Source: Torpedo marmorata
Lineage: Eukaryota
NCBI GenBank assembly: GCA_977017645.1
Contig: OZ360221.1
Span: 94,302,001-94,366,000 of the forward strand
DNA length: 64,000 nt
Direction: 5' to 3'
Shown here: one piece after another, positions 1-64,000 of the stretch
How positions within the stretch are numbered: position 1 is the stretch's first letter
How the letters are laid out: every line of letters begins with the position of its first letter
The notes under the pieces: generated by a model
What the model saw: the letters and a program-made list of their open reading frames with translations, nothing else
What the model was told of the DNA's origin: nothing
Databases searched by the model: none
Position numbers and translations under genes: made by a program

Positions 1-132
1 CACTGTAAGGGGCGCCGGGCAACACTAATGGCGACTCTTTGTCTGACTAACGGCAGGCAGAAGGCAATTTCGTATGATATTACATGTTCTGTACTATTAC
101 ATGACAATAAAGGAATCTTGATCTTGATCTTG
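1..132 (+). mobile_element. 3' half of a SINE with a Rex1/Babar-type tail (body resembles the 5S-derived SINE at 41600-41838)
   Basis: GTAAGGGGCGCCGG..GCGACTCT..GTCTG..ACATGACAATAAAGG followed by (ATCTTG)3; similar to the reverse complement of 41600-41722. Confidence 0.6.
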
Positions 133-134
133 TT

Positions 135-500
135 TATCCAGATACTTATTAAATATTGTGAGAGCCTCTGCCTCCACCAACCTCTCAGGCAGTGCATTCC
201 AAACTTCAACCATCCTCTGGGTGAAATATATTTTTATTTATATCTCCTCCAAACTTCTTACTCCTTTTGTTGAACTCAAGTCCTCTGATTATAGACACCT
301 GAGCTACAGTGAAAAGTTTAGGGTTGCCCACCGTATCCATGACCCCACCCGTATAATTCTTTGCACCTCCATTGGGTCCCCCATCAGTCTTCTCCTTACG
401 AAGGGAAACAAACTCAGCCTATCCAATCTCTCCTCATGACTGAGATATGCCGTCCCAGACCACATCCTGGTGAAGCATCAGAGCAATCATGTCCTTTCTA
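135..500 (-). mobile_element. Old degenerate CR1 3' fragment
   Basis: Reverse complement resembles the CR1 ORF2 end and 3' UTR seen at 2800-3200 (TTCCAAACTTCAACCATCCTCTGGGTGAA). Confidence 0.55.
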
Positions 501-1102
501 TACTGTGGCAACCAGAACTGCTTGTCGAGTGGAAAAGGTGCAGGGAGGCATTCTCCCCTGGATGGTGTGATATATTCCTTTGGTTGTTGAATGATCCCAT
601 TGTCTCTGCCACACAGACCCTGCTGCAGGAGCACTGCTGGAGCTCCTGAGGGCAATGTCCAGTACTAACTATGTTCAGCTGCTTCATACATGGCCTCTCC
701 ATTGTAAATTAAGGGGTGGAGCTGCTGCTGCTGCTGATATCACAGAGCCTCCAATAATAACCTGTGCATACCAAAATGCAGCAAGACCAGGCTGATGATG
801 ATAATATCTGAGTTAGATTTGGACCACACAAGTGGTAGACTATGAACATTCATAAGAAAACAGCACTAAACAACCTTCCGTTGACATTTAATGGTGTTAC
901 TGTCATGTATTCTATGTTAAGAAATACACTGCAGACAAAGGCTTGATGCTTCGTTAGTCGTTTAATACAAATCTCAAAATGGTTCTCCCACCACACACAG
1001 TATATATCAGTCAGAACGTCATCACGTTGACGTAATGATGTCATACGCCTGTAGGCGTATACATAACACTCTTCCCCCCCACAAAATAAATGTTTGTATA
1101 AT

Positions 1103-1132
1103 TATATATATATATATATATATGTGTGTGTG
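1103..1132. repeat. (TA)n(TG)n microsatellite in the Gypsy 3' untranslated region
   Basis: Direct reading. Confidence 0.9.
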
Positions 1133-1460
1133 CAGTATTTATAATAAACTGCAATAACTATGTTTGGGTGCAGTATTTAAGCGTAATACATGAAGCCTCT
1201 AGACTAATGGTGATTATAATTACAATGTAATGTAAGTATAAAAATGATAAAATGTTAAGTTACTGAACATAGTCTTTCAGACGTTCTGGCGGACGTTTTT
1301 CCCGTTTTGATCGTCTCAGAGAGGTCGACTCTGTCGGGATATTTTGCGGACTCTTCGCCTTTTGGGGTGGTACCTCGGTTGGTGGCAAGGACTGTGAACT
1401 TGATCTTTGGCGAACCTCACTCGGCTGTTGTACAGGACTGGGTTGTTGAAGAGGACTGGT

Positions 1461-1636
1461 CTGTTGAGGGCCTCTTGGTTGAGGAGGGGTCTGTTGAGGG
1501 CCTCTTGGTTGAGGAGGGGTCTGTTGAGGGCTACTTGGTTGAGAAGGGGTCTCCCTTCTCACGGATATTTCTGGAGCCCAGGGAATTTCATCTGGAAGCT
1601 CATCTGGAGCCCAGGGAATTTCATCTGGAAGCTCAT
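1461..1636 (-). repeat. In-frame tandem repeats in the Gypsy pol tail: about three 30-bp units and two 33-bp units
   Basis: CTGTTGAGGGCCTCTTGGTTGAGGAGGGGT units (PQQTPPQPRG); CTGGAGCCCAGGGAATTTCATCTGGAAGCTCAT x2 (DELPDEIPWAP). Confidence 0.9.
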
Positions 1637-2083
1637 CGGGATCTTGAGCCGAAGGCATGGCCATAGGATCATCTACTGCTCTTACTCTGGGTGAATGCTT
1701 TCCATATTTCAGTCCTTTCTTTCTATCCTTTTTACCTTTGTTTCTTGAACATTTGGATCTGCTGTGACCCTGTTTATCACACAGATGGCATTTTGATCTT
1801 TTAAAATAACAATTATCAGGACTGTGATTGCGTTTCCCGCAGCGAAAGCATTCTTGGCGGGAAAATCTGCCCACCACTAGCAGATCACCTTGGCTAACGT
1901 CCAAGTTATTATCGGCCATTTCGAAACCCAAGGCTGTTCTCATATGCTGAATCAAGTGTTACTTGTTTTTGACTTAATAATCGTTGTCTGGCACTGCAGT
2001 CTGCTAAACCCATAACTAATCGGTCTCTTAAGGCTTCGGTTAAGAATTCACCAAACTCACAATGTTGTGAAAGTTTACGTAAT

Positions 2084-3240
2084 AAGGTTCCGCATGGAAG
2101 GTTAGTTAGGAAGGTGCAGTCTTTAGGTATAAATTCTGAGATAGTCAAATGGATTGAACATTGGCTGGAAGGGAGAGGTCAGAGAGTGGTAGTGGATAAT
2201 TGTCTGTCAGGTTGGAGGCCGGTGACCAGCGGTGTGCCTCAGGGATCTGTATTGGGCCCATTGTTGTTCGTTATATATATCAATGATCAAGATGATGGGG
2301 TGGTAAACTGGATTAGTAAATATGCAGATGATACTAAGATAGGTGGAATAGTGGATAATGAAGGTTTTCAAGGATTGCAGAGGGATTTGGGCTGCTTAGA
2401 AAAGTGGGCTGAAAAATGGCAGATGGAGTTTAATGCTGATAAGTGTGAGGTGCTTCATTTTGGTAAGAAGAATCAGAACAGGACATATGTAGTAAATGGG
2501 AGAGCATTGATGAATACAGAAGAGCAGAAAGATTTAGGAATAACGGTGCATCGTTCCCTGAAGGTGGAAACTCATGTGAATAGGGTGGTGAAGAAGGCTT
2601 TTAGTATGCTGGCCTTTATCAATCATTGCATAGAATATAGGAGTTGGGAAGTGATGTTGAGATTATATAAGGCTTTGGTGCGGCCTAATTTAGAGTTCTG
2701 TGTGCAGTTCTGGTCGCCAAATTATAGGAAGGATATCAACAAGGTGGAGAGAGTGCAGAGAAGGTTTACCAGAATGTTACCTGGGTTTAAGAATCTAGAG
2801 TACAAGGAGAGATTGAGCATATTAGGTCTTTATTCTTTGGAGCGTAGAAGGTTGAGAGGGGATTTGATAGAGGTATTTAAAATTATGAAAGGGCTAGACA
2901 GAGTGGATGTGGATAGACTATTTCCATTAAGAATAGGAGAGATTGAAACAAGAGGACATGAGCTAAGAGTTAAGGGGCAGAGGTTTAGAGGTAACATGAG
3001 GGGGAACTTCTTTACTCAGAGAGTGGTAGCGGTGTGGAATGAGCTTCCGGGAGAAGTAGTGGCGGCAGAGTCAATTTTATTATTTAAGAAAAAGTTGGAC
3101 AAGCATATGGATGAGAAGGAAGTGGAGGGTTATGGGCAGGGTGCAGGTAGGTGGGACTAGATAGGAATGTTTGGTTCGGTGCGGACTGGAAGGGCCTAAT
3201 GGCCTGTTTCCGTGCTGTAATTGTTATATGGTTATATGGT
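2084..3240 (+). mobile_element. 5'-truncated young CR1 LINE inserted into the Gypsy gag
   Basis: Open 348-aa RT C-terminus (GVPQGSVLGP, YADD); (TTATATGG)n tail; splits gag EFLAEL|RKLSQHCEF; GTAAT at both junctions. Confidence 0.95.
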
Positions 3241-4565
3241 AATTCAGCCAAAAATTCGCTTACCGATTCGCCTGTTCTCTGTTTTCTGAAATAAAATCTT
3301 TGTCTTTCTGCCATTACAGGTGGTTTGGGGCTTAGATGTGCCCCTATTATACCACACAACTCTGCATAACTTTTTGTTCCTGGTCTTTCAGGTGCTATTA
3401 AAGATTTTTCCAGTTGAAATGTCTTACTTCCCATCTGGCTTAGAAATAGTGATCGTTTTCGGTTGAACGGCGGAGTCTCAGTAATATTATAGGCAAGACA
3501 GTGATGATCAAATCGCTCTACATAGTCATACCAGCAAATAGAACTGGATGAAGACTCAAAGAAATATGTGGCAATCAATACTCACTTAGGGTTATTCACC
3601 TATACCCGAATGCCATATGGGATATCAGCAGCCCCGGCAATATTTCAAGCAACCATGGACAAATTATTACATGGCATTAATGTAGGATGTTACCTCGATG
3701 ACATTATAATCACAGGCCAGGACGACGCTGAACACCTATCCAACCTAGAAAAAGTCCTAACGCGATTGCAACAAGCAAACGTCCGTCTGCGCCAAGTGTG
3801 TATTTATGGTACCTTCCGTAACATATTTAGGCTTTACAATTAACAGTGAAGGAGTCTGAATGGACACCGCAGGTACCGAAGCTGTCCGCAGAGCACCCTA
3901 TCCCACAAATCGCGCTGAATTGCAGTCGTTCCTGGGTTTGGTTAACCATTATAAAAAGCACATCCCAAATATGTCAATTCTATGCAGCCCTCTTAACCAA
4001 TTATTGAGAAAAGACCAAAATTGGTGCTGAAATGAAGAGACTAGTCATGTGGTGGATCGCTTAAAAGAACTATAAAGTCATGTGACAATGTTCTCGTCCA
4101 CTACGACCCAGGAAAAGAAGTGACTCTTGCGGTGGATGCTTCATCAGTAGGATTAGGAGCGGTGTCGTCACAGATAATGGAAAAACGAGAACATCCGGTG
4201 GCTTATGCCTCCCGGTCTTTGACGACTTGTGAACGTAGTTATGCACAACTGGAAAAAGAAGGGCTGGCCATAATATTTGGTGTCAAACGATTCCACCAAT
4301 ACTTATATGGCAGGAAATTTTCACAACAAACCACTAAGTTTGATTCTAGGCCCTAAAAAGGGGATACCAGTGCTAGCTGCAACAAGAATTCAAAGGTGGG
4401 CCATGATGCTTGCCGCGTATAATTACGATTTGAAACATAAACCAGCAACACAAAACGTTCAGCTTCTCCATTAGTGCTGGGGTGGTAGGGTGCAGATAAG
4501 ACATGTCGTATGTTATTATTACGTAGGAATATTTTAAAAGCCTCCGATACAAACTGTGGACCATT

Positions 4566-4583
4566 ATCCCATCCTCGTCGCCA
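4566..4583 (-). promoter_or_regulatory. Primer-binding site, tRNA-Ser(GCU) type
   Basis: Minus strand TGGCGACGAGGATGGGAT, 3 nt inside the 5' LTR; complementary to the 3' end I recall for vertebrate tRNA-Ser(GCU), ATCCCATCCTCGTCGCCA. Confidence 0.85.
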
Positions 4584-4774
4584 ATCTGTCACGTATTCTA
4601 TGTTAAGAAATACACTGCAGACAAAGGCATGATGCTTCGTTAGTCATTTAATACAAATCTCAAAATGGTTCTCCCACCACACACAGTATATATCAGTCAG
4701 AACGTCATCACGTTGACGTAATGACGTCATACACCTGTAGGCGTATACATAACAGTTACTATTAATTAATCCAT

Positions 4775-4868
4775 CAGGACGAAGGGCTCAGGCCTGAAGT
4801 GTTGGTTGCCTTTTGCTTCCTATGGATGCTGCATGACCTGCTGAGGTTCTCCAGCACTTTTGTATATT
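4775..4868 (+). mobile_element. Penelope-like terminal-repeat (pLTR) fragment with a degenerate hammerhead motif
   Basis: GACGAAGGGCTCAGGCCTGAAG..GACCTGCTGAG..CTCCAGCA, homologous to 39283-39420. Confidence 0.7.
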
Positions 4869-5294
4869 AAACTAAAAGCTAATTGTTTTTTTTTTTTGGA
4901 AGTACTTACCAAGGACACATTAAACATGCAGCTCCAGTATTAATACTGCACTCTGAACACGTGTGGCTGTTTCAGAAGGGTTAGAAGGAAAAAGAAGTCA
5001 TTAGTATGACTAGACTTATTTTTGTGAATGCAAGGTCATGAGACATGGGAAGAGAAAGAAGTAGCAATTAAAATGCAGTCAGCAGTTCATGATATCAGAA
5101 ATGCTTACGAAAGGGGAAATTACATGATTGAATGTAAAGTCCAAAGCACATTGTACAACTCTACGAAGGCACTGTGCAGTTTCCTACCACAGGGAAATTC
5201 AAGATTTGGAGAAAATGCAAAGACAAGTAGCTTTATGATTAAAAATGGACACCAGAACTGTGTAGATGGGACAAAGACATTATTCACAATCAAA

Positions 5295-5460
5295 TGAAAA
5301 GCTTACGTTTTGGACCTCACATGTTCTTGATGTGCCCCAATGCACTTCACAGCCAATTTATTACTATGGGATGTAATCACTGTTGGTGCATAGGACGTGT
5401 GTGCTGAACCTTCAAAAGATTAAATGTGAACTTCCACACAATCCAGAAGAATAAAGCCTC
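5295..5460 (-). mobile_element. 3' fragment of a Deu-domain SINE
   Basis: Reverse complement resembles 24925-25040 and the recalled SacSINE1-type 3' region. Confidence 0.45.
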
Positions 5461-5575
5461 AACATTTTATATCACAGCAGGAGACGTATGCTGACTGTCA
5501 TAAATAATTGTGCTTTTTTATTCACCTCCATTTTTCCCATGTATTGTCAATATTTATCAACTACTTAATCACATT

Positions 5576-5675
5576 GATGAAGGGCTCAAGCCCGAAACGT
5601 CAGTTATGTATTTCTACCTTTGCTACATAAAAGACACTGTTTGACCTGCTGAGTTTCTCCAGCATTTGTGTTTTT
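5576..5675 (+). mobile_element. 100-bp Penelope pLTR insertion starting at the hammerhead core
   Basis: 14-bp TSD TACTTAATCACATT (5562-5575, 5676-5689); GATGA-AGGGC-TCAA-GCCC-GAAAC-GTC. Confidence 0.85.
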
Positions 5676-6353
5676 TACTTAATCACATTCATGGATTCTG
5701 CAGTAAAATAAGGAAAATATCATGAAATACCGGTACTTATCATTCATTTTGAAAATAATTTTAAATGTATTGATGCCAGTCATTCACCAACCACAAGTGG
5801 TCAGTCTGGATTATGTATTGCAATCCCAAAATTGGATGAACAAGAATTAGCAGTGCATTTAGAAAAAAATCTAACTGCTGAAGTACAGTTTCTTAATGAT
5901 GATCTACTCAGTTTAATTCATCTCTCACAAACAGTCAGTTCACCTCTTATTCTGGTAAATCAATAACTATCACCACTTTCCCCCACTTCCAAACCACAGG
6001 TAGGCTTCATCAAAAAGACATAAAAAAATTGAAATTATTGCTAACACCTACATATAATTATTAATAACTGTGTTTTTGAAGGAGTACTGTCATTGAAGGA
6101 CTCTTTAGGACCGACTTTGAAAAGTAATGCAGATATCTAAATATTTCCTGCTCTTATGACATAATTAACTCTAACATTTTGAAATACAATACATCTAAAA
6201 TGAATGCTTCCTGTTCCTGAAATTTCTATTTTCATTTTGAAATTTAATAGGTAAAGTAAAACATTCCATAAAGAACAACTGCTTTGAGATGTATTCTAAA
6301 TCCTCACAACAAAGTAATTCCTTATGTTTTTTGAATGTAATTCATGTTAATAT

Positions 6354-7289
6354 TGTTACAAATTCAAACCAGCAACGACAGAAGACGCAATGCAAAAGGG
6401 GTAAAATTGAAATTTATATTTATTACATACAATTAAACATATAATTTCACAACAATTAACCCCACTATAAACGTCTATAAACATTATTCTTATCTAAAAG
6501 GTGTGTGTGTGTAAAGCCCAGACCATTACAGTCTGTGCCCAACCCTTATGTAAAAATGGAAAAACTTTCCCGAAAAATCCCAGGTCAGTCATAAAAACAA
6601 GTCAGTAAAAAAAAAAATAATACAGTCCACAAAAATTCACTCTCTAAGTTCAGGTTCCAAATTCAGCTCTGTGTGCTGGTAGAAGTACTTCTGAATGAAC
6701 GTTGGAGAGAGACAATGACTGTTTATGCTTACGAATACTTGGCTTGCTTTTCTTCTCTGATGACGTTCCCTTCTTGTGTTTTCATAAGGATTGCGAATTC
6801 AGATCCGTTTTGGAATTAAGGCGTATACTTGGATTTCACAGCCGGTTCCTCACAAAAGCTGTTTTCACAACTCAGGATTCTGCCGAATCATCAGGCTTTG
6901 TTTTACTCCCATCCTTTTCTCTGGGATGTACAAGCCTGGACTTTTCTGATTCAAGAGACTCTGTGCTATTCTCCCCACTTCTTCTCTGGGATGCACAGGC
7001 CTGGATCCTACTGAGTCCTCCCGCCTTTTCAACTCCAAAACTTCCACTGAGTTAGTTTTAACTTTAGGCCTTCCAGTGGAGAGAGAATTCCTCTCCACAG
7101 CCCTCTTCCAAAGTTTTTACACCCCAAGTGTGCTTTCCACAGTTTGTTTCCCCCTGATGTCTCTCTCTGCTAAATACAAGAAGTCCTGGGCAAGTTAACT
7201 CAGTACCAGGTCCCAGTGTATACACCAAAAAAACTTCATCCTTCCTGCTTACCATCCACAGTCCAAACTGTCAGTCACGGTCCATAACA
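6354..7289 (-). mobile_element. Solo LTR (936 bp)
   Basis: Termini TGTTA...TAACA; 4-bp TSD ATAT (6350-6353, 7290-7293); AATAAA on the minus strand near 6420; no internal coding domains. Confidence 0.75.
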
Positions 7290-7424
7290 ATATAAAAAAA
7301 AACCATAAGAAATAGAAGCAGGAAACTGGATGGCTGATCTTCCACCACAGCACAATTTTTCAGCACTATCCCTATCACCTTTGATTTTCCCCATTATTCA
7401 GAAATCTATATATCTCTCTATTGA

Positions 7425-7860
7425 AGTGGTGCCACATTTACATTAAAGGTTTTGTGGTGAGAGGGTGTTACTTAAAGTAAAGGTTTTCAAGCTATTATCA
7501 AAAGTTTTAAAAATCTGGACACAAAGCCACAAATGAAATTTCTGATTTTTTTAACCAGCTTTTGAAATTATCTAAAGAAGAAATAATGGGGGTTTCGATT
7601 ATATTTTTTCCAGGTTATTATTTACAGGAAAATTATGGCAGAGAGAAAACAATAAGGGGAGGGAATTAAAGGGAGGGGAAGGGTGGAGGGTGGGGTAGCA
7701 ACATTATAGAGGGTGGGTTAAGGGATGGGTTAGATACACTGTAATACAAATTATGTTTTTTATTTACTGGAATTAATAATGTATATTACGTATGTTGTAC
7801 TACTGTGAGAAAATTCAAAATTTAAAATAAAATATAAAAATAAAAAATTAAAAAAAAGAA
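7425..7860 (+). mobile_element. L1 3' end fragment (G-rich 3' UTR and A-rich tail) inside an old minus-strand CR1 (about 7300-8130)
   Basis: GGG tracts at 7658-7730, AATAAA and A-rich tail at 7825-7860; same architecture as 18030-18175. Confidence 0.7.
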
Positions 7861-8559
7861 AACAATAGTTCTGGACTCTGTTCCCAAACTCCCCAACCAG
7901 ACAGAGTGAATGGCTTTTATCCATCTATTTAATTAAATCATGACACCTTGAAAACTTCAAACAAATCACCCTGCAACCTTTGAGTGTAATCCTTCTACAA
8001 TCTCACCTCATTATTTAATTTCTTCTATAAATGAGGTATTATTCTTTTAAATTTACTGCAACTCCAATACATCTTTTCTAAGTTGTGAAGCTCATATCTA
8101 TTCACAACACTCTAAATGTGGTCTGACTGGTTTTGTAATATTGATAAGATTTTGCTGTAATAATGTATTAGGGAATTAATCAGATAACTTCTGGAGTACA
8201 TTGAGCATGGAATACTTGGTAAATGGGAAATCCAGAAGATGGTCCTGGTCATATACTACTTCTCCACAGGATGAGGCTTCCTAGCTGATAGACTTGGATT
8301 CTAAATGACTGCAACAGTATGAATCTAAGGGACTCGTTTGATGGTTCTGCACCCAAAATAATTGAAAATGTCATGTTGTACATTCCAGATTAAATGATCT
8401 TATAATTGATGTTTTTAAATGAAAAGTTAATGGGCCTTAGAACTGATAAACCCAAAGACTTGATTATCTGCAACCCCTTTTGAAGGAGGTGTCTATGAAG
8501 ATGGCAATGAAGATAAGGAGAAGATCTGGTAGGAGTAGCTCACAAAAATTCCCATCTCC

Positions 8560-8943
8560 AGCACCATTTTGGTACAGGAATTGTTCTGCCCAAGTCTGCA
8601 AGAAACTGCCGAGTTGTGAAGGCACGTAAAGCCATCAGCTAAGCCAACTTCCGCTGCATTTACTCCATCTTCATCTCTTGCTGCCTGAGGAAAGCAGCCA
8701 ACATACTAAAGGACACATCCCACCCAGTCACTCTCTCATCTCACCCCTCTCATCAGGGAGAAGAGATACGAGTTTGCAAACACACAACCAGACTTGAACT
8801 GACCTCCAATTAGTAAAAGCTGATGCCTTGCACGGTTTAACTTTATGTTTCTCTTTAATACAACCCCCTGCACGTTTTGGTTTTACTTTTTCACTACCTG
8901 TTGTACAACATATAGGTTGTCTTGCCTGGTTAGCACACAAAAG
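8560..8943 (+). mobile_element. Rex1/Babar-type LINE 3' fragment; its tail resumes at about 10000-10060
   Basis: GCTGCCTGAGGAAAGCAGCCAACATACTAAAGGACACATCCCACCC is homologous to the reverse complement of 28100-28260. Confidence 0.6.
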
Positions 8944-9999
8944 ATAATAAGATGAAAGCTCATGGAATTACAGGAAAGATATTAGATTGGGTGGAGCATT
9001 GGCTGATAGGCAGGAAGCAAAGGGTGGGAATAAAGGGATCCTGTTCTGGTTGGTTGCCGGTTACTAGTGGTGTTCTGCAAGGCTCGGTGTTGGGGCCGTT
9101 TCTTTTTACAATGTATATAGATGATTTAGATTACAAATTGAATGGTTTTGTGGCTAAGTTTGCGGATGTCACCAAGATAGGTGGTGGAGTAGAAAGTGTT
9201 GAAGAAATCAAAAGGTTGCAGAGAGACCTGGACAGCTTAGGAGGGTGGGCAAAGAAATGGCAGATGAGATACAATGTTGAGAAATGCACGGTTGTACATT
9301 TTTGATGAGGAAATAAACAGGCAGATTATTATTTGGATGGGGAAAAAATTCAAAATTTGGAAGTGCAAAGGGACTTGGGGGTCCTCTTGCAGGATAACCT
9401 AAAGGTTAACCACCAGGTTGGATCGGCAGTAAAGAAATCGAATGCTATGTTGGCATTCATTTCAAGAGGAATAATGTATAAGAGTAAAGAGGTGTTGATG
9501 AGGCTCTATGGGGCACTGGTGAGACCTCATTTGAAGTACTGTGTGCAGTTTTGGGCCCCTTATCTTAGAATGGATGTAATAATGTTGGAGAGAGTACAGA
9601 GAAGATTTACCAGGATGATTCCTGGAATGCAGGGGCTAACATATGAGGAACGTTTAGCGGCTCTTGGACTGTATTCTTTGGAGTACAGAAGATTGAGAGG
9701 GGATCTCATAGAAACATTTTGAATGCTGAAAGGATTGGACAGAGTAGATGGAAATAAGATGTTTCCCTTGGCGGGTGAATCCAGGACAAGAGGGCACAGT
9801 CTTAGAATTTGAGGGTACCCATTTAGAACAGAGATGAGGAGGAATTTCTTTAGCCAGAGGGTCGTGGATTTGTGGAATTCATTGCCACATACACTGTGGA
9901 GACCCGATCTTTGGGGGATTTTAACGCAGGGTGGAGTTGCGGAACAGACTCGATGGGCTGAATGGTCTACTTCTGTTCCTTTATCTTGTGATCTTGTGA
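8944..9999 (+). mobile_element. 5'-truncated CR1 LINE, RT C-terminal part with stops
   Basis: ORFs 8952-9305 and 9333-9722 (SGVLQGSVLGP, LVRPHLKYCVQFW); (TCTTGTGA)n tail. Confidence 0.92.
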
Positions 10000-10069
10000 A
10001 AGCAAAGTTTTTCACTGTATCTAGTACACTTGATAAAAAAAAACAATTCAATGCAGTTCAGATAGTCTG

Positions 10070-11518
10070 TGCTTTGGATGCCATTTTGTAAAATTCCATA
10101 GACTTTGGAAAGGTTCTTGCACATTGAAGGACAGTAACTGTGACCGCAATATTTAAGAAAGCATGGAGAGAAACAGAGAACTACTTGTCTGCTACTTAAA
10201 CATCTGCAGTTGGGAAAATAAAGGATATATATATATATTTAATTTAGAGGTACAGAACGGCAACATGCCTTTCTGGCCCACGAGCCCATGCTGCCCTATT
10301 ACATCTATATGACCAATTAACCTACTAACCCGTACATCTTTGGATATGATATGAAGACATTGAGAAAATAAAAATGTTTGAGCAGAGTCAACATGAATTT
10401 ATGGAAGGGAAATAATGTTTTTAACAAATTTATTGGATTTTCAGAAGGCGTTCAATCAGGTCCCACATAAGAGGATGCCAAACAAGTTTAGAGCACGTGG
10501 AGTTGAGGGTAATATTACCAATGAGGGTTGAAAACAGAAAAGGGATAAATGGACACTGGCCAGGATGGTCATCTGTGACTCGCAGGATAGGGTAATGATC
10601 AGCGCCTGCGCCATAGCTATTCATCATCTGCATTAACAATCTGGCTGAGGGCTCCTAATGCAATATTTCTAAATTCGCTGAAGACATGAAAATGAATGTG
10701 ATTGTGGCCAGTGATGAAGATACAAGGTGACTTCAAGAATATACAGACAAGCTGGGTGAATAGGCAATCACAAGGCAGATGGAAAAAATGTGACTTTGGT
10801 GCAGAAAACAGAGATGCTGAACATTTTTAAATGGTAAGAGACTGGATCCCCTTGTAAGCAGGTTGGTGAAAGTTAACATATAGAGGCTGTAGGAAATTAC
10901 AAAGATAAATGGTCTTTATTGAAAGAGGATTTGTGTACAAACGTAAGTTCAGCTTACTTGGTTTACCTTATGTACCTGTACGGCTTCAGCAACTAAGAAT
11001 TCCCATGCATCTATACATTGTATTTATGTATATGACAATATACTCTCATTACTCATTGGGCATTGGTGAGATTGAATTGTGTACAATTTTCATTTCCTTA
11101 CTTGAAGATATATGTATTTGCTATAAAGGGTCTAGTGCTGATCCCAAGGATAGCAGTAAAAACACAAAAATGCTGGAGGAACTCAACAGGTCTCGTAGCG
11201 TCCAGAGGAGGTAAAGATATATAACCAACTTTAGGAAGGCTGAGTTCCTCCAGCATTTTTGTGTTTTTACTACAATCACAGCGTCTGTAGACTTTCATGT
11301 TTCACTCCAAGGATGTCAGCTCTGTCTTATAAGGAAACATTACATAAGCTAAGCTTCTAGTCTCTGGAGTTTAGAAGGATGAGAGTAGATCTCATTGAGA
11401 CTCATCGCTTGGGACCATGGCCTCAAAATATGAAATAGGTCAAATGGTACTGAATTTTTTGTAATTCCCTACCCAAGAGGATTCTGGAGGTCATTGTTCT
11501 CATTCAAAACAGAGATCT
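10070..11518 (+). mobile_element. Old degenerate CR1 hosting younger inserts (V-SINE fragment 10235-10345 on minus, pLTR, young CR1)
   Basis: Degenerate CR1 RT motifs (DFQKAF at 10436, KFAED at 10671); continues the CR1 remnant at 8130-8510. Confidence 0.65.
11152..11306 (+). mobile_element. Penelope pLTR insertion with an inverted 5' segment (fold-back)
   Basis: Perfect 30-bp inverted repeat GTAAAAACACAAAAATGCTGGAGGAACTCA / TGAGTTCCTCCAGCATTTTTGTGTTTTTAC; TSD CCAAGGAT (11144-11151, 11307-11314). Confidence 0.8.
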
Positions 11519-14046
11519 ACCTGTGCCAAGAGACAGTGAGGTGGAAGTTAAATGCGTGGCTGAGAGATTGGAGCAGGGGTCAGGGGTTCAGATTTCTGGA
11601 CCATTGGGACATCTTTTGGGGCAGGTGGGACCTGTACAAAAAGGACGGGTTGAACTTGAATCCCAGGGGGACCAATATCCTGGCGGGGAGGTTTGCTAAG
11701 ACTACTGGGGAGAGTTTAAACTAGAAAGGTTGGGGGGTTGGAACCAGATTGTTGAGGAAGAGAGTGGACCTCAAATAGTGGAAGATGGGGGACGATGTGT
11801 GAGGAAGGATAGGCAGGTGATAGAGAAAGGACGCGCTCAGACAGGCGGTTTGAGATGTGTCTATTTTAATGCCAGGAGCATTGTGAACAAAGCGGATGAA
11901 CTCAGATCGTGGATTAATACTTGGGACTATGATGTGGTGGCCATTACAGAGACTTGGATGGTTGAAGGACAGGATTGGGTGCTTCAAGTGCCAGGTTTTA
12001 GATGTTTTAGAAAGGACAGGAAGGGAGGTAAAAGAGGAGGGGGCGTGGCTTTGTTGATCAGGGATAATGTCACGGCTGCAGAAATGGTGGATGGCATAGA
12101 GGGTTTGACTACAGAACATATATGGGTGGAGCTTATGAATAGGAAGGGGTCAAAAACTTTATTAGGTGTTTTTTATCGGCCACCCAATGCGGAAAGGGAA
12201 ATTGAGGAGCACATAGGGAAACAGATTTTGGAAATGTCAAATAACAACAGAGTTGTCGTGATGTGGGATTTTAATTTCCCAAATATTGATTGGATTATCC
12301 CTAGAGTAAGGGGTTTAGATGGGGTGGAGTTTGTCAGATGTGTTCAGGAAAGTTTCTTGACACAATATGTGGATATGCCTTCAAGAGGAGAGTCTGTACT
12401 TGATTTGGTATTGGGAAATGCGCCTGGTCAGTTCTCTCAGTGGGAGAGCATCTTGGAGATAATGATCATAATTCTATCTCCTTTACAATAGCTTTGGAGA
12501 GTGATAAGAATAGACAAGTTAGAATAATATTTAATTGGAGTAAGGAGAATTATGAGGCTATCAGGCAAGAAATTGAAAGATTAAATTGGGAACGGATGTT
12601 CTCGGGGAAAAGTACAGAGGAAATGTGGCAAACGTTCAGGGGATATTTATGTGAAGTTATGAATAATTATGTTCCAATGAGAAAGGAAAGTTATGGTAGG
12701 GTACAGGAACCATGGTATACAAAGGCTGTGAAAAGGCTAGTGAAGAAGAAAAGAAAGGCTTACAAAAGGTTAAGGGGGATAGGTAGTGTTAGAGAACGAG
12801 AAGAGTATAAGACTAGCAGGAGAGAGCTTATAAAGGAAATAAGGAGAGCAAGAAGGGGCCATGAGAAGGCCTTGGCGGGCAGAATTAAGGAAAACCCAAA
12901 GACATTCTACAAGTATGTGAAGAGTAAGAGGATTAGACGTGAGAAGATAGGACCTATTAAGTGTGACAGTGGGAAGGTGTGTATGGAACCGGAAGAAATA
13001 GTGGAGGTACTTAATGAATACTTTGCTTCAGTATTCACTATTGAAAAGGACCTCGGGGATTGTAGTAATGACGTACAGCAGACTGAAAAGATTGAGAATG
13101 TAGATATTAAGAGAAAGGATGTGTTGGAGCTTTTGGAAAGCATCAAGTTGGATAAGTCACTGGGACAGGATGAGATGTACCCTCGGCTGCTGTGGGAGGC
13201 AAGGGAAGAAATTACTGAACCTCTGGCGCTGATATTTGAATCATCATTGGGGAAGGGAGAGGTGCCAGAGGATTGGAGAGTTGCAAATGTTGTTCCTTTG
13301 TTTAAGAAGGGGAGTAAAGATAGCCCAGGAAATTATAGACCGGTAAGTCTTACTTCGGTGGTTGGAAAATTGATGGAGAGGATCTTGAGAGACAGGATTT
13401 ATGAGCATTTAGAGACTTATAATAGGATTAGGAATAGTCAATATGGCTTTGTTAAGGGCAGGTCGTGCCTTACGAACCTGATTGAATTTTTTGAAGATGT
13501 GACTAAACACATTGACGAAGGAGAAGCAGTGGATGTAGTGTATATGGATTTCAGCAAAGCATTTGATAAGGTACCACATGCAAGGCTAATTGAGAAGGTA
13601 AGGAGGCATGGGATCCATGGGGATGTTGCTTTGTGGATCCAGAACTGGCTTGACAACAGAAGGCAAAGAGTGGTAGTGGATGGGTCATATTCTTCATGGA
13701 GGTCGGTGACTAGTGGTGTTCCTCAGGGATCTGTCCTGGGACCTCTACTATTCGTGATTTTTATAGATGACTTGGATGAGGAAGTGGAGGGATGGGTTAG
13801 TAAATTTGCTGATGACACTAAAGTTGGGGGAGTTGTTGATAATATGGAGGGCTGTCAGAAGGTACAGAGGGATATTGATAGAATGCAAAACTGGGCTGAG
13901 AAGTGGCAGATGGAGTTTAACCCGGACAAGTGTGAAGTGGTTCATTTTGGTAGGTCAAATAGGATGGCAGAATATAGTATTAATGATAAGACTATTGGCA
14001 GCATGGAAGTTCAAAGGGATCTTGGGGTTCAAGTACATAGAACACT

Positions 14047-17000
14047 GGTGGATCTGATTGACAGGGAAGGATTATTATTATTTTATTATGGGGGATTCTA
14101 AGAGTATAAACTTAGTTAGTATTAATATAAATGGGCTTAACAATCCAATTAAAAGGAAAAGAACTTTGACATATATAAAGAAATTGAAGGTAGATATAGC
14201 CTTTTTACAAGAAACTCTTTTGACGGATGTTGAACATCAGAAATTGAAAAGAGATTGGGTAGGACATGTTGTAGCTTCATCATTTAATTCTAGAGCAAGG
14301 GGAGTTGCTATTTTAGTTAATAAAAAGTTGCCCTTCAGGATACAATCGACAGTGATAGATACGGCAGGTAGATATGTTTTGATTTATTGCCAAATTTATT
14401 CAGAATTTTGGACTCTTATGAATTTGTATGTGTCAAATCCAGATGATGAACAGTTTATTCAAGATGCTTTTTTACATTTATCAGATGCCAAAGATAATAT
14501 TTTAGTTGGTGGTGATTTTAATTGTTGTTTAAATGCAATAATGGATAAAACTTCCAAAACAGCTGTTAGACCAAAAATAGTGAAGAAGATAGTTAATTTG
14601 ATGGAGGATTTAAATTTGGTGGATATTTGGAGAAAATTAAAGCCTAGGGAGAAGGACTATTCATTCTACTCATTTAGACATAATTCTTTTTCAAGGATAG
14701 ATTTATTTTTATTGTCTTCACAACTTCAGGAAAGAATAACACAGATATCTTATAAAGCAAGAATAATTTCGGATCATTCACCTTTATTAATGACGTGTAT
14801 AATTCCAGAGAAAGAAAAAACTATTTATAACTGGAGATTTGATTCTTTATTATTGAAAAGGAAGGATTTTTGTGAATATATGAGACGAGAAATTCAGGAA
14901 TTTTTAAGAGTAAATAATAATTCGGTAGATGATAAATTTATGGTATGGGAAGCTTTGAAAGCTTATTTAAGAGGTTTAATAATAAGTTTTTCAGTAAAGA
15001 TAAAAAAAGATTATTTGAGAGAAGAAGAAAAATTAGAGAAGGAGATTGAAATTATGGAAAAAGATTCACAGAGAAACCGGTCTATTCTTAAGAGGAACCG
15101 TTTAGTAAGGAAGAAATTACATTATAATTTATTGCAAACGCGTAAGACTGAAAAATTGATAGTACGGACAAAACAAAGATATTATGAACTAGGGGAAAAG
15201 GCACACAAGGTGTTATCATGGCAATTGAAAAAAGAGCAAGTTTCTAAAACAATTAATGCTATAAGGAAGAGAAATACGGGGGTAATAACATATAAGCCAC
15301 AAGAAATAAATGAATCTTTTAAAGAATATTATCAGAATTTATATAGATCTGAGACAGATCAAGATGAAACGAAGATAAATAGATTTTTATCTAAAATTAC
15401 TTTACCTAAATTGACTGTTCAAAGTAAATATTCTTTGGATTTACCTTTTACGATGAGAGAAGTTACTGAAGCAATATCGACGTTGAGAAGTGGTAAATCT
15501 CCAGGTGATGATGGATTTCCAGTAGAATTTTATAAAGAATTTAAAGATTTATTGATACCTTTGTATATGGAGGTATTGAATCAAGTTAAGGAAACTCATT
15601 TGTTACCGAAGACATTTTTAAATGCTATTATTACGGTTATACCAAAGAAAGATAGAGATGTATTAAAAACAGAATCTTATAGGCCTATTTCATTGCTAAA
15701 TGTAGATTATAAGATAATGGCGAAAATTTTAGCAAATAGATTAGCTAAATGTTTACCACATTTAATACATTCGGATCAAGCCGGATTTATTAAAAATAGA
15801 TATTCGAAAGATAATATAGCTAGATTGTTAAGCTTAATTAATGTATATAAGAAGAAACAAGATCTACCACTGGTAGTAACACTGGATGCAGAAAAGGCAT
15901 TTGATAGAGTAGAGTGGAATTTTTTATTTAAGGTTTTGGAAAAATTTGGATTTGGAGATAATTTTATAAATTGGATTAAACCTATATATAAGGAACCTAC
16001 GGCTAAAGTAGTTACAAATGGACAGATATCGCAAAAGTTTTTGTTATCAAGATCAACACGACAGGGATGTCCTTTATCACCTGCTTTGTTTGTGTTGGTA
16101 ATAGAACCTTTAGCAGAAATGATTAGAGAAGATATAAATATAATGGGAATAAAGGTTGGTAGGGAAGAGCACAAGATTAGTTTGTTTGCAGATGATGTAT
16201 TAATATATATGACAAAATCTGTTACATCACTTCAACAATTGGCTATTATATTGACAGAATATGGTGAGATATCAGGATATAAGATTATCTCAGATAAAAG
16301 TGAGATTTTGGCTTTATCACAAGGGGATTATACTAGATGTAAAGAAGTTACAGACTTTAAGTGGACTACAGAGAGTATTAAATATTTGGGAGTTAAAGTA
16401 GACACAAATTTGGAAAATTTGTATAAATTAAATTATACACCTTTATTTATTAAAATAAAAAAAGATTTAGAGCTTTGGAAAGACTTACCTATAACGTTGA
16501 TGGGAAGAGTAAATTGTATTAAAATGAATGTTTTTCCAAGAATTCAATATCTTTTTCAATCGATTCCTTATGGTATTCCAAATAAATTTTTTAAAGATTT
16601 AAAATTTATTGTTAGGAAATTTCTATGGAAAGGAAAGTTAGCAAGAGTAAGTATAGATAAATTAACATGGAATTATGAAATGGGAGGATTACAACTTCCT
16701 AATTTTCAACATTATTATAAAGTAGCTCAGTTAAAATTTATTAATGAATTTTTTGATTTGGATAAAACTTCTGCTTGGATTAATATAGAATTGAATAATA
16801 TGGGAGAAATACATAAAGAAGATATTATTTATAAATGGAACCCGAAATTAATATTACTTAAAAAGAAAAAAACACCAATTATTAAACATTTGTTGGAAAT
16901 TTGGTCGCAAGTAGATAAGGAGATAGGTCAAAAAGGATTAATTTCTTTAAATACACCAATATATCAGAATCCACTTTTACCATTTTCTATGGATAATCAA

Positions 17001-18176
17001 TTACTTAAGTTATGGTTTTTAAAGGGAGTTAAGACATTAAAAGATTGTTTTGAAGCAGGTAAATTTGTTACCTTTCAGAGGTTAAAGGAAAAATTTAATA
17101 TATTAGATAATACAATGTTAGTTTATTTTCAAGTTAGAGCTTTTTTGATTGAAAGACTAGGGAATGAATTAACAGTATTAAGACAAAGTGAATTGGAGTT
17201 ATTAATTACCAAAGTTAATGTTAATAAATTTATATCACAAATGTATAAGTTGTTTCAAAGAAAGATGTCTAAGGTAGGAGTGCATAAGTCTAGACTGAAA
17301 TGGGAGTTTGATTTGAATGTTAATATAGATGAAAAACATTGGAAAGATTTATGTAAACTAAGTATGACAAAAGTTATCAATGTGAGATATAGATTAGTAC
17401 AATATAATTTTTTTCATCAATTGTATTTGACACCTAGAAAATTGAAGAAATTTAACCCAGCGTTATCAGATACGTGTTTCAGATGTAAAACTGAAATAGG
17501 ATCTTTTGTACATTGTACATGGTCATGTTCAAAGATTCAAGATTTTTGGTTGAAAGTTAAGAATTTTTTAGAAAGAATTTTTAATGTTGAAATTGCAATG
17601 GATCCTATGTTATTTTTATTTGGAGACATTAAAAAATTTAGTATTAGACATAAATTGAATATGTATCAAGTAGAATTTTTACGTATAATATTAGCAATTT
17701 CAAAAAAATGTATAGCTATTACTTGGAAATCGGATGTTGATTTAAATTTAGAACGATGGCATGCAGAGTTACGGTCATGTATACCATTGGAAAAAATTAC
17801 CTATAATTTACGAAATAAATATCATTCTTTTTTAAAAATTTGGGGCCCATATACGAGGATTATGGGTTTAACATTGTGAATTCTCTGGATATTAGACCTA
17901 CCGGCGAAACAACCTCTAAGATATATTAGTGTTTTTTTTTTAAGCTTATTGACTCCTCGCTCTATCTTTCTATCTCTACTTTCTCTTTTATCTTTACTAT
18001 TATTATTTTATATAAATTTTAATTAGATTAGGGGGGTATAGGGGTTAGGGAGGGGAGAGTGGGATGAGGGGGGGAGAAAATGTAATCACATGTATTTTTT
18101 AAGAATTATATGCAAGTTATTTTATGTAATGTGTGATTTAAAATTTAAATAAAATATTAAAAAAAAAAAAAAAAAT
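14047..18176 (+). mobile_element. 5'-truncated L1-clade LINE with complete ORF2, 3' UTR and poly(A)
   Basis: 14-bp TSD GTACATAGAACACT (14033-14046, 18177-18190); poly(A) 18159-18175; G-rich 3' UTR. Confidence 0.97.
14088..17879 (+). CDS. L1 ORF2p (APE endonuclease, reverse transcriptase, C-terminal CCHC), 1263 aa, uninterrupted
   Basis: NINGLN, LQET, GDFN, RID, SDH; YRPISLLN, DAEKAFD, RQGCPLSP, FADD, KYLG; CFRC-x8-HCTWSC. Confidence 0.95.
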   Translation: MGDSKSINLVSININGLNNPIKRKRTLTYIKKLKVDIAFLQETLLTDVEHQKLKRDWVGHVVASSFNSRARGVAILVNKKLPFRIQSTVIDTAGRYVLIYCQIYSEFWTLMNLYVSNPDDEQFIQDAFLHLSDAKDNILVGGDFNCCLNAIMDKTSKTAVRPKIVKKIVNLMEDLNLVDIWRKLKPREKDYSFYSFRHNSFSRIDLFLLSSQLQERITQISYKARIISDHSPLLMTCIIPEKEKTIYNWRFDSLLLKRKDFCEYMRREIQEFLRVNNNSVDDKFMVWEALKAYLRGLIISFSVKIKKDYLREEEKLEKEIEIMEKDSQRNRSILKRNRLVRKKLHYNLLQTRKTEKLIVRTKQRYYELGEKAHKVLSWQLKKEQVSKTINAIRKRNTGVITYKPQEINESFKEYYQNLYRSETDQDETKINRFLSKITLPKLTVQSKYSLDLPFTMREVTEAISTLRSGKSPGDDGFPVEFYKEFKDLLIPLYMEVLNQVKETHLLPKTFLNAIITVIPKKDRDVLKTESYRPISLLNVDYKIMAKILANRLAKCLPHLIHSDQAGFIKNRYSKDNIARLLSLINVYKKKQDLPLVVTLDAEKAFDRVEWNFLFKVLEKFGFGDNFINWIKPIYKEPTAKVVTNGQISQKFLLSRSTRQGCPLSPALFVLVIEPLAEMIREDINIMGIKVGREEHKISLFADDVLIYMTKSVTSLQQLAIILTEYGEISGYKIISDKSEILALSQGDYTRCKEVTDFKWTTESIKYLGVKVDTNLENLYKLNYTPLFIKIKKDLELWKDLPITLMGRVNCIKMNVFPRIQYLFQSIPYGIPNKFFKDLKFIVRKFLWKGKLARVSIDKLTWNYEMGGLQLPNFQHYYKVAQLKFINEFFDLDKTSAWINIELNNMGEIHKEDIIYKWNPKLILLKKKKTPIIKHLLEIWSQVDKEIGQKGLISLNTPIYQNPLLPFSMDNQLLKLWFLKGVKTLKDCFEAGKFVTFQRLKEKFNILDNTMLVYFQVRAFLIERLGNELTVLRQSELELLITKVNVNKFISQMYKLFQRKMSKVGVHKSRLKWEFDLNVNIDEKHWKDLCKLSMTKVINVRYRLVQYNFFHQLYLTPRKLKKFNPALSDTCFRCKTEIGSFVHCTWSCSKIQDFWLKVKNFLERIFNVEIAMDPMLFLFGDIKKFSIRHKLNMYQVEFLRIILAISKKCIAITWKSDVDLNLERWHAELRSCIPLEKITYNLRNKYHSFLKIWGPYTRIMGLTL

Positions 18177-18902
18177 GTACATAGAACACTCAAACCAACT
18201 GCACAGGTTGAGTCAGTGGTTAAGAAGGCATTCGGCGTATTGGCCTTTATAAATCGAGGAATTAAATTTAGGAGTCGAGAGGTAATGTTGCAACTGTATA
18301 GGACGTTGGTCAGACCTATATTGGAGTATTGTGTGCAGTTCTGGTCGCCTCACTACAGGAAGGATGTGGAGGCATTAGAAAGGGTGCAGAGGAGATTTAC
18401 TAGGATGTTGCCTGGTTTAGGGAGCATGCCCTATGAAAACAGGTTGAGGGAACTAGGCCTTTTCTCCTTGGAACGAAGGAGGATGAGAGGGGACATGATT
18501 GAGGTGTTCAAGATGATAAGGGGCTTTGATCGTGTAGACAGTCAGAGACTTTTTCCAAGGGCCGAAATGGTTGCTACAAGGGAACACAGGTTTAAGGTGT
18601 TGGGAAGAAGGTATAGAGGAAATGTCAGAGGTACGTTTTTTTACGCAGAGAGTGGTGGGTGCGTGGAATGAGTTGCCGGAAACGGTGGTGGAGGCGGATT
18701 CTATAGGGACTTTTAAGAGACATTTGGATAGGTACATGGAGCTCAGAAATATAGAGGGATATAAGTAAGTCTATCAATTCTTAGAGTAGTGACATGTTCG
18801 GCACAACTTTTTGGGCCGAAGGGCCTGTATTGTGCTGTTGGTTTTCTATGATGATATGATAAATCAAGCAATATGAGAATAGGGTTGCAAAATGGTGCCA
18901 CT

Positions 18903-21900
18903 TGTGGCGGGTCGAGCCACTTGGATCTAAAACCGTCATTCGTCGGGGTCGGGCACTCGCGAGAGCTCAAGCACTCGCGGGAGCTAGAGCACTGGCTCTT
19001 ATCAGAGAGCAGCTGAATCGACGCACGGGACCACAGTGCGTTTCTTCTTGACTTTTGGGGCCGGCAAGTTAAAGCATTCCTTGTCTGTTCGCGGTTTTGT
19101 TGAGCTGTTATGTCAACCATTAAACTCAGTGTTTAAACAAAACGCAAACGACTTCATTGGTGACCCCAACGATCCAAAATGGCCTCTTTTAGATTTCATA
19201 ATGCTTGGAGGAGAGAACCCAGATCAACAGAACGCAGTTTTGCTCAAACTACCCACCTTCTGGACATCACAACCGCAAGTGTGGTTTGAACAGGCCGAAG
19301 CCCAATTCCACCTCTGCCAGATAACTGCCGAAGTCACAAGGTACTACTACGTGGTCAGTGCGCTGGACCAAGAAACCGCCGGGCGCATTATCGATTACCT
19401 TCGCCAACCACCAGCCGACAACAAATACGAAGGGATCAAGACCCTCCTCAAACACACATTCGGTCTCACCCGCCGTGACAGGATGGCCTAGGTGACCGCA
19501 AACCGTCCATGCTAATGAACGAAATGCTCGGCCTGACGGATGGACACAAGCCCTGCCTCCTTTTCGAACAGGTTTTCCTCAAGCAAATGCCTGAGGACAT
19601 CCGCCTGCTCCTTGTGGATGACGATTTCACCGACCACTAACGGCTGGCAGCCTGTGTGGACGTGCTGTGGCAGGCCAAACAGCAGGGGGAAGCAACCATT
19701 AACCGAGTGGCGGCTGTGCCTCAGAGGGTAATACGAACGGTCCCAGCCTCTACGGAAGGAGCAACAGTGACGTCGGCCTCGAATGGCGCCAAGGACAAGT
19801 GGTGCTACTACCATCAAAGGTGGGGCTCCACGGCTCGCCGATGTCATCCACCCTGCACACATCCGGGAAACGCCTCGGCCGGCCGTCGATAGTGGCATCT
19901 GCGGCCGGCAAAAAAGACAGACTCCTCTAAACCTGGGATCGTCATTCGTGGCAGCGTTTTCTCGTTGACACGGGAGCGGAGGTCAGTGTCTTGCCCCCCT
20001 CGGGCACCGACACTCGTTCCGGAAAGAAGGGTACTCCCCTGACCGCCGTCAACTTTAACTCGTGTCGCTTCAAGTGGACCTTTACCATCACCGACGTCTC
20101 AGAACCGCTGCTGGGTGCCGACTTCCTCGGTGCGCACTCCCTGCTGGTCGACGTGAAAGGACAACGTCTCGCTAATTCCAAGATGTTTGAGTCAATCGCC
20201 TTGCGCCACGCCGAATTGACTGCGCCCCACCTTGGCTCGGTGATCTTCTCCGACAACGAGTATGCCAGAATCTTGGCCGATTTTCCAGACATCATAACTC
20301 CCCAGTTCACAGCGGCCAGCCCCAAACATGGGGTGCAACACCATATCCTCACTACCGGGCCGCCACTCCATGCACGCGCACGTAGGCTGCCCCCTGACAA
20401 GCTCCAACTGGCCAAAGACGAGTTCCGCAAGATGGAGAAAATGGGCATAGTGCGCCGCTCAGACAGCCCATGGGCATCCCCGCTTCACATGGTCCCTAAA
20501 GCATCTGGGGGCTGGAGACCCTGTGGGGACTACCGGCATCTTAATGAGGTCACAACACATGACTGGTACGCTGTCCCTCACATCCAGGACTTCACGGCAA
20601 ACTTGAATGGTGCCAAGATATTTTCCAAAATCGACCTGGTACGCGGTTATGATCAGATTCCAGTCAACCCAGACGACATCCCCAAGATGGCTCTCATCAC
20701 CCCGTTCGGGCTCTTCGAGTTTCTGCGCATACCTTTCGGTCTCAAGAATGCTGCCCAAGCTTTCCAGCGGCTCATGGACACGGTGGGCCGTGGGCTTGAC
20801 TTTGTATTCATCTACCTCGACGATATCCTAATCGCCAGCCGCTCTCGCCAGGAACACCGCGCACACCTCCGGCAGCTCTGCCAGAGGCTCGACGAGCATG
20901 GCCTGCGATCAACCTTGCCAAGTGTCAGTTTGGTCTCACTTCCATCAACTTCCTCGGCCACCACATCAACCAGCACGGAGTGGTCTCGCTCCCGACCAAA
21001 GTCGAGGCTATTTGCGAGTTTTCCAAACCCTTTACTGTGAAAGGACTCCGAGTTTGTCGGTATGGTCAATTTTTACCACCGTTTCGTGCCAGCCAGCATC
21101 CAGGATAATGCAACCGCTGTTCAAGGCCCTGGCCAACAAGCCGAAAGAACTTGTTTGGGACGACACGGCCACGGCTGACAACGCCAGGAAAGCGCTGGAA
21201 AAGGCAACAATGCTGGTACATCGACAAGCCAACACACCAACAGCTCTCACGGTTGACGCATCAGGCACAGCCGTGGGCGGAGTGTTGGAGCAACTGATCA
21301 ATGGTAGCTGGCAGCCCCTCGCCTTTTTCAGTCGCCACCTGAGACTGCCCGAGCAGAGATACAGCTCTTTTGACCGGGAGCTCCTCGCTCTCTACCTCGC
21401 CATCCGACATTTCTGCTACTTCCTCGAGGGCAGGAATTTCACAGCTTTCACGGACCACAAACCACTCACGTTTGCCTTTGCCAAAGTGTCTGATCTTTGG
21501 TCAGCCCGACAGCAGCGCCACCTGACCTACATATCGGAATACACGACTTGCGTCCATGCACATCTCAGTCAAGAGCAACCAGGTCACAGATGCGTTGTCC
21601 CGCTTGGCCATCAATGCCATCCACGCTCTGGCCACAGGTGTCGACGACACGACCGTGGTAGCCGCTCAACAAAATGATGAAGAGATGCTCACCTACCGCA
21701 CTGCCATCTCAGGCCTAAAGTTGGAGGATATGAGATTCGGGCCCGCTGACACCACACTCCTCTGCGACGTGTCTACGGGACAGCCAAGAGCCATCATCCC
21801 CGCTGCCTGGCGCCGCCGTATTTTCGACATGGTTCACGGCCTAGCTCATCCTTCCATCCGGGCAACGAAGAAACTTATGGCAGCCAAGTTCATGTGGCAT

Positions 21901-23210
21901 GGGTTGCGCAAACAGGTTGGCAACTGGGCCAGAGCGTGCATCCCCTGTCAAACTTCCAAGATTCAGAGATACATCAAGGCGCCGCTGCAGACGTTCACCC
22001 TGACACACCGGCGTTTCGACCACATCCACATCGACATCGTTGGACTGCTGCCCCCATGCAGAGGTGTCACCCACCTCTTCACTATCATTGACAGATTCAC
22101 AAGGTGGCCGGAGGTCGTCCCGCTCTCGGATACCTCCACTGCAACCTGTGCACGTACCCTCATTGCCCACTGGCGTGCCAGCGGACATCTCCTCTGGCAG
22201 AGGTGCGCAGTTCACCTCCGAGCTGTGGTCAGCAATGGCGCGGCTGCTTGGCACTAAGCTGCACCACACAATGGCCTACCACCCGCAATCAAATGGCATA
22301 GTGGAACGTTTTCACCAGCACATGAAGGCATCCCTCAAAGCACGGCTCACGGGCCCAAACTGGATGGACGAATTGCCGTGGGTTATGCTAGGTATACGCA
22401 CTGCCCCCAAGGAGGACCTGGCAACTTCCTCGGCCGAGCGGGTGTACGGTGCCCCGCTTACGGTCCCAGGGGACTTCATCCCGGCGGCACGTGCACATCA
22501 AGAAACGCCCGCGACCATGCTAATGCGCCTCCGTGAAAAGGTGGGCACGCTTTCTCCAGTCCCAACGTCCCGACACGGTCTCACAGCCTCGTACTTCTCA
22601 CCCGACCTCTAGGACTGCTAGTACGTTTTCCTTCGCCGAGATTCTCACTGTACACCTCTGCAAAAGCCTTACGAGGGACCCTTCAAAGTACTGCAAAACG
22701 ATGCCACGGCTTTCATCATTGACATGGGTGGTAGACACGAGATGGTCTCCGTGGACCGTCTTAAGCCGGCACACTTGGACATTGACCAACCAGTGCAGGT
22801 GGCACAACCCCACCGCAGAGGACGTCCACCCTCACGACCAAACCCGCCCTCAACTCAACCAGCTGCAACCTTGAACACGGGAGACACGTACACAAAATCA
22901 GGCCGCCTCACTCGACAGCCTAGCCATCTCCAATACTCCGGTTCTGGGGGGGGTCATGTGGCGGGTCGAGCCACTTGGATCTCAAACCGTCATTCAGCGG
23001 GGTCGGGCACTCGCGAGAGCTCGAGCAATCGCGGGAGCTAGAGCACTGGCTCTTATCAGAGAGCAGCTGACTCGACGCACGGGACCACAGTGCATTTCTT
23101 CTTGACTTTTGCGGCCGGCAAGTTAAAGCATCCCTTGTCCGTTCGCGGTTTTGTTGAGCTATTATGTCAACCGTTAAACTCAGTGTTTAAACAAAATGTG
23201 AACGACTTCA
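18903..23210 (+). mobile_element. Near full-length Ty3/Gypsy LTR retrotransposon (gag-PR-RT-RH-IN), decayed
   Basis: 254-bp LTRs 18903-19156 and 22957-23210 (about 15 mismatches by eye); TSD CCACT/CCACA; PBS TGGTGACCCC (tRNA-Trp type) at 19158; PPT near 22945-22953; motifs LVDTGA, YLDD, VDAS, HHCC, GIVER, PYEGPF. Confidence 0.97.
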
Positions 23211-23659
23211 CCACACTCTTGTAGAGAAGTCTTGAAGGATGACTGATCCAGTACCACTCCTTGTTCTTGTTCCTATGTGATCAATGATTATTAATGCTAA
23301 ACAACCTCCCCAGTCCTCTAAAATATATAAACATGCTTTCTCATTTCCTCAGGAAAAATCTTTTTTTTTCAACCTTTGTATTACTCTATTATTAATTGAA
23401 CTTATTTTTTTACCCAATTTTTAATTAATCTTCCTAACCAGTCAAATTTATTTTCTATTTACTACTTTAGGCATCTCAGTCTGAACTCTGCATGGCACTG
23501 TAAGTATTAATGTTGAAGAGCCTTTCTGTTGGCTGACCTGTTCACAGCTCCAGGTGGAGGCTGTCATACCAAGATATTAACCTGATAACAGTAAGGAGAA
23601 CGTCATCTTCAATGTTTCCTCCTTTTGTTCTCTCCTCACTCCTTTCTGTAACATACACA

Positions 23660-23800
23660 TTGCTTTCCTAGTTCTGATAAAAGGACATCAACCTGAATCA
23701 TTAACTAATTATGCTTTCTCATCTGTTGAGTAATTCCAGCATTTTGTGTTTGTATTTCCAATTTCCAGTAGTTGCAGTATTTTGCTTTTGAATTCCAGTC
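23660..23800 (+). mobile_element. Old Penelope pLTR fragment
   Basis: CTGATAAAAGG..CCTGAA.., CTGTTGAGTAATTCCAGCATTTTGTGTT. Confidence 0.5.
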
Positions 23801-23929
23801 CTCCCAGTAACTTGATCTACAATTTTTACTCATTCAACTGCATCATCTCATTTGCCATAATTGGCTTTCCCATTTGGCCATTACAACAAATTGCCTGTCT
23901 TATATGTTGATGTTGTAACTGTCAGCAGC

Positions 23930-25045
23930 ATTCTTGTTTCTAAGTCAAAATGTCATGGGTTCAAGTTTGAAGAATCCAAACTCTTGTTGCAGTCCAATAC
24001 TGAGTGAGAACTGTCCTCATGGTGATTACCATCTTTCAGATTAGAGTTTGAACCGGAGACTTGTCTGTTCCCTCAGGTGAACATAGAACAAAGAACAGTG
24101 GAGCACAGGAACAAGGCCTTTGACCCACAATGTCTGCACCAAACGTGATGCCAAATTAACTAAATCTTTTCTGCCTGCCTATAAGACCATAGGATGCAGA
24201 ATTAGGCCATTTGACCATCGAGTCTGCTCTGCTTCTGGAATCATGGCTGATGTAATTTTCCTCTCAACTCCATTCTCCTGCCTTCTCCCTGTAACCTTTG
24301 TCACCTTTACTGATCAAGAACCTATCAACCTCCGCTTTAAATATATGCAATGACTTGGCCTCCACAGCCGTCTGTGGCAACCAATTCCACAGATTCGCCA
24401 CTCTCTGGCTGAAGAAATTTTTTCTCATGATCTATATGATCTATATCCCTCCATTCCCTACGTGTTCATGTGTCTATCTAAAAGTTACTATCAGGTCTGT
24501 TTCCACCATGACTCCTGGGAACTCAATCCAGGCACCTACCACTCTGTGTAAAAACTTGCTCCACACATCTTTAAACTTTCTCCCTTCTAGTATTAGACAT
24601 TTTTACCATGGTAAGCATTAACAATTGTGGGGAGCCCTAGCATCTAGTCTTTGGAAGTCCTCAGAGTGCTGACTAAATTTAATTCCTCAACTAACATCAC
24701 TGAAACAGAGTGGTGGGTGTCTGGAAAGCATATGCCAAGGCTGGTACAATGGGGAGATTCAAAACATTGTTAGATAGGCACGCGGATGTAAGAAAAATAG
24801 TGGGTAATGCGTGTGAGATAGGGAAAAATTAAATTGTTGTGCAGTTGCTTTCCATAGGTCTGCACAACATCATGGGCTAAAAGGCCTGTACTGTGCTGTG
24901 AGGTTCTAGGCTCTATGTTCTGTCATGTAGTCCTTTTCATTTTGCACCTTGTGCAATCTTACTGTGCACATCGTTTCTGTTGCACTTCCAACATTATACT
25001 GTAATAACATTCCAACTCTATTGTCCACAAAACACAATGTAAACA
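23930..25045 (+). mobile_element. Deu-domain SINE (SacSINE1/AmnSINE-like) broken by CR1 3' fragments (24085-24620 minus, 24705-24922 plus)
   Basis: TACTGAGTGAGAACTG..CCATCTTTCAGATTAGAGTTTGAACCGGAGACTTGTCTGTTCCCTCAGGTGAAC and TCCTCAACTAACATCACTGAAACAGA resemble the recalled Deu domain. Confidence 0.65.
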
Positions 25046-25100
25046 CTGTCTCACTTTAATAAAAATTACACTTCAAAAAGCAAGTGTTCGCTGGAAAATA

Positions 25101-26105
25101 CAGTAAAACTGATATTCTGGCACGCTTGGTATTTTGTTCATGCTGGATTGGCAAATTTTCTGGCCCATGAGATATCATTAAAATACATTTTTAATTCACT
25201 TGTCTTTAGATGTTAAACATCAGTCTAATAATCTTTCTGCAAACCTGGTGAGATTAAAGGGAATACGGAAATGACGCCTTGGAGTTCAGATGAAACAAGT
25301 GAATCGGGTCCCAATGTATTACAGGGAAATCAGGAGTCAGTGTCCTGGTGTGTGAAAAGGATTGGGGAACTTGTAAAAACACACAAAATTGCTGGAGGAA
25401 CTCAGCTGGCCTCTCACCGTCCATAGGAGGTAAAGATACAATATATTACCGACGTTTTGGGCCTGAGCCCTTCTTCTAGGTATAAGCAAAAAGCAGGTAG
25501 GCACCTGGATAAAGACTGGGGAGAAAAAGAAGGAAGAATGGGAGGGGGAGGAGTACAGACCAACAGGTGTTAATTGGATATAAGAGGAAAGGTGAGAATT
25601 GAATATAGCTCTGTGAAAGGAGAAAGAGAGAAAAGGGAAGAGCAAGAGAAACAGAACTAGAAGAAATGAGATAAGGGGATAAAGAAGGATGGGGTGGGGG
25701 TGTTTAATGGAAACCGGAGAAGTCGATGTTAATGCCATCTGGTTGGAGGGTGCCCAGACGGAAGATGAGATGTTGTTCCTCCAATTTGCAGGTAGTCTCA
25801 GTCAGGCAGTGCATGAGACCATGGATAGACATGTGTTAATAATAAACATGGGAATCCGGGTCTTGGGGTGTGAAAGGGAATGCAGGAACCAGGACCCTAT
25901 TGTGTTAAAGGCAGTGCAGGAATCTGGACCTTGGTGGATTAAAGGGAGTTCAGGACCTAGGCTAGGGCCTCAGTGTGTTAAGGGGAGCACATGAACCACA
26001 GCTCCGGTGTGTTATTGGGAGTGTGGGAATCAGCATTCAGTCAGCTAGATGCTGAGCCATTGGCATTTCTGAACTATTGGACAGCGGATTATCAAAGTTT
26101 TATTG
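25101..26105. mobile_element. Degenerate Tc1/mariner-pogo-like non-autonomous element with an internal 31-bp tandem array
   Basis: Left TA|CAGTAAAACT-GATATTCTGG versus right-end reverse complement CAATAAAACTTTGATAATCCG; repeats at 25255-25370 and 25850-26035. Confidence 0.45.
25371..25835 (-). mobile_element. 5'-truncated Penelope-like element (GIY-YIG C-terminus and pLTR)
   Basis: Minus strand encodes MSIHGLMHCLTETTCKLEEQHLIFRLGTLQPDGINID; pLTR with GAAGAAGGGCTCAGGCCCAAAACGTC. Confidence 0.85.
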
Positions 26106-26211
26106 AAGACTATTCAGTCCAGTAAACTTCTTGCACCATTCCATTTGATTGTTGCAATTAATCAAGATTGATTTCTTTCAAGCATTTTGTAAGGAAGCAT
26201 AACATTCTGCA

Positions 26212-26476
26212 GGGTTGGCACGGTTAGCATAGTGGTTAGTGCAACGCTATTACAGTGTCAGTGACGTGAGTTTGAATCCGCCGCTGTCTATAAGGTGCTT
26301 GCACGTTCTTCCCTTGTCCATGTGGGTTTTCCCCAGGTGCTCCAGTTTCATTCCACATTCCAAAGACGTATGGGGTTAGAAGGTTAATTGGTCACATGGG
26401 TGTAATTCGATGGCGTGGGCTTATGGGCCGGAAGGGCTTGTTACCGTGCTGTATCTCTAAATTATTATTATTATAA
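26212..26476 (+). mobile_element. tRNA-derived V-SINE (HE1-like)
   Basis: A/B-box-like head (TAGCATAGTGG..GAGTTTGAATCC); V-domain GTGGGTTT..GGTGCTCCAGTTT..CCACATTCCAAAGAC; CR1-like tail GGGCCGGAAGGGCTTGTTACCGTGCTGTA. Confidence 0.85.
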
Positions 26477-26824
26477 TGAAAAAGTATGAATTCGCTGTAA
26501 TAACATTGAGCCCCATTATTGGGAATTAGTACAGAAATTGTTTGCTGCGCTTGGTCTGCTATCATTTATCTGAAGGGGAGGTCATACAGGGAAAAAAGCC
26601 AAAAATACAATTTTCTGGAAATTATATGGGAGAGCTGCCAATACAATCATGGCTCATTATACCAGTACTTAAGACTGCAGGAGGGAGGACACTATTAAGG
26701 CAAGATAATTACAGGAGAAAATATCTACTATACTGACCAGCTTTACATAAGCTGACAAGATCATTCAGCATATCGGAGTGCGAAGTACAATGAAAAGGAG
26801 TGACTCATCTGATTAATTACTAAT

Positions 26825-27085
26825 TTTATTTTTTTTAATTTAAATTTGGAGATACAGCATAGTAACAGGCCCTTCCGGCCCACGAGTCCACACCATCCAA
26901 TTACACTCATTTGACCCATGAACCTACTGATGCTGTATGTTTTTGAAATGTGCGAGGAAACTGGAGCACCCGCAGGAAACCCACGCAATCACGGGGAGAA
27001 TTTAAAAGCTCCTTACAGCCGACGGGGGATACAAGCCCAGGTCACTAGTGCTGTAATAGTGTTGCGCTAACCGCTGTGCTAACCA
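26825..27085 (-). mobile_element. tRNA-derived V-SINE (HE1-like), inverted relative to 26212-26476
   Basis: Same head, V-domain and tail in reverse complement. Confidence 0.85.
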
Positions 27086-27770
27086 TTTTATTTCCGGCCA
27101 TTCTCAGCCATCCTTCACTGAGGAATTAACAGCCAGACTACTTCTGATAAATCAGAGCTACCTGAGAAAACAGTCTTGAACACCACAGTGCTTGAAGCTT
27201 CCCTGTCCCGATGTAAACCTCCCGCAGTTAAAGCCATCATAGGTAGCAACAGTTATTCAATAAAGACAAGTTAAAGGGCTCTCCTGAGATATTGTCTAAA
27301 AATGTTACAAAGATCTGCATTCCCCTTTTGCCAATATCTGCCTCTTCATAAGACAATAAATATTTTTATTATTGGAAATTACACTTTTATTTGACATTGG
27401 TTTATATCAATTGAAACTTTTAATCGTATCACTGTTATATACTGTAAATGCGGTTTTGTGCTGATGTTACACCACTGTTCTTTTTCACACTGCCAAATTG
27501 AATCTTAGACACTTTATGAGATGATAGTCATTCTAATTTGATTTCATACAGGAGGGAAGTGATACTGACGATTACCTTCAATTTTCTTTTGTTTTTTAAT
27601 AAAAGACACTTGAAAAAGAAGGCAGAATGCTGCACTACGCTTCTGTTAATGATATCTCAACAGCGCTTTCAGCAGCCAATGCCTGTACACATGCAAGATT
27701 ATTATAACAACAGCTAAAGATTATAGCATATATTGAATTAAAACATTCTAAATTTGACTAGGGTAACTAA

Positions 27771-29270
27771 TTTCAGATTTTCAGATTTCAGATTTATTGT
27801 AAGAGTACATGACATCACATAGAACCCTGAGATTATTTTTCCTGCAGGGCAGGCAAAATTTCTACTTATTGGTTACTGTAAACTGTACCTAAGAAAAAAA
27901 GATATGTATACAAAAGAGAAATGTAAACAAAGAAAGAAATGTAAACAAACTAACTGCAATACTGAAAAAATAAATATTGAGGAATAAATAATGTGCAAAG
28001 TAAGAGTCCTTAAATGGATTGAGTTTCTTGTTTCAGAGTCTGATGGTGGAGGGGCAGCAACTGCTCCTGAACCTGGTGGTACAAGTTTTGTGGCACCTTT
28101 ACCTCTTTTCAGATGGCAGCAGTGAGAACAGAGTATGTCCAAGGTGGTGTGGATCCTTGATGATTGCTGCTGCTCTCTGACGGCAATGTTCCATGTAGAT
28201 TTTCTTGATGATTGGGAGAGATTTGCCTGTGATGTACTGGGCTGTGTCTGCTACCATTTGCAGGCTCTTCACTCAGAGGTATTGGTGTCCCCATCCCCAC
28301 CAGGCCATGATGCAGCCGGTCAGCACACTTTCCACTACACATCTGTAGAAGCTTACCAAGGTTTTTGATGTCATACCAAACCTCTGCAAATTACTGAGTA
28401 AGTAAAGGCGCTGACGTGCTTTCTTTACGATGACATTAGTGTGTTGGGTCCAGGAAAGGTCCTTCGAGATAGTGACTCCTAGGAATTTAAATTTGCTCAC
28501 ACTCTCCATCTCTGATCCCCCAATGATCACTGGATCGTACATCTCTAGTATTCCCCTCCTGAAGTCCACAATCGTTTCCTTGGTTTTGGTGACATTGAGT
28601 GTGAGTTTGTTATTAGTACACCATTCAGCCAACATTTCAATCTCACTCCTGACTATCCACCCCTTTCATACAACCCACTACCGTGTTATCGTCAACAAAT
28701 TTATAGATGGTGTTATTGTCGTACCGAGCCACACATTCATAGGTGTAAAGCTAGTAGAGCAAGGGGCTAAGAACGCAACCCTGTGGTGCTCCGGTACTGA
28801 TGGAGATTGTGGAGGAGATGTTCTGACCAATCCTCACTGATTGGAGTCTGGATGTGAGGAATTCCAGGATCCAATTCCACATTGGGGTATTGAGGCCCAG
28901 GTCTTGGAGTTTGCTGATTAGTTTTTAGGGGTGATGGTGTTGATTGCCGAACTGTAGTTGATAAAGAGCATTCTGATGTATGTGTCTTTGCTGTCCAGGT
29001 ATTCCAGGGATTTTTTTGTAGAGCCAGTGATGGCATCCGCTGTAGACCTGTTGCTGCGGTAGGCAAATTGGAACAGATCCATGTTGCCACTCAGACAAGA
29101 GCTGATATGCTTCAACATCAGCCTCTCAAAACACTTTATCACTGTTGATGTGAGTGCCACTGTTTGGTAGTCATTTAGGCAGGTTACCTCACACTTCTTG
29201 GGCACAGGTACGATTGAGGCCTTTTTGAAAGAGGTGGGTACCATGCCCTGCCGGAGTAAGATGTTGAAGA
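27771..29270 (-). mobile_element. 5'-truncated Rex1/Babar-type LINE (RT and 3' UTR)
   Basis: VPTSFKKASIVPVPKK..LNDY..VALTS..KCFERL, QFAYR, LNVTKTKE.IVDFR, FKFLGV; tail ACAATAAA(TCTGAAA)n. Confidence 0.88.
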
Positions 29271-29394
29271 CCCAACAATCTTTTAATTTGCCTCTTTCAG
29301 TAACCGGGGATATATCCCATCAAGTCCAGGAGATGTCCATTTTAATGCTCCTCAAAATGGCCTAATACATGAGCATTCTCCACATTAATCTCCC

Positions 29395-29525
29395 CAACAC
29401 TGTCCAAATCCTTTTCCCATGCGGGGTACAGGGACAACGTAAAAACTCCTTACAGATAGCACCAAATTCGAACCTGGTCACTGGCGCCATAATACCATTA
29501 ATCTAACCGCTGCACTAACAATGCT
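29395..29525 (-). mobile_element. V-SINE 5' fragment
   Basis: Homologous to 26990-27085. Confidence 0.6.
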
Positions 29526-29639
29526 ATCCATGTCTATTTTCGTCATATTGGGATCCACAATCAAAGCACAATAATCCCTCTGGTGTGACTGTGTTTGATG
29601 TAATAGTTTGACCTAATTAAATGGTTATTTTTCAGTTCA

Positions 29640-29860
29640 GGGTCAGCGTTGTTACAATGGGTCAGGAGTCACATTTCAGCCAGAACCAGCAAGGGAGTGA
29701 GATTTCCTTCTCTGAAAGGAATGGATGAAACAGATGGGTTTGATGGTCACTGGAATCGATTATTTACCGATTTAATGACATTTTAATTGCCCAACTGCCA
29801 AGGCATGATTAAAACTCATGGATAACAAGTCCTGTAACTGTACCCACTGTATTATTACAG
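29640..29860 (-). mobile_element. Probable old SINE remnant
   Basis: GATTTCCTTCTCTGAAAGG..GAAACAGATGGGTTT resembles a common shark repeat I recall; degenerate. Confidence 0.35.
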
Positions 29861-30329
29861 TCAGTGTGCTTATAACAGTAGCCTCATAAAATTGCAAAAC
29901 GTAATCTTTTTGATTTTTGAGAGTACAAAGCGTAATTTGAAAATATATAAATAATATGAAATAACTGACTTAATTTACATTTTGGAGATAACTCTCTACC
30001 AGTAGCAAGAAAATGATAACCAGCAAAAGTGTCACATATTACTGTATTCAGAAGTAACTATTTTGTGGTCTGAAGATAACTTTTGATTAACATCTTCAAC
30101 AGTAAAAAGCATTTGAAAAATATCACAGCAATTTTCACTGCAGCCTACCATCTTTATGTCACTGGTTTCCTGAATCTTTTTAAGGCAATTAAATCAATTC
30201 ACCTTGTACAAATTCATAAGGAGGGACATTTTATCAGGATTGTGAATGAAGACAGATGAGCATGCTTTCTCAACAGAAAAGTGCCAGTCCTCAGATCCAA
30301 TTGATGAAATTGATAAAATTGACTACCTC

Positions 30330-30985
30330 AGTGCAAGGCTGCTTTATCAGATACAGGTGAGACAAATCTCAGTTGTTGCTGCACCGAGACCTAGCTAACA
30401 GGGAACACACCAGTCAGCGTGATCCGACCAGAGGGCTTCACCATTCACAGACTGGATCGGAACTCAGATTCTGGCAAAGAGAGAGGGGGCAGAGTGTGCC
30501 TTTCAGTTAATATCGGCTAGTGCACGGACGTCGGGGTCATGTCGACCTCGTGTTCCACTGCCTTAACAACAAATCTAGATTAAATGCAGACTTTTCTATC
30601 TACCCTGAGAGAACTCATCAGTGATTCTCACCAGAGTTTATATCCCTCCCGTTGCCGATTACAAACAGGCACTTGTAGAGATGCATGATGTGGTCACCAA
30701 ACAAGTGATGGCCTACCCCGATGCACTACAAATCATAGTTGGTGACTATAAATAGGCCTGTCTCAAGAAAACCCTGCCCAATTATCACAAGCACGTAACC
30801 TGCTCTACCAGAGGTCCCAGCAATTTGATCATTGTTACACTAAAATAAGGAAGGCCTACCATTCTTTCCCGAGACCGCGTTTTGGGAAGTCAGATCACCT
30901 GGCTATGCTCCTTCTGCCTTCATACAGACAGAACCAAAAAAGAGCGACTCCAGAGATCAGGACAGCCAGAAGGTAGTCTCAGGAG
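30330..30985 (+). mobile_element. Rex1/Babar-type LINE endonuclease fragment
   Basis: Degenerate APE motifs VYIPP, VGDYN, DHCY, FGKSDH. Confidence 0.7.
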
Positions 30986-31568
30986 TCCTATTAGAATACT
31001 GGAACTCCTATTAGGGAACCTGACAGGACAGGTAACAGAGGGGGAACACTTTTGGGTCCAGTGATCATAATGCCATTAGTTTCAAGTTAATTATGGATAA
31101 GGATAGGTCTGGTCCTCCGGTTTAAATTCTAAATTGGAGAAAGGCCAATTTTGAGGAAATGAGAAAGGATCCAGAAAGCATGGATTCGGCTAGTTTGCTT
31201 TCTGGCAATGATGTGCTCATTAAATGGGAGGCCTTCAAAGGTGAAATTTTGAGAGTACAGAGTTTATGTGTTTCTGTAAGGATTAAAGACAAAGTTAACA
31301 GGCATAAGGAACCTTGGTTTTCGAGGAATATTGTGGATCGGGTTAAGAAAAGAGAGGTGTACGGCAGGTATAGTCAACAAGGAGCAAATGAGGTACTTGA
31401 CGAATATAAAAAATTCAGGAAGAATTTAAGGAAATCAGGAGGGCTAAAAGAAGACATGAGGTTGCTTTGGCAGACAAGGTGAAGGAAAATCCTAAGGGCT
31501 TCTACAGGTATATTAAGAGAAAAAGGATAGCAAGGGACAAAATTGGTCCCCTTGAAGATCAGAGTGGT

Positions 31569-32330
31569 CAGGGGCGTATCTACGGAAAATAGCACCTATG
31601 GCAAGCACTGAAATTGTGCCCCTGTCCAAACATCTGACACCCATCTTTTAGATAACTTTACCATAATATCAGCTCAGAAATACAAGACAAGCTCGTTAAT
31701 CTTTTAATTAACAAATTATGGCACTACATGAAAATTATAACTGCACCTTCCTTGCTTTCACTGATGCAAGTTGGTCTATGACATGATCAAAGTCAGTTTT
31801 TTCAGTTTCTTCTCTTTCTACACTCAGCAGAGCAAGATCACAGAGTCTGCCTTGACCCATGGAGGCTCGGTGCGGCTGCTCCTGAAGACCAGCAGGACGG
31901 ACGGGCAGTCTTCGATGAGCTCCTTCAGCCCGTTGTCTCGGTTCAGCAGCTCCTCGAAACACTCAGGATCGCTCAGGCCGAATGCCTCGTAATCGCGGTC
32001 CTGGAGCCACACGAGGCGGGGGTCGTCGATCGAATTGGCCGGACTGGGCCGGGCCTCACCGCCAGATCCGCGCTCTAACGGCTGAGCTCGCAGCCTCGGC
32101 CCCTGGGCGCGTGCCAGAGTCCCGTCTCCATGGAGATTGCGGCGATTACTCCCGTTCTCATGGTAACCGACATGTCACTTCTCCAGAGTTTGAACTGTTT
32201 AGCGGTAGCAACGTCGATGCACAGGCACAAGTGCCCAAACATTCTGCTCCACAGAGGATGGCTTGTCTGACTTTAATAGAAACTGCTCAGTGGCGCCCAG
32301 GGCACGTGCCATACCTTAGATACGCCACTG
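31569..32330 (-). mobile_element. Non-autonomous hAT DNA transposon (762 bp) carrying a captured host fragment
   Basis: 8-bp TSD AGAGTGGT (31561-31568, 32331-32338); TIRs CAGGGGCGTATCTACGG / CAGTGGCGTATCTAAGG; transposase C-terminus MGQGRLCDLALLSVERE..DFDHVIDQLASVKARKVQL* at 31735-31860. Confidence 0.93.
31868..32036 (-). pseudogene. DNAH10: Captured fragment of dynein axonemal heavy chain 10 exon 1
   Basis: Translates SIDDPRLVWLQDRDYEAFGLSDPECFEELLNRDNGLKELI-EDCPSVLLVFRS; matches the recalled DNAH10 N-terminus MDDLRVLWMRDRVYAAFGITDPQLFEDLLNRDDG..EDLI..EEGPSALFIYRT. Confidence 0.75.
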
Positions 32331-32730
32331 AGAGTGGTTGGTTATGTATGGAGCCAAAAGAGATGGGGGAGATCTTAAATAGGTTCTTTGCATCTGTATT
32401 TACTCAGGAAACTGGCACAGAATCCAGGGAAGTGAGGCAAACAAGCAGTGAGGTCATGGAACCTATATAGATTAAAGAGGAGGAAGTGCTTGCCGTCTTA
32501 AAGTGAATAAGGGTGGATAAATCCCTAGGGCCTGACAAGGCATTCCCTCAGAATTTGAGGGAGGCTAGTGTAGAAATTGCAGGGGCTCTGTCAAAAATAT
32601 TTAAAATGTCCTCAGCCACTGGTGAGGTGCCGAAGGATTCTAGGGTAGCTCACATTGTCCCGTTGTTTACAAAAGACTCCAAAAATAACACAGGAAATTA
32701 TAAGGCAGTGAGTCTGATATCAGTAGTTAG

Positions 32731-33043
32731 TCAAGTCAAGTCAAGTTTATTGTCATCTGATTGTACAAGTGCAACCCGACGAAACAGCGTTCTCCGGTCC
32801 TCGGTGCAAAACATGCAGATATACAACCAAACATAACACACATACAGACAAACAATACATATGCAGGATAAGTATTTTATCTATACAAATAAATAAATAA
32901 ATATTGTTTTGTACAAATGAGAGTCTTGGATGGTTAGTGTGAGCAGTTCGTTTGGTCGTTCAGCATTCTCACTTCCCATGTGAAGAAGCTATTCCTCAGC
33001 CTGGTGGTACTGGCTCTGATACTCCTGTATCTCTTCCCCGATG
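32731..33043 (-). mobile_element. Rex1/Babar 3' fragment inserted in CR1
   Basis: Tail GACAATAAA(CTTGA)3; GTAGTTAG at both junctions (32723-32730, 33044-33051). Confidence 0.8.
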
Positions 33044-34649
33044 GTAGTTAGGTACGTTATTGGAAGGTGTTCTAAGAGATTGGATATACAAGTATTTGTA
33101 TAGTCTGGGACTTATTAGCGATATGCGTGGTAGGTCATATTTAACAAATATTATAAAGTTTTTCAAGGATGTTACTCGGAAAGTTGATGAAGGGCTGTGG
33201 ATGTTGTCGACATGAACTTTAGTATGGCCTTTCACAAGGTCCCGCATGGGAGGTTAGTCAGGTGAGGAAGTAAACTGGATTTGACATTGGCTTTAAGGGA
33301 GAAGCCAGAGAGTGGTAGTGGATGATTGCCTCTCTGACTGAAGCCTGTGACTAGTGGTGTGCCTCAAGGATTGGTGCTGGGTCCATTGTTGTTTGTCATC
33401 TATATCAATGATCTGGATGATAATGTGGTTAATTAGATCAGCAAGTTTGCAGATGACACAAAGATTGGTGGTGTAGGGGACAGTGAGGAAGGATTTCAAA
33501 GCTTCCAGAGGGATCTGGACCAGCTGGAAAAATGGGCTGCAAAATGGCAGATGGAATTTAACGCAGATAAGTGTGAGGTGTTGCATTTTGGAAGGACAAA
33601 CCAAGCTAGGACATACATGGGAAATGGTAGGGCACTGAGGGGTGAGGTACAACAGAGGGATCTGGGAATTCAAATGTATAAATCCCTGAAAGTGACATCA
33701 CAGATAGATATGGTTGTAAAGAGAGCTTTTGGCCCTTTGACCTTCATAAATTAAAGTATTGAGTACAGGAGTTGGGATGTTATGGTAAAGTTGTGTAAGA
33801 AATTAGTGAAGCCAAATTTAGAGTATGGTGTGCAATTTTGGTCACCTAACTACAGGAAAGATATCAATAAAATTGAAAGAGTGCAGACAAGATTTTCTAG
33901 GATGTTGCCAGGACTTGAGGAACTGAGTTACAGGGAAAGGTTAAACACATTAGAACTTTATTCCCTGAAGTGTAGAAGAACGAGGAAAGGTTTGATAGAG
34001 GTATACAAAATTATGATGCATTTAGATAGAGTAAATGCAAATAGTCTTTTTCCACTGAGGGTAGGTGAGATCCAAACCAGAGGACATGGGTTAAGGGTGA
34101 AAGGGGAGAAGTTTAGGGTGAAAATTAGGGGGAATTTCTTCACACAGAGAGTGGTGGGAGTATGGAACTGCCAGCTGAAGTGGGGAAGTGGGCCTGTTTT
34201 CTGTGCTGTAATGTTCTATGGTTCTAATGGGGTGTGAGGAGGAATCTAATATATTGGAGTTCTTTGAATAAATAATGTATAGTCTAGATAAAAGGGAACA
34301 AGTAGATGTGGCAGACTTGGATTCATTTACAAAGTGCCACACTAAAGGATATTGCAGAGCATAAAGGCTCAAGGTGTCGCAGGTAATGCCCATAGAAGGT
34401 AGAAGGGATAACAGAGGCTTGTTCTGGCTGGCAAGATGTCATGAGTGGTGTGCCATATGGGTGATTGCCAGAGCTTCTGCAGTAGTTCACTGGCGCTGAA
34501 TCCCAGGGCCAGCCATTTCCAGCTGCATTAGAAACTACCCAGCCTCCTTTTGCAGATATATGTTCAGTTCTATCTGCAGCATCTCAATGATAAAACATTC
34601 ATACCCGCCTGCAAAAGATAGTTCAGATAACTCATGGATTTGGACTGTC

Positions 34650-35050
34650 TGAATACAAACAGAAAATGCTGGAAATACTCAACAGGTCAAGGCAGCATCC
34701 GTGGAAAAAGAAAATGTACGTTGCAGGTGGAAGATTCTTCAGCCCACACCTGCCTGTTGAGCGTTTTCAGCATTTTCTGCTTTTTAAAAAAATCAGATTT
34801 CTCGTGTAGAAATTGTTCTTACACAAGAAAGCTATTTGCACTGCAATTTACACTCTCTTTTACATTGATATTCCGGGTTAGCAAAGAGGGTCTCAGCGGG
34901 TCAGAAAGCGTCGATAAAGAGAAATGGTGAACGTTTCGGGTCGGGACCTTTAATCCCATTTCTCTTCACGGACGCTGCCTGACCCGCTGGTTCCCTGCAA
35001 CCTCTCTTGTTCACTCCAGATTCCAGCATCTGAAGTTCTGTGTTTCTCCA
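34650..35050. mobile_element. Two Penelope-derived fold-back remnants upstream of ITGA8 (34650-34790, 34880-35050)
   Basis: CAGAAAATGCTGGAAA..CTCAACAGG / CCTGTTGAG..TTTCAGCATTTTCTG; CAGCGGGTCAG..AAGAGAAATGG / CCATTTCTCTT..CTGACCCGCTG. Confidence 0.65.
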
Positions 35051-35339
35051 CGTTGATGCTAGCATATTGCCTCGAGCATGACTGAGCAGGGAGAGCGTTG
35101 GCGAAATTAGACAGTTATAAATCTTTTAAAAATATTTTAGCAGTTGATGAAAAATGCGTTTAAACTTCGCCTTAAATGAGCACGGTCTGGTTTTCAAGAT
35201 AGAGGCGAATGGTCAAATCGGTCTTGAGGCAAACCAAATCTGTGGACCGAAATGGGTCGATTGGGCTTTCTGAGTCCTTCCTCGTAGATATTAAACTAAA
35301 AGAAAAACGTGAACATTGCAGTTTCGGAAAATGAACCCC

Positions 35340-35762
35340 CTCTCGACAATCTCATCACATCATACGGCCCCGAGTAGTCTCCAGGCCAAGTGAGTGAACC
35401 AACACTGGGATATCCCGGTGACAGAGGAGGCGGCGCATCGAAGTGAGATTGCCCCGGATTATTATGGCCACATTTGAGGCCGGAGTAGATTACGGATTAG
35501 TTTTGAGGCTCTTCACCACCATAAAAGGACAGCTGATTATTGACGCGGTCGGCGTGGGGAAGCCTCCTCCCTCCTTCCTTCCTTCCTTCCTTCCCGGTGC
35601 TGTCCAGAATTAAGCAGGAGGCGAGAAGGAAAGTCTCACTGAACCCCACATCACTGACAGCCCGCTGCTTGGACATCAACTCAAGCCGCAACTCAGCCCT
35701 GGGGAAGGGGGTGGACGCCGTTGCTGCTAGCAGCCCCGCTCCCTCAACCTCCCCGGCCCGCG
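35340..35762 (+). promoter_or_regulatory. ITGA8: CpG-rich ITGA8 promoter and 5' UTR with CArG box (35519-35528), E-box (35530-35535) and (CCTT)n tract
   Basis: TE-free, CpG-enriched DNA just upstream of the ATG; CCATAAAAGG fits CC(A/T)6GG; CAGCTG adjacent. Confidence 0.65.
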
Positions 35763-35947
35763 ATGACCGCTCGCCGCAGCTGCCAGGAGGTAGTGATCCG
35801 GAGCCAGAGGCTCCGCTTGCTGCTCCTGTTGCCGCTGCTGCCAGGATGCCTCTCCTTCAACCTGGACTTGCAGCCCACTGTCTACAGCGGACCCGAGGGC
35901 AGCTATTTCGGTTACTCGGTGGATTTCTACTCGCCTGTTAAAAACAC
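35763..35947 (+). CDS. ITGA8: Integrin alpha-8 coding exon 1 (signal peptide and FNLD mature N-terminus)
   Basis: [18 protein letters not shown]|[25 protein letters not shown]; donor AC|GTGAG, phase 2. Confidence 0.95.
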
Positions 35948-36224
35948 GTGAGCAGCATTGCCCCTTTTATATGTAACATGCATGCATGGCAAAACAAACG
36001 TTTCAAGAGTTGCCAAAATCCACAGCTTGATTTTTGCAAAGGATGTCTTACTTACAACAATTTGTAATTTAGTGAATGTTCATAATCACTGGCGCATTTT
36101 CCCGGTTAGTTTTGATCATTCACAGCACGGGGCGGGATAGACTAATGTGTGGTTAACAGTGATGTAAATAATTTCTGCTTTTATTTTAAATCTGTTTTTT
36201 TTTTTTGTTTGGGGTCATCTTCAG

Positions 36225-36355
36225 TGTCAGCGTCCTTGTTGGAGCTCCGAAAGCCAACACAACTCAACCAGGGATCGTGGAAGGAGGAGCGGTGTACTTC
36301 TGCGGCTGGGCAGCAGGAGGTGCTGCTTGCAGCCAGATCCCGTTCGACAGAAGCA
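36225..36355 (+). CDS. ITGA8: Integrin alpha-8 exon 2
   Basis: TTCAG| acceptor; [37 protein letters not shown]; |GTAAGT donor; frame continuous with exon 1. Confidence 0.95.
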
Positions 36356-37759
36356 GTAAGTGTGAAGAGGCAGCAAGCTCTCGGTGCTGCTCCCATCCAT
36401 TCTATTGCCTTGTTCCTTCCTCTCCCGCTGAGCTTCAAACAAATCCGCAGTCTGCGCGAAAGTCCTAGGAAAGCTCCAGTCGCCTGGTAGCACTTTACTT
36501 ATCCCCGCTACATTTTACTCCGGGCGCAGACAAAACTATTACTTAAGATCTACAAAAAGAACCACATCGCAGAACGTGCATGTGCAATTCTACCTCTCAA
36601 ACATGCAGTTTTAATTCCATTTCTGAAGCAAATGTTCTGCAAAGCACGTGGTGCGCAGTAAAAGATTATACCTGTATCTGCAATTTCTTATCTTAAACCG
36701 TTAAACAAGACTGCGTCCACTTTATTGAGAAATCGAATATGTCAATTTAGTCATAATAATTCCAAAGATGAGACGATTCATAGGATCAATTATTTAAATA
36801 TACTATATGTTTGATGTCCGTGGTGTTTCACAGAACATAAAATGAAATCCCACCTCACATTACAATTACACTACATTGATTTAATTACCGGTATATCAAA
36901 TGGGAATGGAAATATCATTCTCATTGTCTGAAAATTAGAATAACATGTTTTAAATTATACTTGTTTATTTTTGTTAAAATTAATAACACGTGCATTTTTG
37001 TTTTAAATATGAATCATATTAAAATTCCATAAAAGGAATAAAATTGGACAGAGAGCAAAAATATTTACATGAATTTATGCATTTCAGTCATGAGAAACAA
37101 TAGTTTAGAAATACTTAAACCTACGAAAAACCACAGTTCAGTTAGTTTGTTTTTGTATAAATGTTCAAGTGTCTTGTAAAATGATCTGTAAGTTTTGCTG
37201 GCGGAGTATAACTAAACAAAGCAATTTGTGCAGGGTCCATGTCACAGGCTGAAGGATAAGGTAGAAGGAAGGATGGCAGATTGCTAAATATCTGATCACT
37301 GTGAAACAGAAGAAGCAGGCACATTGCTCAAATTGAATTTAACATCTGTTGACAACTTTTTTATTATGTGTTTGAATTAATGCTGTACAAGGACAGTAAG
37401 GCACACCTCCTGGTTAACAGTTCACGAGGAAACTTATGGACAGGGAGTGAAATTGGGGAAGGTGAACATGTGGAAAATCAGTTTGCTTCAAAAAGAGAGG
37501 GGTTGAGGAATTGTCTGCTTTTTATTAAAGACTGAAACGCATCATAATTGGAGCTGATTTTTTCACCAGATGGTTCCTTTTATGTTGACATCTGCAAACT
37601 GTATGTTAAACATAGTTGGAGAGATATGTGTACATATAATTAAATCATGAATTAGGTTATATTCTTGGGAAAGCAATTAGACACATCTATATTCTGTCAG
37701 CAGAAAAGTAATGTTTTAGTATTTTATCATTTAGCATGTAAATCATCTATAAACATAAT

Positions 37760-38115
37760 AACCTAAGAACGTATGAAATAGAAGCAGGTAAAGGCCATTT
37801 GGCCCATCATGGATTCTCACCATTCATTAAGATCATGGCTGATATTTACCTGAGTGCCACTTTACTGCCCTGAGCCATTATCACCTGATTCCATTAATAC
37901 CTGAAAGCCTGAAAATCTCATCCTGCATATACTCAACAACTGAGCATGCAAGGAACCACTCTGTTCTGTATGAAATAATGTCTTCTCATTTCAGTCCTGA
38001 ATGGCCAACCATTTATTTACCCCTAGGTTTTTTTACACCCCAGACAAGAGAACTATCTACACTGCATTAACCTTATCCTGTCAGGCTCTATAAGAATTTG
38101 GTATGGTTCAATAAG
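37760..38115 (-). mobile_element. Old CR1 3' fragment in intron 2
   Basis: AAATAGAAGCAGG..GGCCATT..ATCATGGCTGAT tail type, as at 7310 and 24190. Confidence 0.6.
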
Positions 38116-38389
38116 ATCCAAAAGATATGTTTGAAATTATCACAACAGTTTTACATGGAAAAATCAGTCATTTATTTGAATATTATAATTTGTAAATAAC
38201 AGTGATTGATCAAACAGATTTACATTTTTGGTGTTAGCAGAATCATTCATAGTAAAACATTAGCACTAAATACTAAATAATGTTAGTTGTGATTAATAAT
38301 TGACAACAATACACATGAATTTATTATTTTAAGATGGTGAGGTCGATATTGAAATTGTGTGACAATACAAATACTGTATATAAATTATG

Positions 38390-38510
38390 AAGGGTGACAA
38401 AGGGCCTTAGATCTGAAATGATAGCTCCATTCTCTGTCCACCAATGCTGCTTGACCTGCTGAGTGTTTCTAGCTTTTTTTGTTATTATTTGTAATCGCAT
38501 AACTTGCAAA
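38390..38510 (+). mobile_element. Old Penelope pLTR fragment
   Basis: GACAAAGGGCCTTAGATCTGAAA..TGCTGCTTGACCTGCTGAGT. Confidence 0.5.
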
Positions 38511-38632
38511 ATCTCAATGAAACAAAATAGTGGAGAAGTTATAATTTTATTCTCATTTCAATGTTTTAATGGCTGTAAAAGAAAATCTTACAACACATGA
38601 AGGGCAAGCATAACATTTCTTTCAACTGTCAG

Positions 38633-38733
38633 GTAACAGAATCATCAGAGTTAATGGCACAAGGGAACCCATTGAATTCAAATCCAACCAATGGTTTGGG
38701 GCAACAGTACGATCTCATAAAGAAAGAGTTGTG
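38633..38733 (+). CDS. ITGA8: Integrin alpha-8 exon 3
   Basis: NRIIRVNGTREPIEFKSNQWFGATVRSHKERVV (RVNGT.EPIEFKSNQW is alpha-8-like, not alpha-V or alpha-5); 101 nt, AG/GT; not in the ORF track. Confidence 0.95.
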
Positions 38734-38814
38734 GTAAGTCATTGCAATTGTATGTTACAACGTCTTGGATCATTTATATTTAGATCATTCCCGCTTCATT
38801 TCTCCGTCCCATTC

Positions 38815-39420
38815 CCATGTTTGTCTGCCGCAATAGCTGGGATTTGCCAGTACAACCCATTTCAATTCCCCACCCCATTCCCTTGCCGATATGTCTGTCC
38901 ATAATCTCATGCACTGCCAGAGTGAGACCACCGGCAAATTGGAGGAGCAACACCTCATATTCCATGTGGGTACCCTCCAACCGGATGGCATTAACATCAA
39001 CCTCCAGTTTCTGTTAGCCCCTCCCCCTTCTATCCCTATTTCTCCTTTCTTCTAGCCCTCTCTCCCTCTCTCTCTCTCTCTCTTTCCTTTTCCCTCTGTC
39101 TCCTTTCTTTCAGCTCTGCATTCACAGAGCCATCCCCTCCCCCGATCAATTCTCACCTTTCCCTGCCTGTCCTCCTATGTACAATTATGACTCTTTGTCT
39201 TTTGGTCTGTGCTCCTCCCCTGCTCTTTCTTTCCTTCTCCCCAGCCTTTTAATTCATGCGCCTACCTGCTTTTTACTCATTCATCGAAGAAGGGCTCAGA
39301 CCCGAAACGTCGGTTATATATCTTTCCTCCTATGGTTGCTGCGAGATCTGCTGAGTTCGTCCAGCATTTCTGTGTTTTTACTACAATCACAGCATCTGCA
39401 GACTTTTGTGTTTCACCTCA
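38815..39420 (+). mobile_element. 5'-truncated Penelope-like element (GIY-YIG C-terminus, pyrimidine tract, pLTR with hammerhead-like motif)
   Basis: HFNSPPHSLADMSVHNLMHCQSETTGKLEEQHLIFHVGTLQPDGIN; GAAGA-AGGG-CTCAGA-CCC-GAAAC-GTC at 39286-39311. Confidence 0.87.
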
Positions 39421-40059
39421 TTTAGATGTGTGCTTTGATCTTTTGTATTCTTAGTTGCCTATGTTATTGGGGGTTCTTGCTACCTATATTTGAAAATGGT
39501 AGATAACATTGTACTTCACTTCTTCAGGGTCACATTGTAAAAATGTACGTGGTAGAAAAATGAATCACTAGAGTGTTGTAAAGTTTAGATCTGTTTTCCA
39601 TCTTCTAGTTACTATTTGTATTGTTTCATTTTTAATAAAAAGATTTAACTAGTATCCATTGGACAGGTTTTATGAATTGGTTGGTTGGGTGAATAAATAA
39701 GCAGTGCTTATGTTAAAGTTAACGTCAATGAAATGGTAAAGTTCATGATCATATTAAACAATGACTAGCTGTAGGTATTATTATATTTAAGTCATTTTTA
39801 GTTTCAAAAATATAAACGTAAAATAGATTCTTGTGATAAAAAGGTTGCCTCAGGAATAGTTATCCATCAATTAAACTTTTGCAGTGAAGGGATTTAGGTG
39901 ATGTTTGAATCTGGAAAAACAACTGGATGAAGTCATAACAATGCCAACACATTAATGAAGAGCCCATGGCTGAATAAGTTTGCCAGTAAAAATGCTGGTG
40001 TTTTCAAAAAAAGAAAATAATTTCTGTTTGATTCAATTGATTTCTTTTTTCGTTAATAG

Positions 40060-40183
40060 GCTTGTGCCCCATTGTATAATTGGCGAGCCCTTAAATTGAC
40101 TAAAGAGAAAGACCCCGTGGGTACCTGTTATGTTGCAGTTCGGAATTTCAGTACCTACGCAGAATATTCTCCATGTCGCTCTG
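40060..40183 (+). CDS. ITGA8: Integrin alpha-8 exon 4
   Basis: TAG| [41 protein letters not shown] |GTAGGT; 124 nt, frame continuous. Confidence 0.95.
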
Positions 40184-40344
40184 GTAGGTCAAGCATCCAG
40201 CACAGAGTGAATGCTTGTATGTATTTTATCTATTTTAAATATTCACTTTTTCTTTATTCTGTGGGTTATTTTTATAAATATTTAGCTATTAAGTACATCT
40301 TGGTTGCCCATATGTAGTGATTTAAAAACATACAAATGTTACTT

Positions 40345-41495
40345 ATTCACTGAGTATATGAGTAAGGAAGTCATGTTTCAGCCACATTAAACTTTGGTTA
40401 GGCCACACTTGGAATATTAGATGGAATTCTGGTTGCACCATGATAGAATGCGGAGTCTTTGGAAAGGGTTTTTACCGGGATGCTGCCTGGATTAGAGACT
40501 ATGAGTTACGGAGAGAGGTTGGATAAACACAGAGATAAACGGGAAAGTCTTCAGATGCTGTGATTGTAGTGCAATACACAAACATGCTGGAGAAACTCAG
40601 GACAAACATGGGTCATTTTCTCTGGATAAGGGGAAGAACTGAGAGAAGTCTATAAAATTCTGAGAGGCAGGGATGGGGAAGAAGGTCCGAATCTGTTCCC
40701 CAGGGTAAAAATGTCAAATACTAGAGGACATTTAAGGTGAGAGGGGGATAGATGTATGCCACACATATTTCACGCAGAGAGTGTTGGGTACCTGGAACAC
40801 GTTGCCAGTTGTAATGGTGAAAGCAGATATAACCATATAACCATATAACAATTACAGCACGGAAACAGGCCATTAGGCCCTTCTAGTCTGCACCGAACCA
40901 AACACTCCTCTCTAGTCCCACCTACCTGCACCCTGCCCATAACCCTCCACTTCCTTCTCATCCATATATCTGTCCAACTTTTTCTTAAATAATAAAATTG
41001 ACTCTGCCGCCATTACTTCTCCCGGAAGCTCATTCCACACCGCTACCACTCTCTGAGTAAAGAAGTTCCCCCTCATGTTACCTCTAAACCTCTGCCCCTT
41101 AACTCTTAACTCATGTCCTCTTGTTTCAATCTCTCCTACTCTTAACGGAAATAGTCTATCCACATTCACTCTGTCTATCCCTTTCATAATCTTAAATACC
41201 TCTATCAAATCCCCTCTCAACCTTCTACGCTCCAAAGAATAAAGACCTAATCTGCTCAATCTCTCCTTGTACTCTAGATGCTTAAACCCAGGTAACATTC
41301 TGGTAAATCTTCTCTGCACTGATAGATATGATAGCAGCATTTAAGAGGTTTTTACATGGATACATGAACATGCAGGGAGTAGAGGTTTATGGATAATGTG
41401 CATGCAGAAAAGATTTATTTTTATTTTGCATAATGTTTGGCTCAGACATCATAGACTGAAGGGCATGTTCTTGTGCTGCACTGTTTTATGTTCTG
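40345..41495 (+). mobile_element. Old CR1 3' part, with a pLTR fragment (about 40530-40600) and a young CR1 inserted
   Basis: LVRPHLEY, MLPGL; 3' tail GAAGGGCATGTTCTTGTGCTG. Confidence 0.75.
40831..41320 (-). mobile_element. Young CR1 3' fragment, same family as 2084-3240
   Basis: Near-identical to 2752-3240; (TTATATGG)n tail; AGATAT near both junctions. Confidence 0.93.
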
Positions 41496-41569
41496 AATTA
41501 TTTGATTGGTATCTGCTGGTGTTTCAGATTAGAGCTGCTAACATTCAGCCATTGAAACATTTTTTAAAA

Positions 41570-42000
41570 TTTGATTTAATTTTAATGATACAGCATAGTA
41601 AAGGTAAAGGTTCCATTATTGTCACGTAATACTACATTTAGAATGTAACATACATGAAATTCTTTAATTTTTGTCTACCGTAAGGCAGACAGAGTCGCTA
41701 CTTTGTCCAGCGCCCCTCACAGAAACCAACAGCACCTGGTGTTCCTTGGCGGTCTCCCCTCCAAGTACTGACCAGTCCTGTGCCTGCTTAGCTTCTGAGA
41801 TCAGACAATCCCAGTCGTATTCAGGCGATTGGTGCTGTTAGAAGGCCCTTCTGGCTCATGAAACCCATGCTGCCCAATTACACCCAATTAACCTACCAAC
41901 TCTGAACTTTTTGGAGGTTGGGAGTAAACCCACGCAGGTCATGAAGAGAACGTACTGACGCCTTACAGACAGCGGTGAATATGAATCCGGGTCGCTTGTG
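41570..42000 (-). mobile_element. V-SINE interrupted by a 5S-derived SINE
   Basis: Tail GATACAGCATAGTA (41587-41600) rejoins AGGCCCTTCTGGC (41843 onward), as in the copy at 26850-26880. Confidence 0.75.
41600..41838 (-). mobile_element. 5S rRNA-derived SINE (SINE3-like) with a Rex1/Babar-type tail
   Basis: Minus strand GTCTGATCTCAGAAGCTAAGCAGG..CTGGTCAGTACTTGGAGGGGAGACCGCCAAGGAACACCAGGTGCTGT is 5S-like (A, IE, C boxes); then body, GACAATAA and (ACCTTT)n. Confidence 0.88.
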
Positions 42001-42044
42001 CTTTTTTCCCCTGCTGGTGGTGCATGGGGTAACACGCTTATATA

Positions 42045-42435
42045 GCTGTGCCTAACCTTTTCAGCTCCCACGCCTTACTTTTTTATTCTACTTTTTCCTT
42101 AATGCGGAGTTCTTTCTTAGTTTTAGTTCTCCTCCTTTCCCAGTTTATTTTACATTTATACAATATGACGTCCACTTGTGGAGCTAAAGCTGGGAGCCTC
42201 TACGTCAGAAGATTTTACTTCCATGGTGAAATACATTAAGGACTTGAGTAAAGATGTTAAAGAGTTTTAAAAGGACTCAAAAGACATGCAAGCCTCTCTT
42301 GCTCAAGTTTCTGAAAATTTGGGTGAATTACGAGATTTCATCATGGAACACGACTCCAAAATTAAGGATCTGGAAACAACTGTTGAAGTTCATGATTCCC
42401 TGCTGGATGATGTACAACATGACAATCTGGAATTT
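42045..42435 (+). mobile_element. L1-clade 5' region and ORF1 coiled-coil fragment
   Basis: Heptad-like QASLAQVSENLGELRDFIMEHDSKIKDLETTV; abuts a minus-strand L1 tail. Confidence 0.45.
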
Positions 42436-42439
42436 AAAA

Positions 42440-45400
42440 AATCTTTTTCTTTTTCAATCTTTTTATTGGTTTTTGAGAAAAAATATTATCAAATACATAG
42501 ATACACATGATATAAAGTTCAGGTAAAAGTAAAATAAAATTACAGATAGTAAACAAGATACATATGATCCATGTTATTGATTAAAAAAAAGGAAAAGAAA
42601 AAAGAAAAATAATCTACAACTAATCTAATTTCTAACCCCAACCTATTATATGAGCGATTCCTATTTAAGCCAGGCGTCAACTACTAATTTCAATACTAAT
42701 ACTTCAGGAAATGAAGAAAAAGAGAAAAAAATAAAAATAAATTTAATAACAAGCAAAAATAATTGATCTATAAATTTTGAAAATAATTGAAAAAAGAACC
42801 CCAAAGAGAAAAATATTTAATACTCGTTTTAGTAGTTGAGCACCTAATTTTCTCTAGAGAGAGGGATGCCATCCAATAACCATTGTGTATGTGTGGGAGG
42901 GACAGCATCTTTCCACTGCAGCAAAATGAGCCTTCTAGCAATCAGGGAAGCAAAAGCAACCACAGGGGGTTGAGATGGAGTTCAAATTAAGTCCATTGGT
43001 CCACTCATTCCAAAAATAGCAATAAAAGGGCTCGGGGACAGATTTATATCAAGAATTAAAGATAATAGGGGTAGCTATATTAATTAATAAAAAGTTACCT
43101 TTTAATATACAATCGATAGTTACAGATGTGGCAGGTAGATATGTTATTGTTCATTGTCAGACATATTCAGAATTTTGGACACTTATGAATTTGTATGTTC
43201 CAAATATAGATGATGAACAGTTTATTCAAGATTCTTTTTTACACTTGTCAGAAGCTAATGAGAATATTTTAGTTGGTGGAGATTTCAACTGTTGTTTAGA
43301 TCCAATAATGGATAAAACTTCAAGATCACTTGTTAAAACTAAAATTGCTAAAAAAGTTCTTACTTTGATGAAAGATTTAAATTTAATGGATATTTGGAGG
43401 AAACTGAATCCTAGAGAAAAAGATTATTTGTTTTATTCTTTTAGACATGATTCATATTCTAGAATAGATTTATTTTTGTTATCTTCACAGGTTCAAGATA
43501 GAATAACACAAGCAATTTATAAAGCGAGAATAATATCTGATCATTCACCTTCACTAATATCTTGTATAATTCCGGAAAAAGAAAAAATTGATATAGCTGG
43601 AGATTTAATTCTTCTTTATTAAAAAGAAAAGATTTTTGTGATTATATGAGAAGGGAAATTCAGGAATTTTTACAAATAAATTCCAATTCTACTAATAATA
43701 ATTTTATTATATGGGAAGCCTTAAAAGCTTATTTAAGAAGTCAGATAATAAGTTATTCAGCAAAAATTAAGAAGGATTATCTTAGAGAGGTTAATAATTT
43801 AGAGAAGGAAATTGAGTGTTTGGAAAAAGACTTACAAAAAAATAGATCAATTCAAAAAAGGAATAATTTAGTTGGGAAAAAATTACATTATAATTTATTA
43901 CAAACATATAAAATGGAAAAATTAATTGAAAGAACTAAACAAAGGTATTATGAATTAGGGGAAAGAGCACATAAAGTCTTGGTGTGGCAATTAAAAAAAG
44001 ATCAAAGTTCTAGAACTATAAATGCTATTAAGAAAAAGAATTCTATGGAAATAACTTATAAAGCTCGGGAAATAAATGATTCTTTTAAGGATTATTATTT
44101 AAATTTATATAAATCTCAGATTAATCAAGATGATTCTAAAATTAATAGATTTTTATCTAAGATTACATTACCTAAATTAAATATTCAAAGTAGAGAAGCT
44201 TTAGATTTACCTTTCTCAATGAGGGAAGTTAATGAAGTTCTTACTTCTTTAACGAGTGGTAAATCTCCAGGTGATGATGGATTTCCAGCAGAATTTTATA
44301 AAGAGTTTAAAGACTTATTGATACCTCCGTATATGGATGTATTAAATCAAATTACGGAAACCCATTCACTACCGGATACACTTTTAAATGCAATAATTAC
44401 AGTTATACCAAAAAAAGATAGAGATGTATTAAAAACTGAATCATATAGACCTATTTCATTGTTAAATGTAGATTACAAGATAATGGCAAAAATTTTAGCA
44501 AATAGGATGGCTAATTATTTACCAGATTTAATTCATGTAGACCAAGCTGGTTTTATTAAGAATAGATATTCAAAAGAAAATATAGCTAGATTAATTAGCT
44601 TAATTAATTTACAAAAAAAGAAAGAAGATTTACCATTAGTATTAACGTTAGATGCCGAAAAGGCTTTTGATAGACTAGAGTGGAATTTTTTATTTAAGGT
44701 GTTGGAGAAATTTGGTTTTGGAATTACGTTTATTAATTGGATTAAAACTAAATATAAAGAACCATCTGCTAAAGTGGTTACAAATGGACAGATTTCTTCA
44801 AGATTTCCTTTGACTCGATCTACTAGACAAGGATGTCCTTTGTCACCAGCGTTATTTATTTTGGCGATAGAAACTTTGACAGAATTAGTTAGAAAAGATC
44901 CTAAAATAGTTGGTATTAAAGTTGGAACGGAAGAACATAAAATTAGTTTATTTGCAGATGATGTATTGATATATATGACAAAATCTATTACATCTTAAGT
45001 ACAACTGTCTGCGTTATTGAGAGAATATGGGGAAATATCTGGATATAAAATTAATTCTGATAAAAGTGAAATTATGGCATTATCACAAGGGGATTATAGT
45101 AAATGTAAAGAAATTACACAATTTAAATGGGCAAAGGAAGGAATTAAATATCTGGGAATAAGGATTGACACAAAATTGGCTAATTTATATAAATTAAATT
45201 ATTTACCATTATTTGTGAAAATAAAAATGGATTTAGAAAATTGGAAAGATTTACCTATAACTTTAATGGGAAGAGTAAATTGTATTAAAATGAATGTTTT
45301 TCCAAGAATTCAATATCTTTTTCAATCAATTCCTTATGAAATTCCTCAAAAATGTTTCAAAGATTTAAATTCAATTATTAGAAACTTTTTATGGAAAGGA

Positions 45401-47762
45401 AAGTTAGCAAGAGTAGGTATGGAAAAATTAACTTGGAATTATGAAATGGGTGGTTTACAACTTCCTAATTTCCAAAATTATTATAAAGCAACTCAATTAA
45501 AATTTGTTAATGAATTTTTTGATTCAACTAAATCTTCTGCTTGGATTAAAATAGAACTAAATAATATAGGAGAAGATTCCAAAGAAGAAGTTATTTATAA
45601 ATGGGATTCTAAATTAATATCAACAAGAAAGAAAAATTCTCCTATTCTTAAACATTTGTTAGAAATATGGAATAAGACGGATAAGGAAATAGGAGGAAAA
45701 GGATTGATTTCTTCAAGGATGCCTTTATATCAAAATGGACTTATTCCATTTACTATTAATAATCAATTATTTAAAATTTGGTTTCAAAAAGGAATTAAGA
45801 AAATAAATGATTGTTTTGAAGCTGGGAAATTTATTACTTTTCAAAGAATGAAAGATAAATTTAATATATTAGATAATACACTTTTTGCTTATTATCAAAT
45901 TAGAGCTTTTTTGATTGAGAAATTAGGTTATGCTTTGACTTTACCAAGACAGAATGAATTAGAATTATTAGTTACTAAAGGAGATGTAAACAAATTTATT
46001 TCTCAAATGTATAAATTGTTTCAGAGGAAAATTCCTAAAGTAGGAATTCATAAATCAAGATTAAAATGGGAATTCGATTTGAACGTAACAATAGATGAAA
46101 ATCATTGGAAAGAATTATGTAAATTAAGTATGACGAAGATTATTAATGTTAGATATAGATTAGTACAATACAATTTTTTTCATCAATTATATTTAACACC
46201 TAAAAGATTAAAGAAATTTAACCCGACATTATCAGGTTTATGTTTCAGATGTAATAAAGAGGAAGGTTCTTTTGTACATTCTGCATGGTTTTGTCCAAAA
46301 GTCTACGATTTTTGGTTCAAAGTTAAAAAAATTTTAGATAAAGTATTTAAGATTATATTCCCGATGGATCCTATGATATTTTTGTTTGGAGATATTAAAA
46401 AATTTAGTATTAAGATGAAATTAAATATGTATCAAATAGAATTTTTGCAAATTGCTTTAGCTGTTTCAAAGAAATGCATTGCTATTACTTGGAAATCTGA
46501 TGTTGATTTAGGGTTAGAAAGATGGCATGCAGAACTTCGTTCATGTATACCACTTGAAAAAATTACTTATAACTTACGGAATAAATATCATTTCTTTTTA
46601 AAAATATGGAGCCCTTATATGAAAGCTGTTGGATAAAGGATTTGAAGATCTCTGGACATTGGATCTACTAGCTGTTAGATTAAGGATTTGAAGATCTCTG
46701 GACATTGGATCTACTGGCTACCTAACCTCCATAATAGAATTAGTTTATAGATGTATTCATTAGATTGACATTCTCCTTACCTTATCTTTTTCTTCTCTAT
46801 TTCTTTCTTTTTTTAAAATATTTTATTAGATTAGTGGGGTTGGGAGGGTTGGGGAGGGGAGGGTGGGAGGGGGGGGGGTGAAAATGTATCACAAGTATTT
46901 TTGATAATTTTATATTTTATTCTATGTATTTTGTGATTTAAAATTTTAAATAAAATATTTAAAAAATATTTTTTTTAATGAATTAAAGATAATGTACTAA
47001 ATATCTCTTTCCAGTAGTTACAAAGGGAGGGACATAACCAAAACATATGATATAAAGTACCTTCCTGAGTTGTACACTTATCACATTTAGAGGATATATT
47101 AGGGTAAAATTTAGCTAATTGAACTTTGGAATAGTGGGCCCTATGGACTACTTTAAATTGTAATAAGGAATGTCTAGCACAGAGAGAGGATGAATGTACA
47201 TTTTTCAAAATAGACTCCCATGTATGTTCAGCAAACAGTTGTTGAAAGTCATGTTCCCTAACGTTCTTAATGTTAGATAAAGAACTATCGCTAAATCTTA
47301 AAAGTAGTTCATAAAGGGCTGAAAACAGTCCTTTCTGATTAGGACTAAAATTATATACTTCCCAGATAAGATTAAAATCTAAGTCTTGGGGAAGCCTCAA
47401 CGTTAAGGAGTTTAAGAAACTCCTAATCTGTAAATAGCGAAAAAAACATTGTTTAGGTAATTTAAATTTGGCAGATAATTGCTCAAAAGAGGCAAGGTTT
47501 TGGTCTATATATAAGTCCAAGAAAGAGTGAATACCTAACCTAGACCATTGATTATATCTAATGTCTTGAACCGAAGGTAAAAAAAAAGGAATTACGTAAA
47601 ATTGGACTAATTAATAAAAATCTATGATAACCAAAGTGCTTTCTAAATGGGAACCAAATACGCAAAGTATGTCTAACTACTAATTATCAGTTAATTTGGA
47701 GAGCGAAAAAGGCAAATGTGCTCCATATTGAAATAAGAGAGTGTTTTTAATGGATTTTTAAT
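42440..47762 (-). mobile_element. L1-clade family B 3' part (42440-43066 and 46980-47762), split by a family A L1
   Basis: ORF2 C-terminus FFRYLQIR..QFKVVHR..CDKC..HMFWLC..FSTLSLI continues across the insert into LILLQWK..EKIR. Confidence 0.88.
43067..46979 (+). mobile_element. 5'-truncated family A L1; ORF2 with one frameshift and one stop
   Basis: TSD GAATTAAAGATAAT (43053-43066, 46980-46993); ORFs 43128-43622, 43646-44998, 45017-46636 closely similar to 14088-17879. Confidence 0.95.
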
Positions 47763-50700
47763 CTTTTTTTTTTGAATATTTTATTTTTAATTTTTAATTT
47801 TTACACAGTAATGCAAACATGAACAATATAGATTATTAACTTCAAAAATAAATCTTTTATAATATTGCATTACAGTGTATTCTACCCCTTCCCTTATTCC
47901 ACCAAACCCTTGTTAACATTTTTCAAAAGTTCAAATTTAAATTTTTATTAATGTTTCTAATCCCACCCTCTACCCATTCCCTCCCCTTAAATTGCCTCCC
48001 CTTCCTAAAAACTAAAAAAAGAAAGAAGGAAAAAGAAAGTAATATAATATTACTTATAAAATACATCTATATGGATCACCCGGGCATTCACAGTTCGACG
48101 CAAGGTTTTCAACAGTATTTTTATTATTTAAGTTTGAGAGAGTCAGTAAGATCTAGGATATGGAATAACACATTTACATATTTATACCTAATGTCTGGAT
48201 ATATGGACGCCAAATTTGCAAAAATACCCCATATTTATTTTTCATTTATATGTTATTTTTTCCAATGGAATACAACTCTGCATCTCTGTATTCCACCTTT
48301 CCATACCTAAACCTGCATCTGATTTCCAAGTCACTGCCACACACCTCCTCACTACCGCCAAAGCAATTCTAACAACTTTCAACTAACATATTGATAACCT
48401 CAATTTTGGTCTAGTTCCTTCAACACTCCCCAACAAAAATAAATCAGGGTTTTGTGGGAGTGCAACACCCACAATCCGCTTCAACGAATTCCCTAATTCC
48501 ACCCAGAAGGGCCCCACCCCGGAGCACAACCAAGCCGAATGCAAAAAAGTTTCCACCTCTTCACCACATCCAAAACACCTATTTGATAATGCAGATTTAT
48601 TTTATTCAACCTCTATGGCGCAAGACATAATTGGTGTAAAAAATTGTACTGTACTAATCTATATTCTTACATTAATAGCATTGGTCATGCCATCCCGACA
48701 CAAATCCGACCATCTTCCTTTGTCAATTGTCACATTAAGATCTTGTTCCCATCTCTGTCCAGATTCATGAAGTCCCTGTTTAAGGGCTCCTCCTTGCAAC
48801 AAGGAGTATACTATAGAAGTAAATTTTCCAGTATTTCTCTTCCCAATAAGAGTCTCCACCTCACAACAACCCTGCAACAGCATATCTGAACCTAGTCTTT
48901 CCCTCAAATATCCTCTCAATTGAAAATAACAAAAAAGAGTACTATTCGGCACTCCATATTCACTTCGCAACTGTACAAATGACATCAACTGACCTCCTTC
49001 ACAACAATCTTCCATCTTCTCAATTCCCCTCTGCAACCATATATTCAAAAATTGATTATCTCCTGTAAAAAGTACAAGATTGTTCTGCATCAATGGCGCT
49101 CCAGGTGATATAGTCCCATCACCAATCCTGTTCCAGGCATTAATCAAGTGTTTTAATAATGGTGCTTCCCCAACTCCTACCAATAATTTTGAGTTCCATT
49201 TATATACAAATTCCCCTGCTACTCTCTCTCCCATCCTTCCCAACTCCATTTCAACCCATGCAGGTTTCTCCTCACCCCCAAAAAAAGAAGTAATAAATCT
49301 CATTTGTGCCGCTCGGTAACAATTTTTAAAGTTAGGGAGTTGTAAACCTCCCAACTCATATTTCCATGTTAAACATTCTATAGAAACTCTTGACATTTTA
49401 CCTCTCCAAAGGAATTTTCTCACTTGTTTATTTAACTCTTGAAAAAACCCCTGTGGTAATAAAATAGGTATGGTTTGAAATATATTCATTTTAATACAAT
49501 TAACACTTCCTATCAATGTTATAGGTAAATTCATCAATTTTTCCAAATCTTCTTTAACCTTTTTAAGTAATGGTAAATAATTCCATTTATATAGATTTTT
49601 AAAATTATTATCTGTTCGAATTCCTAAATATTTTATCCCATTATGCGGCCATTTAAACTGAGTATTTCTTTCACATATAGTATAGTCTCCTTCGGTAAGA
49701 GGCATAATTTCACTTTTGTCCCAATTTATCTTATAACCTGAGATTTTTCCATATTCTTCCAATCTAAAATGTAATCTTTGTAAAGAGGTCTCAGGCTCTG
49801 TCAAATATATAAAAACATCATCCGCAAATAGACTAATTTTATGTTGTTCTTGGCCAAATCTAAATCCCTTAATTTCCGAGTCACTTCTAATTGCCTCTGC
49901 AAGTGGTTCTATAGCTAGTATAAATAAAGCTGGTGATAATGGGCATCCTTGTCTACAAGACCTTGTCAAACAGAATGGAGTTGACATTTGTCCATTAGTC
50001 ACTACTTTATCTTTTGGAGCATTATATAATGCTTTAATCCAGTTTATATAAGTCTGTCCAAATCCAAATTTCTCCAGTACTTTAAACAAAAAATCCCATT
50101 CCAATCTATCAAATGCTTTTTCTGCATCTAATGCCACCGCAACACTTAGTACTTTTCTTTTTTGAGCTAAATGAATAATACTAAGTAATCTTGCTACATA
50201 GTCAGCTGCTTGTCTTTTTTTTAATAAAACCTGTCTGATCCATGTTTACTAATTTAGGTAACAATTTAGTTATCCTATTAGCCAAAATTTTAGCTACAAT
50301 TTTATAGTCTGCATTTAATAATGAAATTGGTCTATAAAACGAAGGTTTCAATGGATCTCTATCTTTCTTTGGTATTACTGTAATTATTGCTGTTGAGAAA
50401 GATTCCGGGAGTGTAGGAGTTACTGATGCCTGTTGTAACATATCCATAAAGACAGTAATTAATAGTTCTTTAAACTCTTTATAAAACTCTGGTGGAAAAC
50501 CATCTTCTCCCGTTGCTTTATTGCTTTGTAATGAGCTCATTGCGACTTTCACTTCTTTCTGTGTAAACTGGGTACTCAATTCTAGCTGCTCTTGCATATT
50601 TAATCTTGGTAAATTTATCTGTGATAAATATCCATCAATTTTGCTATCATCTTGCAAAGACTCCCTTTTGTATAATTTAGAATAAAACATTTTGAAAGAG

Positions 50701-51040
50701 TCATTTATTTTTTGGGGTTTATAACTAATAACATTAGATTCACTTTTAATTGCATTAATTGTTCTTGACGCCTGTTCTATTTTTAATTGCCATGCTAGTA
50801 CTTTATGTGATCGTTCACCTAATTCATAATATCTCTGCTTAGTTCTTATAATAGTCTTCTCCGTTCTATAAGTCTGTAATACATTATATTGAATTTTTTT
50901 ATTAGTTAGTTGTCTACGCTTATCTTCAGAGCTTCTCTTTTGTAAATCCTTTTCTTTTTTTAAAAAAATACTTTATTTAACATTTTTGAATCACAAAATA
51001 AATAAAATAAAATATAAAATTATCAAAATACATGTGATAC

Positions 51041-52717
51041 CGCAGAAATGCACCTCTCCCAGCAGATTAAGTCAAGAAGCCCTTTTAATCAACTCTAAAA
51101 GTTTTTAGAATACTTTGAAAAGTATTAACAACTAAATACAATGGCTACTAGAAAAAAAACGAAGGAACAAAAGCCTAAGAAACCTTTGAAATCTGTAAAA
51201 CAACTATCCTTAGTACAAGAAGAAAAGAGGCCTACCTTTGCTTTGGATCCGGGGACTGTCCTAACGATGGAGCGCAAGGCTCAACGGAGAGCGCGAGTAA
51301 GTGAGTCGGGAGTGCCGACGCTAACTCCGCAGGGAGCTGCGGAAGATGGCGCCGGCACCCGACATCGAACTACAAAAGGAAGTCGGGAGTCACCGCGCAT
51401 GCGCGAACCGTCGGGAGCTGAAGAGCTGCAAAGGCAAGCAGCTAGATTGGAGATGACGTCAGCTAGGGCTTCCCAGACTATACTACAGCCTGGGGAGCCA
51501 GAAAGATCGTCAGACTCAGAAGATGAGAAGGATATTCAACAGCTGGAAGGGGACAGTGAAGAATATGATACACAGTCAGAAGACACAGAAGATTTCAAGA
51601 AAGAAATAGGGTTAGTAAAGGAAAACCAACAAAATATTTTACAAGCCATTGTAAATTTAGAGAAAAGTTTGCAAAGAGAATTTAAATTAACTATTACTCA
51701 GCTTGAAAAAAAAATGCAGCATGAATTTAAAGAGATAAAACAAGATATGATGCAAATGGATGTTAGAGTCCAAAAGATAGAAGATGAAGTTAAAAATAAT
51801 TCTGATGAAATTGAAGACTGTAAAGAAAGAGTGGGAAAAATGGATGATACTTTCATTGGATGGAAAAAACAACGTGAACAATTAATACAGAAGATTGATC
51901 AGATGGAAAATCAGAGTCGGAGAAACAATGTTAAAATATTGGGACTGCCGGAAGGAACTGAATCACAAGATATAACTCAATTTTTTCAGAATTGGTTGGT
52001 GCAGATATTTGACCTTGACCACCCAATGGAATTGGAAAGAGCACACAGGATTGGAAGGAGAAATCAGGGTGATCGGAGACGACGTCCAGTTTTGATGAAG
52101 TGTCTCAGATATCAAGATAGAGAAAAAAATTTTAAAATGGCAATTCAAAAAGCATGAGAAAATAAGGGTCCGATGGTGATAGAAAGAAGTAGAGTTCTCT
52201 TCTATCCTGACCTAAGTCCAATGGTGGTCAGGCAATGTAAAGAATTTAATCCTGCAAAGGCTGTATTGTGGGAAAAAGGATATAAATTTTCGTTTAAGTA
52301 TCCAGCAATTTTGAGGATTCAAGATAATGGTGAGAAGTTTTTGTTATTCACGAATCCTGATCAGGCTCTTTCTCATGCAAATGGTCTTCTGCATCGGGCA
52401 AGAAGTTTCCAGGATTCTGCTGAGCAACAAGATCGGAATAATCAAGCAAGACATGGAGACGGGTCGCCTGGCACGTCAAGAGAAAATATCTTAACTCAAG
52501 CTGAAGAAGAACCGGAAGATTCAGTTATGCGAGGAGTTGACTGAATTATATGTTGGACAAATATATATCTGTTGGGGGGAGGTGGTTTGTGGATACTTCT
52601 TCCGAAACAATCACCACCTTAGCAGCGAGAGCTGCTTCTCGAACAACGGAGGGGGGTAGCACTGGGAGTAGAAGACCAGTGTTTTTTATTGGGGAGAAAA
52701 AATAAAAAATAAAAATA
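51041..52717 (+). mobile_element. ORF1-only L1 retrocopy (HAL1-like)
   Basis: 16-bp TSD AAAATACATGTGATAC (51025-51040, 52718-52733); 5' UTR, ORF1, part of the spacer, (AAAAAT)n tail; no ORF2. Confidence 0.9.
51141..52544 (+). pseudogene. L1 ORF1p (coiled coil, RRM, CTD), 467 codons with one in-frame TGA at 52155
   Basis: ENQSRRNNVKILGLPEG, ERAHR, FYPDLS, KYPAIL; ORFs 51141-52157 and 52173-52544 share one frame. Confidence 0.9.
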
Positions 52718-55700
52718 AAAATACATGTGATACATTTTCACCCCCCCTCCCTCCCTCCCCTGCCTAACCCTCCCACCCCTACTAATCTACTAAAATAAAA
52801 AAGAAAAGAAAGAAAGAAAGAAAAAGATAAAGTAAGGAGAATGTCAATCTAAAAAAAAACAACTATAAACTAATTTTATTGTGGAACACAGGTTCGCCAG
52901 TCAGAGATCTTCAAATCCTTAAACCAACAGTTTTTATATATGGGCTCCATATTTTCAAAAAGAAATGATATTTATTACGTAAATTATAAGTAATTTTTTC
53001 AAGTGGTAAACATGAATGAAGTTCTGCATGCCATTTTTCTAACCCTAAATCTACGTCAGATTTCCAAGTAATAGCAATGCATTTCTTAGAAACAGCTAAA
53101 GCAATTCGCAAAAATTCTATTTTGATACATATTTAATTTCATCTTAATACTAATTCTTTTAATATCTCCAAACAAAAATATCATAGGGTCCATTGGAAGT
53201 GTAATACTCAATATTGTATCTAAAAATATTTTAACTTTCAACCAAAAATCATATATCTTTGGACAAAACCATGTAAAATGTACAAAAGAACCTTCCTCTC
53301 TATTACATCTAAAACATAAACCTGATAATGTCGAATTAAATTTCTTTAATTTTTTAGTCGTTAAATATAATTGATGAAAGAAATTATATTGGACTAATCT
53401 ATATCTAACATTAATAATCTTCATCATACTTAGTTTACATAATTCTTTCCAATGTTCCTCATCTATTATTACATTCAAATCTGATTCCCATTTTAATCTT
53501 GATTTGTGAATTCCTAATTTAGGCATTTTTCTCTGTAACAATCTATACATTTGAGAAATAAATTTATTTACACCTCCATTAGTAACTAATAATTCCAGTT
53601 CACTCTGTCTTGGTAAAGTCAAACTAAAACCCAACTTCCCAACTAAAAATGCTCTAATTTGATAATAAGCAAAAAGTGTATTGTTCATTACATTAAACTG
53701 ATCTTTCATTCTTTGAAAAGTAATAAATTTACTGGCTTCAAAACAATCATTTATTTCCTTAATTCTCTTTTGGAACCAAATTTTAAATAATTGATTATCA
53801 ACAGTAAATGGAATAAGTTTATTTTGATATAAAGGCATTTTTCGAGAAATCGACCCTTTCCCTCCTATCTCCCTATCCACTCTATTCCATATTTCTAACA
53901 CATGTTTAAAAATAGGAGAATTCTTCCCTCTTGTTAATAATAATTTAGAATTCCATTTATAAATAACTTCTTCTTTCAAATCTTCTCCTATATTATTTAG
54001 TTCTATTCTAATCCAAGCAGAAGACTTACCTAAATCAAACATTTCATTAACAAATTTTAATTGAGCTGCTTTATAATAATTTTGAAAATTAGGAAGTTGT
54101 AAACCACCCATTTCATAATTCCAAGTTAACTTCTCCATACCTACTCTAGCCAACTTTCCTTTCCACAAAAACTTCCTAATAATTAAATTTAAATCCTTAA
54201 AGAATTTCGAAGGGATTTCATAAGGAATTGATTGAAAAAGATGTTGAATTCTTGGAAAGACATTCATTTTAATACTATTTACCCTTCCTATTAAAGTTAT
54301 AGGTAAATCCTTCCAACTTTAAATCTTTTTTAATTTTCATAAATAATGGTAAATAATTTAATTTATATAAATTATCTAATTTTGTATCAATCTTTATTCC
54401 CACATTAATTAAACTAATTAATCTCACTATATTATCTTTTGAATATTTATTCTTAAAAAACCAGCTTGATCTACATGGATTAAATCCTGTAAATAATTAG
54501 CCACTCTATTTGAAATTTTTTTGCCATTATCTTATAATCCACATTTAACAATGAAATTGGTCTATATGATTCTGTTTTAAACACATCTCTATCTTTTTTA
54601 GGTATAACTGTAATTATTGCATTTGAAAATGTTTCCGGTATGAATGAGTTTCCGTTATTTGTTTCAACACATCCATATATGGAGGTATCAATAAATCTTT
54701 AAACTCCTTATAAAATTCTGATGGGAAACCATCCTCCCCTGGAGATTTACCACTCGTTAAAGAACTAAGAACATTATTAACTTCCCTCATTGAAAAAGAC
54801 AAATCTAAATGTTCTTTATTTAATCTAGGTAACTTAATTTTAGATAGGAATTCATTAATTTTAGAATCATCATTATCAATTTGAGATTTATATAAGTTCA
54901 AATAAAAATCCTTAAAAGAATCATTTATTTCTCGAGGTTTATATGTTATTTTCTTAGAATTCTTTTTTATAGCATTTATAGTTCTGGTTTGATCTGTCTT
55001 TAATTGCCACGCCAACACTTTATGTGCTCTTTCTCCCAATTCATAATATCTTTGCTTAGTTCTTACAATTAATTTTTTCCATTTTATATGTTTGTAACAT
55101 ATTATAATGCAATTTTTTCCCAATTAAATTTTTCCTCTTTTCTTCTGATCTCTATTTTTGCAAGACCTTCTCCAAGAATTCAATCTCCCTCTCCAAATTA
55201 TCCACCTCCCAAACATATTCCTTCTTAACTTTTGCTGAATAACTTATTATTTGGCCTCTTAAATAAGCCTTTATAGCTTCCCAAATAATAAATTTATTAT
55301 CAATCGAATTAGAATTAATCTGTAAAATTTCTTGAATTTCTCTTATTATATAATTACAAAAATCCATTATTTTTAATAAAGAGGAATTAAATCTCCACCT
55401 ATATATAGTTTTTTTCTTTTTTCTGGAATTATACAAGACATTAATAAAGGCGAATGATCAGAAATTATTCTTTGCTTTATACTGTGCTTGTATTACCCTA
55501 TCTTGTACTTGTGAGGACAATAAAAACATATCTATCCTAGAATATGAACCTTGTCTAAAAGAATAAAAAGAATAATCTTTTTCTCTTGGATTCAACTTTC
55601 TCCAAATATCTATTAAATTTAAATCTTTCATCAAAGTAAGAATTCTTTTAGCAATTTTAGTTTTAACAACTGATTTCGATGTTTTATCCATTATCGGATC

Positions 55701-58010
55701 TAAACAACAATTAAAATTCCCACCAATTAAAATATTGTCATTAGCTTCTGACAAATGCATAAAAGAATCTTGAATAAATTGTTCATCTTCCATATTTGGT
55801 ACATATATATTCATAAGTGTCCACATTTCTGAATATATCTGACAATGTATTAAAACATATCTACCTACCACATCTATAACCACAGATTGTATATTAAAAG
55901 GTAACTTTTTATTAACTAATATAGCAACTCCTCTTGCTTTAGAATTAAATGAAGATGCAACCACTTGACCAACCCATTCTCTCTTCAACTTCTGATGTTC
56001 GAGATGTGTCAAATGTGTCTCTTGTAAAAAAGCTATATTCTACATTTAACTTTTTAATATACGCTGAAGTTTTCTTCCTTTTAATCGGGTTATTTAGCCC
56101 ATTTATATTAATACTTACTACATTTATCGATTTACTATCCATCATTACTAATTCTTAATAACTCTCTCTCCATCAGATCCACCAGCACCCTCCTCCACAT
56201 TCGTAATCTATTTGACATCTCCTTAAAAAGAGAAAGAAATAAAAAGAAAATAAAAAAGAAACAAAACTCCACTGTATACAATACTGGCAAAATTACCCCA
56301 GTATTATCCCCTCCATTACTCGAGAAGTGGCCCTCGCCAATAAAGTGGATTGCGGCTAGGAAGGAGAAAACAAAAAGTCCACTCCCCCCAACAGATTTTA
56401 CACAACATTTATTATCATATCTTCATTTAGCTTCTTCAAGGTCCTTATGAACTTGGTCGTCATCAATCTCGATCTCGGCCTCATCCTCTTTTTCTAAAGG
56501 ACTTGACAAAGAAACTTGCGACGGTGAAATATCTTGAACTTGATGATGTTCCATCAAATCTTGATCTTTCTTCAAATACGTAAGAGAATTTGCATGTTGG
56601 AGAGCTTGTAGACAATCCATAAAAAAACAAGATTGATTTCCTGTAGACTGAACCTTCAAAACCGCAGGATATCTAAACGAAAACTTATATCCCTTATTCC
56701 AAAAAATCGCTTTTGCTGGATTAAATTCCTTTCGTTTTTTAACTATAACTGAACTCAAATCAGGATAAAAGAAAACTCTATTCTTCTGAACCATCAATGG
56801 ACCATTCTGTGACTTAGCGTTTTGAATAGCTAATTTCAATTCCTTCTCTTTATCCGGATATCGAAGACATTTAACTAAAACTGAACGTGGTCTTTGACCA
56901 ACATACGGTTTCCCCCTACCAACTCTATGTGCTCTCTCTAACTCCAGTCCATACTGAAAATTATCAATACCCAGAGCATCTGGAATCCATTTTTGAAAGA
57001 ATTCAGTTGTATCAAACCCTTCGAAATTTTCAGGTAATCCCACAATTTTAATATTGTTCCTCCGACTCTGATTGTCCAATACATCCAGCTTTTGTAAAAG
57101 TTCATTTCTTTGCTGCTCCCAACCTGTAAATGAATCTTCTACTTTATCAACTCTATCTTTATAATCCACCATTTCTTCATAATGTTCTTTACCTCTTTTT
57201 CAATTTCACAAAATATCTGAATTTGCATCCTTATAAAGTCACAAAAGCCTATTCTTTTTAATAACAATGGATTCAATCTCCATCTATATATCGATTTTTC
57301 TTTATCAGGTACGGCAATTGTCATTAATAAAGTTGAATGGTCAGACAAAATCCTTGCTTTATATTCTGCTTCTAATATTCTATCTTGCAATTGTGCTGAA
57401 ACGAAAAATAAATCAATTCTAGAATAAGAATCATGTCTACTCGAATAAATTGAATAATCTACTTCGCAGGGATGGATTCTTCTCCAGGCATCTATTAAAT
57501 TTAATCTTTCATTAGTACCAGCGGAGCTTTTGCTGCCTTGGTTCTCTTCACTCCTCTTGTAGATCTATCTAAGACTGGATCTAAACAAAAGTTGAAGTCT
57601 CCTCCTATTATAATATTTTCATGAGCCTCTGTTATATTAAGAAAGGTTTCTTGAATAAACTTGTCATCATCCACATTAGGAGCATATATATTCAAAAGAG
57701 TCCAAAATTCCAAATATATCTCCCAAAAGGATCCATCACAACATTTTGAATTTTAATTGGGAGATTCTTTTTTATTAAGATTGCCACACCTCTTGCCTTA
57801 GAATTAAATGAAGAAGCCGCTACATATCCCACCCAGTCTCTTTTTAGTTTCAAATGATCTGTCTCTGTTAAGTGTGCCTCTTGTAAACAAGCCAAGTCTA
57901 TGCCCAATTTTTTAATGTATGTTAATACTCTCTTCCTCTTAATTGGTTCATCTATCCCATTAATATTAAAATTCATAAATTTTACTATGTTACTCATTTT
58001 AAATAGCTAT

Positions 58011-61000
58011 TGTAGCTGACTGCTACGAAGAAACACACACACGCAATGTGGAAGGTTAAGCTCTGCATTATTGAGGCTGGAAATACTTCTTTTATACAGT
58101 TGGAGTTCCCGCCGTTTGGTTGATTGGTTGACATCAGCCACATGAATAACAATAGTGGGCGGGAACATTCTTGCATATGAATACCCTTCTTCCCCAGCCT
58201 GGTATTGATCTGTTAGCTGGGCAGCTTGGCCAGCGCCATTTTAGGGCTGCTGGTCTTGTACTGCTCCAGCTTTCAACCGCGCCGGTTCGCTATGCTAAGG
58301 GTCGCGTTACAGTGTGTTATGCTGCTGTTTACTACCGCGCGTGCCGCGCGATATGCCGGCTCGATTTCCGCGGTGGCGGGCCGCCTCATGACCCCCCCCA
58401 GAACTGGCACTACAGTTCATAGTGTCCGTGGATGCAGTCCCCAATATCTTTGGTGGTCTGCCTCTGCGCCGAGGTGCTGGCGTCTCCACGGGTTGTGTCG
58501 GGTCCATGTGCGCCGGCTTGAGCCTGTCTGCGGTGAAGACCTCTGGTTTGCCACCGATTTCCAGTTCGAAGGTGGCCCCGTTGTTCCGGACGACTCGGAA
58601 GGGGCCTTCGTAGGGCTTCTGTAGCGGTGGACGGTGTGGCCCTCTGCGTACGAACACATACTCACAGTCTTGGAGTTCTTTAGGGATGTTGAACTTGGCT
58701 TGCCCGTGTCTGGAGGGTGGGAACGGAGCCAGGTTACCGACCTTTTCCCACAGCCTGTCCAGGAAGGTGGTTGTATCCTCCTGTTGACCTCTGGCCGGTG
58801 GGACGAAATCCCTGGGGACCATGAGTGGAGCTCCGTAGACGAGCTCGGCGGAGGATGTGTGGAGGTCTTCCTTCGGAGCTGTACGAATCCCCCGCACTGC
58901 CCATGGCAGTTCGTCAACCCAGTTGGGGCCCTTCAGTCTGATCATAACGGCGGCCTTGAGGTGCCTGTGGAAGCGCTCAACCAGCCCGTTAGACTGCGGG
59001 TGGTATGCTGTTGTGTGGTGTAGCTGAGCGCCCCACTGGTTGGCAACGTCGGTCCACAGGCTGGAGGTAAATTGTGCGCCTCTGTCGGAGGTTATGTGGT
59101 GTGGTAGCCTGAACCTTGCTACCCAGGACAAGACGAGTGCCTTGGCGCAGGACCTGGTGGATGTGTTGGCCAGGGGGATTGCTTCTGGCCACCGAGTGAA
59201 ACGGTCGACCACCGTGAACAGGTAGTGTAAACCCTATGAGACTGGTAAGGGTCCCATTATGTCCACGTGAATGTGGTCAAACCTTCGCTCCGTTGGCTCG
59301 AAAGGCTGCGGCGGGACCTTGGTGTGCCGCTGTACCTTGTCTGTTTGGCACTGTGTGCATGTCTTGGCCCACCCGCTGACTTGTTTCCGCAATCCATGCC
59401 ACGCGTACTTGCTGGCCACCACCGGACCATTGTCCTGATTGATGGATGTGCCAGCCCGTGGATGGAGTCGAAAACTCGTCGCCTCCATGCCGTTGGGACG
59501 ATAGGTCGAACCTGCCCAGTGGCCACGTCGCACAGGAGGGTAATGTTACCTGTGCTGACTGGGATGTCCTGAAGCTGCAGCCCCGTGACGGCGGTCCTGT
59601 ACTGAGGCATCTCGTCGTCCTGCTGCTGTGCCTCCGCCAGTGCCACGAAATCCAGTCTGTTAGCCAGAGAGTGGATCCTCTGTCTCGACAAGGCGTCCGC
59701 GACCACGTTGTCTTTTCCCGAGATGTGCCTTACATCGGTGGTGTACTCCGAGACGTAAGACAAGTGTCTCTGCTGGCGGGCTGACCAGGGATCGGAGATC
59801 TAGGCCAGGGCGAACGTCAGTGGCTTGTGGTCCATGAAAGCCATGAAAGCCCTTCCCTCTTGGAAGTACCGGAAGTGGCGGATGGCTAAGTATAGTGTCG
59901 AAAGTACTGTACTTTAGCTCAGGGGGCCGCAGAAGTTTGCTGAAGAAAGCTAGTGGACGTCATCTTCCTTCTATCTGCTGCTCCAGAACTCCACCAATTG
60001 CCGTTCCTGAGGCATCGACCGTGAGGGCTGTGGGTGCGTCTGACCTGGGGTGGGCCAGGAATGCGGCATTAGCCAGGGCTTCCTTCACTTCCAAGAACGT
60101 TCGACGGAGTCTTCATCCCAGGTGAAGAGTGGGTGAATGGTTCGAGCAGCTGCGGGGATGAATCTGAGATAAAAGTTGACCATCCCCACGAACTCCTGCA
60201 GTCCTTTGGTCGTACTGGGCTTCGGGAAGTTGCGGATAGCCTCCACCTTGCTGGGTAGTGGCGTGGCTCGGCATTTGGTAATCCTGTGGCCCAGGAAGTC
60301 AATCGTGCTCAGCCCGAACTGGCATTTAGCCAGGTTGATAGTAAGGCCGAACTCATGTAGGCGACTGTAGAGGCTTCGGAGGTGTTGTAGATGTTCCTGC
60401 CAGGTTCTGCTCGCCACCAGGATATCGTCTAAGTGGACGAAGGTGCCGGCCAGGTCTCGGTCCACCGCGTCCATCAGTCGCTGGAAGGTCTGTGCCGTGT
60501 TCCTGAGCCCGAATGGCATCCTCAGGAACTCGAACAGCCCGAATGGAGTGATGATGGCCGTCTTGGGGATGTCATCAGGGTGCACCGCGATTTAGTGGTA
60601 CCCTCGCACCGTCTACTTTGGAGAAGATCGTCACTCCGTGCAGGTTTGCCGCAAAGTCCTGGATATGCGGCACGGGGTAATGATCTGGAGTGGTGGCCTC
60701 TTTAAGCCGGCAGTAGTCGCCGCACGGTCTCCAGCCCCCAGATGCTTTGGGCACCATGTGCAGGGGAGAAGCCCATGGACTGTCTGACCGCTGAACGATG
60801 CCTAACTCCTCGAGCTTGCGGAACTCCTCCTTGGCCAGTTGAAGCTTCTCCTGGGGAAGTCGTCTCGCCCTTGCGTGGAGAGGTGGACCCTTGGTAAGGA
60901 TGTGATGCCTGACGCCGTGTCGGGGCACCTCCACCATGAACTGAGGGGAAAGGATTGCCGGGAACTCGGCCAGCGCTTTGAAGAACTCATCGTCCAAGCT

Positions 61001-62491
61001 GTGGACCGAGTCCAGGTGCAGTGCCGGGAGCCCGGCGCCCCTCAGTGCGAAGGTTTGGAACGTTTCCGCATTTACGAGTCTCTTGCCCTTGAGGTCCACT
61101 AGGAGGCTGTGGGCCCACAGGAAGTCTGCCCCGAGGAGTGGCTGTTCCACTGCGGGCAGCGTGAACTCCCACGGGATGTAACTGCCTCCGAACTGCAGCT
61201 CGGCCCTATGCTTTCCATAGGTCCGTATGCTGCTGTTGTTGGCAGCCTGCATCTAGTGTCCAAACCTGTCGGGGGCATCACGTTGACCTCCGCTCCTGTA
61301 TCCACCAAGAATCATCTGCCGGAAAGGCGATCCCATACGTACAGGAGGCTCTCTCGATGGCCAGCCGGTGTGGCCATCAGCGACGGCTGGCCTTGTCGTT
61401 TTCCTGGAACTCGCAGGGCGACCGGCATCGGCGGGCCTTGGAGCTCCATCTTTGGTGGTAGAAGCACCATCTCTCCTTGGACTCGTCCCTGCCTCTTGCC
61501 TGCCGCTCCTTTCCAGGGTCTGCCTTGGTCTGCTTGTGAGACTTTGTGACGAGCCCCACGGTAGCCGAGCACTTCTGTTTCTGCTTCCACAGAATATCTG
61601 CCCGTGCTGCGACTTTCTGGGGGTCGCTGAAATCCACGTCACCCAGGAGCAGTTCGATGTCCTCAGGCAGCTGCTCCAAGAATGCCTGCTCGAACATGAC
61701 GCAGGGCTCGTGGTCTCCCAGGAGGGCTAGCATCTCGTTCATGAGTGCTGACGGGGATCTGTCCCCTAGCCCATCCAGGTGGAGTAGCCATGCCCCTCTC
61801 TCTCGCCGCGAGAGCCCGAAGGTCTCAGTCAATAACTCTTTGAAGGCAGTGTAAGTGCCTTCCAATGGTGGCCTCTGGATGAAGTTGGCCACCCTGTCTG
61901 CAGTCTCTGGATACAGGGCGCTGACCACATGGTAGTACCATGTGGTCTCAGCTGTGATGCCCCAAATCTGGAACTGAGCCTCAGCCTGGTCGAACAACAC
62001 GTCGGGTCGAAACTGTTCAGAAGCTTCGGGAGCTTGAGGCCGACTGCGCTGATCGCTGCTGCACTATCCATCGCTGGGTTTAGATGCCGCCTAAACCGTC
62101 AGGGTCACCAATTGTAGCGACTGCTACGAAGAAACACACACACGCAGTGTGGAAGGTTAAGCTCTCTGCTTTATTGAGGCTGGAAATGCTTCTTTTATAC
62201 AGTTGGAGTTCCCGCCGTTTGGTTGATTGGTTGACATCAGCCGCATGAATAACAATAGCGGGCGGGAACGTTCTTGCATATGAATACCCTTCTTCCCCAG
62301 CCTGGTATTGATCTGTTAGCTGGGCAGCTTGGCCAGCGCCATTTTAGGGCTGCTGATCTTGTACTGCTCCAGCTTTCAACCGCGCTGGTTCGCTATGCTA
62401 AGGGTCGCGTTACAGTGTGTTATGCCGCTGTTTACTACCGAGCGCACCGCGCGATGTGCCGGCTCGATCTCCGCGGTGGCAGGCCGCCACA
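58011..62491 (-). mobile_element. Near full-length Ty3/Gypsy LTR retrotransposon, decayed, related to 18903-23210
   Basis: LTRs 58011-58388 and 62113-62491; TSD CTAT (58007-58010, 62492-62495); PBS TGGTGACCCTGAC (tRNA-Trp type) ending 62110; PPT near 58392; gag, LVDTGA, HLDD, integrase GLVER, PYEGPF. Confidence 0.97.
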
Positions 62492-62647
62492 CTATATTCA
62501 TTCTTTTTAGTGTTACCTCTTCCAACCCAGACCTCCAACTCTCTCCCTTTTACTTCAGTCTCCAATCTCCATCACGTCGACACATGTCTTCCCCGGCAAT
62601 CCACACAAATAGAAAAGAGTAAGTATAAAGTTAAAGAATACATTAAA

Positions 62648-64000
62648 GAAAACTATATATAGATGGAGATTTAATTCCTCTTTATTGAAAAGAACGAATT
62701 TTTGTAATTATATAAGAAGAGAAATTCAAGAATTTTTACAGATTAATTCTGATACCATTGACAATACATTTATTATTTGGGAGGCTTTGAAAGCTTATTT
62801 CAGAGGTCAATAATAAGTTATTCATCAAAAATTAAGAAGGAATATATTCAGGAATTGGATAATTTGGAGAAGGAGATTGAGTTTTTGGAGAAGGATTTGC
62901 AAAAAAAGAGATCAGAAGAAAAGAGGAAAAATTTAATTGAGAAAAAATTATATTATAATACGTTACAAACATATAAAATGGAAAAATTAATTGAAAGAAC
63001 TAAGCAAAGATATTATGAATTGGGAGAAAGAGCTCATAATGTCTTAGCCTGGCAATTAAAGAAAGAACAAACTTCTAGAACTATAACGGCTATAAAAAGG
63101 AATTCTAAGAAAATAACATACAAACCGCGAGAAATAAATGATTCTTTCAAGGATTTTTATTTAAATTTATATAAATCTCAAACTGATAAAGATGATTCTA
63201 AAATTAATGAATTTTTATCTAAAATTAAGATGCTGAGGTTAAATATTCGTAGTAAAGGATTTTTAGATTCATCGTTTACGATGAGAGAAGTTAATGAGGT
63301 TCTTAGTTCTTTAACAAGTGGAAAATCTCTGGGGGAGGATGGTTTCCCATCAGAATTTTATAAGGAATTTAAGGATTTATTGATACCTCCTTATATGGAG
63401 ATGTTAAAACAAATAACGGAAACTCATTCTCTAACGGAAACTTTTTCAAATGCAATAATAACAGTTATACCTAAAAAAGATAGAGATTTGTTGAAAACAG
63501 AATCATACAGACCAATTTCGTTGCTAAACGTGGATTATAAGATAATGGCGAAAATTTTAGCAAATAGTGTGGCTAAATATTTACCAGATTTAATTCATGT
63601 AGATCAAGCAGGTTTTATTAAGAATAGATATTCAAAAGATAATATAGTCAGATTAATTAGTTTAACAAATGTGGCACAAAAGAGAGAGGAATTTGCATTA
63701 GTATTAACGTTAGATGCCGAAAAGGCTATTGACAGATTAGAGTGGAATTACTTATTTAAAGTACTGGAAAAATTTGGTTTTGGAACTACATTTATTAATT
63801 GGATTAAAACTATATATAAAGAACCCTCTGCTAGAGTGGTCACAAATGGACAAATTTTTTCAAAATTTTCTTTGACCAGGTCAACTAGACAAAGATGTCC
63901 TTTGTCGCCAGCATTGTTTATTTTAGCAATAGAACTTTTAGCAGAATTAATTAGACAGAATATTAAGATTGAAGGTATTAAAGTTGGTAATGAAGAGCAT
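62648..64000 (+). mobile_element. 5'-truncated family A L1 ORF2, runs off the window
   Basis: KTIYRWRFNSSLLKR..RYYELGERAH..YRPISLLNVDYK..DAEKA..RQRCPLSP, homologous to 14815-16170. Confidence 0.92.

What the first reader, a model, noticed from the sequence alone, without database searches (positions are those of the whole stretch)
31569..32330. hAT element that captured DNAH10 exon 1 (Pack-TIR-type gene capture)
Seen: 17-bp TIRs, a perfect 8-bp TSD and a hAT transposase C-terminal remnant. Most of the transposase is replaced by about 350 bp of GC/CpG-rich DNA encoding IDDPRLVWLQDRDYEAFGLSDPECFEELLNRDNG..PSVLLVFRS. Recalled knowledge: this aligns with the DNAH10 N-terminus, with a short internal deletion. 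Inference: the element acquired the 5' end of an unlinked host gene and then transposed as a unit into a CR1. Gene capture by TIR elements is well known in plants and much less described in vertebrates.
Basis: partly seen in the sequence, partly recalled or inferred. Interest (0 to 1): 0.85.

Follow-up and report, generated by a model that had tools for sequence, protein, structure and literature searches.

The report
Transposon carrying a dynein gene's start
In a ray genome, a small cut-and-paste transposon has picked up the switch region and first codons of a sperm-tail and cilia motor gene; it is a clear case of a kind of gene capture already known in animals.

Summary
31569-32330 is a 762-bp non-autonomous hAT element with 17-bp TIRs (15/17) and a perfect 8-bp TSD, inserted in a CR1 3.4 kb upstream of ITGA8 in a batoid, probably an electric ray. 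It keeps the last 44 transposase codons (up to 93% identical to DUF4371/hATC transposases). Inside is a 350-bp CpG island whose minus strand matches DNAH10 residues 1-37 (PDB, E 4e-9), then a 9-codon in-frame deletion and a weaker second block. It is coding-dead: no start codon, no splice donor, out of frame with the transposase tail. No parent copy or second element lies in the window. Whether it transposed after capture or was filled in place is not shown; copy number and breakpoints need the genome. Animal Pack-TIRs are described (370 cases, 208 hAT; PMC8277862), including a multicopy frog hAT carrying a 5' UTR; that survey had no batoid. Verdict: new member of a known kind, interest 0.38.

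The parts
31561..31568 (+). Left copy of the 8-bp target-site duplication (AGAGTGGT)
   Evidence: identical to 32331-32338
31569..31585 (.). 17-bp TIR at the 3' end of the hAT (transposase sense is minus)
   Evidence: 15/17 complementary to the other TIR
31586..31734 (-). hAT 3' untranslated and subterminal DNA, AT-rich, with an ATTAAA hexamer at 31708-31703
   Evidence: assignment to the hAT is inferred from its place between stop codon and TIR
31735..31869 (-). Last 44 codons and stop of a hAT transposase (residues 849-892 of P0007: end of the dimerisation region plus tail); in-frame ATG at 31860
31866..31872 (-). 3' capture junction; about 4 nt (31869-31866) can be read as both DNAH10 and transposase codons, a candidate microhomology
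   Evidence: two-frame print and alignment; protein-level inference only
31870..31928 (-). Second DNAH10 block, after the 9-codon in-frame deletion
   Evidence: fraction of null windows scoring as high 0.00025 (16 offsets tried) and 0.00075 (21 offsets tried); not covered by the local alignments
31929..32036 (-). DNAH10 N-terminal coding block (36 codons); the codon at the fish-type Met position is AAT
   Evidence: (E 4.1e-9 to 8j07_k8), (HMM E 1e-15)
32037..32217 (-). CpG-island leader and probable promoter of DNAH10; upstream boundary uncertain (32215-32290)
   Evidence: composition continuous with the coding block; inference
32154..32167 (.). Palindromic RFX X-box, 118-131 nt upstream of the Met position
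   Evidence: only site in 64 kb for a recalled strict pattern; fits 4 of 6 published consensus patterns
32124..32137 (-). Second X-box-like palindrome, 88-101 nt upstream of the Met position
   Evidence: fits only the most degenerate published consensus
32218..32313 (-). hAT 5' subterminal DNA (inner boundary not mapped), with a short inverted copy of the TIR start near 32286-32295
   Evidence: inference
32314..32330 (.). 17-bp TIR at the 5' end of the hAT
32331..32338 (+). Right copy of the target-site duplication
31050..34240 (+). Host CR1-type LINE ORF2, decayed, interrupted by this element and by a second insertion at 32731-33043
   Evidence: the CR1 label is recalled from the translated sequence, not from a database call
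35763..40188 (+). Context: first four coding exons found of ITGA8; start codon 3.4 kb from the element, transcribed away from the cargo's direction

Best explanation
A Pack-hAT. During repair or replication of a hAT copy in the germ line, synthesis switched template from the hAT 5' end into the open, GC-rich promoter of DNAH10, copied about 350-380 bp (X-boxes, leader, first ~60 codons), and switched back into the last 44 codons of the transposase. The chimera kept both TIRs and subterminal DNA, was moved in trans by an autonomous hAT, and landed in an older CR1 upstream of ITGA8, making the 8-bp TSD. It no longer encodes dynein. Shown: hAT ends, TSD, transposase tail, DNAH10 identity, deletion, lost start, no nearby donor. 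Inferred: promoter identity, template switching, microhomology, and the order capture-then-jump. My confidence is about 0.93 in the anatomy and about 0.6 in the order of events.
For: Anatomy. DNA-level capture: the cargo is the 5' end with an upstream X-box; it has no poly(A) tail (one 6-A run, inside the transposase tail) and no direct repeat of 8 nt or more around it. For mobility after capture: no donor within about 31 kb on either side, whereas 160 of 281 animal Pack-TIRs lie within 15 kb of the parent and the multicopy ones were always distal; multicopy ones tend to carry GC-rich cargo; the multicopy frog hAT-N8_XT case carries a 291-bp 5' UTR. Both ends and the TSD are intact, and close transposase relatives are annotated in batoids (Mobula, Hypanus).
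Against: Only one copy was seen, and only 64 kb could be searched. Multicopy families were 4 (1.4%) of the surveyed Pack-TIRs, so the base rate favours a single in-place event; about 40% of surveyed cases were not assigned to the parent's chromosome, so a distant donor does not prove a jump. The strict X-box pattern is not significant window-wide (12 of 100 shuffles reach 2 strand-matches), and an X-box alone is not predictive of RFX control (PMC2375033). No DNA of the parent hAT or of batoid DNAH10 was obtained (empty), so neither junction is mapped at base level.
Confidence: 0.56

Rival explanations
1. In-place gap filling: a cargo-free hAT first inserted into the CR1; a later break inside it was repaired with ectopic DNAH10 DNA. 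The chimera never moved and is single-copy.
For: This is the reported origin of most single-copy animal Pack-TIRs (91 of 97 primate cases had the empty TE at the orthologous site). One copy in the window. A TSD is made whichever came first.
Against: Gap-filled cases mostly take nearby DNA and single-copy cases show no GC bias; here the donor is outside the window and the cargo is a CpG island.
Confidence: 0.28
2. Composite mobilisation: two same-orientation hAT copies flanked the DNAH10 5' end and moved together by their outer TIRs; internal deletions left one 5' end, the cargo and one 3' end.
For: Proposed for plant Pack-TYPE elements (PMC8903248, passages). The cargo has had at least one deletion.
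Against: No inner TIR remains (2 matches in the window at up to 3 mismatches, both terminal). It needs two more deletions and a hAT pair at the donor locus.
Confidence: 0.06
3. The cargo is only the coding block; 32037-32217 is the hAT's own 5' region, and the 5' junction lies at the lost start codon.
For: The start codon is lost exactly where coding similarity ends. A 14/16 near-copy of a subterminal 16-mer lies at 32101-32116 (1 of 500 shuffles in a directed test).
Against: That repeat is not significant when any such repeat is allowed (39 of 300 shuffles). GC and CpG are continuous with the coding block and unlike both hAT ends. An X-box about 120 nt before a motile-cilia gene start was a directed prediction (about 0.002 per 200 bp by scaling; my arithmetic).
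Confidence: 0.06
4. A DNAH10 mRNA was retro-copied into a resident hAT.
For: The cargo holds no intron, so an RNA intermediate is not formally excluded; the genome is rich in LINEs.
Against: The cargo is the extreme 5' end of a gene for a protein of about 4,500 residues, without poly(A) or its own TSD, and includes probable promoter DNA.
Confidence: 0.02
5. The cargo came from another species' DNAH10 and entered with a horizontally transferred hAT.
For: Transposase tails 82-93% identical occur in horseshoe crab, spiny lobster, lizard, toad and rays, a patchy spread that suggests horizontal transfer (no tree built). No batoid DNAH10 was available for comparison.
Against: The cargo shares a two-residue N-terminal extension and a CFEELL motif with two unnamed sequences that look fish-type by recall; the host's own gene is the simplest donor.
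Confidence: 0.02

Closest known systems
Animal Pack-TIRs (Tan et al. 2021, PMC8277862), especially multicopy Pack-hAT-N8_XT of Xenopus tropicalis carrying 291 bp of the CAPSL 5' UTR
   Same: Short non-autonomous hAT, both ends kept, TSD, a few hundred bp of GC-rich host 5'-end DNA (median cargo 224 bp), donor not adjacent.
   Different: Batoid host (only the elephant shark represented cartilaginous fishes among the 100 genomes, with 0 cases). The cargo spans probable promoter plus coding codons. A transposase tail remains. Copy number is unknown here. Their table gives coordinates, not gene names, so absence of the word DNAH10 does not exclude such a cargo.
Plant Pack-MULE / Pack-TYPE elements including Pack-hATs (PMC8903248)
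   Same: A TIR element carrying a GC-rich gene fragment of about 300 bp.
   Different: Vertebrate host; no evidence yet of a family, of transcription, or of multiple cargo genes.
Ssk-FB4 of Drosophila melanogaster (PMC8277862)
   Same: Captured the upstream region together with gene sequence.
   Different: Ssk-FB4 holds a nearly whole, expressed, multicopy gene; this element holds about 60 of about 4,500 codons and has no start codon.
hAT transposases with DUF4371 + Dimer_Tnp_hAT (P0007, P0006, P0009; architecture like BuT2 of the Tip group, PMC3942097)
   Same: The C-terminal 44 residues are 87-91% identical to these three; 8-bp TSD and 10-25-bp TIRs fit hAT.
   Different: Only the tail remains; subgroup placement was not tested by a tree.

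Membership tests
hAT superfamily (non-autonomous) | Short TIRs, 10-25 bp | tested here: met
   17 bp, 15/17; definition
hAT superfamily (non-autonomous) | 8-bp TSD | tested here: met
hAT superfamily (non-autonomous) | Homology to a hAT transposase | tested here: met
   The 44-residue remnant alone gave no Pfam hit; its relatives carry PF05699.
hAT Tip group | Transposase falls in the Tip clade of a hAT tree | not tested
   Relatives share the DUF4371 + hATC architecture of BuT2; no tree was built
Pack-TIR (Tan et al. criteria) | Internal non-TE sequence of 100-5000 bp between both ends of one TIR element | tested here: met
   about 350 bp; DNAH10 match; no match to 14 of 14 transposases tested outside the tail
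Pack-TIR (Tan et al. criteria) | Unique parental copy in the same genome at 90% identity or more, not itself TE-flanked | not testable with these tools
   No eukaryotic DNA collection; parent absent from the window
Pack-TIR (Tan et al. criteria) | Not a retrocopy | tested here: inconclusive
   No poly(A), no cargo TSD, 5'-end origin, but no intron is included that would prove DNA origin
Multicopy (mobile) Pack-TIR | Several copies with the same junctions and different TSDs | not testable with these tools
   One copy in 64 kb; protein and genome-contig searches found no second copy but are poorly suited
DNAH10 (cargo) | Best and specific match to the DNAH10 N-terminus among solved chains | tested here: met
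   3 of 177,635 PDB sequences matched at E up to 10, all over residues 1-37 of chains of 4,526-4,589 residues; two are named DNAH10, one is labelled RSPH9 but gives the same aligned stretch
DNAH10 (functional gene copy) | Start codon, intact exon 1, splice donor | tested here: not met
   AAT at the Met position, 9-codon deletion, 3 of 18 conserved positions in codons 1-36 changed, no donor-like site
RFX-regulated promoter | X-box near the start of a ciliary gene | tested here: met
RFX-regulated promoter | X-box conserved at the orthologous promoter and needed for expression | not testable with these tools
   No parental DNA or expression data; no paper held DNAH10 + X-box + RFX

The most novel reading that the evidence does not exclude
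The element is a mobile germ-line mini-gene. The captured RFX promoter faces the transposase tail; the first ATG downstream of the X-boxes is the in-frame ATG at 31860 and an ATTAAA follows the stop. A multicopy family would therefore scatter testis- and cilia-specific promoters through a ray genome, be transcribed in spermatogenic cells, and yield RNA matching both the hAT family and the DNAH10 5' end, possibly rewiring neighbours such as ITGA8. With the frog CAPSL case (ciliary gene by recall) it would point to repeated capture of RFX-open promoters by hATs in the male germ line.
Probability: 0.12. Interest if true: 0.7.

Novelty: new member of a known kind. Interest (0 to 1): 0.38.

Why it matters
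As it stands it is a clean, compact example of a DNA transposon capturing the regulatory start of a vertebrate gene, in a lineage (rays) that the animal Pack-TIR survey I read did not include. It gives a simple test of the two proposed origins (in-place gap filling or capture then transposition). If it proves multicopy and transcribed, it would be one of few mobile vertebrate Pack-hAT families and would carry a defined tissue-specific promoter, which bears on how promoters spread and on which chromatin transposons capture from.

Tried and rejected
Search of proteins of 101-2000 residues with the cargo peptide: 0 of 12 candidates significant; full-length DNAH10 is outside that range. Pfam on cargo and remnant: only a sub-threshold Spo16_C match, rejected as chance. 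ESM Atlas: no usable hit. Rfam on 31000-33000: 0 matches. Genome contigs (bacteria and archaea, tried for eukaryotic contaminants holding the parent hAT): 134 pattern matches, none confirmed; 0 exact matches to the terminal 22 nt. In-frame DNAH10-transposase fusion: rejected, the frames differ. Internal 16-mer repeat as meaningful: rejected post hoc. Assembly chimera: unlikely, because the cargo is decayed while TSD and CR1 flanks are exact. Pfam scan of 146 of 287 non-repeat stop-to-stop frames (plus strand only; 141 minus-strand frames not scanned) found no dynein. Literature: no DNAH10 + X-box + RFX paper; none of the 15 listed of 528 papers contained DNAH10; searches listed no Pack-TIR report in cartilaginous fishes.

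Full report
Observation. The element spans 31569-32330 (762 bp) and is bounded by an exact 8-bp duplication and 17-bp inverted repeats that pair at 15 of 17 positions. This combination occurs once in the window and in none of 20 shuffled windows. Taking out the element and one TSD copy leaves the ORF2 frame of the surrounding LINE continuous, so this is a true insertion into an older, decayed CR1-type element (label recalled from the translated sequence). BLASTN and a TIR search with up to 3 mismatches find no second copy in the 64 kb.

Host and setting. Four coding exons of an integrin alpha gene lie at 35763-40188 on the plus strand. Exon 2 retrieves ITGA8 of Pristis, Narcine, Mobula and Leucoraja as the top four hits, and exon 1 is closest to Narcine bancroftii among 9 named proteins compared (54 of 59 aligned residues). 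The host is therefore a batoid, probably an electric ray. The element ends 3.4 kb upstream of the ITGA8 start codon.

The hAT part. On the minus strand 31869-31738 encodes 44 residues that match the C-terminus of hAT transposases: 71 hits among 82 candidates, the best 13 at 82-93% identity, with named hits in Limulus, Panulirus, Hemicordylus, Bufo, Mobula and Hypanus. A full-length relative carries DUF4371 and Dimer_Tnp_hAT, the architecture reported for BuT2 of the Tip group (PMC3942097, passages); I built no tree. TBLASTN with 14 of these transposases matches the element only in the tail, starting at 31869. In 13 of 13 relatives the tail is preceded by Tyr-Leu, which the window lacks, so the 3' junction is at 31866-31872.

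The cargo. CpGs are dense from 31868 to 32215; GC is 0.62 and CpG o/e about 1.0, against 0.33-0.40 in the element's ends. The minus-strand peptide hits 3 of 177,635 PDB sequences, all over residues 1-37 of chains of about 4,500 residues, two named DNAH10 (E 4e-9 to 6e-9). A profile built from 10 of them, without the window sequence, finds the cargo at E 1e-15 and nothing else among 2,536 stop-to-stop frames of the window. After codon 36, 9 residues are missing relative to 5 of 5 references, and the next 17-22 residues score above 99.9% of null windows (0.00025 and 0.00075 before correcting for 16 and 21 offsets). The deletion and second block are thus supported, more weakly than the first block. 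The cargo stops roughly ten codons short of the point where several reference fragments diverge, which I take as the exon end (inference), and has no donor-like site: it is part of exon 1, not all of it.

It is not a working dynein piece. The codon at the Met position of the two fish-like references is AAT; 3 of 18 conserved positions in codons 1-36 differ, each by one base from a codon for the conserved residue (some may be lineage differences, as no batoid DNAH10 was on hand). The DNAH10 frame and the transposase frame differ, so there is no fusion protein.

A palindromic X-box lies at 32154-32167, 118-131 nt upstream of the Met position. It is the only site in the window for a strict pattern that I recalled; window-wide that is not significant (12 of 100 shuffles reach 2 strand-matches), but its place was predicted from the gene's identity, and scaling gives about 0.002 per 200 bp. 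It fits 4 of 6 published consensus patterns (PMC2375033, passages), and a second palindrome at 32124-32137 fits the loosest one, which has 87 strand-matches in the window. That paper warns that an X-box alone does not predict RFX control. DNAH10 is an inner dynein arm component needed for sperm flagella (PMC9679630, passages); RFX regulation of ciliary genes through X-boxes is established (PMC5024701, listing and passages), but I found no paper on an X-box at DNAH10. I read 32037-32217 as DNAH10 leader and promoter. The rival, that it is hAT DNA, rests on a 14/16 repeat that is not significant post hoc (39 of 300 shuffles; a directed test gave 1 of 500).

Mechanism. Capture was most likely at DNA level by template switching: the cargo is a 5' end with upstream DNA, has no poly(A) and no duplication of its own, and about 4 nt at the 3' junction read in both parents' frames (inference from proteins). 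The order of events is open. Tan et al. (PMC8277862; abstract, Results parts 1-2 of 4, sections 10, 12 and 14, Supplementary Data 2 whole, Supplementary Data 1 part 4 of 4, term searches of 12 supplements) report that most single-copy Pack-TIRs form in place from nearby DNA, while the four multicopy families are distal from their parents and tend to be GC-rich. This element has the multicopy traits: no donor within about 31 kb each side, and a CpG-island cargo. ITGA8 and DNAH10 are on different human chromosomes (recalled). But multicopy cases were 1.4% of their set, and I saw one copy. I put capture-then-jump at about 0.6 and in-place filling at about 0.3. A composite of two neighbouring copies (PMC8903248, passages) is less likely since no inner TIR remains.

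Comparison and novelty. It works like, and meets the testable criteria of, an animal Pack-TIR; the parental-copy criterion cannot be tested here. The kind is known: 370 cases in 55 species, 208 in hATs, 13.4% exonic, and a frog hAT that moved 291 bp of the CAPSL 5' UTR to three chromosomes. That survey held no batoid and found none in the elephant shark. Its table lists coordinates, not genes, so a DNAH10 cargo elsewhere is not excluded. My searches listed no report of this element or of Pack-TIRs in cartilaginous fishes; they cover open-licence papers only.

Boldest reading. Downstream of the X-boxes the first ATG on the minus strand is at 31860, in the transposase-tail frame, and an ATTAAA lies about 27 nt after the stop. 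Promoter from the cargo and 3' end from the transposon could form a small germ-line transcription unit. The 41-residue product holds only the last 16 positions of the Pfam dimerisation match, so a dominant-negative protein is unlikely; an RNA or promoter effect is more plausible. Nothing here shows expression. Probability 0.12, interest 0.7 if true.

Verdict. Real feature, correctly spotted; a new member of a known kind; interest 0.38.

Noticed in passing
window 35763-40188 (+): First four coding exons found of ITGA8 with a CpG island at about 35300-36100; best match to batoid proteins, exon 1 closest to Narcine.
   Followed up: yes
window 32731-33043: A second insertion in the same CR1, flanked by an 8-bp direct repeat (32723-32730 and 33044-33051) and ending in short AGTCA repeats; looks like a minus-strand retroelement 3' end.
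   Followed up: partly
proteins P0001-P0071: This hAT family has tails 82-93% identical across horseshoe crab, spiny lobster, a lizard, a toad and rays, which suggests repeated horizontal transfer; one lizard model (P0013) is joined to a PF01352 (KRAB, by recall) domain.
   Followed up: no
window 900-4754, 18903-23210, 58009-62491: Three LTR retrotransposons with terminal repeats 97%, 94% and 95% identical; the last two are GC-rich, related, with broken pol-like frames.
   Followed up: no
window 14058-17879 (-): An L1-like element with an uninterrupted 1,273-residue ORF2-like frame; further decayed L1-like copies at about 43000-57900 and 62600-64000.
   Followed up: no
window 32101-32116 and 32296-32311: 14/16 near-copy of a subterminal hAT 16-mer inside the cargo; not significant post hoc.
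   Followed up: yes
window 40505-40639 (+): Sub-threshold ArfGap Pfam match (E 3e-4, 21 bits against a cutoff of 28.7) in an ITGA8 intron; probably chance.
   Followed up: no
PDB chain 9fqr_Hl: A 4,583-residue chain labelled radial spoke head protein 9 gives the same aligned N-terminal stretch as the DNAH10 chain 9fqr_K2; likely a labelling slip.
   Followed up: no
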